Part shown: positions 1 through 64,000 of the stretch, one piece after another
Layout: each line of letters begins with the position of its first letter
How positions within the stretch are numbered: the stretch's first letter is position 1
NCBI GenBank assembly: GCA_963703315.1
Contig: OY969811.1
Coordinates: 4,501,175-4,565,174 of the forward strand
Source: an uncultured cyanobacterium
GTDB taxonomy: Bacteria > Cyanobacteriota > Cyanobacteriia > Pseudanabaenales > Pseudanabaenaceae
Length of the DNA stretch: 64,000 nt
Reading direction: 5' to 3'
The notes under the pieces: model-generated
What the model saw: only the letters and a program-made list of their open reading frames with translations
The model's database searches: none
Told to the model about the DNA's origin: nothing
Position numbers and translations under genes: made by a program

Positions 1-136
1 GATGTGATGGGGATCAAGCTGTAAGTGATGAAAATCACCAAAACTTGATATTTAAGTTACATTCTCATCTTGATTTCCCCATTAACATCAATGCAATTAA
101 TGTGACTTTTTCAGACTGAATTGAAAATTATGTTGT

Positions 137-250
137 ATAGCTGTCGCCATTCTTGCTAGGGCAAAACCCCAGAAGCAAGTGGCGGCGCGGAGCGCCGCCA
201 CTTGCTTCTGGGGTTTTGTAATTTGTCTTAACACAAATAGCGATAACTAT
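137..250. repeat. Nested palindromic MITE/REP-like element with a perfect 26-bp inner hairpin (GC-GGA-GC loop)
   Basis: Stem 163-188/192-217 is a perfect inverted repeat. Outer imperfect IR ATAGCTGTCGCCAT...ATAGCGATAACTAT. A related degenerate copy lies at ~22588-22702, and related inner hairpins at 23081-23134 and ~48755-48803. Confidence 0.75.
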
Positions 251-347
251 CAATCAGAAGCTAAAGATTTAGTTCAGCAGACGATTAGGAAACAAAAGAC
301 GCAAATTTTAGTCATTGCAATCGTTGGGACAACCTTGTTGGAGGAAT

Positions 348-533
348 ATGAAGATGAATAGCACTTTTAGCCTTAAATCTAGTATTGCCTTGCTAGTTTT
401 GAGTTTTGCTATGTTGGCAAATCCAAACCAACCAACCAAATCAACATTAGCTGCACTCAGTGCTTACCAACCAGAGATCGCTGCCTCGGCTGTCGGAGCG
501 ATCGCCACCACTATGCAATATGAAATTGTCTAG
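348..533 (+). CDS. Small hypothetical protein (61 aa), possible signal peptide
   Basis: GGAGG upstream of ATG 348; hydrophobic N-terminal stretch SIALLVLSFAMLA; followed by two hairpins. Confidence 0.4.
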   Translation: MKMNSTFSLKSSIALLVLSFAMLANPNQPTKSTLAALSAYQPEIAASAVGAIATTMQYEIV

Positions 534-555
534 TGAGTTATCATCATCCTTAAAC

Positions 556-640
556 AAATAGAGGCGGCGCATTGCGCCGCCTCTATTTTTGTAACAAAGA
601 GAGTTGCAGCGCATTGCGCTGCAACTCTCTTTGTTACAAA
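556..640. repeat. Two adjacent perfect hairpins with GC-ATT-GC loops (REP-like or terminator)
   Basis: AAATAGAGGCGGCGC-ATT-GCGCCGCCTCTATTT and TTGTAACAAAGAGAGTTGCAGCGC-ATT-GCGCTGCAACTCTCTTTGTTACAA. Confidence 0.7.
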
Positions 641-692
641 AAAGGTAGAATACTAGAGAAGTTTTTTTGGCTTTGATGAACAAGGGGCAATT

Positions 693-2777
693 TTGGAAAA
701 AGGTACACTAGTCGAAGTGAAATTGCATGGCGATCGCCGCCTTGTGGTAATTGATCGTCCTGAAGGCAAAAAGCATTTTCAAGCGATCGATCAAAATGGT
801 AATACCCATACAATCCATCCCCGCGAGATTAACTACATCATTAAAGCCAGTGGTGAAAGCACAAGTTTTACGCCTACCCAAATCCCCTCATTTTTACAAA
901 AAGTCGATAAATTTCTCGATCCTTCTAGCCTTGAAGTTGCTTGGGAAATTCTGATTGAAGATAGTCAAATAACTAGTCCTAACGATCTCGCGAATCTTCT
1001 CTTTTCAGAAATATCAGCAGTTACTTCCTACGCTTCCTATTGCTTATTAGCTAATGACAAGATTTACTTTAAGCAAAAGGGAGATTTGTACGAACCAAGA
1101 TCGAGTTCACAAGTATTAGAACTCAAGCACCAAGCCGAAGCCGCCGCTCAACGCGCTAAGTTAATTGAAGAATTTCAGCAAAAGTTGACGACTAAGTTGT
1201 CAGGTGATGAGGTGACATGGACAACTAGCGATCGCAGTCGATTAGATTGTTTAGAACGCTATGCTCTGTATGGTGATGAAGCCTCAGATAAAGCGGCGGC
1301 TCAAGAACTTCTAAGTTTTGCCAAACGTTCTAAAAATGAACAAGCGGCTTTTCAAATGCTCGTCGATCTAGGTATTTGGAGCGAACATGAAAATCTGAAT
1401 TTACTTCGCAGTCAAATTCCCATTCGTTTTGCTAATGAGTTGATTGCCGCCGCCCAAGAATGTTTCACTGCACCAATTCCTGACAATATGGGAGACTTGC
1501 GGCGCGATCTAACGCACCTGCACGTTTATACAATTGATGATATTAGCACCACCGAAATTGATGATGGGCTGAGCATTGAAACCCTTGCTGATGGTCGCAA
1601 GCGCATCTGGGTGCATATTGCCGATCCGACCCGATGGCTCGATCCTGATAGTCCTCTCGACAAAGATGCTCGCAAGCGTGGTACGAGCGTTTATCTGCCT
1701 ACAGGCGTGATCCCCATGTTTCCAATTGAGTTGGCGGCGGGACCAATGAGTTTGATCGAGAATAAGGTCTGTCATGCGATGTCCTTTGCGGTTGATCTTG
1801 ATGAAGTGGGAGCGATCGCCCATTATGAAATAGTCGCAAGTTTAGTGAAGCCCAACTATCGCCTCACTTATGAAGATGTTGAAGAAATGCTGCAACTCGG
1901 TGTGGAGGATGATCTCGAACGTCTTGCTGATTTTGCCCGTTTGCGTAAAAAATGGCGCGTTGCTCAAGGTGCGATCGAAATTCACTTACCTGATACCAGT
2001 GTCAAAGTTGATTCTAAAAATGATGATCGCCTGACTTTAGAATTAATGGAAGATACCTTCTCGCGTCAACTAGTCGCTGAGATGATGATCCTCGCAGGGG
2101 AAGTTGCTGCCAAATTTGCCCAAACCAATAATATTCCCATCCCCTATCGCTACCAAGAACAACCCGAATTGCCGCCTCTTGATACATTGATGCAATTGCC
2201 ATCAGGTCCCGTGCGCGAGTTTGCGATTTGTCGCTGTATGACTAAAGGTTCTCTAGGACTATATGCCTCTCGCCATGCAGGTTTGGGACTTGATGCTTAC
2301 GCGCAGGTCACTTCACCAATTCGTCGTTATAGCGACTTGCTAGCCCATTGGCAAATCAAAGCTTTCTTGCGCGAAGAGCCTTTGCCCTTTACGGCGGAAA
2401 TGCTGACGGCTATTTTGCAAGCGATCGATCCTGCGATTTGGGATGCCAATCAGGTCGAGAAGCAGTCGGTGCGTTATTGGAGCTTAGAATATTTGCGCCG
2501 TAACAAAGATGTGGTGTGGGAAGCATTGATGCTGGATTGGTTGCGTGAAAATGAAAAGTTAGCGCTAGTGCTGATCGAAGATTTAGGTTTAAAGTTACCG
2601 ATGCGAATCAATCGCCAAATTCAAGTTGGTGATACGCTGCGAATTAAAACTGGTGAAGTCGATCCCCGCAAAGATATTATTTATTTCCAAGAAGCTCAAC
2701 AGTCAACTTCTATTTTAGAAATAGAAATGGAACGAGATAGCGATCGCCTTGAATCTGAGTATGCAACTATTTCTTGA
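693..2777 (+). CDS. rnb: Ribonuclease II/R (RNB domain) exoribonuclease
   Basis: RNB motifs TIDDISTTEIDDGLS, VHIADPT, YAQVTSPIRRYSDL; TTG start. Confidence 0.9.
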   Translation: MEKGTLVEVKLHGDRRLVVIDRPEGKKHFQAIDQNGNTHTIHPREINYIIKASGESTSFTPTQIPSFLQKVDKFLDPSSLEVAWEILIEDSQITSPNDLANLLFSEISAVTSYASYCLLANDKIYFKQKGDLYEPRSSSQVLELKHQAEAAAQRAKLIEEFQQKLTTKLSGDEVTWTTSDRSRLDCLERYALYGDEASDKAAAQELLSFAKRSKNEQAAFQMLVDLGIWSEHENLNLLRSQIPIRFANELIAAAQECFTAPIPDNMGDLRRDLTHLHVYTIDDISTTEIDDGLSIETLADGRKRIWVHIADPTRWLDPDSPLDKDARKRGTSVYLPTGVIPMFPIELAAGPMSLIENKVCHAMSFAVDLDEVGAIAHYEIVASLVKPNYRLTYEDVEEMLQLGVEDDLERLADFARLRKKWRVAQGAIEIHLPDTSVKVDSKNDDRLTLELMEDTFSRQLVAEMMILAGEVAAKFAQTNNIPIPYRYQEQPELPPLDTLMQLPSGPVREFAICRCMTKGSLGLYASRHAGLGLDAYAQVTSPIRRYSDLLAHWQIKAFLREEPLPFTAEMLTAILQAIDPAIWDANQVEKQSVRYWSLEYLRRNKDVVWEALMLDWLRENEKLALVLIEDLGLKLPMRINRQIQVGDTLRIKTGEVDPRKDIIYFQEAQQSTSILEIEMERDSDRLESEYATIS

Positions 2778-2786
2778 TCACTTCAG

Positions 2787-2865
2787 CAAGAAAATTTTTA
2801 AAAGCGTTGCAAAGCAACGCTTTTAAAAATTTTCTTGGTTCGAGCTTGAGCGCAAAGCGCTGTAA
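2787..2865. repeat. Dispersed palindromic element (family ending GAGCGCAAAGCGCTGTAA)
   Basis: Perfect stem CAAGAAAATTTTTAAAAGCGTTGC-AAA-GCAACGCTTTTAAAAATTTTCTTG plus shared tail; sister copies at 34097-34200 and 50896-51002. Confidence 0.75.
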
Positions 2866-2921
2866 ATAGCTAACGCTTTTCTGCTAATCTGAGAACTGGT
2901 ATCTACTATACAAAATGCATC

Positions 2922-3887
2922 ATGGCCGATCGCCAAATCCTGCTTGACTTTGAAAAGCCCATCGTTGAACTAGAAAATCGTATCGCCCAAATCCGCGAAC
3001 TCGCGAATGAAAACGATGTCGATATGGTTGAGCAAATTCACCTTTTAGAGCAACGTGCCGAGCTTTTGCGGCGAGAAATTTTTTCAGGATTAGGCGCGAT
3101 GCAACGGATGCAGATCGCCAGACATCCCCGCCGTCCTAGCACCCTTGACTATGTGCAGGCGATTACCGATGAGTGGATGGAGTTGCATGGCGATCGCCGA
3201 GGTAATGATGATCCAGCTTTAGTTGGTGGGCTTGCCCGCATTGGCGATCGCCCTGTGGTGATTTTGGGGCATCAAAAGGGACGTGATACTAAGGACAATA
3301 TGACCCGCAACTTTGGCATGGCTTCCCCAGGGGGGTATCGCAAGGCGGCTCGACTAATGGATCATGCTAACCGTTTTAAATTGCCAATTATTACCTTAAT
3401 TGATACCCCTGGGGCATATCCAGGGGTGTCGGCGGAGGAGCAAGGACAAGGTGAGGCGATCGCTGCAAATTTACGGCAAATGTTTGGACTAGGTGTGCCG
3501 ATTATTTGTACCGTCATTGGTGAAGGCGGATCAGGTGGCGCTTTGGGGATCGGGATTGGCGATCACATCATGATGTTTGAAAACTCAGTCTATACAGTAG
3601 CGACACCTGAAGCTTGTGCCGCAATTTTATGGCGCGACTCGGCAAAGGCGGGTAAGGCTGCCGAAGCTTTAAAAATTACGGCTCCTGACTTGAAACGTTT
3701 AGGCATAGTCGATTATGTGATTGATGAGCCTCTCGGTGGGGCGCATCGTTTGCCATTACAAGCGGCTGAGAATCTGAAAGCTGCCCTAGTCGAAAATCTC
3801 GATCGCTTAAGTCAATTGCCTGTCGAAGATTTACAGGAGCTACGCTATCAAAAATTCCGCAAGATGGGCGTATTTCTCGAATCTTAA
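2922..3887 (+). CDS. accA: Acetyl-CoA carboxylase carboxyltransferase alpha subunit
   Basis: [41 protein letters not shown]. Confidence 0.97.
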
Positions 3888-3896
3888 GCACTTTAA

Positions 3897-3933
3897 CAAG
3901 AGAGTGACGGCGCGAAGCGCCGTCGCTCTCTTG
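3897..3933. terminator. Hairpin with GCGAAGC loop between convergent genes; possible bidirectional terminator
   Basis: CAAGAGAGTGACGGCGC-GAA-GCGCCGTCGCTCTCTTG between the accA stop and the hydrolase stop. Confidence 0.55.
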
Positions 3934-3937
3934 TAGG

Positions 3938-5620
3938 TTATTGCAGGGGTAATTGCAAATGGGAAGGATAGTCAGCACTATAAAAAATTTGCTGTGTTGC
4001 CTCTACGAAATCAGTGACCTTTGCCTCTGATGGTAATTTCTGGGTATTAGAATGGCGCTCAATAATAGGGAATGCAGAACTAGCGATCGCCACGCCAATC
4101 CGATGTCCTTTCGTAAAATTCTGACAAGTCGCTCTTAACTTAATTCGGTATTCATTCACTACATCAGGTTCAATCCATTCAGGCTCAGTCCATGAATTAC
4201 GGAACTTGGCTCGCAACACACCAATAGTTACTAACATTTGCTTACCATCAGGATAAATATCTAATAACTTCACTACCCAATCGGTATCGGGAGCTGTAGT
4301 GGCGGCATAGAGGATAAATTCGGGAATACCTGCGATCGCTAGATCTTCTTCCATTACATCGCTTTGATAAACCAACACATCCCAACGTTGATGCACAGAA
4401 CGCTGATCATAGAATCCTTGAGGTGTGGATGGATTAGGATTGCGAGGATCGTAGACGTAGATATCGGGTAGTTGGTGATTGGTGATTGGTAATTGGTTTT
4501 TTAGTTGCTTTTGAGCAGATAGATAGAAGTTCTGTGTAATTATATTTTGAAGGGGATTTTGCGGGAATTCTGGTAAATCTAGCCAGTGATTTTTGCCCAT
4601 CAGGAAAAGATTCACAGGAGCGCGATCGCTGATGCCATTCTCAATACCTTTGAGCCAAAAATCAAACCAATCAACTTGTAATTGATCAATTGTGGAAACT
4701 GCGGCTTCCCCAAAATCAATTTCTCCCACTTTTGGCAACCAAGGTAGATGCTGCCAAGGGGCGACAACTAAATGTTGAGGCTGTGAGGTGGCGGCTTTGG
4801 CTTGATGATAGGTGTTAATTGTTGCCTCGATAAACAGATCTGCCCATCCTGCAATATGCAAAGCTGGTAGATCAAAGCGATCGAAATAACTGAGAGGATT
4901 AAGTTTTTGCCAATATTGATCATTGGCTTGCTGATTGCCAATCCAATCAAAAAAGAACTCTCCAAATTCTTTGTTTTTAAATAGTTCTATTTCAGTCAAT
5001 GGTGAAGTTTCTAACCATTTAGAGACCTCCTTCTGAGCGTTAAAAAGTTGGGTTGCTTGCGGTTCTTTTTGTAAATACCACGCTCGATTTTGTGCTAGTT
5101 GCAAAGCCCAGCCCAAACTAAAATCAAGACATACCGCACCACCAAAATAGAACCATCCATGATATAAATCTGCCGTTGCCATACTCGGACAGATGGTAAC
5201 TAGCCCTTGAGGTTGCTGTACTGCTGCCTGAAATTGTGTGACACCCTGATAGGAAAATCCATACATTCCCACCTTGCCACTACTACCTTCTAGTTCCTTC
5301 GCGCACCATTCTACTGTGTCAAAACCATCGTCATACTCATTCCGAAATGGATAGAACTCTCCTTCGGAAGTGCCGCAACCACGCACATCCTGAATTACCA
5401 CGATATAGCCTTGATGGGCGTACCAACTAGGATGAGCATAAGTACAAGTAGAGGCGATCGCTCGACCATAGGGTAGGCGCATTAGCAGCACGGGCAGAGG
5501 ATGATCAACACCTTTCGGACGATAAATATCTGCCGTCAAGTTGGTGCGATCGCGCATGGGGATTTTGACTTGACGCTGCACATTGACTTGAGAATGGAAC
5601 GCCGTTAATTTAGGAGGCAT
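3938..5620 (-). CDS. CocE/NonD family hydrolase (peptidase S15)
   Basis: IPMRDRTNLTADIYRP, QDVRGCGTSEG, nucleophile elbow GFSYQG; likely start ATG 5620. Confidence 0.85.
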   Translation of the reverse strand: MPPKLTAFHSQVNVQRQVKIPMRDRTNLTADIYRPKGVDHPLPVLLMRLPYGRAIASTCTYAHPSWYAHQGYIVVIQDVRGCGTSEGEFYPFRNEYDDGFDTVEWCAKELEGSSGKVGMYGFSYQGVTQFQAAVQQPQGLVTICPSMATADLYHGWFYFGGAVCLDFSLGWALQLAQNRAWYLQKEPQATQLFNAQKEVSKWLETSPLTEIELFKNKEFGEFFFDWIGNQQANDQYWQKLNPLSYFDRFDLPALHIAGWADLFIEATINTYHQAKAATSQPQHLVVAPWQHLPWLPKVGEIDFGEAAVSTIDQLQVDWFDFWLKGIENGISDRAPVNLFLMGKNHWLDLPEFPQNPLQNIITQNFYLSAQKQLKNQLPITNHQLPDIYVYDPRNPNPSTPQGFYDQRSVHQRWDVLVYQSDVMEEDLAIAGIPEFILYAATTAPDTDWVVKLLDIYPDGKQMLVTIGVLRAKFRNSWTEPEWIEPDVVNEYRIKLRATCQNFTKGHRIGVAIASSAFPIIERHSNTQKLPSEAKVTDFVEATQQIFYSADYPSHLQLPLQ

Positions 5621-5677
5621 AAAAAATATTGTTGAAGAATTTTTCTTTTTTGAGTGAGCTTTGCTCACTCAAAAAGT

Positions 5678-5863
5678 TTAATTTTGTTGCCAGTCTGGGA
5701 AGACCTTTCTGATTTCGATGAGCAGATCATCAAGTTCTTCTAAAGCTTGAATGACATCGATGCTCAATGTACCCAAATTATCCTTGAGAGACAATTGCAC
5801 CAGTAATTCACGCTTGCTAGCGATCGCCACAAATCTTTCTTTGAGAGTTTCAGGAGTTAACAT
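5678..5863 (-). CDS. Small hypothetical protein (61 aa)
   Basis: ATG start, protein-like amphipathic helical sequence, co-oriented between cysK and the hydrolase. Confidence 0.55.
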   Translation of the reverse strand: MLTPETLKERFVAIASKRELLVQLSLKDNLGTLSIDVIQALEELDDLLIEIRKVFPDWQQN

Positions 5864-5951
5864 ATCAAGTAGTTTTGTAAATTGTTTTAATTAGGACTTA
5901 CGCAAAAGAACGAAATGTAAGAGCAATTCATGAATTGCCCTTACATTACAG

Positions 5952-6905
5952 CTAGCTAAGTGCCAATAGTTCAGGATCTTGGAACAGCGCCGTACTCAGG
6001 TAACGTTCGCCAAAACTAGGTTGAATCATCACGATCATTTTACCTGCATTCTCTGGACGTTTAGCAATTTGGATTGCGGCATAAAGCGCTGCGCCACTAG
6101 AAATTCCTGAAAGCAAGCCTTCTTCTCTAGCTAGTCTGCGTCCGTAGATGATCGCCTGTTCATCGGTGACAGGAATAACTTCATCAATCAATTCCGTTTT
6201 CAAAACTTCAGGCACAAATCCCGCACCGATACCTTGAATTTTGTGAGGACCTGGGCGACTACCCGCTAATACTTGACTGTTGGCTGGTTCGACAGCGATC
6301 GCCTTAAACTCTGGCTTGCGTGCTTTAATTACTTCCGCAACCCCTGTAATCGTACCGCCAGTTCCCACACCCGAAATTAAGAAATCAACCTGTCCATCGG
6401 TATCTTCCCAAATCTCTTCGGCTGTAGTTTTACGATGAATAGAAGGATTAGAAGGATTACGAAACTGTTGCAGCATATAGGCATCAGGAGTACTTTCGGT
6501 AATTTCCTTAGCGCGACGGATTGCCCCCCCCATGCCTTCGCTACCTGTAGTTAGTTCCAGTTCGGCTCCATAGGCGCGTAACATCGATCGCCTCTCAATG
6601 CTCATCGTTTCAGGCATAGTCAGGATCAATCGATATCCCTTAGCCGCAGCGACCATCGCCAAAGCAATGCCTGTATTGCCCGAAGTTGGCTCTACCAAAA
6701 TCGTTTTATTCGGTGCAATTAAGCCCTGATCCTCTGCTTCTTGGATCATGTTTACGCCGATGCGATCTTTAACAGATGCGGCAGGATTCATGCTTTCCAG
6801 TTTGACGATAATTCTTGCCACACACCCTTCAGCCTTAGGAATGCGTTGCAATTCAACTAGGGGCGTACGACCGACTAATTCTGTAATATTATTGGCAATT
6901 TTCAT
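5952..6905 (-). CDS. cysK: Cysteine synthase A
   Basis: [16 protein letters not shown] (PLP lysine), [24 protein letters not shown]; start ATG 6905. Confidence 0.96.
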
Positions 6906-7112
6906 AGATAAAAGCTTAAATGATTGCGGGTAAATGAGCTTGTAGTCAACTTTAGAGCATTTTTGATGTCTTGGAAAATTAGCGATCGCCACTTTTATGC
7001 CCCAAAAGCTACACACACTAACTCTTTTCGGCTTTAATAGGGATATTGCGATCGCAAAAAATTTTCACAACATCATCACAAACTTATTAATTAACCATTA
7101 AGTAACTTAATT

Positions 7113-7520
7113 ATGGCTGCTACTTTAAAAGATTTTTTAGAAGAATGTCACACTCTCGGCTTAGTCCGCCTGATCGTCACCAGTGATGCGGGTGTGCTGG
7201 AAGCAAGGGTAAATATCGAGAAGCTATTTTACGCGGAACTCCCCAAGGGCAAGTATGCGAATATGCATTCCGAACACATCGAGTTTCACCTAAACATGGA
7301 CAAAATTACCGATGTCCGCTTTGAAACCGCCGAAGCCAAACGCGGCAATTTCACCACCTACGCCGTCCGTTTCCTCGATGCCAATGACAAGCCCCAAATG
7401 AGTGCTTTCCTACAATGGGGTAAACCAGGGGAATATGCTGAAGGTCAAGTCGAAGCATGGGCTGCCCTCAAAGACAAGTACGGCGAAACTTGGAAGCCTG
7501 AGCCTGTTGAGAGTATATAA
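7113..7520 (+). CDS. ChuX/HutX family heme-binding-like protein
   Basis: 135 aa; GLVRLIVTSDAGVLE, YANMH..EFHLNMDKI..VRF pattern recalled from cyanobacterial ChuX/HutX-like proteins. Confidence 0.65.
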   Translation: MAATLKDFLEECHTLGLVRLIVTSDAGVLEARVNIEKLFYAELPKGKYANMHSEHIEFHLNMDKITDVRFETAEAKRGNFTTYAVRFLDANDKPQMSAFLQWGKPGEYAEGQVEAWAALKDKYGETWKPEPVESI

Positions 7521-7567
7521 ATATTTTTGAGATGATTGGTAAAAATACCCAGAGCTATTAAATTCTC

Positions 7568-8869
7568 ATGAAAATACTAAGGGAAATAAGTCGTGGTGGT
7601 TTTGGTCGAGTTGAGCTAGTTGAATTAGATACAAGTAGTATTGTTGCTAGAAAAGTATTTGATCCTGTTCCTAGTATTTTAGACGCATCTGAACTACCAA
7701 AGTTGAAAAAGCGATTTCAAAGAGAAGTCAAAGTCCAAAAGTCACTAAGTAGTGATTATTTTATGTCAGTTCTTGATGCTGATCTTGATGCTGAAACCCC
7801 TTGGTTTACTATGCCACTTGCAGATCGAAACCTTTCGGAAGAACTAGAGGAATCTCGTAAAAATGGTAATATCCCTCTAGAAGCATTGTCAGACATTCTA
7901 AATGCGCTAGAAGAACTTCATTCACTCGGCTATGTTCATCGCGATCTTAAGCCTCAAAACATCCTTTTTCATGAAAATCGTTGGAAGTTATCAGATTTTG
8001 GTTTAGTACTTCCTGTTTCAGGTGCTACTACCAAATTGACATCTATTGATTCATCTTGGGGAACTATGGGCTACTGTGCTCCAGAACAGGCTGAAGACTT
8101 TCGTAATGCTACACCCAGCGTAGATATTTATGCTTTTGGGTGCATACTACATGATCTATTTGCAGGATTTCCTCGTGTACCTTATCAACGTTATACAATA
8201 CAACATCCTGTAGGCATGATAATTGAAAAATGTACAGAGATAGAACCCAAAAAGCGATTTAAAAATATTACTTCACTACGCGGTACACTTCTCAAGCTAT
8301 TATCAGAATCGCAAAGTCTTACTCCTAGCCCTAGTGCTACAGAATGGGAAGGAAAACTGCAAAATCTATCTAATTGGAATATTCAACAATTAGAAGATTT
8401 TGCAAGATTTATGAAATCAACTCAAGATGAATCTGATTTGTGGGTTGTATGTCGGGCAATTGATGAAGAAGTTTTGCGTACTCTCTGCTCAATAGATAGA
8501 GAACTTTGGCAATTAATAGCTCTAGGATATTGTGATTGGTCACATGGCTCATTTAACTTCGACTACTGCGATGTGATTATCAGGAGATTGGAAGTGATTT
8601 TTGAGTTAGGCAATCTTGATGTCAAATCATCTGCTGCTATAGCAAGTGCCACTTTAGGGTGGTCTCATCATCGCTGGTTTGTCATGGGAAAAGTTCTATT
8701 TATGCTGGGTGCAAATTTAGATAATTTGGTAGCACAGCGAATTGCAATAGAAATAAGTGTCGAAGAAGTTTACAAACAATTTATTTCTTGTGCAGAGTTT
8801 CTCAAACGAAGTGTCAATGATTACCACCCTCAAATTGCTGAAGTTTTGATTGAGTATCAAAAAAAATAG
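7568..8869 (+). CDS. Hanks-type Ser/Thr protein kinase with an unknown helical C-terminal domain
   Basis: GGFGRV glycine loop, VHRDLKPQNIL, LSDFGL, GTMGYCAPEQ, DIYAFG; AT-rich and no HIP1 seen, suggesting foreign origin. Confidence 0.88.
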   Translation: MKILREISRGGFGRVELVELDTSSIVARKVFDPVPSILDASELPKLKKRFQREVKVQKSLSSDYFMSVLDADLDAETPWFTMPLADRNLSEELEESRKNGNIPLEALSDILNALEELHSLGYVHRDLKPQNILFHENRWKLSDFGLVLPVSGATTKLTSIDSSWGTMGYCAPEQAEDFRNATPSVDIYAFGCILHDLFAGFPRVPYQRYTIQHPVGMIIEKCTEIEPKKRFKNITSLRGTLLKLLSESQSLTPSPSATEWEGKLQNLSNWNIQQLEDFARFMKSTQDESDLWVVCRAIDEEVLRTLCSIDRELWQLIALGYCDWSHGSFNFDYCDVIIRRLEVIFELGNLDVKSSAAIASATLGWSHHRWFVMGKVLFMLGANLDNLVAQRIAIEISVEEVYKQFISCAEFLKRSVNDYHPQIAEVLIEYQKK

Positions 8870-8928
8870 TTGTCTTCTAGTTGCATTTCAGTAAAACATC
8901 TTAAATCCTTAAAAGATTAAGATACCAA

Positions 8929-9045
8929 TTTGATTTTTGTGGAGTAGCGATCATGATGTTTTGGGTGTTGAGGAGGCGATCTCTGTTTGATTTTCATGAA
9001 GTGGCGATCGCGATTTTGGGTGTTGAGGGGGCGATCGCTGTTTGA
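8929..9045 (+). repeat. HIP1-anchored junction repeat (A/B units)
   Basis: HIP1 or HIP1-like octamers at 8947, 8976, 9004, 9031, separated by alternating TGTTTGATTTT... and GATTTTGGGTGTTGAGG spacers. Confidence 0.85.
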
Positions 9046-9063
9046 ATATTGTAAAATCAAATA

Positions 9064-9297
9064 ATGGGTAAGAAAGAAAAACTACTTGAACTCCTAAAAA
9101 ACAGTCCCAACAATGTGACGTTTGGCGATATTCGTAAACTTTTAGAGCTAGAAGGTTTTGACTTGGATAGAATTACAGGTAGTCATCATATTTTCAAAAG
9201 AGATGAAGTAGTTCTAGTCATCCCAGTCCACAACAACCGAGTCAAGTCTGTATATGTTAAAAGAGTTGTAGAACTTATTGAAGGAGAACAATCATGA
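9064..9297 (+). CDS. hicA: HicA family toxin (copy 1, intact)
   Basis: GSHHIFKR...IPVH motif, 77 aa, overlaps hicB by ATGA. Confidence 0.88.
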   Translation: MGKKEKLLELLKNSPNNVTFGDIRKLLELEGFDLDRITGSHHIFKRDEVVLVIPVHNNRVKSVYVKRVVELIEGEQS

Positions 9298-9521
9298 AAT
9301 ATCCAATAGTGATTTATCCATGTGAAGAAGGTGGTTTTGTAGCTGAAATTCCTGCTTTAAAAGGATGTTTAGCTCAAGGTGAAACCCTAGAAGAAACCTT
9401 GCAAGAGTTAATTACAGTAAGAACTTTGTGGCTAGAGACAGCCCAAAAGCATGGTCAAAAACTTCCAGATGAAAGTAAGGCGATCGCTAGAGTAAAAGCA
9501 TTAAGTGCGATCGCTGTTTGA
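9294..9521 (+). CDS. hicB: HicB family antitoxin (copy 1)
   Basis: EEGGFVAEIPALKGCLAQGETLEE motif; stop codon lies inside the junction repeat. Confidence 0.9.
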   Translation: MKYPIVIYPCEEGGFVAEIPALKGCLAQGETLEETLQELITVRTLWLETAQKHGQKLPDESKAIARVKALSAIAV

Positions 9522-9570
9522 TTTTTGTGAAGTAGCGATCGCGATTTTGGGTGTTGAGGGGGCGGGCTGT
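9507..9570 (+). repeat. HIP1-anchored junction repeat
   Basis: GCGATCGCTGTTTGATTTTTGTGAAGTA-GCGATCGCGATTTTGGGTGTTGAGGGG. Confidence 0.88.
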
Positions 9571-9630
9571 GTTAACAAAGTGACTCAATTGTTATAATCA
9601 TTTCTACAACATGATTAAGTTCTAATCCTA

Positions 9631-9846
9631 ATGTCAATAACCCTAGAAGAAAGAGTCGCAATCCTAGAAGCTGAAATATCCCTGATTAAGAACAAAGTGG
9701 AAAGTCCAACTGTCACAGTAAAACCTTGGTGGGAGCAAATCACGGGAACATTTGCTGACAGCCCAGACTATGACAAAGCCATGCAACTAGGCAAAAAATA
9801 CCGTGAGTCATTGCGTAAGACATCAACAAAGTCCCGCAAAAAATAG
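9631..9846 (+). CDS. Putative antitoxin of the VapC module
   Basis: 71 aa; LEERVAILEAE...PWWEQITGTFAD pattern; abuts the PIN gene. Confidence 0.7.
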   Translation: MSITLEERVAILEAEISLIKNKVESPTVTVKPWWEQITGTFADSPDYDKAMQLGKKYRESLRKTSTKSRKK

Positions 9847-10167
9847 ATGTACATACTCGATACAGACCATCTCAGCGTATTAGATCGTGGTGGGACTACT
9901 GCTCAGCGTCTTCTTACTCGATTAGCAAAAGTCAATCCTAATCAAGTCTCAGCAACCATCATCAGCTACGAAGAACAGACAAGAGGGTGGTTAAGCCACA
10001 TTTCCAAAGCACGCAATCTTGAAGCGCAAGTTGAAATTTACAAACAACTTAAAAGACAAATTAATAATTACTGCACTATTCCAATAATTGATTTTGATAT
10101 AGAAGCCGCAAATGAATTCCAACGAATCAGAAAGTTATACCCTCGCCTCGGCACAATGGACTTAAAA

Positions 10168-11883
10168 CCCACATTCCGCTCGTAATGGAAGAAAAAAAAC
10201 AATTACGAAACAGGAGCAGGGAGCAAATAGTAGCGTTGGCAGGAGGGAGAAAAGAAATTCAAAATGTGAATCCGAAGAGGAGACAAATTAACAACTTGAG
10301 TGAGTCCCTGAAAAGAAACTAAATGAACCGCCATAAAACATTGAAAAATCCAACGCAAAGTTGGCGAATTAGTGGGTTTACCCAATTGATTAGGAATAGT
10401 ATCTTGAGCGATGGCTAAGGCAAGTCTGAGTTGACGTTGGGCTAAATTATAAACGAGCAAGCACAGTGCCATAATCATGCCCAAAGCCTCAATGCGTTTA
10501 GCAGACTTGAGAAAAACACTCGAAGTAAAAAACAAAGGATCTTTGAGGAAACGAAAACCACGCTCAGTGCTCTGCTGAGCCTTGTATTCCCGTAAAGCAT
10601 CATCAGCCGTGAATTGTAAGGAATCAAGAATATTCGTGGCTAAAATAAACCTGCCACAACGCTGTTGCTGAGCCAAGATTTCTGAGTCTATAGGAATCAC
10701 CGTTGCAGTAATCCGATAACTAATGCTGGTGGGTATAGCATCAGGTTGTGGCTTACCCCGTTTCGCATAATGTGGTTTTTCTACTGCCTGAATATGGTCG
10801 AGTTGATGCCATTTCATCTTGGTTGATAATTTTTCAGCAGCAGCGATCGCGTCAGCAGCACAGGCAAAATCTTGTCCCGCCAAAGTGTGTAAATCTTGAT
10901 GACATTTTTGCTGGACTTGCTCAAGCTTTTTGTCTAACTTTTTGATGTCTGATTTACGTCTTGCTTGGCTATCAACTAAAATCCATCTCTGTCTTACACC
11001 ACCATACTCACTCACAGTTTCGGCTGTCCTGTATCCCTTAAATTTACTTTCTTGTAGGTCAGTTGTGCTTGACACTAAGTCACTTGCAGTTTTGATGCTT
11101 AATGGCACTCGGGTTAGCCATTTTAGTCCTGTCATTGCTACCAGATTTTCTTCACTGTATAGCGCTGCATCGCCTACGCATATTCCCTCAAATGTCCACT
11201 GGGTTTTGAATTCTTGTAATAGTCCTGCAAATCTTGCTTTGTCGGCTTGATTTCCACTTACCACTTCCATCATTACGGGAATGTCTCCATCTCCTACACA
11301 GATCAGGTTCATCATAAATTGCTTCAGGTCGGGGCGATGGTCGCGTGAATATCCGTGTGTGATTTCGATACTCCCTTCTTCCTCTCTGCCATATTCCCCA
11401 TCTACGTGAAATGAGGTTGAGTCTATATGTCCTGTTTCTACCTTGACATCGTATTTCGCTACTGCTTTCAGGCTGATTCCTAAAAATGTCTCACTCAGTC
11501 CTGCTTCATGTAAGTCATCCAGTACTTTACCGATGCGGTCATCATTGATTTGTTCGGCTGTTATCCCTTCCCCCAATAAGTGCTCGGTTGGTTTTCCTTC
11601 AAAGAATTTACCAAACATATACAGGGGTGCTGATACAAATCCTAATCCATTCAGGAGCATGGCTTTGACAATTACTCCTGCACTTACTTTTTCTCTTGAG
11701 CTTCTCCCGATTATCGTGTTTATTTCTTCCACGATTCCCATCTCGTCGATGATTCCTGCCACGATCCCTAGATGGTCTAGGTTCGTTACTTTCATCTCTG
11801 TATTAATACCTGCCTCCTCTTTTTGCTCTTGTGCCTTACCTTTAGTTAATTATTTTACCCTTCCATTACGAGCGGAATGTGGG
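10168..11883 (-). mobile_element. IS1634-family insertion sequence, 1716 bp
   Basis: Perfect 24-bp terminal IRs CCCACATTCCGCTCGTAATGGAAG (10168-10191 / 11860-11883); 6-bp target duplication TTAAAA (10162-10167 / 11884-11889). Confidence 0.9.
10203..11795 (-). CDS. IS1634 family DDE transposase
   Basis: LDHLGIVAGIIDE N-terminus, HIDSTSFHVDG, GYSRDHRPDLKQ, YKAQQSTERGFRFLKDP; uninterrupted 530 aa. Confidence 0.9.
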   Translation of the reverse strand: MKVTNLDHLGIVAGIIDEMGIVEEINTIIGRSSREKVSAGVIVKAMLLNGLGFVSAPLYMFGKFFEGKPTEHLLGEGITAEQINDDRIGKVLDDLHEAGLSETFLGISLKAVAKYDVKVETGHIDSTSFHVDGEYGREEEGSIEITHGYSRDHRPDLKQFMMNLICVGDGDIPVMMEVVSGNQADKARFAGLLQEFKTQWTFEGICVGDAALYSEENLVAMTGLKWLTRVPLSIKTASDLVSSTTDLQESKFKGYRTAETVSEYGGVRQRWILVDSQARRKSDIKKLDKKLEQVQQKCHQDLHTLAGQDFACAADAIAAAEKLSTKMKWHQLDHIQAVEKPHYAKRGKPQPDAIPTSISYRITATVIPIDSEILAQQQRCGRFILATNILDSLQFTADDALREYKAQQSTERGFRFLKDPLFFTSSVFLKSAKRIEALGMIMALCLLVYNLAQRQLRLALAIAQDTIPNQLGKPTNSPTLRWIFQCFMAVHLVSFQGLTQVVNLSPLRIHILNFFSPSCQRYYLLPAPVS

Positions 11884-11992
11884 TTAAAAATTGCAGCGAT
11901 CGCCATTGTTAACAATGCGATCGTGTTAACCAGAAACACTTCTGATTTTGGGCAAATTGCAAACTTACAAATAGAAGATTGGACACAGTAAA

Positions 11993-12028
11993 TTGATCGC
12001 TGTTTGATTTTTGTGGAATGGCGAGCAT
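11993..12028 (+). repeat. HIP1-anchored junction repeat
   Basis: TTGATCGCTGTTTGATTTTTGTGGAATG-GCGAGC, 1 nt after the vapC stop. Confidence 0.8.
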
Positions 12029-12103
12029 TTGGCAAACGGCGTGCTAAAAGTTGCTTATTGGTTATAAACTCATTGGCTATAATAATTTGTATACGCTAAA
12101 AGC

Positions 12104-12379
12104 ATGAAATTTGAATGGGACGCAAATAAACAACAACAAAATCAACAAAAGCATAAGATTTCCTTTGAAGAAGCAACAACCGTTTGGACTGATCCATTAG
12201 CTTTAATTGCTCCTGATCCAACTCATTCAATAACAGAACAAAGAGAATGGATTATTGGACAATCATACGAAAGTCGTATATTAGTAGTTGTTTTCACAAT
12301 GAGAGAAGAGATAATTAGAATTATCAGTGTTAGACCTGCCAATAAATCGGAAAGAAAAAAGTATGTCGAATCAACCTGA
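12104..12379 (+). CDS. BrnT family toxin
   Basis: MKFEWDANK...KHKISFEEA...IRIISVR.A...ER motif. Confidence 0.88.
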   Translation: MKFEWDANKQQQNQQKHKISFEEATTVWTDPLALIAPDPTHSITEQREWIIGQSYESRILVVVFTMREEIIRIISVRPANKSERKKYVEST

Positions 12380-12632
12380 ATTTCCTTTTGCTAATGCCAG
12401 AAGAATTAGTGAATCAGAAGTAATAGCTGCCGAGCAAGCTATTAAACAACAATTTGGAATTAATCTCACACAGCATAAAGATTCAACTAAAAATGAAACA
12501 GAAAATTATCAATCAATTTCTATTCAGCTAGATCCTAAAATAATTGCTTGGGCAAAAGCTGAAGCTACAAAAAAAGGAGTTAAATATCAAGCAATCATTA
12601 ATGAAGTACTTCTCAAGGCGATCGCTTTTTGA
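12363..12632 (+). CDS. BrnA family antitoxin
   Basis: ISIQLDPKIIAW.K......YQAIINEVL RHH-type motif; start ATG 12363; stop lies inside the junction repeat. Confidence 0.82.
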   Translation: MSNQPEFPFANARRISESEVIAAEQAIKQQFGINLTQHKDSTKNETENYQSISIQLDPKIIAWAKAEATKKGVKYQAIINEVLLKAIAF

Positions 12633-12653
12633 TTTTGATGAAGGGGCGATCTC
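12618..12653 (+). repeat. HIP1-anchored junction repeat
   Basis: GCGATCGCTTTTTGATTTTGATGAAGGG-GCGATCTC. Confidence 0.8.
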
Positions 12654-12710
12654 TTTACCTCATGTTAGGATTTAACAAAGTAAATATACTTGTACACAAT
12701 TAATTCTCTT

Positions 12711-12932
12711 ATGAACACCCTAGTAGAGATTAAAACAGCGATCGCTAGATTGTCTGATGACGAAACATCAGCATTATTATCGTGGCTACAAGAACGCTCA
12801 GAAGATGACTGGGATAAACAAATAAAGAAAGACTCTGAGCTGGGTAAATTAGACAAAATTATCCAACGAACAAAAGCCCATATCGCCGCCAATCGCGTCA
12901 AGAAACTGGATGAAGTCATTAACAACTCCTGA
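12711..12932 (+). CDS. Putative antitoxin
   Basis: EIKTAIARLS...WDKQIKKDSELGKLD pattern; overlaps the downstream RelE/ParE-like toxin. Confidence 0.7.
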   Translation: MNTLVEIKTAIARLSDDETSALLSWLQERSEDDWDKQIKKDSELGKLDKIIQRTKAHIAANRVKKLDEVINNS

Positions 12933-13173
12933 TTTTTGGGAGGCTTACGTAGCTTTGCCGCCATCCATCAAAGCCCAAGCCAAAAAAACTTATCAAATCT
13001 GGCTAAGCGATCGCTTTTATCCATCCCTACATTTCAAAAAAGTCAATCAAAATCTATGGTCTATTCGCATCAATAGAGAATATCGAGCTTTAGCCTTAAA
13101 AGAAGGAGATGATTATTACTGGTTTTGGATCGGTTTGCATGACGAATACGACAGATTAATTGATGAAAATTAA
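12910..13173 (+). CDS. RelE/ParE-superfamily toxin
   Basis: FWEAYVALP, PSLHFKKV, WSIRINREYRALA, WFWIGLHDEYD. Confidence 0.8.
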   Translation: MKSLTTPDFWEAYVALPPSIKAQAKKTYQIWLSDRFYPSLHFKKVNQNLWSIRINREYRALALKEGDDYYWFWIGLHDEYDRLIDEN

Positions 13174-13176
13174 TAT

Positions 13177-13253
13177 TGAGGAGGCGATCGCTGTTTGATT
13201 TTTGTATGGAGTGGCGATAGTGATTTTAGGTGTTGAGGTGCGATCGCTGTTTG
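13177..13253 (+). repeat. HIP1-anchored junction repeat (A-B-A)
   Basis: Octamers at 13184, 13214, 13240 with A and B spacers. Confidence 0.85.
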
Positions 13254-13272
13254 AATATTGTAAAATCAAATA

Positions 13273-13501
13273 ATAGGGTAAGAAAGAAAAACTACTTGAA
13301 CTCCTAAAAAACAGTCCCAACAACGTGACGTTTGGCGATATTCGTAAACTTTTAGAGCTAGAAGGTTTTGACTTGGATAGAATTACAGGTAGTCATCATA
13401 TTTTCAAAAGAGATGAAGTAGTTCTAGTCATCCCAGTCCACAACAACCGAGTCAAGTCTGTATATGTTAAAAGAGTCGTAGAACTCATAGAAGGAGAATA
13501 A
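13273..13501 (+). pseudogene. hicA: HicA toxin copy 2 with start codon destroyed
   Basis: Near-identical to 9064-9297, but ATG became ATAG (1-nt insertion), placing TAG in frame before GKKEK; the rest is open to TAA 13499-13501. Confidence 0.85.
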
Positions 13502-13503
13502 TT

Positions 13504-13731
13504 ATGAGATATCCAATAGTAATTTATCCCTGTGAAGAAGGTGGTTTTGTTGCTGAAATTCCAGCTTTAAAAGGATGTTTAGCTCAAGGTGAAACCCTAG
13601 AAGAAACTTTGCAAGAGTTAATTACAGTAAGAACTTTGTGGCTAGAGACAGCCCAAAAGCATGGTCAAAAACTTCCAGATGAAAGTAAGGCGATCGCTAG
13701 AGTAAAAGCATTAAGTGCGATCGCTGTTTGA
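13504..13731 (+). CDS. hicB: HicB family antitoxin (copy 2)
   Basis: Protein differs from copy 1 only at residue 2 (R vs K). Confidence 0.9.
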   Translation: MRYPIVIYPCEEGGFVAEIPALKGCLAQGETLEETLQELITVRTLWLETAQKHGQKLPDESKAIARVKALSAIAV

Positions 13732-13840
13732 TTTTTGTGAAGTAGCGATCGCGATGCTTTTTGTTGTTGATGGGGCGATCGTGCTATTTGGGTTGAGATT
13801 AGGGGCGATCGCTAGTTGATTTTGGTGGAGTGGCGATTAT
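13717..13840 (+). repeat. HIP1-anchored junction repeat (extended)
   Basis: Octamers at 13717, 13745, 13775, 13805, 13833. Confidence 0.85.
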
Positions 13841-13868
13841 TATGTTTATTGTAGTTAGGTAGACCCAA

Positions 13869-14126
13869 ATGCCAACAGTTTTATATGTAAAGGGCTGGCG
13901 ATTTTTCTTTTATTCAGATGAAGGAAACGAGCCAATTCATATTCATGTTCAGAAAGGAGACAGCGAATGTAAATATTGGCTAGACATTGATCTATACGAA
14001 ATCCGTGAGGCTTACTCCTATGGAATGTCATCACGCGATACGAGAGAAGTTAAGAAAATAATTTTACAAAACTTTGATGAAATAGTAGAAGAATGGCAAG
14101 CATTCAGGAGTCAGCAAAATGGATAA
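13869..14126 (+). CDS. DUF4160 family protein (TA module component)
   Basis: GWRFFFYSDEGNEPIHIHV motif. Confidence 0.85.
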   Translation: MPTVLYVKGWRFFFYSDEGNEPIHIHVQKGDSECKYWLDIDLYEIREAYSYGMSSRDTREVKKIILQNFDEIVEEWQAFRSQQNG

Positions 14127-14364
14127 GCAATACAACGTATCGAATATAGAATTTAGTGGCGAATGGATAATTCTATCGGTTAATGAAGAAACCTATCAAA
14201 TCCCAATTGTTCAAGCTTCTAAAAAACTTGCTCAAGCAACAGATATTGAACGTAAGATGTACCGCATTTCTCCATCAGGTTATGGGATTCATTGGTATGC
14301 GATCGATGAAGATTTAACAACTAAAGGACTTATTAAGTTAGCCACAGTTGCCCAAACAGCTTAA
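14119..14364 (+). CDS. DUF2442 family protein (partner of DUF4160)
   Basis: L..AT..ER....ISPSGYGIHWYAIDEDL motif. Confidence 0.85.
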   Translation: MDKQYNVSNIEFSGEWIILSVNEETYQIPIVQASKKLAQATDIERKMYRISPSGYGIHWYAIDEDLTTKGLIKLATVAQTA

Positions 14365-14371
14365 ACAATGG

Positions 14372-14405
14372 GCGATCGCTGTTTGATTTTTGTGAAGTAG
14401 CGATA
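14372..14405 (+). repeat. HIP1-anchored junction repeat
   Basis: GCGATCGCTGTTTGATTTTTGTGAAGTA-GCGAT, 7 nt after the stop. Confidence 0.85.
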
Positions 14406-14470
14406 TTACACCCATTAAATTTGTTTTTTGCTAGACTACATACCAGATACTCATCACTTTGAGGTTATTT

Positions 14471-14698
14471 ATGAGATCAATAGAGCTACTTACGAAAGAA
14501 TTATTATCTCTCCCTAGTATTTCTAGAGCGCTATTAGCAGAAAAACTAGTCGAAAGCCTAGAATTTGACACCGATCCAACTGTTCAGGCAACATGGACAG
14601 CCGAAGCAAAAAAAAGACGTGATGCAGTCCGTGATAGTTCTGTTCAAACAATCGAAGGAGAAGATGCTCTAGCTCAGGTAAGACGGTTACTTGCGTAA
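14471..14698 (+). CDS. Addiction module antitoxin (TIGR02574-like)
   Basis: LSLP...RALLAEKLVESL...W..EAKKR pattern; GAGG upstream of ATG 14471. Confidence 0.8.
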   Translation: MRSIELLTKELLSLPSISRALLAEKLVESLEFDTDPTVQATWTAEAKKRRDAVRDSSVQTIEGEDALAQVRRLLA

Positions 14699-14988
14699 TG
14701 AAGTATGTATTTCATCCCGAAGCACTTGCTGAATATTCTGATGCAGTTCAATATTATGCTGAACAGAGAACAGAAATTGCCCAAGCATTTATCAATGCAA
14801 TTGAAGATGCAATTTTTCGGATTAAGGAATCTCCTAATCGTTACGCCGCAATTGATGAAGATATTCGACGATGCATGACACGAAAATTCCCCTACGGAAT
14901 CCTCTATACGATTGAGGAAGATTATATTCTGATCTTAGCCGTGATGCATTGCAGTCGAGAAGTTGGATATTGGAAAAATAGGAAGTAA
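14698..14988 (+). CDS. ParE/RelE family toxin
   Basis: FHPEALAE, RRCMTRKFPYGILY, ILAVMHCSR..GYW. Confidence 0.85.
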   Translation: MKYVFHPEALAEYSDAVQYYAEQRTEIAQAFINAIEDAIFRIKESPNRYAAIDEDIRRCMTRKFPYGILYTIEEDYILILAVMHCSREVGYWKNRK

Positions 14989-15034
14989 GGCGATCGCTGA
15001 TTACAAAATTTACATTGATATAACCCTTCGCATT

Positions 15035-15055
15035 TAACGTGCCACGTTATATGAT
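15035..15055 (+). promoter_or_regulatory. Palindromic operator adjoining a putative -10 box of higBA
   Basis: TAACGT-GCC-ACGTTA directly followed by TATGAT, about 30 nt upstream of higB. Confidence 0.55.
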
Positions 15056-15083
15056 ACGAATATAAACTTACTATTCCTTAGTC

Positions 15084-15365
15084 GTGATCCGAAGCTTTAA
15101 GGATAAAGAAACTCAAAAAATCTTTGAGAGACTGCGATCGCGTAAATTGCCATCAGAAATTCAACAAGTAGCCTTACGAAAATTGCGTATGCTAAATCAG
15201 TCACCCACTCTTCAAGAACTTCGTATTCCACCAGCAAATCGATTAGAACGACTAAGTGGCGATCGTGAAGGTCAATATAGCATTCGGATTAACAATCAAT
15301 GGCGTATTTGCTTTGAATGGCAAAATGATGACGCTTTCAATGTGGAAATTGTTGATTATCATTGA
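15084..15365 (+). CDS. higB: HigB (plasmid maintenance killer) toxin
   Basis: MIRSFKDKET, LRIPPANRLE.L.GDR.GQYSIRINNQWRICF, VEIVDYH; GTG start. Confidence 0.92.
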   Translation: MIRSFKDKETQKIFERLRSRKLPSEIQQVALRKLRMLNQSPTLQELRIPPANRLERLSGDREGQYSIRINNQWRICFEWQNDDAFNVEIVDYH

Positions 15366-15374
15366 GGAATCAAA

Positions 15375-15671
15375 ATGAACGAAGATAAACTTAATCCAAT
15401 TCATCCTGGGGAAGTTCTTTTAGAAGAATTTCTTAAACCGATGAACTTGAGTCAAAATCAACTAGCGTTAGCTCTTCGAGTTCCCGCCCGACGTATTAAC
15501 GAAATCATTCACGGTAAACGACGAATCACCACAGATACGGCAATTCGCTTAGCATTCTATTTCAATATGTCCCCCAGATTTTGGCTTGGATTACAAATGG
15601 ATTACGATTTAGATATAGCTGAAGATGAAGTTGGAGAAAAACTAAAAATGGAAGTAGCAGTTTTTAGCTAA
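15375..15671 (+). CDS. higA: HigA family antitoxin (HTH)
   Basis: PIHPGEVLLEEFLKP, RINEIIHGKRRIT, FWLGLQMDYDL. Confidence 0.92.
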   Translation: MNEDKLNPIHPGEVLLEEFLKPMNLSQNQLALALRVPARRINEIIHGKRRITTDTAIRLAFYFNMSPRFWLGLQMDYDLDIAEDEVGEKLKMEVAVFS

Positions 15672-15672
15672 A

Positions 15673-15738
15673 GCGATCGCTGTTTGATTTTTTGAAGTGG
15701 CGATCGCCCAGCATTGCACTAATTGTGAGGGCGATCGC
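15673..15738 (+). repeat. HIP1-anchored junction repeat closing the first array
   Basis: Octamers at 15673, 15700, 15731; first spacer TGTTTGATTTTTTGAAGTG. Confidence 0.8.
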
Positions 15739-15760
15739 TTGTGAGAGATAGAACTTGTGA

Positions 15761-18028
<2,268 letters not shown>

Positions 18029-18086
18029 TTAAATGATACATGGCTTAGTTAATCTGATTCGTATCGGTTTTATCCAGAAAATAGCG

Positions 18087-18192
18087 ATCGAGCTTCACCT
18101 AAAATATAGACAAAATTACCGATGTTCGCTTTGAAACCAATTCCACTACCACGCGATCCGCTCCAACGATGCCGATGATAAGCCCCAAATGA
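18087..18192 (+). pseudogene. Decayed internal fragment of the ChuX/HutX-like gene
   Basis: Aligns to 7278-7401 (TTCACCTAAA...GACAAAATTACCGATGT.CGCTTTGAAACC...AAGCCCCAAATGA) with an 18-nt deletion and small indels. Confidence 0.8.
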
Positions 18193-18302
18193 TTCTGTAA
18201 TAAGGTAAGATAACCCACTGAGAGTCTGTAGGAAATATACTATGTTTTTAAGCTATATTTAAATATTAGATAAGTCTATAAAGAAAATAACCAGTTATAT
18301 AT

Positions 18303-19562
18303 ATGGTAAAAGCTGTTATGTCCAATCTAAAACTTTTTGAGGAAGAAAAAAAGGATTTAACTTTCTTTGAAGAAAAAGAAGATACAGATAGTGATTCTGA
18401 TGATCTCCAAAAACTATTAGAAGAGATTGCCGAAATCCTCGTGACTGGGACTGATTGGACAACAAGAACTTTACTAGATCAACTTGTGAGGGAAAATATT
18501 CAATTAAATCCAAGATTTCAAAGACGTGATGCGTGGAATATCGTACGAAAAAGTAGATTTATAGAATCAATTATTCTTGGATTTCCTATCCCACACATAG
18601 TTTTAGCATCTAATCAAAAAGAACGAGGAAAATTCGTTGTTCTTGATGGTAAGCAACGCCTACTTACGATTCTTCAATTTTACGGTAAAAGCACGGCGAC
18701 AAAAAATAATAATTTCTCTTTGAGAGGATTAGAATTCAGGAAAGATCTAGATGGTCTTTCGTATAAAGATTTAGAAAATAATCCAGACTATGCTTCTATA
18801 GTTGCACCTCTTGATAATCAGACTATTCGCACTATCTTGATCCGAAATTGGCATACTGAATCTTTTCTCTATAAAATCTTTTTACGTCTTAATGTTGAAA
18901 GTACGCCTTTATCACCTCAAGAACTTAGACAGGCACTTCATCCAGGTGATTTTGTCAACTTTTTAGACGATCAATCGGTTGCTAGTCAATCGTTGAGGCG
19001 AATTTTTAAGTCAAAAGAGCCTGATTTTAGGATGAGAGACAATGAATTGCTTATGAGGTTTATGGGATTTCATTATTTCTTACCTGAGTATCGTGGCACA
19101 TTAAAAGCTTTTCTAGATATGACTTGTAAAAGGCTTAATGAAGAATGGGAAAATAAAGCAGACGATATTAAGGAAGCCGCTAATCAGTTTGAATACGCTA
19201 TAGAAGTAACTATTGAGATATTTGGAGAAAGACATTTCTCCCGTCTTTGGCTAGATAAATCACAAACATATCGCAGTCAATTTAATAGAGCGATTTTAGA
19301 TGCTATGGTTTTCTATTTTTCTGATCCTATTATTAGAAATGTAGCAGTAACTAGAAAAGAATCAATAAATACCGCATTCAAGGAACTATGTTCTTCTACT
19401 GGAAATGGATTTAGAGAATCTGTCGAGGGTAATACAAAAAATATTGGTGAAACCTTTACTCGCTTATCTTTATGGGGGAAAACTCTTAGAGATATATTAG
19501 ATATAGATTTCAATGTACCTGATTTAATTGAAAACCGCATAGTCTTCACCAGTTTACATTAG
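18303..19562 (+). CDS. DUF262 (GmrSD N-terminal-like, ParB/Srx fold) protein
   Basis: PRFQRRDAW, SRFIESIILGFPIP, VLDGKQRLLTI, FLRLNVESTPLSPQELR. Confidence 0.88.
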   Translation: MVKAVMSNLKLFEEEKKDLTFFEEKEDTDSDSDDLQKLLEEIAEILVTGTDWTTRTLLDQLVRENIQLNPRFQRRDAWNIVRKSRFIESIILGFPIPHIVLASNQKERGKFVVLDGKQRLLTILQFYGKSTATKNNNFSLRGLEFRKDLDGLSYKDLENNPDYASIVAPLDNQTIRTILIRNWHTESFLYKIFLRLNVESTPLSPQELRQALHPGDFVNFLDDQSVASQSLRRIFKSKEPDFRMRDNELLMRFMGFHYFLPEYRGTLKAFLDMTCKRLNEEWENKADDIKEAANQFEYAIEVTIEIFGERHFSRLWLDKSQTYRSQFNRAILDAMVFYFSDPIIRNVAVTRKESINTAFKELCSSTGNGFRESVEGNTKNIGETFTRLSLWGKTLRDILDIDFNVPDLIENRIVFTSLH

Positions 19563-19576
19563 TTTCTATTTAGAAT

Positions 19577-20170
19577 ATGTCGATTTCAAGAAGGTTTCGT
19601 GATTTAGAGAGAGAGCTAAGTAGACTAAAAAAGCAATTTCTACCTAAAATTAGTCCTACTGGCTCATATTCTGATAGAAAGCTGTCCTTAACTATTGCTT
19701 ATAGAGTTTTAGCTCATGCTGAGATTGAATCCTATCTTGAGAATAGAGCTGAGGAAGTAGTTCTCTATGCAAAGAGAAAATGGGATGTTGATGGCAATTC
19801 TAGTCGCGCATTGGTTGCTATTGTGGCTTTTGCAGAAAACAAGCGAACTGCATCTGCGCCATTCTTAAATGATAAAATAAGATTTGCAGTTGATATTTTT
19901 CAGACTGCAATCCGAGAAAATCATGGAATAAAAGAAAAGAATATTCTGAATTTGATGTTGCCAATAGGTATAGATAATAATGATTTAGATACTGTTTTCT
20001 TGGCTAATATGAATACGTTTGGAGAAGATAGAGGTCTTGTAGCGCATTCATCAGCAACACTATATAGAGTAACAAATTTACCAGATCCTGCTACTGAGTT
20101 AAATAGAATACAGCAAATTACTAATGACCTTAGAAATTTAGATCAGCTAATAAGTGCTTTGATGGAATAA
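19577..20170 (+). CDS. HEPN-domain protein (RiboL-PSP / MAE_28990-like)
   Basis: N-terminal AHAEIESYLE and Rx4H motif RGLVAH; operonic with DUF262. Confidence 0.75.
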   Translation: MSISRRFRDLERELSRLKKQFLPKISPTGSYSDRKLSLTIAYRVLAHAEIESYLENRAEEVVLYAKRKWDVDGNSSRALVAIVAFAENKRTASAPFLNDKIRFAVDIFQTAIRENHGIKEKNILNLMLPIGIDNNDLDTVFLANMNTFGEDRGLVAHSSATLYRVTNLPDPATELNRIQQITNDLRNLDQLISALME

Positions 20171-20178
20171 AGAATGTA

Positions 20179-20327
20179 GTGATCGCTGTTTGATTTTTGT
20201 AGAGAGGTGATCGTGATGTTTTTGGGTGTTGAGAGGGCGATCACTGTTTCATTTTTGTGGAATGGCGATCGTGATATTGAAGTGTTGAGGGGGCGATCGC
20301 TGTTTGATTTTTGATTGGGGCGATCAT
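20179..20327 (+). repeat. HIP1-anchored junction repeat (A-B-A-B-A)
   Basis: Octamers at 20179, 20207, 20237, 20265, 20293, 20320 with alternating spacers. Confidence 0.88.
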
Positions 20328-20362
20328 GTTAATCTATAAAATATAAATTAGGGAACAAAGAT

Positions 20363-20554
20363 ATGACTGCTGTAGTACAAGAGCTTCTAAATACCTTTGA
20401 TAATCTCACATACGCAGAAAGACTAGACTTATTATCAGAAATTCTAAGACGAACAGTTGACTTAGAATTTGAACCATTATCTGATGAAGAACTAACATTG
20501 AACGCCGAAGACCTGTTTCTAACGTTGGACGAAGAAGAGTTAGCCGATGAGTAG
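20363..20554 (+). CDS. Putative antitoxin of the MazF module
   Basis: Acidic 63 aa protein overlapping the PemK/MazF gene. Confidence 0.7.
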   Translation: MTAVVQELLNTFDNLTYAERLDLLSEILRRTVDLEFEPLSDEELTLNAEDLFLTLDEEELADE

Positions 20555-20882
20555 CCCAGAACGTGGAGAAGTTTGGCTAGTCGATCTTGGCTATGTCGCA
20601 AAAGTCAGACCATGCTTAGTTATTAGTATCCCAGCCCTAGACAGCGATCGCGCATTAGTAACCCTAGTTCCACATACAACGAGTTTGCGCGATTGCAGAT
20701 TTGAAGTAAAAGTCAAAGCTAAATTTTTGCGAGAAGGCGCATTTGACGTACAAAATCTCATCACAATCCCTCATGCCAAACTTTTACGCAAACTAGGAGA
20801 GCTAACATCAGAGCAAATGGAAGACTTAGAAGATGTCTTACTCGTATGGTTAGGATTTGAATCTGAAAAAGACGAAGACTAA
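20547..20882 (+). CDS. PemK/MazF family toxin
   Basis: RGEVWLVDLG...KVRPCLVIS, VPHTTS, KLGELT. Confidence 0.88.
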   Translation: MSSPERGEVWLVDLGYVAKVRPCLVISIPALDSDRALVTLVPHTTSLRDCRFEVKVKAKFLREGAFDVQNLITIPHAKLLRKLGELTSEQMEDLEDVLLVWLGFESEKDED

Positions 20883-20903
20883 GCATAGAAAACTTTGAAA
20901 AAG

Positions 20904-20972
20904 GCGATCGCTGTTTGATTTTTGTGGAGAGGCGAGCGTGATTTTTGGGGTTGAGATGGGCAATCGCTGTTT
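20904..20972 (+). repeat. HIP1-anchored junction repeat (A-B-A)
   Basis: Octamers at 20904, 20932, 20960. Confidence 0.82.
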
Positions 20973-20992
20973 AAACATTGTAAAATCAAGTT

Positions 20993-21167
20993 GTGGGTAA
21001 GAAAAAATAAACTACTTGAACTCCTAAAAAATAGCCCCACGTGACGTTTGCAGATATTCGTAAACTTTTAGAGCTAGAAAGTTTTGACTTGGATAGAATT
21101 ACAGGCAGTCACCATATTTTCAAAAGAGATGAAGTAGTTTTCGTCATCCCAGTTCATAACAACCGAG
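20993..21167 (+). pseudogene. hicA: HicA toxin copy 3, degraded and truncated, no hicB
   Basis: Aligns to 9064-9241; GTG start, TAA at codon 6, 4-nt deletion; similarity ends after CATAACAACCGAG. Confidence 0.85.
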
Positions 21168-21361
21168 CAGCAATTCTCATTATGGAAAATTAACGGCGTT
21201 GCACACACTCATAATGATCAAGTAAAAATAGGAAAGGATTTCTGATTTTTGCGTTTGAGGTAAAAAAGTAGTAACCGAATCGAAATCTGCAACATTAATC
21301 ATCACTAACTCCCTTTTACTTTTATTGGTAACATAGATTAAGAAATATATTGAAATAACTC

Positions 21362-22569
<1,208 letters not shown>

Positions 22570-22727
22570 AGAAGAGCCGCTATAATATATAACTGTCGCC
22601 ACTTGCATTAGGATCAATCAAAATCCAAGAAGCAAGTGGCGGCGTGAATCGCTGCAATTCATCTTCTGGTTTTGTGTCCGAACAAGACTGATGACAGGTA
22701 TAGTTCAAATAAATTTAGGGAATTGTT

Positions 22728-22985
22728 ATGGCAAAAGTTGAAATATACACATGGCGCTTGTGTCCTTTTTGTATTAGAGCAAAGCATCTGCTCAATAGCA
22801 AAGGGGTCAAGTACACCGAATATGTGATTGATGGTGATGAATCAGCGCGATCGGCAATGGTGGCTAGAGGTTCCGATGGTAAGCGTTCTGTACCGCAAAT
22901 TTTTATCAATGATCAACATATCGGCGGCTGTGATGCCATCCATGAATTAGACCATCAAGGTAAACTTGATCCTTTACTAAATTAA
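22728..22985 (+). CDS. grxC: Glutaredoxin 3
   Basis: CPFC active site, SVPQIFI, HIGGCD. Confidence 0.92.
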   Translation: MAKVEIYTWRLCPFCIRAKHLLNSKGVKYTEYVIDGDESARSAMVARGSDGKRSVPQIFINDQHIGGCDAIHELDHQGKLDPLLN

Positions 22986-23080
22986 TTTAATTAATTAAGA
23001 TAGCAATTTTCAAATGAGTGTCTGCTCATTTAAAAACTTCAAAGCATTATAGAAAAGCAAGATTTAGCTAGTAAAAATCA

Positions 23081-23134
23081 AAACCCAGAAGATGAGTTGT
23101 GGCGCTTCGCGCCGCAACTCATCTTCTGGGTTTT
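23081..23134. repeat. REP-like hairpin (GC-TTC-GC loop) between convergent genes
   Basis: AAACCCAGAAGATGAGTTGTGGCGC-TTC-GCGCCGCAACTCATCTTCTGGGTTT. Confidence 0.7.
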
Positions 23135-23159
23135 GGTGATTTGATTGGTATTTAAGCGG

Positions 23160-23483
23160 TTACAGGTACTTCTCAATAGTTGCACTAAACTCCTCGTAAG
23201 TCTTGACTCCAATCATGGTCTCGACTAACTCTCCTTGCTTAAAGAACAGCACCGCAGGAATGCTCTTGAGTCCAAACTGTTTGGCTAAGGGTTTATTGGT
23301 ATCAATGTCTATTTTTCGGATTTCGGCGCGATCGCCAAAGTTTTCTGCCAATTTATCAATGAAGGGCGCGATCACTTTACAAGGACCACACCAAGTTGCG
23401 GTGCAGTCCACAACTAGTAAAGATGTATTTTTTTGGAGCTTTTCAAATTCAGCTTGATCGGGAATAAAAGTGGCTGTACTCAT
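23160..23483 (-). CDS. Thioredoxin
   Basis: WCGPC active site. Confidence 0.93.
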   Translation of the reverse strand: MSTATFIPDQAEFEKLQKNTSLLVVDCTATWCGPCKVIAPFIDKLAENFGDRAEIRKIDIDTNKPLAKQFGLKSIPAVLFFKQGELVETMIGVKTYEEFSATIEKYL

Positions 23484-23606
23484 ATTGACAACTATTGTGA
23501 CCTTACGGCTAGATGAAGTTAGTGAAGTTAATATTGTTGCAGAAAGTGGGACAGACTAAATAGCTCAGCATAAGTTTGTGCTGCCCGCATAGTGGGTGGG
23601 ACAAAC

Positions 23607-25088
23607 TTATGCTGAGCTAGTGGAATTGCCGTAAATTGCTTCATTAGCTTTGGCAGAGGCAAATAAATCAACAATAGGATGGGGATAGTCAACACCGAGT
23701 CGCATATTAAATCGTTGCTGCTCCACAGGTAGAAGCTGCCAAGGTTGATGGATTTTACTAGCAGGAAGCTCCGCAAGTTCTGGAAGCCAATGTTTGACAT
23801 ATTCCCCTTGCGGATCATAATCCTGTGATTGCTTATTGATATTAAAGAATCTAAAGCCTCTAGCATCATTCCCAATCCCTGCGGTATAGTTCCAATTTCC
23901 CCAATTACTACAAGGATCGTAATCTAGGAGCAGTGATTCAAACCATTCCGCACCCATGCGCCAATCGATACCGAGATTTTTGGTAAGGAAACTCGCTACA
24001 TTCTGACGACCACGATTGGACATAAAGCCAGTCGCAGCAAGTTCCCGCATATTCGCATCCACTAAAGGGAAGCCTGTTCTCCCAGTTTGCCAAAGTTCAA
24101 AACGTCGCCAGTCTTGTTTCCAAGGTATATCCATTCCTCGCAAACCTGTGCGATAGAATAATTTGTCGCCATGTTTCGCCGCCACCAATCGAAAATAGTC
24201 GCGCCATAGCAGTTCAAAAATTAACCAGTAAGTCGAGTCATTGGCAAGGCGATCGCTTTCGTATTGTTTTACTTGAGCATATACATAGCGGGGACTAAGA
24301 CAACCTAAGGCTAACCAAGGTGAAAATTTGGAAGAGTCATCAGGGTGCAGCATTCCATTGCGAGTTTGTTTGTAAACCTGTAGGCGATCGCTTTGCCAAA
24401 AGTAATAATCAAGGCGTTGCAAAGCTTCAGTTTCACCTCCTTGGAAATCTATTCTAGCGCGATCGCATGGTTCAGGTTCCATTAGCCCTAGTTTTGCTAA
24501 GGTCGGAATTTCGCCAGTATCAAGATCTTGAGGTAATGGATTGAGTGCTTGAGGAATTGGAAAAACCTCACGAATGTTCAGATTGGTTTCAACTTGTTTG
24601 CGAAAGTGGGTGAAAAGTTTAGGAAGTTTGGCGATCGTAAAAGGTAAATCATCGGGATGGAGTAATGTACTTCCCCAAAAGCTTTTTAAGTGGGTATTTT
24701 GTGGTTTGAGAATATTACGCAAATTAGTTTCGACAAGTTTCTCTTCCGTCGTAACTTCTTCATGATAATAAACCGAGCCAATTTCCCATCGTTGAATTAA
24801 GTCGGGAAGAAGATCTTCAGGTTTACCAATGCGAATAATTAAATCGGAATTTAGCGATCGCAAACTTTCTCGTAAATTTGTCACGCTCTCAATCAAGAAT
24901 TTAGCTCGAAATGCCCCTGTTTTGGCAAACCCAAAGGAAGTTTTCGCAAAATGACGCGGATCAAAGCAGTATAGACAAAATATCTTTACACCTGTTTGTT
25001 TGGCTACTTGAGATGCTCGATACAACGTTTCGCAATCCTGCGATCGCAGGTCATTACGGAACCAAACTAAAATATTTTGATTATGCAT
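23607..25088 (-). CDS. DASH family cryptochrome
   Basis: WFRNDLR, KTGAFRAKFLIESV, YKQTRNGM, SSKFSPWLALG, GFMSNRGRQNVASFL. Confidence 0.92.
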   Translation of the reverse strand: MHNQNILVWFRNDLRSQDCETLYRASQVAKQTGVKIFCLYCFDPRHFAKTSFGFAKTGAFRAKFLIESVTNLRESLRSLNSDLIIRIGKPEDLLPDLIQRWEIGSVYYHEEVTTEEKLVETNLRNILKPQNTHLKSFWGSTLLHPDDLPFTIAKLPKLFTHFRKQVETNLNIREVFPIPQALNPLPQDLDTGEIPTLAKLGLMEPEPCDRARIDFQGGETEALQRLDYYFWQSDRLQVYKQTRNGMLHPDDSSKFSPWLALGCLSPRYVYAQVKQYESDRLANDSTYWLIFELLWRDYFRLVAAKHGDKLFYRTGLRGMDIPWKQDWRRFELWQTGRTGFPLVDANMRELAATGFMSNRGRQNVASFLTKNLGIDWRMGAEWFESLLLDYDPCSNWGNWNYTAGIGNDARGFRFFNINKQSQDYDPQGEYVKHWLPELAELPASKIHQPWQLLPVEQQRFNMRLGVDYPHPIVDLFASAKANEAIYGNSTSSA

Positions 25089-25141
25089 ATTGGGGATTTA
25101 CAGGAAAATTAAATTAAATGGGCGCTTTACGCCCATTTAAT

Positions 25142-26086
25142 TTAGCGCTCAACAATTTGAAACTGACGATTTAGTAAGTTCATGCTAGCGGAAATGGTCA
25201 GACTCATCGCCAGATATACTCCCATAATAATCAAAATCACATTTACAGGTCTACCCGTCTGATTAATGGTGGTGGAAGCAACGCGATAGATATCTGTATA
25301 GCCGATCGCGATCGCTAAACTAGAGTTCTTGGCAATATTTACATATTGACTAGTTAATGATGGAATAATCACCCGTAATGCTTGCGGTAGAACGATTTTT
25401 CGCATAGTTTGGAAGTTACTTAAGCCTAAAGCTTTTGCCGCTTCCGTTTGTCCTTTGGGAACTGCAAGAATTCCACCACGCACAATTTCGGCAATGAAGG
25501 CACTAGAAAACATCGTTAACCCTAAGACTAAAGCGCAAAACTCAGAGGTCAAAGTCATCTTCAGAGACTCAATGGTAATACCAGACTTAGCAAGGGTAAT
25601 CAATCCAAAGGAAAGGCGATCGCTAGTATCAGGAAGTGTCAAGAAAATGGCTGAATACCAGAAAAACATTTGTAATAGCAGTGGTGTATTACGCAGGATT
25701 TCCACATAAACACGCGCAATTTGTTTGAGTAGCCAATTACTTGAAAGCCTTGAGATACCTACCGTGACTCCCACTAAAGTTGCGGAAATAATACTCACTG
25801 CGATCGCCTTCAAAGAGTTCACTAAACCCACTTGTAAGGCACGAGTATAGTTATCAGAAGAGGTATAAGAAAAAGGTATGTCGGCAATATCAAAGGAAGC
25901 AGGATCACTAAGAAAGTCAAAACTAATCGCTAGTCCTGAGCTTCGCATATTTCGCACTAGGGTATTCCATGCCAAAATGCTGCAAATAATCACGATCGCT
26001 AAAAAAACTAACTGCGCGATCGTGCGCCAATTCCAAAAGTTTCTTTTAAAATTAGTTTGCCAATTAGTTTCAGAAAATAGTTTCAT
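25142..26086 (-). CDS. Polar amino acid ABC transporter permease
   Basis: RNTPLLLQ, AEIVRGGILAVPKGQTEAAKALG EAA loop; likely start ATG 26086. Confidence 0.9.
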   Translation of the reverse strand: MKLFSETNWQTNFKRNFWNWRTIAQLVFLAIVIICSILAWNTLVRNMRSSGLAISFDFLSDPASFDIADIPFSYTSSDNYTRALQVGLVNSLKAIAVSIISATLVGVTVGISRLSSNWLLKQIARVYVEILRNTPLLLQMFFWYSAIFLTLPDTSDRLSFGLITLAKSGITIESLKMTLTSEFCALVLGLTMFSSAFIAEIVRGGILAVPKGQTEAAKALGLSNFQTMRKIVLPQALRVIIPSLTSQYVNIAKNSSLAIAIGYTDIYRVASTTINQTGRPVNVILIIMGVYLAMSLTISASMNLLNRQFQIVER

Positions 26087-26429
26087 CTTCCTTCCGCCAA
26101 GCAGGATCGACGATACAGATAAATACAATTGGCTCATCCCCAATATTCTTGAGAAATTGCTTCGCATTTGGCGGGATATACACCGCATCACCTGATTCTA
26201 TTTCGCGAACTTCTCCATCAATATACATTTCACCTCTGCCACTTAAGATGTAATAGACCTCAGAAGTAGTGAGAGAATGTGGTTGTGAAGTCTCTCCTAT
26301 CGGTAAAATTGCATGGGCAAGGCTATAGCGAAGATTAATCGCCTGTTTGTCAGGATGTAATAATTCGCGCAAAATCGTCGAATCACCTGCAATAAATTCT
26401 GGGCAGTCAAGCAGTTTCTGAATCAACAT
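26070..26429 (-). CDS. Cupin domain protein
   Basis: HSL..SEVYYILSGRG, GDAVYIPP. Confidence 0.85.
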   Translation of the reverse strand: MLIQKLLDCPEFIAGDSTILRELLHPDKQAINLRYSLAHAILPIGETSQPHSLTTSEVYYILSGRGEMYIDGEVREIESGDAVYIPPNAKQFLKNIGDEPIVFICIVDPAWRKEDETIF

Positions 26430-26474
26430 CAATAGGTTCCTTGATAAAAAAGGCGACGCAAGCGCCGCCCAGAT

Positions 26475-27041
26475 TTATTTAATTGTTTGGACATCCTTTG
26501 TCGCGAAGCCGTGAGCAGTTAATTCTTTGTTAAGAGCAACGGGATTTTTAACGCGATCGACAAATAACACTCCATTCAAATGATCCATCTCATGTTGAAT
26601 TACCCTTGCCAATAAACCATCAGCGATCAAGTGTTTGGGTCTACCATCTTCATCGCGATAGGAAACCTCCACGCGATCGGGACGTACGACATCAAGAAAT
26701 ACTTCAGGAATACTGAGACATCCTTCTTCACCAGTAATTAAGTCTCCGCCCGAACCTTTGACTTCGGGATTAATCATCACTAAAGGAGGCTTGCTCTCAT
26801 CTTTGAGTTCGATATCAATAACGAGTAATTGTTTGTTAACCCCCACCTGTGGCGCAGCTAGTCCAATTCCATCGTTGCTATACATCGTGATCAGCATATC
26901 AACAATGATTTGCCGAATTTCATCGTTGACTTTGCTAATGCGCTTAGCGGGCTGACGTAATACGCGATCGCCTAAAGTGTGAACTTGCAGTGGCGGATTT
27001 TTGACTTTTTGTTTGGGGACTTTGATAGAAATTGCAGACAT
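26475..27041 (-). CDS. def: Peptide deformylase
   Basis: GIGLAAPQVG, EGCLS, QHEMDHLNG. Confidence 0.96.
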   Translation of the reverse strand: MSAISIKVPKQKVKNPPLQVHTLGDRVLRQPAKRISKVNDEIRQIIVDMLITMYSNDGIGLAAPQVGVNKQLLVIDIELKDESKPPLVMINPEVKGSGGDLITGEEGCLSIPEVFLDVVRPDRVEVSYRDEDGRPKHLIADGLLARVIQHEMDHLNGVLFVDRVKNPVALNKELTAHGFATKDVQTIK

Positions 27042-27140
27042 TGCCAATCAGCTTGTAAATATAAGCTTGTAGTGAACTAGTTATATTTTGGCATAGTTTC
27101 GATTATTAAAAAGAGATAGCGGCGCTATCTCTTTTTAGTG

Positions 27141-27237
27141 AAACCAAAAATGGCGTAGCCATTTTTGGTTTGAAAACCCTCGTTGGGTTTGTTTTTTAAT
27201 GCCCAAAAGTGTTGTCACACTTTCGTGAATTGGTATA
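27141..27237. repeat. MITE-like element (TACCAA...TTGGTA family)
   Basis: Strong similarity to 30199-30300; partial copy at ~48703-48745; internal hairpins with GC-GTA-GC / GC-GGA-GC loops. Confidence 0.7.
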
Positions 27238-27287
27238 AGTTTCTGAGGAACAGTCTGAACTAACCCGATCTACAACAATTAATAGCA

Positions 27288-27378
27288 AGGGACGCGCAGA
27301 AAAATAAAAAACCGATTTTTGTGGCGCGGCGAAGCCGCGCCACAAATAATATGGTTCCTTATTAAATTGCAGACACCC
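27288..27378. repeat. Palindromic element with GCGAAGC loop
   Basis: TTTGTGGCGCGGC-GAA-GCCGCGCCACAAA; related sequence at ~37021-37069 and a related hairpin at 42593-42637. Confidence 0.65.
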
Positions 27379-27420
27379 AAGTGTTGATTAAACCTTGTAT
27401 TAATTATCTCCAAAGCGCTT

Positions 27421-28104
27421 ATGTATATTGACGCTACGCCCTATCCCTATCCTTACAATGGCAATCTTAGACCAGACAATACCGTACTAATTATTATTGA
27501 TATGCAGACCGATTTCTGCGGTATCGGCGGTTATGTGGACAAAATGGGCTATGACTTATCCCTGACCAGAGCGCCCATTGAACCAATCAAAAAAGTCTTG
27601 ACCCTATTTCGGGAAAAGGGCTTTCACGTCATTCACACCCGTGAAGGTCATCGCCCCAACCTGTCGGATTTGCCTGAAAATAAGCGCTGGCGATCGCAAA
27701 GGATTGGTGCTGGCATCGGCGATGTAGGACCTTGCGGCAAAATCTTAGTTCGTGGTGAAGCAGGTTGGGACATCATTCCTGAACTTTACCCAATCGATGG
27801 TGAACCAATTATCGATAAACCGGGGAAAGGCTCATTTTATGCCACTGATCTCAATCTGATTTTGAAGCGCAAAGGTATTCAAAATATTATTTTGTCAGGA
27901 ATCACCACCGATGTTTGCGTACATACAACCATGCGTGATGCCAACGATCGCGGCTATGAATGTTTGATGCTGTCGGACTGCACGGGTGCAACGGATTATG
28001 GCAATCATCTGGCAGCTTTGAAAATGATCGAAATGCAGGGTGGTGTGTTTGGAGCAGTCACTGATTCTGAAACATTGACTACAGCAATTAAGCAAAGTTT
28101 CTAG
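27421..28104 (+). CDS. biuH: Biuret amidohydrolase (isochorismatase-like cysteine hydrolase)
   Basis: [71 protein letters not shown] match BiuH as I recall it. Confidence 0.85.
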
Positions 28105-28126
28105 TTAACTGATAAAAATGTGCTAA

Positions 28127-29779
28127 GTGGACGATGACATGGAAAAACCAATTCCTGACGATCTCGAAAGCGATCTAGCTGATAATCTGGTGGAAGAAGA
28201 ATCTATGAAAGAGTCGATACCATCCTTGACTATTCCATCTAGTGTTTCTGCCGATACTCTGCGATCGCATTTACCACCTGAGCTAGAGCTAGTAAATGTC
28301 TCCAAAAAGTTTGGCTCTTTCACGGCGGTTGATAACGTCTCGCTCAAACTTGCCCCTGGTACTTTCCATGCCCTGCTTGGTGAAAATGGTGCGGGTAAAA
28401 GTACACTGGTCAAGTGCATCATGGGTTTTCATGCTGCCAGTCATGGTGATATTTTAATTAACAAACAGTCCCGTGAAATTAATAGTCCCCGCGATGCCTA
28501 TAACTATGGTATCGGCATGGTCTATCAGCACTTCACGGTTGTACCCGCGATGACGGTTGCCGAAAATCTCTTGTTAGTGCGTCCTGACACACCGACGATC
28601 ATTAATTGGAAAGATGAATACGAAAAGTTAGAAGCTTTCATGGCATCGGCTCCTTTTAAAATTGACCTTTATACACCCATTTCCCAACTAGCGGCTGGGC
28701 AGAAGCAAAAACTAGAAATTCTCAAACAGCTTTATCTCAAAAGTCGGATTCTCATTCTTGATGAGCCAACTTCAGTTTTAACGCCACAGGAAGCTGATGA
28801 AGTACTAGGACTGTTGCGTGAAGAAGTCACCGCAGGACGATTGAGCGTTCTGATGATTAGCCACAAGTTCCGTGAAATCACTGCCTTTGCCGATAATGTC
28901 ACCGTATTGCGTAAGGGCAAATTTGCAGGGACAGGTTCCACCAAAGAGCTATCAGTCTCTGACATGGCAGCAATGATGTTAGGTGAAGCAAAGGAAGCCC
29001 GCAAAGTTGCCAAAACTGAAGTTATCGCCGAGAATCTAGTTCTGGATGCGCGAAACATCCATGCAGATAAAGACAACGGTTTAGAAGCAGTTTCTGGTGT
29101 TGACCTGCAAATCACTAGTGGTGAGATAGTTGGTATTGCAGGTGTCTCAGGCAACGGTCAGCGTGAACTCGTGGAAGTTCTCTCTGGTCAGAGAGTTGCG
29201 ACATCTGGCGAGATATTTGTTAACGGCGATCGCTATACAGCTACTCGCAAAGAAATGTATAGCCATCAAGTCTTCTCCCTCCCTGAAGAACCGCTACGCA
29301 ATGCCTGTGTCCCTCACATGAGCGTTGCCGAGAATTTAGCTCTAAGAACCTTTGATCGTCCTCCCCAAGCTCAAGGTGGAGTTCTATTAATATTCAAAGC
29401 AATTCGTGAAACTGCGAAGAATTTGATCAAAGTCTTCTCTATTAAAACACCTTCACCAGAAACTCCTGTGGGCAATCTCTCTGGTGGCAATGTGCAGCGC
29501 ACGGTGCTTGCAAGAGAGCTTTCCGCCGAACAAATCAAATTATTGATTGTCGCTAATCCTGTCTTCGGTCTAGATTTTGCCGCAGTGGAATACATTCATA
29601 ATCAAATTGTAGAAGCTCGTAATCGCGGTGTTGCTATTCTCTTAGTCAGTGAAGATCTTGATGAGATTCTGACCCTCAGCGATCGCATTCTGGTGATGAG
29701 TGAAGGTAAATTTGTCTATGAAAGCAGCAGTGCTAATGTCGATCTTGCGGCGATCGGGCAGAAAATGGCAGGGCATTAA
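28127..29779 (+). CDS. ABC transporter ATP-binding protein (two NBDs, sugar/nucleoside type)
   Basis: GENGAGKST, ILDEPT, LSGGNVQR; start uncertain (GTG 28127 or a later ATG). Confidence 0.9.
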   Translation: MDDDMEKPIPDDLESDLADNLVEEESMKESIPSLTIPSSVSADTLRSHLPPELELVNVSKKFGSFTAVDNVSLKLAPGTFHALLGENGAGKSTLVKCIMGFHAASHGDILINKQSREINSPRDAYNYGIGMVYQHFTVVPAMTVAENLLLVRPDTPTIINWKDEYEKLEAFMASAPFKIDLYTPISQLAAGQKQKLEILKQLYLKSRILILDEPTSVLTPQEADEVLGLLREEVTAGRLSVLMISHKFREITAFADNVTVLRKGKFAGTGSTKELSVSDMAAMMLGEAKEARKVAKTEVIAENLVLDARNIHADKDNGLEAVSGVDLQITSGEIVGIAGVSGNGQRELVEVLSGQRVATSGEIFVNGDRYTATRKEMYSHQVFSLPEEPLRNACVPHMSVAENLALRTFDRPPQAQGGVLLIFKAIRETAKNLIKVFSIKTPSPETPVGNLSGGNVQRTVLARELSAEQIKLLIVANPVFGLDFAAVEYIHNQIVEARNRGVAILLVSEDLDEILTLSDRILVMSEGKFVYESSSANVDLAAIGQKMAGH

Positions 29780-29829
29780 CAACTTTTTTGAGGGTGCATT
29801 GCACCCTCAAAAAATAATTATTAAAAACA

Positions 29830-30198
29830 ATGATTATCAATCAACAAGTCAATCAACAAGTTCGGATTTTTCCTGAATTACTTACCCGTGAACATTACGA
29901 TGATCTACCTTGGGAGCCATTTCGTAAAGGAGTAGAAATCTATCCCTTATATAAGAATGATATGGGAGCTAGTGCAGCATTACTACGCTATGAAGCGGGG
30001 GCAAAGGTTCCACATCATTTACATTCAGGATATGAGCATATTTTCGTGCTATCAGGTTCGCAATCCGATGCGAATGGAAAATATACCAAAGGTTCGGTGA
30101 TTATTAATCCTCCTGATACTAGTCATCAGGTTTCTAGTGAAGAAGGCTGTGTAGTTCTCATCGTCTGGGAAAAGCCTGTCATCATTGCCAACGAATAG
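29830..30198 (+). CDS. ChrR-like cupin protein
   Basis: ALLRYEAGAKVPHHLHSGYEHIFVLSG, SEEGC. Confidence 0.8.
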   Translation: MIINQQVNQQVRIFPELLTREHYDDLPWEPFRKGVEIYPLYKNDMGASAALLRYEAGAKVPHHLHSGYEHIFVLSGSQSDANGKYTKGSVIINPPDTSHQVSSEEGCVVLIVWEKPVIIANE

Positions 30199-30300
30199 TA
30201 CCAAAACTAAAAATGGCGGAGCCATTTTTAGTTTTGAAAACCCTTACTGGGTTTGGTTTTTAATTCACGAAAGTGTGATCACACTTTCGTGAATTGGTGT
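30199..30300. repeat. MITE-like element (TACCAA...TTGGTG)
   Basis: Sister of 27141-27237; contains three small hairpins. Confidence 0.7.
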
Positions 30301-30334
30301 AATTTCTGTCCCTTAAATTAAATAGGAGAAACTT

Positions 30335-31006
30335 ATGTCTGCGATCGCTGCTCAGCCATACAATTACGAGCTACCGACTGATAGCAAGATAGCTCTTGTA
30401 ATTATTGATATGCAACGGGATTTCTTAGAACATGGCGGCTTTGGTGATGCTTTGGGAAATGATGTCACCCAGTTACAAAGCATTGTCCCCACAGTCAAAA
30501 AATTGCTGGAGACATTCCGATCGCTCAATTTCCCAGTTATTCATACCATTGAAGCCCATGCTCCTGATCTATCCGACTGTCCTCCCTCTAAGCTGCACCG
30601 TAGCAAAGGTGGACTGAAAATTGGTGATCAAGGCTCTATGGGCAGAATCTTAATTGTCGGGGAAGCTGGTAATAATCCTATTCCCGAACTTACGCCTTTA
30701 GAAAATGAAATCGTAATTGTGAAGCCCGGCAAAGGCGCATTTTGTCGCACTAATTTAGAAGAGATTTTACAAAAAGAAAATATTACGCATCTACTCTTTA
30801 CAGGAGTTACTACCGAAGTTTGTGTGCAAACCACCATGCGTGAAGCCAACGATCGCGGTTATGAATGTTTACTCATCGAAGATGGAACTGCTAGTTATTT
30901 CCCAGAATTTAAAGAATCAACCATCGAAATGCTCCGCGCTCAAGGTGGCATCATTGGCTGGACTGCTAAATCTGAACAGGTAATTGAGGCATTAGTAACT
31001 CAGTGA
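30335..31006 (+). CDS. Cysteine hydrolase, probable triuret hydrolase (TrtA-like)
   Basis: [36 protein letters not shown]; BiuH paralogue in the same cluster. Confidence 0.72.
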
Positions 31007-31027
31007 TTTGTTGTATTAAGGCTTGCG

Positions 31028-31795
31028 CTACAACAAGTAGGCGATCGCTACTAAACTCAAAGCCTCAGTCCACTCCACGATCGCCCCATAGGTATCGCCA
31101 GTCTGTCCGCCAAGTTGACGATTTAGCCATGCGCCGATGAGCCATGAAAAGCTAAACCCAATTACTGTTAAGCCAATTCCTAAATAAAGTGATTTGCAAA
31201 TATAGGCGATCGCCAAATTGCCAATCGTTAATAAAATCGCTACTAGCCACACTTGCCAGTGATGCAAATCCTCTTGATGAAATTTGCCTTTGCCGATCGC
31301 TTTGAGATAGGGATAAGCCATAATGGCGCGAAGCTGTCCCCACCTTGCCCAAGCCCAAATACTAGCTAAAATCCAAAAGCGATGATCTCGAATTGCGGCA
31401 AGAGCAATAACTTTTAATAACAAAATCGTAATTCCTGCGATCGCCCCAAAAGCACCAGTGTTACTATCTGCCATCACCTCAAGGCGGCGATCAGGATCGG
31501 TGACGGCTAGCCCATCGGCAGTATCCATCGCGCCATCAAGATGTAAGCCGCCTGTGATTAATAGTCCTAATAAAATCGTGAGTAGCGATCGCAGATATAT
31601 AAATTCTGGGGCAGGTTTGAGCAGTCCTAAGCACAGATCAAAAGAGGCGATCGTGCTACCGATGAAAATACCGATTAGTGGCGCATAGAGAGCAATTCCC
31701 CGAAAATCCAGTGTTCCCTGTGGACGCAAAGGCAAACAAGTATAAAAAATTAGCGCTGCTTGAAATTTCCGCCAATGCTGCATTTGAAAACCCAT
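31028..31795 (-). CDS. cobS: Adenosylcobinamide-GDP ribazoletransferase (cobalamin synthase)
   Basis: TGGLHLDGAMDTADG, GAFG, GGQTGDTYGA. Confidence 0.93.
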   Translation of the reverse strand: MGFQMQHWRKFQAALIFYTCLPLRPQGTLDFRGIALYAPLIGIFIGSTIASFDLCLGLLKPAPEFIYLRSLLTILLGLLITGGLHLDGAMDTADGLAVTDPDRRLEVMADSNTGAFGAIAGITILLLKVIALAAIRDHRFWILASIWAWARWGQLRAIMAYPYLKAIGKGKFHQEDLHHWQVWLVAILLTIGNLAIAYICKSLYLGIGLTVIGFSFSWLIGAWLNRQLGGQTGDTYGAIVEWTEALSLVAIAYLL

Positions 31796-31939
31796 AAACT
31801 TAGAGAGGGTGCGAATCGTCTTTTCTAATTTATGGGGTTTCTGTGTCTTAGGTACTAAAAATTGGGAAATTGGGTGTGATGAAAGCTAGATTAGTTAGGA
31901 TAGAGAAATATTTTTATAGAAAAATTTTTTATACAGAGC

Positions 31940-33208
31940 ATGATAAAACAGCGTCGTCTTTGGTCTTGGCTCGTAATTAGTTTAGTCGCGATCGCCTTGC
32001 AGTTTTTCTGGATTGGTGGCGCAAATGCTGCGGTGACGGACTATTTACAAGAACAAAAATTTCTCACTAATGTTTGGCAAATTGTGAACCGTTCCTATGT
32101 GGACGCTGATTTTAATCATCAAAATTGGTACAAAGTGCGCCGCCAGTTTGTCAATCGTAAATTTAATAGCCGCGAAGATACCTATCAAGCCATTCGCGAA
32201 ATGCTGGCAACTTTGGACGATCCTTTTACTAGGCTGCTAGAACCAGATAAGTTTAAGAGTATGCAAACTAGTACATCAGGAGAATTAACAGGCGTAGGAT
32301 TGCAAATTGCCGTTGATGAACCTGATAACAATGTCACTGTGATTGCTCCGATTGAAGGTTCGCCTGCGGATATAGCAGGTGTGCGATCGCGCGATCGCAT
32401 TGTTGGCATTGATAACATTCCCACTAAGGGCTTAACCCTTGATGAATGTGCGAATAGAATGCGCGGCAAAATTGGCTCCGAAGTCAAGCTGACACTGGAA
32501 CGTCCCATTGCTGATAGTAAAGGGTTTGAGAAGTTGGATGTGGTGATTAAACGCGATCGCATAGCCGTTACTCCCATCATTGCCAAACTCAATCAAGAAG
32601 AGAAGCACAAAGTTGGCTATATTCGCTTAAATCAGTTCAATGGTAACGCTTCCGCAGATATGGAAAAAACTCTCAAAAAATTTAAAGCTGAAGGAGCCGA
32701 TCGCTATGTTCTCGATCTACGCGGTAATCCGGGGGGACTCTTTGATGCGGGGTTACAGATTGCGCGGATGTGGATTCCTGATGGCACTGTCGTTTATACA
32801 GTTGATCGTCATGGTGTCCAAGAGAGTTTTGAAGCGAAGGGTAATGCAATTACCACTGATCCCTTAGTGGTTCTCACCGATGGTGGTAGTGCTAGTGCTA
32901 GTGAAATCCTTGCTGGCGCATTACAAGAGAACGATCGCGCTCAACTGGTTGGCACAAAAACCTATGGTAAAGGCTTAATTCAATCGCTGTATGAATTGGA
33001 AGATGGTGCAGGTTTAGCGGTAACGATCGCCAAGTATGAGACTCCATTACATCACAATATCCATAAACGCGGCATCATTCCTAATGTAGAAGTCGCATTG
33101 ACAGAACCAATTACTCGTAAACAACTAGGCACAAAGGAAGATCCTCAATATGTTGCGGCTCTCTCAGTTTTAGATGGAACTTCTAACCACGTAATTGCCA
33201 AATCTTAG
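31940..33208 (+). CDS. ctpA: C-terminal processing peptidase S41 (CtpA type)
   Basis: PDZ domain, DLRGNPGG, SASASEI, TYGKGLIQ; paralogue identity not certain. Confidence 0.85.
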   Translation: MIKQRRLWSWLVISLVAIALQFFWIGGANAAVTDYLQEQKFLTNVWQIVNRSYVDADFNHQNWYKVRRQFVNRKFNSREDTYQAIREMLATLDDPFTRLLEPDKFKSMQTSTSGELTGVGLQIAVDEPDNNVTVIAPIEGSPADIAGVRSRDRIVGIDNIPTKGLTLDECANRMRGKIGSEVKLTLERPIADSKGFEKLDVVIKRDRIAVTPIIAKLNQEEKHKVGYIRLNQFNGNASADMEKTLKKFKAEGADRYVLDLRGNPGGLFDAGLQIARMWIPDGTVVYTVDRHGVQESFEAKGNAITTDPLVVLTDGGSASASEILAGALQENDRAQLVGTKTYGKGLIQSLYELEDGAGLAVTIAKYETPLHHNIHKRGIIPNVEVALTEPITRKQLGTKEDPQYVAALSVLDGTSNHVIAKS

Positions 33209-33229
33209 CTATACATCAAAGTTTAAAAT

Positions 33230-33379
33230 GTAGGATGCGTTAGTGCAACGTAACGCATCCATTAGGCATAGATGATGGGTTACGTTGCACTAACGCATCC
33301 CCTAAACTCAACAATCCAAGACAGCCGCCTATCTTGGAAGGCATAGATGATGGGTTACGCTATCGCTAACCCATCCTAC
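33230..33379. repeat. GTAG-type REP cluster (REPIN-like; three REP units)
   Basis: GTAGGATGCGTTAG...GTAACGCATC (+), inverted copy 33274-33303, third inverted copy ending CCATCCTAC at 33379. Confidence 0.75.
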
Positions 33380-33412
33380 GTTTGATTCCGACAACTTACT
33401 GTTGCCTTGAAG

Positions 33413-34042
33413 CTAAGATTGTAAGGTCAATTGTCCAAATCGCTTTAAAATTCGCAGGACATCATAGAGAGCATTACCACGATTAAACAAGAAAAAACTA
33501 TCAGATAGTCCGTACTGTGGAGTTTCACCTCTAGTCACTTTTACAAATAGAGAATGATCACCACTGGTAATTAAGCCAAATACAGGTTTTTCTGGATGGG
33601 GGGAAGTTACCATGTAGGTAAGGATTTGCGGCAAGGCTTCCATTACATTAAATTTAGCGAGTTTTGATTCGATCACTGCAATCCAAAATTTGCCTTGGAC
33701 AACTAAAATATCAATCTGTCCCTTAATTATTTCATCGTCTTCTTCTACCGAAATTTCGATCGCTTCTTCGGCTCTGACTAAAAAAGGCGGATCATAAAAA
33801 CCAGCTAGTTCTAGCAATGGCGACAAAACCAACATCTTTACGACCACTTCCAGCATGGGACGTTTGGATAGATACAGATAATGGGTTTTAACCTGATCTA
33901 ATCTTTGTCGATCTTGATCGCTAATTTCAGGTAAGTCGTCAATCCATTCTCTGAAAAATTGCTCATTATCTGTAAATCGCAAGTTAAACTTACTTTCTAC
34001 ATCATAAAGATTAAGTTTTGAAGCATAGAGAGTCTGTGTCAT
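33413..34042 (-). CDS. HsdR N-terminal-like PD-(D/E)xK protein (cyanobacterial 'restriction endonuclease subunit R')
   Basis: LSPLLELAGFYDPPF, GQIDILV..IESK, FGLITSG; likely start ATG 34042. Confidence 0.7.
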   Translation of the reverse strand: MTQTLYASKLNLYDVESKFNLRFTDNEQFFREWIDDLPEISDQDRQRLDQVKTHYLYLSKRPMLEVVVKMLVLSPLLELAGFYDPPFLVRAEEAIEISVEEDDEIIKGQIDILVVQGKFWIAVIESKLAKFNVMEALPQILTYMVTSPHPEKPVFGLITSGDHSLFVKVTRGETPQYGLSDSFFLFNRGNALYDVLRILKRFGQLTLQS

Positions 34043-34096
34043 ATTTCTGCTCTTTCTTGTAGAAACAAGGAAGCTTAAGCTTCTTCGTTTCATTTT

Positions 34097-34200
34097 ATAG
34101 CAGTTTTCGATCAAAAAAACACAAGCAAAATTTTAAAAGCCTTGCAAAGCAAGGCTTTTAAAATTTTGCTTGGTTTGGGTTTGAGCGCAAAGCGCTGTAA
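34097..34200. repeat. Dispersed palindromic element (GAGCGCAAAGCGCTGTAA family)
   Basis: Inner stem CAAGCAAAATTTTAAAAGCCTTGC-AAA-GCAAGGCTTTTAAAATTTTGCTTG. Confidence 0.75.
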
Positions 34201-34201
34201 A

Positions 34202-36922
34202 CTACTTGCCTTGCAACTGAGCTAAACGAGCTTTGAGAATCTCTTGCTGTTTTAGTGATTCTTCCAATTCAGCGCGAGCTGTTGCCACAACTTCAGGTGG
34301 TGCTTTCTTGACATAGCCTTCATTGTTTAAACGACCTTGCGTAGAGGCGATCGCTCCTTCAAGTTTTTTGAGTGTGCGCTCTAATTTCGCAATCAGTTGA
34401 TTGATATCAACCACGCCGACTAGAGAGACGATCGCCTGTACAGTGCCGACTACACCAGCGATCGCCTCTTCCGTTGCGGACTCATCGACCGCAGCCACAA
34501 CTTCTAAATCTTCCACTCTCGCCAAGTCAAGAATATAGCTTTTACCTGCTTCTAACAGACTGCGTTCGCGATCGCTGTCGGACTGCAAAATCGCTTTCAC
34601 CTTAACACTAGGCTTAATCTCCGCTTCCGCCCGCAAATTGCGAATGGTGCGAATCGTGCCGATTAACAGATTAAACTGCTCTTCTAGTTCCGTATTAATA
34701 TGTGCTGTGTCAATTTCAGGATAGGACTGAATGGCAAGCACAGGGCGATCGCTTGATGGTTCACTCGTGCCGTAGGTGAGCAATTGCCAAATCTCCTCAG
34801 TTACGTGGGGTGTAAAGGGATGTAATAAGCGCAAAATGCCATCAAGGACAAAGGCGAGAGTTTGCTGTACGGTAGTGCGGGAAATTGGATCGGCAGTTTC
34901 CTGTAAACGCGATTTGACTAGTTCAATATACCAATCACAAAAGTCGCCCCAGAAGAATTCATAGAGACTTCTCGTTGCCTCACCTAAGCTATAGCTATCA
35001 AGTTGTTCTCGCACTTGCAAGACTGTTTGAGCATAGCGTGACAAAATCCAGCGATCGGCGAGTTCTAAATTCTCAATTGCCAGATTTTCAGCACGATTTT
35101 CTAAACCAGAGATATTCGTAATCACAAATCGAGAAGCATTCCACAGCTTATTAGCAAAGTTCCGTGCCGTCTCTACAGTTGTCGATTCATCAGTTTTACG
35201 ATTGTAATCCAGACGAATATCCTGACCTGCACCCGTCACTTCTTTAACTAAGGAATAACGCAACGCATCAACGCCGTATTTATTAATTAGAACTAGGGGA
35301 TCAATGCCATTATTCTTAGATTTTGACATCTTCTGGTTATTTTCATCCCGCACTAGTCCATGAATATAGACCGTATGGAATGGCATTTTGCCCGTGAAAT
35401 ATCCTGCCATCATCGTCATCCGCGCCACCCAGAAAAAGATAATGTCAAAGCCAGTAACTAGAACACTGTTAGGATAAAAAGTTTCAAAATCCTGTGTTGG
35501 TTCTGGCCAGCCCAAAGTCGAAAATGGCCATAATCCCGACGAGAACCATGTATCTAGTACATCAGGATCACGTTCGAGAGTTACATCTGTACCAAATTTT
35601 GACCGAGCTTGTTGATAAGCTTCTGCTTCAGTACGAGCCACAAAAATTGTGCCATCGGGTGCATACCACGCAGGAATCTGATGTCCCCACCAGAGTTGAC
35701 GGGAAATACACCAATCCTTGAGGCGAATTAGCCAATCGCGATAGACTTTACCCCAGCGATCGGGGACAAAAGTAGGTGAATTCTGTTTGTCAAATTGTTC
35801 CAATGCAAAATCTGATAATGGTTTAATCTTCACAAACCATTGAATCGATAGCAAAGGCTCGACGGGAACTTTACCGCGCTCAGAATAGGGGACGCTGTGG
35901 GTATAGTCTTCAATTTTTTCCAATAAGCCCAGTTCTTCTAACTTTGCCACAACATTCTTTCTAGCGACAAAGCGATCTTGACCTTGGAACTCACCGCCAT
36001 TCTCATTGATCGAGCCATCTTTATTCAGAATATTAATTAAGGGCAGGTTGTGCCTCTGTCCCATTTCAAAATCATTAGGATCATGGGCAGGTGTGATTTT
36101 GACGCAACCACTTCCAAAAGCTTTGTCAACATATTGATCGGCAATAATGGGAATCTCACGATTCATAATTGGTAAGAGAATCGTTTTACCAATCAAATGT
36201 TTGTAGCGATCGTCTTCAGGATTAACAGCTACCGCCGTATCCCCCAGCATCGTCTCTGGGCGTGTGGTGGCAACCACTAAATGTCCGCTACCATCGGCTA
36301 AAGGATAGCGAAAATTCCACAGATGACCGTTAACTTCTTTACTATCAACTTCAAGATCAGATACGGCGGACTGAGATTCTGGACACCAGTTAACCAGATA
36401 TTCGCCACGATAAATTAAACCTGCTTCATAGAGTTTGACAAAGGCTTCGGTGACAGAATTAGATAGCCCTTCATCCATCGTGAAGCGTTCTCTTGTCCAG
36501 TCGGCAGATACCCCCAAGCGGCGCAATTGGGAAACAATCGTACCTTCTGATTTCGCTTTCCATTGCCAAGCCCGTTCTAGAAATTTCTCGCGTCCAATCT
36601 CTTGATTGGTTTTGCCTTCAGCTTTGATTTGTTTGTCGAGAATCGTCTGTACAGCGATGCTGGCATGATCTGTCCCCGGCAGCCAGAGCGTATTGCAGCC
36701 ACGCATACGGTGATAACGAATCAAAATATCAATCAAGACTTCTTGAAAGGCATGACCCATGTGTAAACTACCCGTGACATTGGGAGGCGGGATCATGATA
36801 CAGTAAGGCTCTTTGTCACTTTGACTAGCTGCTACAAATACGCCACTTTCCTCCCAATATTTTTGCCATTTGGCTTCAGATTCGAGAGGATTATATTGTT
36901 TCGGAAGTTCGGTCGTACTCAT
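34202..36922 (-). CDS. valS: Valine--tRNA ligase
   Basis: [30 protein letters not shown]. Confidence 0.97.
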
Positions 36923-37089
36923 AGCGGGTTACTTAAAATTACTTAAAGAATTATTCAGGTTAGTTGAAGGCTATATTTAGCTTATATCTTAAGTTTATAT
37001 TTGCGTTAGAGACATACAGTAAAATAAAGAACCGATTTTTAGTGGCGCGGCAAAGCCACACCACTAAAAGTTTAAATCGTAGAAACCTT

Positions 37090-38259
37090 ATGTTTGTAAT
37101 TCCTTTAGCATGGTTACAACTTACTTATCAAAAGGGGCGACTAGCGATCGCGATCGCAGGGATCATGTTTGCGGTAATTTTGATCGCCATGCAGTTAGGT
37201 TTTCAAGAAGCCCTGTTTAAAAGTGCCGTACTGTTACACCTTAACTTGCGTAGTGATTTAGTCCTGATTCATCCCAGCTCGAACAATTTACTCAATCTAA
37301 GACAATTTTCACGCCGCCGTTTACATCAAGCGGCTGGATTTACAGGGGTCAAATCGGTTTACCCAGTATATGTTGGTCTAGCTGTGTGGAATGCAACGGA
37401 GCTGGGCGTAAAGGAAGATATTTTAGCGATCGGCGTTTCCCCCCAATCCAATCCATTTCTATTTCCTAATATCAAACCAGATTTAGATAAAACTTTATTA
37501 CCTGATATTGTTCTGTTTGATCGTGGCTCAAGGGAAGATTTTTATGGCTCAGTGGCTGCTGAATATGAAGCAGCGATCGCTCAAGGTAAAATCCTCACCA
37601 AAGAAGTTTCTAACCGCGCCATTACGATCGGCGGAATATTTACGATGGGAGTATCTTTTGCGGCTAACGGCACATTGATTACCAGTGAGCAAAACTTCTT
37701 AAGAATTTTCCCCGATCGCCCCGTTGGAAATATTAGCTTAGGCTTAGTGCAATTAGAAAAAAGTGCAAATGCGATCGCTGTTCGTGATGCGATGCGATCG
37801 CAGTTAGACCAAGATATAAAGATATTGACTAGACAAGAATTTATTGATTTAGAGCTAAATTATTGGTCTGAAGCAACCCCAATCGGTTTTATCTTTGGCT
37901 TAGGTGTGACCATGGGCTTTATTGTTGGTGTCGTTATTGTCTACCAAGTTTTATATAAAGATGTGTCCGATCATCTAGCTGAATATGCCACCCTTAAGGC
38001 AATGGGCTACAGCAACTTTTATTTGTTTAGACTAGTTTTACAAGAATCCTTGCTGTTATCTCTATGTGGATTTGTGCCAGCCCTGTTAGTTTGTGCAATT
38101 CTTTATAATCTGACCCAAATTGCTACAGGTTTGTTAATGGAACTAAATAGTGATCGCATTGTGCAGTTATTTTTATTAACAATTTCAATGTGTGCTATTT
38201 CTGGCACTCTCTCTCTTCGCAAAGTCCAAACTGCCGATCCTGCGGAAATATTTGAATAA
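37090..38259 (+). CDS. DevC-type ABC exporter permease (FtsX-like)
   Basis: IPLAWLQL, MQLGFQ, VIVYQVLY.DV..HLAEYATLKAMG, ADPAEIF; start ATG 37090. Confidence 0.85.
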   Translation: MFVIPLAWLQLTYQKGRLAIAIAGIMFAVILIAMQLGFQEALFKSAVLLHLNLRSDLVLIHPSSNNLLNLRQFSRRRLHQAAGFTGVKSVYPVYVGLAVWNATELGVKEDILAIGVSPQSNPFLFPNIKPDLDKTLLPDIVLFDRGSREDFYGSVAAEYEAAIAQGKILTKEVSNRAITIGGIFTMGVSFAANGTLITSEQNFLRIFPDRPVGNISLGLVQLEKSANAIAVRDAMRSQLDQDIKILTRQEFIDLELNYWSEATPIGFIFGLGVTMGFIVGVVIVYQVLYKDVSDHLAEYATLKAMGYSNFYLFRLVLQESLLLSLCGFVPALLVCAILYNLTQIATGLLMELNSDRIVQLFLLTISMCAISGTLSLRKVQTADPAEIFE

Positions 38260-38505
38260 ATATTTGAATAGATGTGCAATCTCTTCTCAAATAATTTCAT
38301 CACAAGGCGATCGCTTATAGTTGATATCGAGATTAAAATAAATTGAGATGAATGATTGCAGGAGTGTTGACTTATTTTAAGCTTTTTGCCCAAATAAATG
38401 AATGTGGTGCAATTCGCCACATTCATTTATTTGAGGTGCAAAATCAAGCATAGGTGCGTAACATTTAGTTACAATAGATTACTGACCAATTGCCAAGCAA
38501 ACCCT

Positions 38506-40023
38506 ATGCCCCGTGACCTGCGATCCTTTCTTAATCTGCTTGAAGAGCGTAAACAACTACATCGCGTCAAAGCCCTAGTTGATCCTGAATTAGAGATTGC
38601 TGAGATTAGTAATCGGCTTTTGCAATCAGGGGGACCAGCATTGCTATTTGAGAATGTGAAGGGTTATAACACACCAGTTGCGGTGAACTTATTGGGAACA
38701 GTAGAGCGCGTCTGCTGGGCAATGGGGATGAAAGAGCAGTCGGAATTAGAAGCGCTTGGGGTGAAATTGGGCAAGCTGCAAAGTCCGAAACCACCGAAAA
38801 AAATTTCTCAGGCGATCGAGTTTGGCAAGATTCTCTTTGATGTCGTCAAGTCTCGTCCGCAAAAGGTTCTCTTTGGGAATGCACCTTGTCAGGAAGTCGT
38901 GTTGCAAGGAGATGATGTAGATCTCGATCAAATTCCAATTCTGCGTCCCTATCCTAAGGATGGTGGGCGGGCGGTAACGTTGGCGCTGGTGATTACTAAA
39001 GATGTGGAGAATGGCATTCCTAATGTTGGTGTCTATCGCTTGCAGCAGCAGTCTAAAAATACGATGACGGTGCAATGGTTGTCAGTGCGTGGCGGGGCAA
39101 GGCATTTACGCAAGGCAACTGAGGCGGGGAAGAAACTGGAAATTGCGATCGCGATCGGTGTTGATCCAGTGCTAATTATGGCGGCGGCAACTCCGATTCC
39201 TGTGGATTTATCGGAATGGATTTTTGCGGGACTCTATGGCAATGAAGGCGTACAACTTACTAAATGTAAAACCCTTGATTTGGAAGTTCCTGCCTGTGCC
39301 GAATATATTTTAGAAGGAACGATTACGCCCCATGAAGTCGGAACTGATGGACCTTTTGGCGATCACATGGGCTATTACGGCGGCATTAATGAGCAAGCAC
39401 CCTTGCTGCGATTCCATTGCATGACCCATCGCAAAGATCCGATTTATCTCACCACTTTTAGTGGTTTGCCTCCCAAGGAAGAAGCAATGATGGCGATCGC
39501 TTTAAATCGCATTTACACACCAATCCTGCGACAACAGGTTTCGGAAATTACCGACTTCTTTTTACCGATGGAGGCTCTATCTTATAAAGCCGCAATCATC
39601 TCTATTAAAAAGGCTTACCCTGGACAAGCAAGACGGGCTGCCCTCGCTTTTTGGAGTGCCTTACCTCAATTTACCTATACCAAATTTGTGATTGTGGTTG
39701 ACCACACGATTAATATTCGTGATCCGCGCATGGTCGTCTGGGCGCTTAGTTCTAAGGTTGACCCTACTCGTGATGTGTTTATTCTGCCCGATAATCCCTT
39801 TGATTCTCTAGATTTTGCCTGTGAGAAGGAAGGTTTGGGCGGAAGGATGGGGATTGATGCGACTACCAAAATCTATCCTGAAACCGATCGCGATTGGGGC
39901 GATCCTTTAGAAAGTGATCCTGCTGTTGCCGAGATGGTAACTCGACGATGGGCGGAGTATGGCTTGGCTGATCTGAAGCTTGATGGAGCCGATCCAAATT
40001 TATTTGGTTATGACATCCATTAG
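38506..40023 (+). CDS. ubiD: UbiD family decarboxylase
   Basis: DLRSFL, GPALLFENV, DGPFGDHMGYY, GRMGIDAT; start ATG 38506. Confidence 0.9.
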   Translation: MPRDLRSFLNLLEERKQLHRVKALVDPELEIAEISNRLLQSGGPALLFENVKGYNTPVAVNLLGTVERVCWAMGMKEQSELEALGVKLGKLQSPKPPKKISQAIEFGKILFDVVKSRPQKVLFGNAPCQEVVLQGDDVDLDQIPILRPYPKDGGRAVTLALVITKDVENGIPNVGVYRLQQQSKNTMTVQWLSVRGGARHLRKATEAGKKLEIAIAIGVDPVLIMAAATPIPVDLSEWIFAGLYGNEGVQLTKCKTLDLEVPACAEYILEGTITPHEVGTDGPFGDHMGYYGGINEQAPLLRFHCMTHRKDPIYLTTFSGLPPKEEAMMAIALNRIYTPILRQQVSEITDFFLPMEALSYKAAIISIKKAYPGQARRAALAFWSALPQFTYTKFVIVVDHTINIRDPRMVVWALSSKVDPTRDVFILPDNPFDSLDFACEKEGLGGRMGIDATTKIYPETDRDWGDPLESDPAVAEMVTRRWAEYGLADLKLDGADPNLFGYDIH

Positions 40024-40059
40024 ATCTTTAGTTAACAAGGGTCTTCAGACCCTTGTTAA

Positions 40060-41358
40060 CTAAAGATCTTGTAGCCTTAATCTTACTGAATCTCCGTGAG
40101 AGGGTAAACCTTCGGCGGCGGTGAGTGAGGCGATCGCCCCTGATACTTCTTTTAGGGCTTCGGGACTGTACTGAATCAAACTGGAATGCTTTAAAAATGT
40201 CTCGACCCCCAGCGCTGAGGAATACCTTGCCCCACCACAGGTCGGCAAAGTATGGTTAGGACCTGCCAGATAATCTCCTACGGCTTCAGGTGTAGAATGT
40301 CCGAGGAAGATTGCACCTGCATGACGGATCTGCTCGACTAGTTGCCAAGGCTCTTCCACTTCTAATTCGAGGTGTTCTGGTGCAAATTGATTAGAGAGTT
40401 CGGCGGCAGTTTTGAGGCTATCGACGACGACAATTAAGCCATAGTGGGCGATCGCTTTCTCCGTCATCAAACGGCGCGGATGATTTTCCAGCATCCGATT
40501 CACTTCTTCGGAAACTCGATTAGCCAAACGGGAATCATTGGTAATTAGAATTGAGGCTGCCATCTGGTCATGTTCGGCTTGAGCCAGCATATCTGCCGCT
40601 ACATAGGTAGGATTTGCACTGGCATCGGCAATGATCAGCACCTCAGAAGGTCCTGCGATCGAGTCGATACCTACGCGCCCAAATACTTGTTTTTTGGCAA
40701 GGGTGACATAAATATTGCCCGGTCCTGTGATCACATCGACTTTAGGAATGGTTTCTGTACCATAGGCTAAAGCAGCGATCGCCTGCGCCCCACCGACGCG
40801 ATAAATTTCTTCCACACCCGCTACCTGTGCTGCCACCAAAATCGCAGGATTCATGGTGCGATCTTGTCCGGGAGGCGTAACCATGACAATCTTTTTCACC
40901 CCTGCAACTTTGGCAGGTACAGCATTCATCAAAACTGTACTGGGATAGGCTGCTTTCCCCCCCGGAATGTAAATACCCGCAGCATCGACAGGTGTATAGC
41001 GCTTGCCTAGCACCACATTCTTGTCCGCAAAATGTACCCAACTTTTCGGCACACGCATTTTATGAAACTCTTCAATGCGCTTGTGAGCCATTTCGATCGC
41101 TTTTAGCAAATCACTATTGACTTGCTGATAGGCAGCATCTAGTTCTGATCCACTGACCCGCAACTCAGCCGCCGTAAAGTCTTGCTGATCAAACTCAGAC
41201 GTGTAGTGCAGGAGAGCCGTATCGCCCTTACGTCTGACCGTTTGAATGATTTCGGTGACGGTGGCTTCTTTGTGGATCATCTGATCATCATAGATGCGAT
41301 CGCAAATCCGCTTGATTTCGGATTCTGCTTCAGTTCTCTGGGTGACAATTCGTAGCAT
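40060..41358 (-). CDS. hisD: Histidinol dehydrogenase
   Basis: YIPGGKAAYPS, GPGNIYV, AQAEHD, APEHLEL, GPNHTLPT. Confidence 0.96.
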   Translation of the reverse strand: MLRIVTQRTEAESEIKRICDRIYDDQMIHKEATVTEIIQTVRRKGDTALLHYTSEFDQQDFTAAELRVSGSELDAAYQQVNSDLLKAIEMAHKRIEEFHKMRVPKSWVHFADKNVVLGKRYTPVDAAGIYIPGGKAAYPSTVLMNAVPAKVAGVKKIVMVTPPGQDRTMNPAILVAAQVAGVEEIYRVGGAQAIAALAYGTETIPKVDVITGPGNIYVTLAKKQVFGRVGIDSIAGPSEVLIIADASANPTYVAADMLAQAEHDQMAASILITNDSRLANRVSEEVNRMLENHPRRLMTEKAIAHYGLIVVVDSLKTAAELSNQFAPEHLELEVEEPWQLVEQIRHAGAIFLGHSTPEAVGDYLAGPNHTLPTCGGARYSSALGVETFLKHSSLIQYSPEALKEVSGAIASLTAAEGLPSHGDSVRLRLQDL

Positions 41359-41490
41359 AGATTGTGACGTAAGAAGCGATGATTAATCCTAGCTTAACCT
41401 GTATTCTCGTAAGTTGTGTAAGCTAAAGCTGAAAAAGGACGTTTGTTCCATAAGTTTACGAGATCGCCTTATCCACACAGTCAAAAAACT

Positions 41491-42585
41491 ATGAGCGAGT
41501 ACCAATCAAATCACGCACGCCCAATTCATGGGGGAAATCGGCAATGGGCGGCGAGTCTGGCGGGTATATCACCAGAACAAATCTTAGATTTTTCGGCAAG
41601 CATTAACCCCCTTGGTGTCCCTAAATCTGCGATCACCGCGATCCAGTCTCACTTAACCGATCTAAGTCACTATCCTGATCCCGAATATACCTTGCTTAGA
41701 GAGGCGATCGGCAAATTTCATCAGCTATCACCAGAGTGGATTTTGGCTGGTAACGGTGTGGCGGAGCTATTAACTTGGGTGGGGCGAGATCTTTCCCAAT
41801 TATCGGCAACGGTGCTATTTACACCTGCTTTTACTGATTACGATCGCGCTCTGAAAACTTTTGATTGTCACGTCGAAAGGTATCCCCTTCTATTGCAAAA
41901 TCAAAAGGTGAGTTTAAATCCAGAACTTCCAGAAATTACTAATTCCCATCGTAAAGGAATTTTAATCAATAATCCCCATAATCCCACAGGATATTTATTT
42001 TCTAGAGATAGTCTTTTGCCTTATTTGGAGAGGTTTGCGCTGGTAGTAATTGATGAAGCCTTTATGGATTTTTTGACACCAGATCAACAACAAAGTTTAA
42101 TCGATTTAGTTCCATCGCATCCTAATCTAGTAATTTTGCGATCGCTTACCAAGTTTTACAGTTTACCTGCGCTCAGACTTGGCTATGCGATCGCCCATCC
42201 CGAACGGTTACAGCGTTGGCAAGCATGGCGCGATCCTTGGTGTGTGAATAGTTTAGCTGTTGCCGCAGGAATTGCCGTACTTGAAGATGTGGAATTTCAG
42301 CAACAAACATGGACTTGGTTAAAGCGTGCCAAATCACAACTATTTACAGGCTTATCGAAAATATCAGGTTTAAATCCATTACCAAATGCTGCAAATTATT
42401 TACTAGTGCAAACAGAAATAGCAGGTTCCATTTTACAAAAAGAACTATTGCAAAAGCATCAAATCCTCATTCGTGATTGTCTCAGTTTTCCTGAATTAGG
42501 CGATCGCTACTTTCGAGTTGCTGTACGCCTAGAAAGCGAAAATCAACGCTTGATCGAAGCATTACAGAAATTTGCGCTGACTTGA
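41491..42585 (+). CDS. cobD: Threonine-phosphate decarboxylase (class I/II PLP aminotransferase fold)
   Basis: HGGN, DFSASINPLG, NNPHNPTG, DEAFMDF, RSLTKFYSLPALRLGY. Confidence 0.85.
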   Translation: MSEYQSNHARPIHGGNRQWAASLAGISPEQILDFSASINPLGVPKSAITAIQSHLTDLSHYPDPEYTLLREAIGKFHQLSPEWILAGNGVAELLTWVGRDLSQLSATVLFTPAFTDYDRALKTFDCHVERYPLLLQNQKVSLNPELPEITNSHRKGILINNPHNPTGYLFSRDSLLPYLERFALVVIDEAFMDFLTPDQQQSLIDLVPSHPNLVILRSLTKFYSLPALRLGYAIAHPERLQRWQAWRDPWCVNSLAVAAGIAVLEDVEFQQQTWTWLKRAKSQLFTGLSKISGLNPLPNAANYLLVQTEIAGSILQKELLQKHQILIRDCLSFPELGDRYFRVAVRLESENQRLIEALQKFALT

Positions 42586-42592
42586 AAACCAG

Positions 42593-42672
42593 AAAAAACT
42601 ATGAAAGCGCGGCGAAGCCGCGCTTTCATAGTTTTTTCAAATCCCAATAAACAAGGGGCTTAAGCCCCTTGT
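42593..42672. terminator. Two hairpins between convergent cobD and infB
   Basis: AAAAAACTATGAAAGCGCGGC-GAA-GCCGCGCTTTCATAGTTTTTT and ACAAGGGGCTTAAGCCCCTTGT. Confidence 0.6.
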
Positions 42673-42682
42673 CTGTAATTTA

Positions 42683-45600
42683 TTAAGAAGTAGCTAACGT
42701 ACGGCGCTTGGTGACCATGCGGAAGGCTTCGATAACATCGCCCTCTTTCCATGTCGAGAACTTCGCCAGAGAGATACCGCACTCAAAACCAGAGGCAACT
42801 TCTCTCGCATCGTCTTTGACACGTCTGAGTGAGTCAAGGACGGCGGTGTGTACAACCTCATTGCCACGTTTGACACGGACATTACAGTTGCGGATTAGCT
42901 TGCCATTTTGGACATAGCAACCAGCGACAGCACCCTTGCCAATTGTGAAGATGGCACGAACTTCTGCTTGACCTAAGTATTCCTCAACCATTTCAGGATC
43001 GAGTAAGCCTTCCATCGCATCTTGGATATCTTCCAAGAGCTTGTAGATAACGTTGTAGTCACGGAAGTCAACGCCCATCTCATCAGCCGCTTGTCTTGCA
43101 CCAGGAGCCATCGTGGTATTAAAGCCTAATACTACCGCCGAACTCGCTGCTGCCAAACTGATGTCGTTTTCGGTGATTTCACCAGGGGCAGAAAGAAGAA
43201 TGCGAAGTTGGACTTCACGCTGAGGTAGTTGCGCCAATGCACCCAGAATCGCTTCGAGGGAGCCTTGGACATCCGCTTTGAGAATAATATTCAGTTCCTT
43301 GAGATCGCCTTCCTTGACTTTTTCGGACAAAGTACCGAGGGTGACACGGCGAGAAGCCATTGCTTGAATTAAGCGGGCTTGACGTTGATCCATTGTGCGT
43401 TGATCGGCGATCGCACGGGCTAGTTTTTCATCAAGATAGACTTCAAACTCATCACCTGCTGCGGGGACATCGCCTAAGCCGAGGACTTCCACCGCAAAGG
43501 ATGGCGAAGCTTGATTAACTCTTGCGCCGCGATCGTCCACCATTGCCCGTACCTTACCAAAGGCTGCACCAGCAACAAAGATGTCACCAACGCGCAATGT
43601 CCCATTTTGAACCAGCAATGTGGCAACAGGTCCTTTTGCCTTGTCGAGGTGTGCTTCGATGACCGTACCCTTAGCAGTACGGTTGGGATTAGCCTGCAAG
43701 TCTTCAACTTCGGCAACTAGCAAGATCATTTCCAACAGGGTATCAAGGTTTTCACGCTTGATCGCACTGACAGGAACCATGATTGTGTCACCACCCCATT
43801 CTTCGGCAACGAGGGAGTACTCAGTTAACTCTTGGCGAATGCGATCGGGTTGAGCTTCGATTTTGTCAACTTTGTTAATGGCAACTACGATTGGCACTTT
43901 CGCCGCACGGGCATGGCTGATCGCTTCAATGGTTTGAGGTTGCACTCCGTCATCAGCAGCAACTACGAGTACAGCAATGTCCGTAACTTTCGTACCACGC
44001 GCACGCATGGCGGTAAAGGCTTCGTGACCAGGGGTATCAAGGAAGACAATCTGTTGTTTCTGACCGTTATGCTCAACATCAACGTGATACGCGCCGATAT
44101 GCTGCGTAATCCCACCTGCTTCCCCTTGAGCAACCTTACTCTTGCGAATCGCATCGAGCAAGGTGGTTTTACCGTGATCAACGTGTCCCATAATCGTGAC
44201 AACAGGTGGACGACGTTGGAGCTTATCAAGGTCACCAACCTCGATCATTTCGGTCTTGAGGGCAAGCTCAACCACTTCAGGATCATGGACTTCATAGCCC
44301 AGTTCTGCTGCCACCATCTTGGCAGTACCCACATCAAGGGTTTGGTTGATATTCGCCATGATCCCCTTCATAAACAGGGTACGAATTACCTCTGTCTCAG
44401 AAAGCACTAAGCGCTTGGCTAGTACGGCGACGGTCATTCCCTCTTCGATTTCCACGGAGGTGGGTTTTTCGGGAATGACTTCGACTTGCTGATTGCGGCG
44501 ATCGCGACTTGGTGCAGATTTCTTAGGCTTCTGAGTTGGTTTAATGTCGGCTGCCATCGTTGGCTTTGCTGGCACTGTTACGGCTTTAGGTCTCGCAGTT
44601 GGTCGAGCTAAAGATAAGCTGATCTGGGCTAGCTCATTAGCTGCGTCAAGATCGGAGCCATCATCATCTTCATCATCAAAATCACGTAGATAGCGCTTAG
44701 GCTTATTCAGACGATTCTTTTCTTTTAGCTCTAGTAAATCTTTTTCTTCTTCTTCCTTAGATTTACCCTTGCGCTTACTGGCTTTGTTCGGCAAGGTGGG
44801 CTTTTCTAAAAGCTCAGGCAAGGCAGGATTAAAACCGCCCGCAGCTTCAGGCTTCTTCCCAGTCCTATCAGCAATTACGGGTTTTTCAGGCGCACGCATC
44901 AAGGTGGGCATCGGTGGGCGCAAGTTGTGCGGTGGTTCGGTGGGAGCAGTGATCCCGCGTTCGATTAGTACCGAGTCTTTGACTAATTTCGGTCCACGAT
45001 TTTGGGGTCTACCGCCAGCAGGAGCAGGGGCAGGTTGTTCCGCAGGCTTGTTCAGTTTTGGTCTTTCAGGCTTGTTGACCTTAATCGCTTCTTTATTTGA
45101 GTCACTGGCATCCTGATCGGCACGAATCTGATCAGACTTAGCTTTTGCAGGAATTTTGGTTTCATCTGAAGGTCTAGCGGCAGGAGGCTTGGGTGTAATC
45201 ACCGCTTTAGGGGCAACAGCGACAGAAGGCTTGGGACGCTCTGGCGCAACAGGCTTGTTTAACTTAACTTGAGGAGGTGAAACGCTCACCAAAGCTTGCT
45301 TCGGCACAAGAGGACGCTCTGCTTTGTCTGCTTGTGGACGCTCTGCTCTTGGCGCTTCTTTACGAGGAGCTTGGTCTTTCGCTGGTGGCTTGGGAGGAGT
45401 TTTGGCGGTTGCGGCTTCCTCAACTGAGACTTTTGCGGGAATTGCGACAGCAGCCTTGTCGGGAGATTTGGGCGGAGTTGGCGGCGCTACTAATTCTAGT
45501 TTTGGCTCTAGTTGCGACCCTGATTGAGGCTCTTTGATCGCTGGGGGGGTTACTGGTGAGGTCAATGCTGTTTCTGAGATCAATTCGCTTTTAGATGCAG

Positions 45601-46114
45601 AGGTGGATGCAGAGGTGGTTTCGGATGTTTCGCTTTCTGAGACAGAAGGGCGACTGGGAGGCTTGACTAACGAGGAAGCAGATGGCATGGGCGAGGGAGG
45701 GTTAATAACAGCAGGTTGAGTAGGTGTTTCTGAGCTAGGCTCAGCGATCGCATTAATCGCATTATTAGATGAGTTAAGAGGTGGTGTAGCTCCTACATTA
45801 CCAGAGGTAGGTGGAGTATTGAGCCGAATCGTGGGCTTGCTAACGGCAAGAATTTGCTGCTTGGCATTACGAGTATCGTTTTCTCTAGGTTTTGCCGCTA
45901 CCGCCGCCTTCTTTTCAGAAGCTTTGGGATCGGTGACCTTGGGGTGATGTTGAGGAGCCTTGATGCGTACCAATTCTGCCTCTGATTCTGTAATTGTACT
46001 ACTATGACTTTTAACAACTATATTTAGCTGCTCACACACCGCGATAACATCTTTGGTGTCGAGATCTAACTCGCGTGAGAGTTCATATAGTCGAACTCGA
46101 TTGCTTATACTCAT
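42683..46114 (-). CDS. infB: Translation initiation factor IF-2
   Basis: [26 protein letters not shown]; long Pro/Ala/Lys-rich N-terminal linker. Confidence 0.97.
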
Positions 46115-46467
46115 TGCTTACTCTGCCCTGCGTAACTGTTGTACACGATGAATTTGAATTTACATATGAAGTTGCTTCCTATCTTTTGCTAGGTTGAATT
46201 ACATTGACTGAATTACATTGACCATAGTTAATCTTAGAAGCGTCTAGCTATTCCTGCTAAACAGGCTAGCCTGAATAGTTTTCAAGTCAGTTTCAATTTT
46301 GAGATGAAACTACTATAGCTATTATTACTCATGCAACCTAGTAATATGAAAAGTTAGAAAACTTGGCTCATACAACTTTGGCAAAATCTCATTCAGTTTA
46401 CTAGCTCTTGTACATTAACCTTAAACCCAGTTTTTGAGAAGAGAGATTTTGAGTATATTTAGCACGT

Positions 46468-46633
46468 AAGTAGCTGGGCGCAATTAAATATAAAACCCAA
46501 AAACCTGTGGCGCACGCTGCGCGTGCGTCACAGGTTTTGGCTCTGGTTTTTAATTATGCCCAGCTACTTAGTTAATTACAAACCCAAACCCGTGAAGTTA
46601 CGCCCCGCAGGGACGCAACTTCACGGGTTTGGG
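46468..46633. repeat. Two adjacent palindromic MITE-like elements
   Basis: TAAGTAGCTGGGC...GCCCAGCTACTTA terminal IR with an inner hairpin, then ACCCAAACCCGTGAAGTT...AACTTCACGGGTTTGGGT. Confidence 0.65.
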
Positions 46634-46891
46634 TAATTTATATCTGTACAAAGTGCTGTATTGATTTACTCGATTGGCATACCTAGATTTTAAGAAAGCT
46701 TTACAAAGTGTGTCTTTCCTATAAAATTAACTGGATTTAGACAGGATTTCGTCAAATTTCTAAGTCCTACAAATGTATTAGCATTTCTATAGTTGTTTAC
46801 ATTAATTTACTTTAAGGTAGGATCGAGTAGTCCCTTGGTGTTTCGATTCGTCTTGTCTTGCCCCTTTTGATCCTCCATTGTTTTGATATTT

Positions 46892-48703
46892 ATGACCAAC
46901 GTACCTGTTTCTCGCATTCGTAACTTTTCGATTATTGCCCATATTGATCACGGCAAGTCTACGCTTGCCGATCGCCTGTTGCAATTTACAGGCACGGTGG
47001 CAGATCGAGATATGAAAGCGCAGTTTCTTGACAATATGGACTTGGAGCGTGAACGGGGGATCACGATTAAGTTGCAAGCGGCGCGAATGAAATATCAAGC
47101 ACTTAATGGCGAGGAATATACGATTAATTTGATCGATACTCCTGGTCACGTGGATTTTTCCTATGAAGTGTCACGAAGCTTGGCGGCTTGTGAAGGGGCT
47201 TTGCTGGTAGTAGATGCTTCACAGGGGGTAGAAGCGCAAACTTTAGCTAACGTTTATTTAGCTTTAGAAAATGATCTAGAAATCGTACCTGTACTTAATA
47301 AGATTGATTTACCAGGGGCTGATCCTGAGCGTATTTCCCATGAGATCGAAGAACTAATTGGCTTAGACTGCTCGGATGCAATTCACGCTTCAGCAAAGGA
47401 GGGGGTCGGTATTCGGGAAATCCTTGAGGCGATCGTCTTAAAAGTGCCAGCACCGAAGGACACGGTTGATCAACCTTTAAGAGCTTTGATTTTTGATAGT
47501 TATTACGATGCCTATCGGGGGGTAATTGTTTATTTCCGCGTGATGGATGGCACGGTCAAAAAAGGCGATCGCGTTAAATTCATGGCTTCGGGACAAGAGT
47601 ATGTAATTGATGAGCTAGGGGTACTTGCTCCTGGGCAAATCCAAGTTGATGAATTGCACGCGGGTGAGGTGGGGTATTTGGCGGCGGCGATCAAGATGGT
47701 TGCCCATGCGCGGGTGGGTGACACGATTACTTCAGCGATCGACTCTGCTGCTGAGCCATTCCCCGGCTACGAAGAAGCTAAGCCAATGGTATTCTGCGGG
47801 ATGTTTCCCACTGACGCTGATCAGTTTGAAGATTTGCGCGAAGCTTTAACTAAACTCAAGCTCAACGATGCCGCGCTCAACTATGAGCCAGAGACATCAA
47901 ATGCTATGGGATTTGGCTTCCGTTGCGGCTTTTTGGGGATGCTGCACATGGAAATTGTGCAGGAGCGTCTGGAGCGTGAATATAATCTTGATTTGATTGT
48001 GACTGCGCCATCGGTAATTTATCAGGTCACAACCAATAATGATGAAATCTTAATGATCGATAATCCCAGTGAATTGCCCCCACCAAATTCACGGAAGCAA
48101 ATCGAGGAGCCTTATGTCAAGTTGGAGATCATGACTCCACAATCCTACATTGGTACGTTGATGGACTTATGTGTGGCAAGACGTGGCGTATTTGTCGATA
48201 CAAAATACATCACCACCGAACGCGCTACGTTAATCTATGAACTCCCCTTGGCAGAAATGGTTACCGATTTCTTTGACCAGATGAAGTCGCGTACAAAGGG
48301 ATATGCCAGCATGGAATATCAAGTCATCGGCTATCGTCCTAACGATTTGGTGTTGGTTGACATTCTTGTTAATGAAGAGCCTGTGGATGCATTGGCTTGT
48401 ATCGTCCACCGTGACAAATCCTATAATGTGGGTCGTGCCTTAGTCTCTAAGCTAAGAGAGCTAATTCCCAAGCAACAGTTCCAGATTCCGATTCAGGCGG
48501 CGATCGGTTCTAAAATTTTGGCAAGAGAGAATATCTCAGCGTTGCGAAAGAATGTATTGAGTAAGTGCTATGGCGGCGATATTTCGCGCAAGAAGAAGTT
48601 GCTAGAGAAGCAGAAAAAGGGTAAAAAGCGCATGAAGTCGATTGGAACTGTAGAAGTTCCGCAAGCAGCATTTATGGCAATTTTGCAATTGAATGATGAT
48701 TAA
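46892..48703 (+). CDS. lepA: Elongation factor 4
   Basis: [45 protein letters not shown]. Confidence 0.97.
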
Positions 48704-48971
48704 TACCAAAACTAACCATGGCATAGCCATTGTTAGTTTTAAAAACCATTCAAAACCTAGAAGATGAGTGGCGGCGCGAAGCGCCGCCACTCATCTTCTG
48801 GGTCATACTTTCGTAAGCAATCTACAGGACTCCTGCTTGAGTAGACCTTTGAGCTTAGAAATAATTAGAGCCTTGCAATTTACGATATGATCGATCGCAT
48901 TGGTCAGTTATAGCTGTTGCCAGTCTTGTTAGACCACAAATAAACATTTGCCAGATCATTTACTCCCCAGC

Positions 48972-49223
48972 ATGAAGTATCAAGCCCGTATATTTGTCAC
49001 CTTACGTCCATCGGTTCTCGATCCCGCAGGTACTGCCGTGCAGTCAGCCATCAAGCAATGGGACTATCATGTGGACTCAGTTCGCATTGGTAAATATGTG
49101 GAAATTGTTCTCGATGCCGAAAATGAAACTGAAGCATCACAGAAACTAGATGAAATTGCGGACAAGCTGTTGGCAAATCCTGTTATCGAAAATTACCGCT
49201 TTGAGTTAACGCCGATCGCCTAG
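48972..49223 (+). CDS. purS: Phosphoribosylformylglycinamidine synthase subunit PurS
   Basis: LRPSVLDPAG, VRIGK, LLANPVIENY. Confidence 0.95.
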   Translation: MKYQARIFVTLRPSVLDPAGTAVQSAIKQWDYHVDSVRIGKYVEIVLDAENETEASQKLDEIADKLLANPVIENYRFELTPIA

Positions 49224-49257
49224 GAATTGCATAGAAATTGCATAAGAATTTAAAAAT

Positions 49258-49956
49258 ATGAAATTTGGTATTTTAGTTTTCCCTGGCTCTAACTGCGATC
49301 GCGATGTAGCCACAGTGACGAGTGGCATTTTGCAGCAGCCGACTAGACTGATCTGGCATACTGACACTGATATTAGTGATTGTGATGTGATTGTTGTGCC
49401 GGGGGGATTTAGCTATGGTGATTATTTGCGATGTGGGGCGATCGCGAGGTTTGCTCCCGTCATGCGATCGCTACAGGATCATGTAGCCAAAGGCAAATAT
49501 GTAATTGGTATCTGTAACGGGTTTCAGATTTTAACTGAGTCAGGACTATTACAAGGCGCATTGGTGAGAAACCGCGATTTACACTTTATTTGCGATCGCG
49601 TGCCTTTGCGGGTAGAACGTAACGATTTACCCTTCACTCGCAAATATCAAAAGCAGCAAGTAATTACTTTACCGATCGCTCATGGCGAAGGTTGCTATTT
49701 TGCCGATGCTGATACCCTCAAGCAACTGGAAGACAACAATCAAATTGTGTTTCGCTATAGTGATGTGATCGGCAATATTAATAATGAGGCTAATCCTAAT
49801 GGTTCATTGGCAAATATCGCAGGCATTTGTAACCCACAAGGAACTGTACTGGGGATGATGCCTCACCCCGAACGCGCCGCCGAAGGAATTTTGGGCAGCA
49901 CTGACGGCAAAGCCCTATTTGAAGGATTACTTGAGGGACTATTAGTTAATGCCTAG
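49258..49956 (+). CDS. purQ: Phosphoribosylformylglycinamidine synthase subunit PurQ
   Basis: FPGSNCD, PGGFSYGDYLR, GICNGFQ, MMPHPER. Confidence 0.96.
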   Translation: MKFGILVFPGSNCDRDVATVTSGILQQPTRLIWHTDTDISDCDVIVVPGGFSYGDYLRCGAIARFAPVMRSLQDHVAKGKYVIGICNGFQILTESGLLQGALVRNRDLHFICDRVPLRVERNDLPFTRKYQKQQVITLPIAHGEGCYFADADTLKQLEDNNQIVFRYSDVIGNINNEANPNGSLANIAGICNPQGTVLGMMPHPERAAEGILGSTDGKALFEGLLEGLLVNA

Positions 49957-50452
49957 TCTCTACTTAATTCGTCATGGCATTGCTGAGGAGCGTGGAACCT
50001 ATGACGATGACAACCAAAGACCTCTGACTGATGAAGGGCGTAAAAAAACAAAGCAGGTGGCTAAACGTCTCTATGATTTAGGGTTGCGTTTTGATCTATT
50101 GCAAACGAGTCCCTTAGTTCGCGCTCAGCAAACGACGGATATTTTTGTCAATGTCTTTGGTAGTCCTGTGCAGCCATCACCAGAATTAGCCCCTGAAGGT
50201 AATTTTGATGCATGGCTCAGTTGGTTTGCCGAATGGCTAAGTCAACATCCACAACCTGCTAGAGCTTCTTTAGGAATTATTGGACATGAACCTGATCTGA
50301 GTACTTGGGCGGAAATGTTGATTTGGGGAGAGTCGAGGGGCGTACTAGTTTTAAAAAAAGCTGGCATCATCGGTCTATCATTGCCTGAAACTCAGCCTTG
50401 GACTAGTAACGGGATTCTATTTCTATCGATTCCACCCAAGCTATTGATTTAA
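49949..50452 (+). CDS. sixA: Phosphohistidine phosphatase SixA
   Basis: LIRHGIA, RPLT, SPLVRAQQT, GHEP. Confidence 0.9.
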   Translation: MPSLYLIRHGIAEERGTYDDDNQRPLTDEGRKKTKQVAKRLYDLGLRFDLLQTSPLVRAQQTTDIFVNVFGSPVQPSPELAPEGNFDAWLSWFAEWLSQHPQPARASLGIIGHEPDLSTWAEMLIWGESRGVLVLKKAGIIGLSLPETQPWTSNGILFLSIPPKLLI

Positions 50453-50609
50453 TCAAGCAATAGTTGCACCGCTTTGCGGCGCAACTATTGCAAGGGAGAG
50501 ATATCGCGATCGCCTTATCCATCCCTTACGAGAGATTGCTTTCAATTGTAAACAATTGTTAAGATGTCTTCATCAAACATCAAGTAACTGCATAGGGCAA
50601 GGAAAGATT

Positions 50610-50837
50610 ATGGAAACCAAATTTGAATTTGACGGCAAAGATCTTTTTACTCCGATCGCTTTTCGTGAAGACTTTAATCAATTTGCGCGTTTAAGCGAAA
50701 ATCAAGCTTGGTCATTATTTTTCACAGGAAGTCGCGAAGATAATGCTCTAGGTTTTAATAAAAATGTAGGCAGATTTTGGACTGGTTTCCTTGTTGCCGC
50801 CGTTGTCGAATCAATCATCGCTATTGTGCTGTTTTAA
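50610..50837 (+). CDS. Small hypothetical membrane protein (75 aa)
   Basis: AGGA upstream of ATG 50610; C-terminal TM helix; followed by hairpin 50846-50882. Confidence 0.6.
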   Translation: METKFEFDGKDLFTPIAFREDFNQFARLSENQAWSLFFTGSREDNALGFNKNVGRFWTGFLVAAVVESIIAIVLF

Positions 50838-50895
50838 GGATTCTAAAAATAAGGGGCTGTGCAAAGCACAGCCCCTTATTTTATTGAGATATAAT

Positions 50896-51002
50896 ATAGT
50901 GCTGCTTTCGATCAAAAGAACTACAAGAAATTTTTCAAAAGCGTTGCTTTGCAACGCTTTTGAAAAATTTCTTGGTTCAGGTTTGAGCGCAAAGCGCTGT
51001 AA
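50896..51002. repeat. Dispersed palindromic element (GAGCGCAAAGCGCTGTAA family)
   Basis: Same flanks as 34097-34200; inner loop TTT instead of AAA. Confidence 0.75.
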
Positions 51003-51036
51003 TGCAATATAAAGTGCAATTTGAGTTGTACAGACT

Positions 51037-52641
51037 ATGTTACGGCTTACTGAAATTAAACTTCCCCTCGATCATTCTGAAGATGCGCTCCAATCTGCCA
51101 TTCTCAAAAAGCTGCAAATTAAGCCAGAAGAACTAATTAGTTATTCCATTTTTAAACGTAGTTATGATGCTCGTAAAAAGACAGATATCTATCTAGTTTA
51201 TATCGTTGACGTAGAGACAACTCAAGAGAATCTGTTACGCGATCGCCTCCAAAAAGATCCTCATGTTCTGCCCACACCAGATATGAGCTATCGCTATGTG
51301 GCAAAGGCTCCTAGCGATCTGCAAACTCGCCCAATTATCATCGGTATGGGACCAGCAGGGATGTTTGCGGGATTACTGTTGGCACAAATGGGATTTCGTC
51401 CCATTATTTTAGAACGGGGTAAGGCAGTACGCGATCGCACTGCTGATACTTTCAACTTTTGGAAGAAAAAAGCCGAATTTAATCCTGAATCGAATGCTCA
51501 ATTCGGAGAAGGTGGCGCAGGGACTTTCTCTGATGGCAAACTCTACAGCCAAGTCAAAGATCCTCAGCATTACGGGCGCAAAGTCATCACCGAATTTGTG
51601 AGTGCGGGCGCATCTCCTGAAATTCTCTACATCAACAAACCCCATATCGGTACATTTAAGCTGGTTGGCATTGTCCAAAACTTCCGTGCCAAAATCGAAT
51701 CCCTCGGTGGAGAAATTCGCTTTCAAAGTCGGGTTGAAGATATTGATATCGACAATGGCAAAGTTAGGGGAATAACTTTGGCGAATGGTGAATACATCGC
51801 TAGTAATCACATAGTTCTGGCGGTTGGTCACAGCGCTCGCGACACCTTCCAAATGCTGTACGATCGCGGTGTATATATCGAAGCAAAACCTTTCTCGATC
51901 GGCTTTCGGATTGAACATCCTCAAACGCTGATCGATCGCGCCAGATTTGGAGACTATGCAGGACATAAAATCTTAGGAGCCGCCGACTATAAACTCGTTC
52001 ACCATTGTCAAAATGGGCGATCGGTTTATAGCTTCTGTATGTGTCCGGGAGGGCTAGTCGTGGCAGCAACTTCGGAAGTTGGGCGCGTCGTTACCAATGG
52101 CATGAGTCAATATTCACGCAATGAACGCAATGCTAATAGCGGTATCGTGGTGGGCATCACTCCCGCAGATTATCCAGAACATCCCCTCGCAGGTATTGAC
52201 TTCCAACGGCGTTTAGAATCTCGCGCCTTTGAGCTTGGCGGCGGAACCTATGCGGCTCCAGCCCAATTAGTTGGTGATTTTCTGGCTAATCGTCCTTCTC
52301 AATCGCTAGGTAATGTGCATCCTTCCTATACTCCCGATGTCCATTTGTGTAACCTTAGTGAGAGCTTACCCGACTACGCGATCGCTGCCATTCGTGAGGC
52401 GATTCCTGAATTCAACAAAAAAATCAAGGGCTTTGCGATGGAGGATGCGATGCTTACAGGTGTGGAAACGCGCACTTCTTCACCAATCAGGATTAAACGC
52501 AATGAGCAGTATCAAAGTCTGAATACAGAAGGGCTTTTCCCTGCGGGTGAAGGGGCAGGTTATGCAGGTGGGATTCTCTCAGCAGGAATTGATGGGATTA
52601 AAGTTGCTGAGGCTGTGGCTTTGAGCATTTTAAAAAAGTAG
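51037..52641 (+). CDS. NAD(P)/FAD-dependent oxidoreductase
   Basis: GMGPAG, FGEGGAGTFSDGKL, SFCMCPGG, ETRTSSP, GEGAGYAGGILSA. Confidence 0.88.
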   Translation: MLRLTEIKLPLDHSEDALQSAILKKLQIKPEELISYSIFKRSYDARKKTDIYLVYIVDVETTQENLLRDRLQKDPHVLPTPDMSYRYVAKAPSDLQTRPIIIGMGPAGMFAGLLLAQMGFRPIILERGKAVRDRTADTFNFWKKKAEFNPESNAQFGEGGAGTFSDGKLYSQVKDPQHYGRKVITEFVSAGASPEILYINKPHIGTFKLVGIVQNFRAKIESLGGEIRFQSRVEDIDIDNGKVRGITLANGEYIASNHIVLAVGHSARDTFQMLYDRGVYIEAKPFSIGFRIEHPQTLIDRARFGDYAGHKILGAADYKLVHHCQNGRSVYSFCMCPGGLVVAATSEVGRVVTNGMSQYSRNERNANSGIVVGITPADYPEHPLAGIDFQRRLESRAFELGGGTYAAPAQLVGDFLANRPSQSLGNVHPSYTPDVHLCNLSESLPDYAIAAIREAIPEFNKKIKGFAMEDAMLTGVETRTSSPIRIKRNEQYQSLNTEGLFPAGEGAGYAGGILSAGIDGIKVAEAVALSILKK

Positions 52642-52684
52642 AGCCAATTAAAAAGTAGCAGCAATTCATAAATTGCCGCTACTT

Positions 52685-53767
52685 TTATTTATAGTTCGTA
52701 ATCAATTGATCAAACCATTTCTCAAGGCGATCGCCCCATACTTCTAGAGAATATTCAGCTTCTAATTGTTGCCGACAGGTAGAGCGATCGATTTGCTCCA
52801 ATTGCGAAATTGCTTCGATCAAACCTGATACACTTCCCATTTCTACGAGAAAACCAGTTTTACCGTGACGCACAATTTCCGTTAGTCCACCACTGCGATA
52901 GGAAATTACAGGCACACCACAGGCAAATGCCTCGATCGCCGCATTGCCAAATGCCTCAACCCAGCGTGGAGTCATTAGTAAAGCACTAGATTGTCCTAGT
53001 TTCTCTTGTAGTTCATGAGTAGATAGAAATCCTTCATAATGAATTTCAGCTTTAGGGAAGTTTGTTTGGATTTGTTGCCAGTAAGAGTGATCTTGAATTA
53101 AGCCAAATACCTTTAGAGGCAATTCTGTAACTTGAGCAGCTTCCGCCGCGTCTTCTAAACCTTTCTCAGGAGAAATGCGTCCTACCCATGCAAGGCTTGG
53201 TCTTTCAGGTTTAGCCACAAAATTATATTGTGTCACATCAATCCCTTTACCCATAATCATCAAGCGATCGCCATCGGTAAAAGTATCCGCACAGGCGCGA
53301 GTATTCACAGCGATCGCTTGAGGGCATAGTTTTGCGGTTTTGCTCACCATTTCATCCATTACAGGTGAGAGTGACGACATACTGATCCAATGGGCGATCG
53401 GGCGCTGAAAAAATGGAGTGAGGTAGAGAGGCAGCCAATCATAGGCAAAGTTGAAGATTAGATCGAACTGATCTTGAACTTCTCTCGCATAGCTCCACAT
53501 ATTCTCTAAAACTGAGTTCTGGGGTAATACGACTACATCAGCCCCAACCTTCGTTTGGGCTGATGTTTGGAAATTACCTGCAATTTGGGTTAACTTCGTG
53601 ACATTGGTAACAGAACCTGCGGGTGCAACTATTTCCACAGTATGCCCTCTAGCCATCAAAGCTTTTGCCGCATTTTGCAGGGTTAGCTCGACACCGCCAC
53701 CTACCCCCGATCCTAAAGCGCCTACGGGAGTAGATAGAAATAACAATCGATAACTTTTTTCGTTCAT
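52685..53767 (-). CDS. Glycosyltransferase family 4
   Basis: GRISPEKG, EAFGNAAIEAFACGVPVI. Confidence 0.9.
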   Translation of the reverse strand: MNEKSYRLLFLSTPVGALGSGVGGGVELTLQNAAKALMARGHTVEIVAPAGSVTNVTKLTQIAGNFQTSAQTKVGADVVVLPQNSVLENMWSYAREVQDQFDLIFNFAYDWLPLYLTPFFQRPIAHWISMSSLSPVMDEMVSKTAKLCPQAIAVNTRACADTFTDGDRLMIMGKGIDVTQYNFVAKPERPSLAWVGRISPEKGLEDAAEAAQVTELPLKVFGLIQDHSYWQQIQTNFPKAEIHYEGFLSTHELQEKLGQSSALLMTPRWVEAFGNAAIEAFACGVPVISYRSGGLTEIVRHGKTGFLVEMGSVSGLIEAISQLEQIDRSTCRQQLEAEYSLEVWGDRLEKWFDQLITNYK

Positions 53768-53824
53768 TTTTTTACTTTTTAAAAAGGTCACGCTTACAGA
53801 ATCTTTTACGTGACCTTTTTTTTG

Positions 53825-54952
53825 CTACTTCATTCCCATTAAACCCTTGGTTAGTCGCTTGACGGCGGCTCCAGCCACATCGCGATAACGCAACTCACCA
53901 CAGAGAATTTTGCCCATGCGTTGACTGGCACTAGGACGCTTCACTCCCATCTTGTAACCAAAACTAGGAACGCGATAGAAGATATTGGCAATGCGTTGCG
54001 CCCACACCATATCTTCACCCCATTCTTCTTGAACTTTAAGGGTGTATTGCTTGAGTGCGTCTTTATTCCCAGCGATCGCTTCATCGATCGCCTGCCCCGC
54101 AAACATTCCTGTTAAAAGTGAGGGACGAATACCTTCAGCCGTAAAGGGATCGACAATACAGGCAGATTCTCCTGTCAGTAGCGCATTTTGAGTATGGAGA
54201 GGTTGATTGCCGTCCCATAGACAAATGGGATGTCCAAACTGCTTGATGGAAGTTACATCAATTCCAAATTCTTGAGCATATCTAGCAGCAATCTCCTTCA
54301 GATTTTGCTTTTCACCACCAATAAATGTACCTGCACCGATGGAATAGCCATCAGCCTTGGGGAAGTTCCAAATATATCCATTTTGAACGGAGCCAAAATC
54401 AAAATGTGCCGCACTAACATCTGGAGCAGAATGGGGGGCTTCGACTTCAAGGGCAGCTCCCATCCGACGTTTACGTTCTTTAAATCCTAACCATTTTGCC
54501 ATTGATCCTTTCGCGCCATCAGCACCAATTACATATTTGGCTTCAAAGACCTCATGTTCAGTTTTGACAAGCCAGCGATCGCTTTTCCACTCAATACCCG
54601 TGACACCAGTATTGTCGCGCAGTTCCACACCTAATTTCTGGGCTTGCTGCACAAGATAATGGTCAAAAACATCACGGCGCACCATCCAAACTGGTTCTTT
54701 AGTAGTTAGCTCCACCAACTCAGGATCTCCCATTTGCCATGTGTAGCGAATTTGGTTGACTGTTAGTGATACCGCAGGCGAAAAGTCAAAGTCAAACCAT
54801 TCTTGTACCATCGGCGAAACGCCACCACCACAAGGTTTGTATCGAGGTAGGCTTTCTTTTTCAAGTAACAAAACTGAACGCCCTCGTTTTGCCAAATGAT
54901 AGGAAGATGAGCCACCAGATGGACCTGATCCCACAACAATACAGTCGTACAT
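53825..54952 (-). CDS. Geranylgeranyl reductase family flavoprotein
   Basis: GSGPSG, PRYKPCGGG, IGADGA, GYIWNFPK, DPFTAEGI. Confidence 0.88.
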   Translation of the reverse strand: MYDCIVVGSGPSGGSSSYHLAKRGRSVLLLEKESLPRYKPCGGGVSPMVQEWFDFDFSPAVSLTVNQIRYTWQMGDPELVELTTKEPVWMVRRDVFDHYLVQQAQKLGVELRDNTGVTGIEWKSDRWLVKTEHEVFEAKYVIGADGAKGSMAKWLGFKERKRRMGAALEVEAPHSAPDVSAAHFDFGSVQNGYIWNFPKADGYSIGAGTFIGGEKQNLKEIAARYAQEFGIDVTSIKQFGHPICLWDGNQPLHTQNALLTGESACIVDPFTAEGIRPSLLTGMFAGQAIDEAIAGNKDALKQYTLKVQEEWGEDMVWAQRIANIFYRVPSFGYKMGVKRPSASQRMGKILCGELRYRDVAGAAVKRLTKGLMGMK

Positions 54953-55248
54953 AGGTTAAGTGTTTAAGTGATGAATAAATTGATGAATAACAAGCGCAGA
55001 TAAGATGTCTTAGATTTTAGCGCTTCATTAGCCGTTTATTGCAAAGTGTGTTTAGTGTGACATATATAAAGCCTAAAAAAGAGATAGCCAAAAGTACTAT
55101 TTCTTTTTTTAGGAATTAGTTGGTCATAGGTATTATGGCGATCGCGATCGGGGAACATTATAGCTAAATACAACGTTTAGATAAATACGATGATTCTTTC
55201 TATATTTATTCATTTTAACAAAAAAACTTGTTTATAAATATTAGCCGA

Positions 55249-55378
55249 TAAGTTATAAAAAGTTATCTTGCAAATATGCATTTTTTGATAACTTTTATCT
55301 AACTTTTTAATAACAAAACATAACTTTTTAATAACTTTTGTAATTTTAAATAACTTTTTAGGAACCTTTAAACAACCT
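55249..55378 (+). promoter_or_regulatory. Helically phased TAACYTT repeat array
   Basis: TAAC-like cores at 55289, 55300, 55311, 55321, 55332, 55341, 55351, 55362, 55373; two inverted cores at 55252 and 55262. Confidence 0.5.
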
Positions 55379-55711
55379 ATTAGCTATTTTTAATCAACGA
55401 TAAGATCTAGGTTTTATATGGGTTTTACCGTTAATTAAATAATTTGTTTTGTTGGTATTTTTGCTGAATTGATACTGAAAATAATTTTTTATTCAATTTC
55501 ATTTATTTTTCAAGAAAAAGAATAGATATTTTAGGGCTAAATAAACTCTATTGGTATTGATTGAGCTTGACAGAAAACAAATAGAACAATATGTTGATGA
55601 AGCGTTAGTTCGATGCATTTCTTGCATTACTTGCAGTAATTAATGAGTAGATACGTTCATTACTGTGCTTGTTCAAATATTTTTCTCTCTGAATATATGT
55701 CAGAGACAGGT

Positions 55712-55954
55712 TTAGACATTTTCTTGTTCTTGTCTAATCTGTGCTTGGTTTTACGCTGGCTTTTTTGCCTATTTTCTAATGCTTTGGCTTAACTCTTGGA
55801 AACAATAGGACGCAATATTATGGCTGCTCTCTTTTTCGATGTTTTTTCTGTTCTTGGTGATTCTGCGATCGCTTCAAGCTGCTGTAATCCAATCGGGGCG
55901 GGAATATTGGGTGACTTCTGATTTCTCAGAATTGCCTGATTTAAAAATTTTTCT
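55712..55954 (+). pseudogene. Deleted remnant of the leader and N-terminus of an RTX-gene paralogue
   Basis: GGACGCAATATTATG vs GGACGCAATATCATG; later encodes REYWVTSDFSELPDLK vs REQWIAGDFSKLPDLK in the downstream gene. Confidence 0.65.
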
Positions 55955-56134
55955 GGTTTTGCTACTGGGTGGGTGCATAAATTGACTGCCCCTCACAGAA
56001 TAAGAAAATGTGGGTTCTGAAATACGAGCCTTGTTTAAGACAAATCATAGGCATTTGCCTTGTTTGTTCTAGGCTTTGCTTTGGCTTTTTTGATGTTTTA
56101 GCTTAATTATTTGAAACTAAAGGGACGCAATATC

Positions 56135-59100
56135 ATGTTGACTTCAATTTTTGGCGATCTTTCTCTTGCTCTTGATGCTTCTACTTCTGCTTCATTGACG
56201 GCGGCAATTCAATCTGTATACGGCTTTTTGACTGAGTTTGCGAAGCGGGAGGACTTTTTTGATAAGAGTGAGTCTGTGTTTGGCAAAACGTTGGATCGGG
56301 GTGTGTTGGGTGCTTTGCGGGAGCAGTGGATTGCTGGTGATTTCTCGAAGTTGCCTGATTTGAAGTTGTTGTCTGCTTCTGATTTACAAGGGGCTAATGC
56401 GGCTTTTGCTGGTTCCACTGGGGAGATCTATCTTTCTACAGGATTCTTGTCTCAAAATGTGAGTAATCCGCAGGTTTTGGCGGCGGTGTTGTTGGAGGAG
56501 GTTGGGCATTCGGTGGATTGGAAGGTGAATGCTGTAGATACGGTTGGGGATGAGGGGGAGTTGTTTTCGGCGATCGTGCGTGGTGTGGATTTGAGTGCTG
56601 GTCAGGTTCAGCAGATTAAGCAGGAGAATGATTCTGTTGTTTTGAATTTGAGTGGGAATTTGTTTGATGCTGAAAAATCAGATAATAGTTCTCCTTTTGA
56701 TATTGAAGTTTTAAAGTATGGAACATATTGGAATACTTCGCTCTCCTTTAGTTTTGTAACTCAGGATACTGCTGAGATTTATAATAAAGTTAATTACTAC
56801 GACTCAATTACTGGATTCCAAGACTCTCAGGAAACCGTCAAAAACAATATACGCTATATTTTAAGTGATGTGTATGGAAAGGTTATTCCTGTAGCTTTTC
56901 AAGAAGTTACAGAAACAACGAAAGATAGTGATAACTTCTTTAGTTTTCTTCCAGGAATACCAGATAAAGAGCTAGCATCAGCAGGCATATTACGGTTTAT
57001 GTTTGCAAATGTGAATTTTCTAAATATTTTTGGTGGAACTGTTTATGGAAGGGCTAATTTTCCTAATAATACATTGGAAGCTGGAGATGTTTATTTAAAT
57101 AATGAAAAAGACTTTTCTAAAGCTCCTGGTACACTTGAATACTTGACTATTATTCATGAGATAGGTCATGCGCTAGGGTTAAAGCATCCATTTGATCTCT
57201 CTCCTACATTATCACCTACAGAAGACAATAATACCAACACGGTAATGACTTATAACCATGTTGGTAGTCAGGCAGTATCTTTAATGCCTTACGATATTTT
57301 CACATTGCAGTCCCTATATGGGGCTAATCACTACAATCAATCTAGTACAGAGTATGATTTTAGTTCAGTAGATCGCTATTCGGTTAATAATAAGTCTTAT
57401 TATAATTTTGGATCTGGACATTCCAAAAGTACATTGTGGGATAGTGGTGGTAATGATACCTTCAACTTATCTAGCCTTCAATCATTGGGAAATACAGGTT
57501 TTGATTATTACTTTGATATTAATCCAGGGGGTGAGATAACAGATGCAATTGCATATAATAAAACTCCTTACTTTCAATCACAACGTTGGTATGATTATTT
57601 AAATCCGTTTCACTCTATACCAGTTGGAGAAAAAGGTATTACTGATACTTATGGAACTCGATTAGCATATGATCCCAATATATCAGGGATTGATGTCACA
57701 ATTGAAAATCTAATTGGTTCAAAAGGCAACGATTTTATTGTTGGAAATAATGTAGGTAATTTGATCAATGGGAACTTAGGAAATGATGAAATTAGTGGCA
57801 ATGGTGGAAATGATCAACTGTTTGGAGATGAAGGACTTGACAAGCTTGATGGAGGAGCTAATGATGATGATTTAGTGGGTGGTTCTGGTAACGATACAAT
57901 TATTGGTGGAGATGGAACTGATACGGTTTACTATACCAATTCACCCAAAGGAGTTGTTGTCAACCTCAGTGAAGAACAAGCCTATTCTCACAATAGAAAT
58001 ACTAGATATATTGATTCAGTAAATTCTGCCAATCCTGACTCTTACTATTCTGATCTTGAGCAAGACTTTTCTATTGGTAAAGGACAAGCTTTTGATGGCT
58101 TTGGTGATACAGATACTCTTCAGTCCCTAGAAAATATTCAAGGAACGAATCTGTATGACGACATCTTGATTGGGAACAGTGGTAACAACACCATTAAAGG
58201 TTTGGGCGGAAGTGATTTGTTGATTGGTAATGCTGGCAATGATTTGTTTATTGGTGGAGATTATATCGCTAATGAAAGAGATACTGTCAGTTATCGCCGA
58301 GATCCTAATGGTGTAGTTGTTAACCTGAAAACTGGTAAAGCTACTGATGGTTGGGGCGGACAAGACACTCTTCTTTATATTGAAAATATCGTTGGTTCTG
58401 ACAGTAATACTTCAGACACTTTAATTGGAGATGACTTTACAAACTACATCACTGGTGGTGATGGTGATGACAGAATTGAAGGTGGTGGTGGTAGTGATCA
58501 CCTCTATGGAGAGTTTGGGAATGACACTATTATTGGAGGTATAGGAGAGGATTGGATTTTTGGTAATCAAGGCATTGACACCATTTGGGGTGATAGTGAA
58601 GGTGTTGGTGGAGAGGGCTACCGAGATCAGATCTTTGCAGGACATGACGATATTATTAAAGGTGGAGATGGTGACGATATTATTTATGCAGGTGGCGGAA
58701 ATGATTCTGTTAGAGGAGATAGTGGCTACGGTAATGACCAAATTTGGGGAGACTCTGGCAACGACACTTTAGAAGGTGGTGCAGAATACGACTTTATTAG
58801 TGGCGGCACTGGCAATGACTTCATATTTGGTGGAACTGAAGACGACACTATTTATGGAGATTCAGGCATTGACACTATCCAAGGTAATGAAAACAATGAT
58901 TTCATCAGTGGCGGCGATGATGGTGACATTATTCAAGGTAATGAAGGAAATGACACTATCTATGGCGATAACGGTGACGACCTAATCCAAGGAAATATAG
59001 GATCAGATACCATCTTTGGCGGTGCGGGTGACGATAATATCCAAGGTAATGAAGATAACGACACCATTACAGGCGATGCTGGTAATGACTACATTACAGG

Positions 59101-62100
59101 TGATGCTGGTGATGACACTATCCAAGGTAGTGCTGGTAATGACACTATTTTCGGCAACATTGGTAATGATGTAATTCGTGGCGGGGATGATAGTGACACT
59201 ATCCAAGGTAACGAAGGCAATGACCAGATCTTTGGAGATAATGGCGCTGACAACATTCAAGGCAACATTGGCAACGACACCATCAGTGGCGGTAACGACA
59301 ACGACTTCATCTCTGGTGGTGACGACAACGACATCATTACTGGCGATGCAGGCGATGACAACATCTTCGGTGATAACGGTGCTGACAATATTCAAGGCAA
59401 CATTGGCAATGACACCATCAGTGGCGGTAACGACAACGACCTAATCTCTGGTGGTGATGGCAACGACTTTATTACTGGTGATGCAGGCGATGACAACATC
59501 TTCGGTGATAACGGCGCTGACAACATTCAAGGTAACAGTGGCAACGACACCATCAGTGGCGGCAACGACAACGACCTAATTTCTGGCGGTGACAACAACG
59601 ACTTTATTACTGGTGATGCAGGTGATGATGTCATTTTTGGCGATAACGGCGCTGACAACATTCAAGGCAACACTGGCAATGACACTATCAGTGGCGGTAA
59701 CGACAACGACCTAATTTCTGGTGGTGATGGCAACGACATCATTACTGGCGATGCAGGAGACGATCAACTCTATGGTGACAATGGCGATGACAAAATTGAT
59801 GGTGGTATCGGCAATGATGGACTCTATGGCGGCAATGACGCTGACCTTCTTATAGGTAACGCAGGAGATGATTTGCTTGATGGTGGTAACGGTATTGACA
59901 CCATCAGCTATGACAACTCTCCCAAAGGAGTCGTCGTTAACATCAATGAAAGCAGAGACTATAGCCACGATCGCCAACAGCGATTTGATCAATCAGTCAA
60001 TGCTCAGAACCCCGCTAACTATTACATCGATCTGGAATCAGACTTTAATATTGATGCAGGAAAATCCCAAGATGGATTTGACACCATCGACACCTCCAAA
60101 AATATCGAAAACATCATTGCCAGTTCCTTTAATGACGTTCTCATTGGCAACCGCAAAGACAACCTCATCCAAGGTTTAGGAGGCGATGACCTGCTCATTG
60201 GCGGTGCTGGTAATGACACCCTTGATGGCGGTACTGGCAACAATACCGTCAGCTATCGTTATGATCGCGATAGTGTTACCGTCAATATAGAAACAGGTAG
60301 CGCCACCGATGGATGGAATGACAATGACATTCTGCTTAATACTCAAAACATCGTTGGTTCAGAATATGGCGACCACCTAACAGGCGACAACAACACCAAC
60401 ATCATTACAGGCGGCGGTGACGATGACTTCATTAACGGCGGCGGCGGTAACGACCAACTTTATGGAGAGTTTGGTGAGGACAGAATCATCGGCGGACTTG
60501 GCACAGATTTCATCTATGGTAATCAAGGCGGAGATACCATTTACGGTGATTTAGAAGGCAATGCTGACATCGGAGACACTGACTATATTAGCGGTGGTAA
60601 CGGTGACGATGAAATTCACGCAGGTGGTGGCAATGACACTGTTTGGGGTGATAGTGACAGTGGCTATGGCAACGACAATATCTGGGGCGATGCTGGTAAC
60701 GACACCCTCTATGGCGGCGCAGGATACGACTTCATCAGTGGCGGCACTGGCAATGACACCATCTATGGCGAAACCGAAGACGACGACCTTTTTGGTGATA
60801 CAGGTGCTGACACCATTTATGGCGGCACTGGCAGCGACACCATCAGTGGCGGTGACGACAACGACATCATTCAAGGTAATGAAGGCAATGACGACATCTA
60901 TGGTGATGCAGGTGCTGACCTGATCAATGGCAACGATGGCAACGACTTCATCAGTGGCGGTAACGACAATGACACCATCTCTGGCGATGCTGGCAATGAT
61001 GAAATCTATGGCGATGCTGGTGACGACACGATCTTTGGTAATGAAGGTAATGACTTCATCGGCGGCGGTACTGGCAATGACACCATTTTGGGAGGTATAG
61101 GCAACGACGAAATCTATGGTGATGCAGGTGCAGACAATATTCAAGGCGAGGATGGCAATGACACCATCTTTGGCGGCAATGACGACGACCTCATCTCTGG
61201 CGGCAATGGTGATGACCTGATTACAGGTGACGCTGGTAACGACTTCATTACAGGCGATGCAGGGGATGACGAGATCGAAGGCAATGCTGGGATTGACATC
61301 ATCTATGGCAACTTAGGCAATGACTTCATCAGTGGTGGTGATGACAACGACACCATCTCTGGCAACGAAGGCGATGACACCCTCTATGGTGACAACGGAC
61401 TAGATAACATTTCGGGTGGTGATGGCAACGACTTCGTCAGTGGCGGTAACGACAACGACACCATCTCTGGTGGTGATGACAACGACTTCATCAAGGGTGA
61501 TGCAGGTGATGACTCCATTACAGGCGATGCAGGTGATGACTTCATTACAGGCGATGCTGGTAATGACACCATCAGTGGCGGTATTGGCATCGACTTCATC
61601 AGTGGTGGTACTGGCAACGACCTGATCAGTGGCAACGAAGGCAGTGACACCCTTTATGGCGATAGTGGCAACGACACCATCAATGGCGATGATGGCAACG
61701 ACTTAATTTTTGGTGGTACTGGTAACGACCTAATTTTTGGCGGTATTGGCAATGATGAAATCGTTGGTGATGCGGGTGATGACACCATTTATGGCGATGC
61801 GGGTGATGATGAAATCTATGGTAATGCTGGTAAAGACACCATTTACGGTAATGCGGGTGATGACAATATCTCTGGTGGTGATGATAGCGATCGCATCTCT
61901 GGCGGTGATGGTAATGACATCATTAATGGCGATAACGGTGATGATTTGATCATTGGTGATGCTGGTGATGACACGCTCTACGGTGGATTAGGCAATGACG
62001 ATATCCAAGGCGGTACTGGCAATGACCTGATCAGTGGCGGCAATGGCAATGACACCATTCAAGGCAACGAAGGTGATGACCTCATCTTTGGTGACAAAGG

Positions 62101-64000
62101 CAGTGACAATATCTTTGGTGATGCAGGTAATGACATCATTTCTGGTGGTGATGACAACGACATCATTTCTGGTGGTGATGGTGTGGACATCATCAATGGC
62201 GATGAGGGCAATGACCTGATCAATGGTGATGCTGGTGATGACGCGCTCTATGGTGATGAGGGGGCTGACACCATTTCTGGTGGTACTGGCAACGACCTCA
62301 TCGAAGGTGGTACTGGCCATGACACCCTGTACGGTAATGAAGGTGATGACACCATTTATGGTGATGAAGGCAGCGACAATATCTTTGGCGATGCAGGTAA
62401 TGACACCATTTACGGCGGTGCTGAAAATGACACCCTCTCTGGTGGTGATGGCAATGACACCATCTTTGGTGAAGTAGGTGACGATACCATCTTTGGTGAT
62501 GCAGGGGATGACAACCTCCAAGGTGGCTTTGGCAATGACACCATTAATGGTGGTATTGGCAATGACCTGATCACTGGTGGTGATGGTAAAGATACTCTCT
62601 ACGGTAACGAAGGTGATGACACCATTTATGGTGATGAAGGCAGCGACAATATCTTTGGTAACGAAGGTAATGACACTCTTTATGGCGGTGATCATCACGA
62701 CAATATCTCTGGTGGTGAAGGTAGCGACACCATCCTAGGGGGTGAAGGTAACGACACTATTTCTGGTGATGCTGGTGATGACTATCTCCAAGGTAATGAA
62801 GGGACTGACAAAATCCTTGGTGGACTTGGCAATGACCTCATCGATGGTGGTGATGGTAGCGACATTCTCTACGGCAACGAGGGAGATGACACCATTTATG
62901 GAAATGAAGGCAGCGACAATATCTTTGGCGATGTTGGTAATGACATCATCTCTGGTGGTAGTCACAACGACACCATTTCGGGTGGTGATGGTAACGATCG
63001 CATCACTGGTGATGATGGTAACGACACCATTTCTGGTGACGCAGGTGATGACTATCTCCAAGGTAATTTTGGGAATGACACCATCAATGGTGGGCTTGGC
63101 AATGACCACATCGATGGTGGTTATGGCAATGACACCCTCTACGGTAACGAAGGTGATGACCTCATTTTTGGTCAAGATGGTAATGACAATATCTACGGTA
63201 ACGCAGGTATTGACACCCTCTATGGCGGTGAGGATGATGACCTAATTAGTGGTGGTGATGGTAACGACAACATCTTCGGTGACGATGGTGACGACACCAT
63301 CTATGGTGATGTAGGTGATGACTATCTCCAAGGCAATGAAGGTAGCGACAAAATCTTTGGTGGGCTTGGCAATGACCTGATCAGTGGTGGTAAAGATAAT
63401 GACCACATCCAAGGCAATGAAGGTAACGACAGCATCTTTGGTGATAGCGGTAATGACTATCTCCAAGGCAACGCTGGTAATGACACGATCGCTGGTGGTA
63501 GTGGATATGACTTCATTTCTGGAGGAGATGGCAACGACATTCTCACTGGCGACGGTGAGGATGATGTGATTGCAGGCGACGATGGAGAAGATCAACTCTA
63601 TGGTGGTAATGGAGAAGACAAACTCTATGGTGGTGAAGGTAATGACTACCTAGTTGGTGGTGCTAATGGCGATCGCCTTGATGGAGGAGATGGCATCGAT
63701 ACCGCTTCCTACATTACTGCCACATCAGGAGTTGCCGTCAGCTTGCAAGATGGCTATGGCTGGTTAGGCGATGCCCATGAAGACACCTTCACTGATATTG
63801 AGAATATCGAAGGCTCACAATTTGATGACTTCTTAAAAGGCGATCGCTTTGACAACACCCTCAGTGGCTTAGCAGGAGATGACACCCTGATTGGCGATAA
63901 AGGCGATGACATTCTCATTGGTGGTGCAGGTGCTGACATTCTCAATGGAGGCAAAGGAAGTGATACCGCTTCTTATCGCAATTCATTGTCCGCAGTTGCG
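56135..64000 (+). CDS. Giant secreted RTX Ca-binding protein with an M10/serralysin-like Zn metalloprotease domain (partial, >=2622 aa)
   Basis: ATG 56135; LLEEVGH..D...GDEGELF N-domain; HEIGHALGLKHP at 57155 and Met-turn TVMTY; very many GGxGxDxxx nonapeptides. Same frame at 57155 and 63962. Its absence from the ORF track is consistent with no stop before the window edge. Confidence 0.88.
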   Translation, partial: MLTSIFGDLSLALDASTSASLTAAIQSVYGFLTEFAKREDFFDKSESVFGKTLDRGVLGALREQWIAGDFSKLPDLKLLSASDLQGANAAFAGSTGEIYLSTGFLSQNVSNPQVLAAVLLEEVGHSVDWKVNAVDTVGDEGELFSAIVRGVDLSAGQVQQIKQENDSVVLNLSGNLFDAEKSDNSSPFDIEVLKYGTYWNTSLSFSFVTQDTAEIYNKVNYYDSITGFQDSQETVKNNIRYILSDVYGKVIPVAFQEVTETTKDSDNFFSFLPGIPDKELASAGILRFMFANVNFLNIFGGTVYGRANFPNNTLEAGDVYLNNEKDFSKAPGTLEYLTIIHEIGHALGLKHPFDLSPTLSPTEDNNTNTVMTYNHVGSQAVSLMPYDIFTLQSLYGANHYNQSSTEYDFSSVDRYSVNNKSYYNFGSGHSKSTLWDSGGNDTFNLSSLQSLGNTGFDYYFDINPGGEITDAIAYNKTPYFQSQRWYDYLNPFHSIPVGEKGITDTYGTRLAYDPNISGIDVTIENLIGSKGNDFIVGNNVGNLINGNLGNDEISGNGGNDQLFGDEGLDKLDGGANDDDLVGGSGNDTIIGGDGTDTVYYTNSPKGVVVNLSEEQAYSHNRNTRYIDSVNSANPDSYYSDLEQDFSIGKGQAFDGFGDTDTLQSLENIQGTNLYDDILIGNSGNNTIKGLGGSDLLIGNAGNDLFIGGDYIANERDTVSYRRDPNGVVVNLKTGKATDGWGGQDTLLYIENIVGSDSNTSDTLIGDDFTNYITGGDGDDRIEGGGGSDHLYGEFGNDTIIGGIGEDWIFGNQGIDTIWGDSEGVGGEGYRDQIFAGHDDIIKGGDGDDIIYAGGGNDSVRGDSGYGNDQIWGDSGNDTLEGGAEYDFISGGTGNDFIFGGTEDDTIYGDSGIDTIQGNENNDFISGGDDGDIIQGNEGNDTIYGDNGDDLIQGNIGSDTIFGGAGDDNIQGNEDNDTITGDAGNDYITGDAGDDTIQGSAGNDTIFGNIGNDVIRGGDDSDTIQGNEGNDQIFGDNGADNIQGNIGNDTISGGNDNDFISGGDDNDIITGDAGDDNIFGDNGADNIQGNIGNDTISGGNDNDLISGGDGNDFITGDAGDDNIFGDNGADNIQGNSGNDTISGGNDNDLISGGDNNDFITGDAGDDVIFGDNGADNIQGNTGNDTISGGNDNDLISGGDGNDIITGDAGDDQLYGDNGDDKIDGGIGNDGLYGGNDADLLIGNAGDDLLDGGNGIDTISYDNSPKGVVVNINESRDYSHDRQQRFDQSVNAQNPANYYIDLESDFNIDAGKSQDGFDTIDTSKNIENIIASSFNDVLIGNRKDNLIQGLGGDDLLIGGAGNDTLDGGTGNNTVSYRYDRDSVTVNIETGSATDGWNDNDILLNTQNIVGSEYGDHLTGDNNTNIITGGGDDDFINGGGGNDQLYGEFGEDRIIGGLGTDFIYGNQGGDTIYGDLEGNADIGDTDYISGGNGDDEIHAGGGNDTVWGDSDSGYGNDNIWGDAGNDTLYGGAGYDFISGGTGNDTIYGETEDDDLFGDTGADTIYGGTGSDTISGGDDNDIIQGNEGNDDIYGDAGADLINGNDGNDFISGGNDNDTISGDAGNDEIYGDAGDDTIFGNEGNDFIGGGTGNDTILGGIGNDEIYGDAGADNIQGEDGNDTIFGGNDDDLISGGNGDDLITGDAGNDFITGDAGDDEIEGNAGIDIIYGNLGNDFISGGDDNDTISGNEGDDTLYGDNGLDNISGGDGNDFVSGGNDNDTISGGDDNDFIKGDAGDDSITGDAGDDFITGDAGNDTISGGIGIDFISGGTGNDLISGNEGSDTLYGDSGNDTINGDDGNDLIFGGTGNDLIFGGIGNDEIVGDAGDDTIYGDAGDDEIYGNAGKDTIYGNAGDDNISGGDDSDRISGGDGNDIINGDNGDDLIIGDAGDDTLYGGLGNDDIQGGTGNDLISGGNGNDTIQGNEGDDLIFGDKGSDNIFGDAGNDIISGGDDNDIISGGDGVDIINGDEGNDLINGDAGDDALYGDEGADTISGGTGNDLIEGGTGHDTLYGNEGDDTIYGDEGSDNIFGDAGNDTIYGGAENDTLSGGDGNDTIFGEVGDDTIFGDAGDDNLQGGFGNDTINGGIGNDLITGGDGKDTLYGNEGDDTIYGDEGSDNIFGNEGNDTLYGGDHHDNISGGEGSDTILGGEGNDTISGDAGDDYLQGNEGTDKILGGLGNDLIDGGDGSDILYGNEGDDTIYGNEGSDNIFGDVGNDIISGGSHNDTISGGDGNDRITGDDGNDTISGDAGDDYLQGNFGNDTINGGLGNDHIDGGYGNDTLYGNEGDDLIFGQDGNDNIYGNAGIDTLYGGEDDDLISGGDGNDNIFGDDGDDTIYGDVGDDYLQGNEGSDKIFGGLGNDLISGGKDNDHIQGNEGNDSIFGDSGNDYLQGNAGNDTIAGGSGYDFISGGDGNDILTGDGEDDVIAGDDGEDQLYGGNGEDKLYGGEGNDYLVGGANGDRLDGGDGIDTASYITATSGVAVSLQDGYGWLGDAHEDTFTDIENIEGSQFDDFLKGDRFDNTLSGLAGDDTLIGDKGDDILIGGAGADILNGGKGSDTASYRNSLSAVA

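Follow-up and report, generated by a model that had tools for sequence, protein, structure and literature searches.

Long arrays of small cassettes, separated by a repeat typical of the species or genus, are known from sedentary chromosomal integrons and CALINs, such as the Vibrio cholerae superintegron with its VCR repeats; these arrays are TA-rich and differ in content between relatives. Their TA modules are thought to stabilise the array, according to excerpts of PMC13108822. A second point of comparison is the family of small dispersed repeats in Nostocaceae, SDR5 among them (Elhai et al. 2008, as described in parts of PMC4390886, PMC5861425 and PMC13756078), which are very small, non-coding and cyanobacterial and have a spacer of about 20 nt in or between copies of the cyanobacterial palindrome HIP1. 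HIP1 itself has been linked to recombination, both as an exchange point and through greater integration of incoming DNA, in laboratory constructs and plasmids (Robinson et al. 1997 and Akiyama et al. 1998, cited in the relevant part of PMC4390886; Kamoku and Nielsen 2024, preprint, in excerpt). REP/REPIN-RAYT systems are likewise built on short, many-copy, lineage-specific intergenic repeats, which there form inverted hairpin-forming pairs, with the RAYT gene flanked by the same repeat. Finally, small accessory modules, in many cases TA pairs, are exchanged without a recombinase gene of their own in two other systems, the pdif (XerC/XerD) modules on Acinetobacter plasmids and the minimal mobile elements found in Neisseria; short conserved sites or conserved flanks form their boundaries. 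Each pdif site is a 28-bp dyad, with orientation alternating from site to site, and the Neisseria elements depend on conserved flanking genes rather than on an internal repeat.

We analysed a window of 64,000 nucleotides from an uncultured cyanobacterium of the Pseudanabaenaceae. We consider it somewhat probable that one region of it is a pair of adjoining arrays belonging to a class of repeat-jointed cassette arrays that extends across Pseudanabaena, a kind of array for which we found no published description in the literature. The motif GCGATCGCTGTTTGATTTT, at up to three mismatches, has 17 matches in the window against 0.05 expected, and 15 of the 17 lie on the + strand between 8976 and 20922, directly 3' of nine TA modules and three other units. 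These start at 9507, 11993, 12618, 13184, 13717, 14372, 15673, 20179 and 20904, with additional tandem copies at 8976, 9031, 13240, 13805, 20237 and 20293, so that every start given in a sequence-only reading of this DNA was recovered; the site at 14990, which it had called reduced, is HIP1 plus TG and nothing more. A single - strand match falls within the array at 12727, and the sole match outside it, at 37562, is weak (3 mismatches).

The unit itself is not the 23-mer-like motif of that reading. The true repeat unit (REP) is a G/T-rich composite of about 55-56 nt, often in tandem, in which HIP1 and TGTTTGAT… are followed by a HIP1-like site and GATTTTGGGTGTTGAGGGG, with consensus GGCGATCGC-TGTTTGAT-(~12 nt)-GGCGATCG(C/T)-GATTTTGGGTGTTGAGGGG. 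Each half-unit is a spacer of 19-23 nt between HIP1 or HIP1-like sites. The distance from stop codon to first HIP1 in the window array is 0-22 nt, as had been read, and both hicB and brnA end on a TGA within the REP, an arrangement that brnA shares with three other species. Since an isocitrate dehydrogenase (IDH) gene lies on the - strand in mid-region, the units form two arrays, at 8929-15740 and 18303-21167; the single + strand array proposed earlier omitted this gene and an IS element, both on the - strand. The features are as follows.

7568..8869, + strand: Ser/Thr protein kinase cassette (PD-T4-6/Stk2-like), GC 0.37, without HIP1 (Pfam, PADLOC, composition)
8929..9052, + strand: REP joint, 2.1 tandem 55-nt units, closing with HIP1+TGTTTGA that abuts the hicAB cassette (motif scan, TRF, break-point analysis)
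9064..9521, + strand: hicA/hicB cassette, copy 1 (Pfam; hicB stop is the REP TGA)
9503..9561, + strand: REP joint, one unit (motif scan; orthologous to the hicB-to-vapB joint of G016)
9631..11991, + strand: vapB-like + PIN (VapC) cassette (intact 140-aa orthologue is PIN)
10162..11884, - strand: IS element with DUF4277 + DDE_Tnp_1 transposase at 10203-11795 (Pfam; metagenome contigs)
11994..12050, + strand: REP joint, first HIP1 degenerate, TTGATCGC (motif scan, break-point analysis)
12104..12632, + strand: brnT/brnA cassette (Pfam; brnA stop is the REP TGA)
12615..12670, + strand: REP joint (motif scan, break-point analysis)
12690..13173, + strand: small ORF of unknown function + ParE_like toxin cassette (Pfam; orthologues in L015, L018, L022, L043)
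13180..13260, + strand: REP joint, 1.3 units (closes with HIP1+TGTTTGA ahead of hicAB copy 2)
13325..13731, + strand: hicA/hicB cassette, copy 2 (Pfam, locus comparison)
13713..13858, + strand: REP joint, two to three degenerate units (motif scan, break-point analysis)
13869..14364, + strand: DUF4160/DUF2442 cassette (Pfam; orthologues in L015, L044)
14370..14409, + strand: REP joint, only the first half-unit (motif scan, break-point analysis)
14459..14988, + strand: Unstab_antitox/ParE cassette (Pfam)
14990..14997, no strand assigned: bare HIP1 as the entire joint from parE to higBA cassette (sequence inspection; metagenome joint 14999>15696)
15084..15671, + strand: higB/higA cassette (Pfam, HigB/HTH)
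15670..15738, + strand: REP joint adjoining the IDH 3' end (motif scan; metagenome contigs, whose hutX>REP joint lands here)
15761..17992, - strand: monomeric IDH, 743 aa, between both arrays (Pfam)
18303..20170, + strand: DUF262 (GmrSD_N; PADLOC NsnA-like) + RiboL-PSP HEPN cassette, GC 0.34, without HIP1 (Pfam, PADLOC, composition)
20178..20338, + strand: REP joint, 2.3-3 tandem 56-nt units (motif scan, TRF)
20363..20882, + strand: small ORF of unknown function + PemK/MazF cassette (Pfam; orthologues in L023, L043, plasmid ABRG53f)
20900..20958, + strand: REP joint (motif scan, break-point analysis)
21041..21193, + strand: hicA remnant, a third, decayed hicAB copy (Pfam, locus comparison)

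Pfam supports HicAB (twice), BrnTA, DUF4160/DUF2442, Unstab_antitox/ParE, HigB/HTH and PemK, together with the kinase, the DUF262 + HEPN pair and the hicA remnant, all of them named previously. The supposed VapC pair was detectable as PIN (25.6 bits) only via its intact orthologue; here the gene is in two pieces, 9847-10161 and 11885-11991, with the IS between them. That element is a recent insertion and is lacking in the X2 and X5 contigs (joint 10161>11884). TRF confirmed that the 8929 joint begins without HIP1, 60 nt past the kinase stop (8869). The second hicAB is a cassette-sized duplicate inside the array, with a REP on either side, and its hicA has lost the ATG. The analysis of break points and REPs at the locus found no REP on the IDH side of the DUF262 + HEPN cassette, and the right array stops ahead of dapF (21362). 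Only 28 of the 41 genus genomes have the IDH gene, which is plasmid-borne in strain ABRG5-3; higBA occurs in 17 of 48, mostly adjoining IDH.

Comparison of 16 IDH and 3 hutX loci indicates that the units do behave as cassettes. The same cassettes (79-100% aa identity) recur there, again separated by REP, in a different order, as a subset or at another array site, and order shifts without strand flips: brnTA, parE-like, DUF4160 and higBA follow one another here, against higBA, parE-like, brnTA in G003. Content and order are thus not fixed but differ between species and metagenome strains. Contigs from metagenomes are joined at REP or HIP1 (14371>9507, 20945>14993, 18085>20906); in some, higBA is missing exactly from the HIP1 at 14990 to the next at 15673 (14999>15696), and in others the kinase and the entire left array are missing, hutX being joined to the REP at 15675 (7510>15675). 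Of 79 homology break points, 54 are no more than 60 nt from a REP, against a background of 15.7%, and 28 are inside one, against 6.0%. The expectation that breaks fall at the repeats holds, in the sense of this 60-nt limit, for most of them; the other 25 lie away from any REP and recur at three places, namely the stop codon of hutX, the IS and a point some 90 nt upstream of IDH. Cassette edges coincide with the unit's first or second HIP1. Because the same units occur in different orders with breaks at REP, the locus looks like an integrase-free gene-cassette system. All joints observed derive from other species or metagenome contigs at 90-99% identity; within one strain we saw no excision circle, deletion or insertion, rare events being invisible to contigs, and GC skew gave no readable replication direction. 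Shared cassettes have 89-94% DNA identity, against 86-91% for the adjacent IDH gene. Since they are about as diverged as this neighbouring core gene, the earlier description of an accumulating system is without support, and differential loss from old arrays could account for much of what is seen.

How widespread are such arrays? An iterated profile finds 88 REP matches genome-wide, of which 73 fall into 12 clusters and 15 are solo, so the repeat is not scattered irrespective of gene class: the 12 arrays, at unrelated chromosomal sites, hold mostly TA and defence genes. Of the ParE, BrnT, PemK or PIN toxin genes counted, 13 of 68 have a REP no more than 1 kb away, a zone that makes up 1.3% of the genome, and 55 do not. 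REP orientation is uniform within each cluster; the co-orientation of genes seen in the window is not a general rule, since cassette genes in other arrays face either direction relative to REP. A REP 19-mer (at most one mismatch) is found in 24 of 24 other genus genomes, with single matches in 2 of 16 other families. For the 16-nt core GCGATCGCTGTTTGAT, copy number is 7-24 in each of 8 genus genomes and 0-3 across 143 genomes drawn from 79 other genera; it occurs in one plasmid record out of 72,556, that one being a Pseudanabaena replicon, in no phage record and in one of 2.9 million viral contigs. Judged from these searches, REP is genus-wide and limited to Pseudanabaena.

The arrays are not an integron, since there is no IntI (best score 32 bits, cut-off 265), no attC-like hairpin or R''/R' core, and a varying number of repeats per joint; the absence of integrase and attC had been read correctly, and the integron-like logic of that reading is not supported. 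Chromosomal integrons have one repeat per joint and one platform, whereas REP arrays have from a bare HIP1, or 0.15 to 3 tandem copies in the window, up to 9 in relatives, at 12 or more unrelated chromosomal sites; moreover, REP cassettes bring their own upstream regions, and REP flavour is tied to the locus rather than to the cassette. Flavour is retained across species at the IDH/hutX and acnB loci, and where this genome's arrays differ in flavour, none of the 18 pairs of homologous proteins between them is more than 53% identical. In contrast to pdif sites, REPs are direct, with no dyad except HIP1, and unlike REPINs they are direct and tandem; this genome does have a REPIN-RAYT-like system, of different sequence and not linked to HIP1 REPs. 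The genome search found no serine recombinase and just two tyrosine-recombinase-like genes, both distant from the arrays, and no gene or recombinase is common to the array flanks. A TetR-integrase-like gene beside a solo REP was rejected as the recombinase, being conserved class-wide, including in genera without REP.

Because flavours are locus-specific and cassettes are unshared between flavours, the evidence speaks for host recombination that depends on homology, HIP1 serving as the precise joint, rather than for a site-specific recombinase. We lean modestly towards arrays that change in this way without a dedicated integrase. Between the joints lie small self-contained units, mostly TA pairs with their own promoter region but also the kinase and the NsnA-like + HEPN pair; some strains have even the IDH gene as such a unit. 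Homologous exchange of REP with REP, in the same array, in same-flavour arrays or in DNA taken up from relatives, would delete, duplicate, re-order and swap whole cassettes. HIP1 x HIP1 events at 8-10 nt of identity would then create the sharp edges, with cassettes ending exactly at HIP1 and some joints cut down to one HIP1, and would be the likely route of first capture of new genes. TA modules would dominate because units that punish their own loss persist where deletion is frequent. In Synechococcus PCC 7002, integration rose up to 7-fold when the homology arms contained HIP1, and more than 100-fold when it was methylated (excerpts of bioRxiv 10.1101/2024.09.10.611283), and evidence cited in part of Elhai 2015 (PMC4390886) ties HIP1 to site-specific and illegitimate recombination. 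Unlike the joints in laboratory constructs and plasmids, those at REP occur in nature, recur, and go with a longer conserved repeat and with cassettes. As a counterpoint, 8-10 nt of identity is too short for ordinary RecA exchange.

Could the half-units instead be tiny mobile elements (~20 nt) of SDR5 type, inserting into HIP1 and piling up in dispensable intergenic DNA, with shuffling secondary? The 19-23-nt spacer matches the architecture of SDR5 within HIP1 given in parts of PMC4390886 and PMC5861425, half-units run in tandem from 1 to 20 or more, including 'empty' runs in L012, L016 and L059, and there are fifteen solo copies. We nevertheless regard this as unlikely. REPs are clustered at cassette joints in one orientation per array rather than dispersed, form a composite two-module unit, and occur in Pseudanabaena, outside the Nostocaceae, beyond which Xu et al. 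2018 report no SDR-like repeat; the likeness considered here is one of architecture. Locus-specific flavours inherited at orthologous joints fit local duplication rather than transposition; no collinear site was found where a relative has plain HIP1, and no transposase is linked to REP, the sole Y1 transposase gene having its own, different repeat.

Alternatively, a sequence-specific enzyme acting in trans might recognise the core and cut and rejoin cassettes, making this a true integron analogue with a new site type. Whatever the flavour or species, each position of the core is about 80-100% conserved although the flanks diverge, a constancy that plain homologous recombination does not explain and that hints at a sequence-specific factor. 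In addition, cassette edges fall on HIP1 positions, REP orientation is uniform regardless of gene direction, and the higBA-sized difference from the metagenome strain is flanked by a duplicated 10-nt GCGATCGCTG. Yet no candidate gene exists (no IntI, resolvase or flank-shared recombinase; the TetR-integrase-like gene is independent of REP), sites per joint vary, left edges fall at two different HIP1 positions in the unit, and the core is common to all flavours while cassettes are not shared between them, so that we find such an enzyme quite doubtful.

That REP is mainly a transcription terminator or insulator separating adjacent autoregulated TA operons, with break-point position incidental, is very improbable: although the + strand RNA of the first half-unit has a HIP1-HIP1 hairpin, G-U extended (-23.3 kcal/mol, z -2.5), then GAUUUUGGG, just past stop codons in the window array, and a genuine bidirectional terminator bracketed by HIP1 exists elsewhere in the genome, a simple scan finds no terminator at any REP (4 against 8.8 expected in the region), other arrays have genes on opposite or both strands where the transcript would be C/A-rich without a U tract, long empty runs have nothing to terminate, and flavours and break points are left unexplained. 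Alongside host recombination at the joints, REP may also serve as a weak terminator for cassettes in the same orientation.

As the process that changes the toxin-antitoxin (TA) arrays of this genome, our analysis favours recombination by the host that depends on homology over a recombinase that recognises a core sequence. Overall, the arrays appear to undergo repeat-mediated flux of cassettes, with a joint anchored on the palindrome HIP1 and no integrase. The joint is a composite repeat of about 55-56 nt, here called REP, laid out as HIP1, TGTTTGATTTTTGTGRAGTR, HIP1 or near-HIP1, and GATTTTGGGTGTTGAGGGG; its 16-nt core is GCGATCGCTGTTTGAT. The motif GCGATCGCTGTTTGATTTT described in the sequence-only reading is real: at up to 3 mismatches the window holds 17 matches against 0.05 expected, 15 on the + strand in 8976-20922, one on the - strand within the array and one, weak, elsewhere. 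For HIP1 itself the counts are 116 in the window and 8189 in the 4.57-Mb genome (1.79 per kb). Window joints hold one to three tandem REP copies, the joint at 14990 being a single HIP1 only. The spacers between HIP1 or HIP1-like sites measure 19-23 nt in every flavour, as we call the sequence variants of REP, and the REP + strand, with perfect HIP1s taken out, is 74% G+T versus 50% for the region.

An iterated nhmmer profile (E<0.01) finds 88 REP matches genome-wide, 73 of them in 12 multi-copy clusters with uniform REP orientation inside each, and at least 12 REP arrays stand at unrelated chromosomal sites. A concentration of the motif beside TA and defence genes had been expected from the window, and the genome scan agrees: by Pfam the clusters again carry such genes, with DUF5615-PIN/DUF433, BrnT, DUF4926/DUF6883, YoeB, ParE/Phd, PemK, HicA, MNT/HepT, TacA/GNAT, Uma2 and HNH among the matches. 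In a family search, 13 of 68 ParE, BrnT, PemK or PIN genes lie within 1 kb of a REP, versus 1.3% of the genome, toxin-gene counts being lower bounds since the search missed the window's own parE. The majority of the genome's TA loci lie outside REP arrays, and in several clusters genes stand on the strand opposite to REP, or on both strands.

Allowing up to 1 mismatch, we find a 19-mer in each of the 24 other genus genomes searched and, as single matches, in 2 of the 16 genomes taken from other families. Copies of the 16-nt core number 7-24 in all 8 genomes examined within the genus, and 0-3 in 143 genomes of 79 genera outside it (1-3 in 22, none in 121). REP is in none of the phage records searched, in one viral contig as a single core match, and in one plasmid record, the 110-kb replicon of Pseudanabaena sp. 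ABRG5-3 (L037, NZ_AP017566.1), which carries a monomeric isocitrate dehydrogenase gene (IDH) and a PemK array; on these counts we rejected phage or plasmid as the vehicle of REP. A solo REP between ylmH and uvrB (G000:C1:149,346 in the genome under study; L008:2330-2400) lies at a synteny break, since these genes are more than 300 kb apart in four of four relatives with both found; the region downstream of ylmH in the relative G054 has no REP. A second apparent solo REP, between the convergent pnp and ndhF (G000:C1:1,035,840; L029:1540-1600), came from the first profile (E 0.02) and is gone from the iterated one. The sequence there forms a perfect hairpin that is bracketed by HIP1 and flanked by A6 and T7, likely a bidirectional terminator. 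G002 and G054 retain it, with compensatory changes, but G006 and G049 lack it. Downstream of acnB in the relative G017, at least 20 REP half-units run in unbroken, gene-free tandem for about 700 nt (L059, G017:C45, 1106-1775), an "empty" array.

The genes that the sequence-only reading had listed are confirmed by Pfam, but it had overlooked an insertion sequence (IS) at 10162-11884 and IDH on the - strand at 15761-17992, which splits the region into two arrays (8929-15740 and 18303-21167). The IS (DUF4277 + DDE_Tnp_1 transposase) interrupts a PIN/VapC gene, whose pieces at 9847-10161 and 11885-11991 are assigned to a PIN toxin, as proposed, by an intact 140-aa orthologue. The IS site is empty in contigs of metagenome runs X2 and X5 (joint 10161>11884, i.e. 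a contig joining the first window position to the second), in run X1 the IS has about 20 times the word depth of its flanks, and a second copy lies at L038:83-1675. DUF262 matches PADLOC NsnA at 216 bits, and the kinase matches the PADLOC PD-T4-6/Stk2 models. IDH is accessory in the genus, being found in 28 of 41 genus genomes. The second hicA copy (13277-13501) lacks an ATG, with ATAATAGGG in place of ATAATGGG, which leaves a later GTG as its only possible start and 58 aa in place of 77.

How do these arrays differ between species? We compared the IDH neighbourhood from 16 species and the hutX neighbourhood from three, 19 loci in all. As the idea of a cassette array had implied, the window's cassettes recur in other orders and subsets with REP between them. 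The recurring cassettes (79-100% protein identity) are higBA, brnTA, unknown/ParE-like, DUF4160/DUF2442, unknown/PemK, vapBC, hicAB and Unstab/ParE; the DUF262+HEPN pair recurs too, more diverged (78%/52%). Related populations, represented by Logan metagenome contigs of 90-99% identity, supply further, independent joints.

Cassette orders in four relatives, and metagenome joints in window positions.
G003: IDH, higBA, two REPs, ParE-like, REP, brnTA, REP
G023: five REPs, DUF4160/2442, REP, ParE-like, REP
G017: DUF262+HEPN, nine REPs
G007: hutX, ..., ParE-like, two REPs, PemK, REP, vapBC, higA, REP, Unstab/ParE, REP
14999>15696: higBA missing between the HIP1 at 14990 and the REP at 15673
14371>9507: DUF2442, then the vapBC cassette
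20945>14993: REP, then higBA
7510>15675: hutX directly to the IDH-side REP; kinase and entire left array missing
18085>20906: metagenome joint

Since cassette order differs without a change of strand, inversion is not the explanation. A given cassette type may belong to the IDH array in one species and to the hutX array in another; in the genome under study the two arrays are fused around IDH, and one metagenome population has IDH flanked by REP on both sides. When the window is set against the 19 loci, 54 of 79 internal homology ends fall within 60 nt of a REP (background 15.7%) and 28 of the 79 inside one (background 6.0%). Of the remaining 25, 16 lie about 90 nt upstream of IDH, 3 at the hutX stop, 3 at the IS edge and the rest at three single sites; the IDH-upstream boundary has neither REP nor a common HIP1. 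In L043 (G007:C23, 8982-9320) higA directly follows the vapC stop, with neither REP nor higB, so that a deletion outside the repeat has joined two cassettes. Within one strain we saw no recombination event: in X1, the likely source run, the lone array joint, 9045>20290, proved to be a misplaced contig, with 36 letters of another array's flavour and a 21-nt side.

In each co-oriented cassette the 3' edge coincides with the unit's first HIP1, which follows the stop by 0-22 nt, and the stop codon of hicB and brnA is a TGA inside REP (for brnA in four species). For higBA, and for hicAB after HIP1+TGTTTGA, the first HIP1 also marks the 5' edge; for brnTA, ParE-like and PemK this edge is at the second HIP1 position. 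The number of REPs per joint ranges from a bare HIP1, as between parE and higBA, up to 9 tandem units. In comparison with a metagenome strain, the higBA unit lies between two copies of GCGATCGCTG, which indicates exchange on 8-10 nt of identity. Two full copies of hicAB are alike from REP to REP, a cassette-sized duplication, and a third copy is a remnant. Where the hicB-REP-vapB adjacency of this genome is kept, in G016, the REP is ordinary orthologous sequence with a few substitutions.

Flavour bears on mechanism. Each locus has its own, and keeps it from species to species: in 20 loci the IDH and hutX arrays have the common flavour TGTTTGATTTTTTGTGGAG...GCGATCGTGATTTTGGGTGTTGAGGGG, the arrays of L001, L003 and L004 have in common one with ...GATGTGGAGAAATAGGCGATCGGGTTTGTGGGTGGTGAGGGG, and the acnB-downstream array has a third, which 5 of 13 relatives also carry at that locus, where their arrays hold none of this genome's cassettes. 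About 3.5 Mb from the window, a GmrSD_N gene has a flank that by eye is similar to the L001/L003 flavour but is not scored by the profile. The two same-flavour arrays have cassettes in common, whereas between different-flavour arrays of the genome the homologous protein pairs (18) are all at most 53% identical. Direct repeats that undergo unequal exchange yield variable tandem numbers, duplicated and deleted cassettes, and changes of order that keep the strand, the last by duplication and then loss. RecA favours G/T-rich DNA, a preference that would fit the 74% G+T of REP. Between host recombination and a recombinase acting in trans, which had been left as alternatives, the homology results favour the host, with a core-reading enzyme kept as a rival. 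Homologous exchange leaves unexplained the conservation of the core, the 8-10-nt exchanges and the first flanking of a gene by REPs, and for these we add a second, putative tier, in which short-identity events would take place between one HIP1 and another.

Published work makes it plausible that HIP1-rich DNA is a recombination hot spot. In Synechococcus PCC 7002, integration rose up to 7-fold with HIP1 in the homology arms and, on methylation, more than 100-fold, and the authors liken HIP1 to Chi (bioRxiv 10.1101/2024.09.10.611283). Elhai (2015) reviews the evidence that links HIP1 with recombination, both site-specific and illegitimate (PMC4390886).

Several other readings of REP deserve consideration. 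It is possible that REP acts as a terminator, for co-oriented cassettes only. An intrinsic terminator is a short-loop, G+C-rich hairpin with a U tract behind it. REP RNA folds, on one strand only, into a hairpin (-23.3 kcal/mol, z -2.5) followed by GAUUUUGGG, and a consensus scan found no terminator at any REP. An Rfam search of 7000-22500 returned no family at E up to 0.1, and the cumulative GC skew shows neither a distinct minimum nor a distinct maximum by which origin and terminus could be placed and REP related to the replication strand. That REP is a mobile module of the SDR type we consider unlikely, but we keep it as a rival. By repeat architecture SDR5 in HIP1 is the closest known system, a likeness of layout and not of compared sequence: SDR5, which is about 21 nt long and lies inside HIP1 or between copies of it, inserts within HIP1 (PMC4390886), and the REP spacers of 19-23 nt match that arrangement. 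SDR5 is reported as confined to Nostocaceae (PMC5861425), and the joints compared, which covered few solo sites, contained no pair of filled and plain HIP1. Of the 88 copies, 73 are clustered.

An enzyme specific for the core seems quite improbable to us, although the 16 nt of the core are kept in all REP flavours. The genome has no serine recombinase gene, its only 3 matches to PF00589 (2 tyrosine-recombinase-like genes) are both far from any array, and the array flanks have no gene in common. An integrase-like gene with TetR_N beside a solo REP was rejected as a driver, as it is also present in 11 of 16 genomes of other families without REP arrays and was not found in the REP-rich G017. It encodes 415 aa with a weak tyrosine-recombinase-like domain (G000:C1:4,367,585-4,368,832; L035:4086-5333), and the protein is found in 23 of 24 genus genomes.

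By outcome, the closest system is the sedentary chromosomal integron, of which each testable defining feature failed here. An attC site is an imperfect inverted repeat that forms a bottom-strand hairpin, with cores R'' RYYYAAC and R' GTTRRRY. Single-stranded REP folds by HIP1-HIP1 pairing only (-3.4 to -12.9 kcal/mol), without dyads beyond the 8-nt HIP1, and a proxy scan for core pairs gave 3 against 2.9 expected, none at a joint, in keeping with the earlier view that the repeats are not attC-like. The absence of an integrase, noted for the window, holds genome-wide, the best match to the IntI profile TIGR02249 scoring 32 bits against a cut-off of 265. We thus rejected an integron or CALIN: there is no IntI, and no attC-like fold or core pairs at the joints. 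Moreover, an integron has one site per cassette, carried along with it, whereas REP number varies from joint to joint and its flavour follows the locus. An integron is also a single platform with attI and the Pc promoter, neither of which has an anchor in a genome that lacks the integrase, and the REP arrays occupy at least 12 unrelated sites.

Other known systems can be set aside. CRISPR has short repeats and unique spacers of similar size, whereas REPs are separated by nothing or by 0.45-1.9 kb of genes; pdif/Xer modules are flanked by 28-bp XerC-spacer-XerD dyads of alternating orientation, whereas all REPs in an array are direct; and REPIN/RAYT needs an inverted pair and a cognate RAYT with the same repeat. 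The genome's single Y1_Tnp gene (RAYT-like, 176 aa; G000:C1:348,500-349,600; L038:3077-4020) was rejected as a driver, being flanked by its own, different, REPIN-like hairpin repeat. It lies between 156-nt direct repeats that hold hairpin pairs with 16-nt arms and 33-35-nt loops; the arm has about 72 copies genome-wide (up to 2 mismatches), mostly paired at 49 nt, and is unrelated to the HIP1 REP.

To our knowledge gene-cassette arrays have until now meant integrons, and the literature searched yielded no description of REP-jointed TA arrays in Pseudanabaena or other cyanobacteria. Compact, TA-rich, re-orderable arrays are here reached without integrase or attC sites. The function of HIP1 has been an open question for some 30 years. 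What this hyper-abundant cyanobacterial palindrome does is still debated (PMC4390886, PMC5861425, PMC13756078), and the arrays offer natural, recurrent recombination joints at HIP1, which makes its in vivo role in recombination testable within one genus. One could go further and regard the arrays as a dedicated, integrase-free gene-capture platform, the cyanobacterial counterpart of integrons, with GCGATCGCTGTTTGAT the site of HIP1-directed and possibly methylation-dependent cutting and rejoining; we hold this to be very doubtful, but if true it would give HIP1 a concrete role as universal cassette joint. The arrays further show at which places Pseudanabaena genomes gain and lose accessory genes, among them candidate anti-phage genes, a kinase and a TCA-cycle enzyme, and could serve engineering as ready-made landing pads.

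Finally, most cassettes appear to be old residents of the genus rather than recent imports, since shared cassettes have 89-94% DNA identity with their counterparts, versus 86-91% for IDH. The higBA cassette is slightly more similar than the core gene (93.5-94.2% versus 89.3-90.2%). Coding regions of higBA and Unstab/ParE are about 73-74% identical to plasmid TA pairs of Synechocystis, Picosynechococcus and Calothrix, a similarity that ends at the genes and does not include REP. Cassettes have a G+C of 0.33-0.41 versus 0.46-0.48 in the flanking housekeeping genes. The kinase and the DUF262+HEPN unit contain zero HIP1, an absence that suggests that they arrived later.
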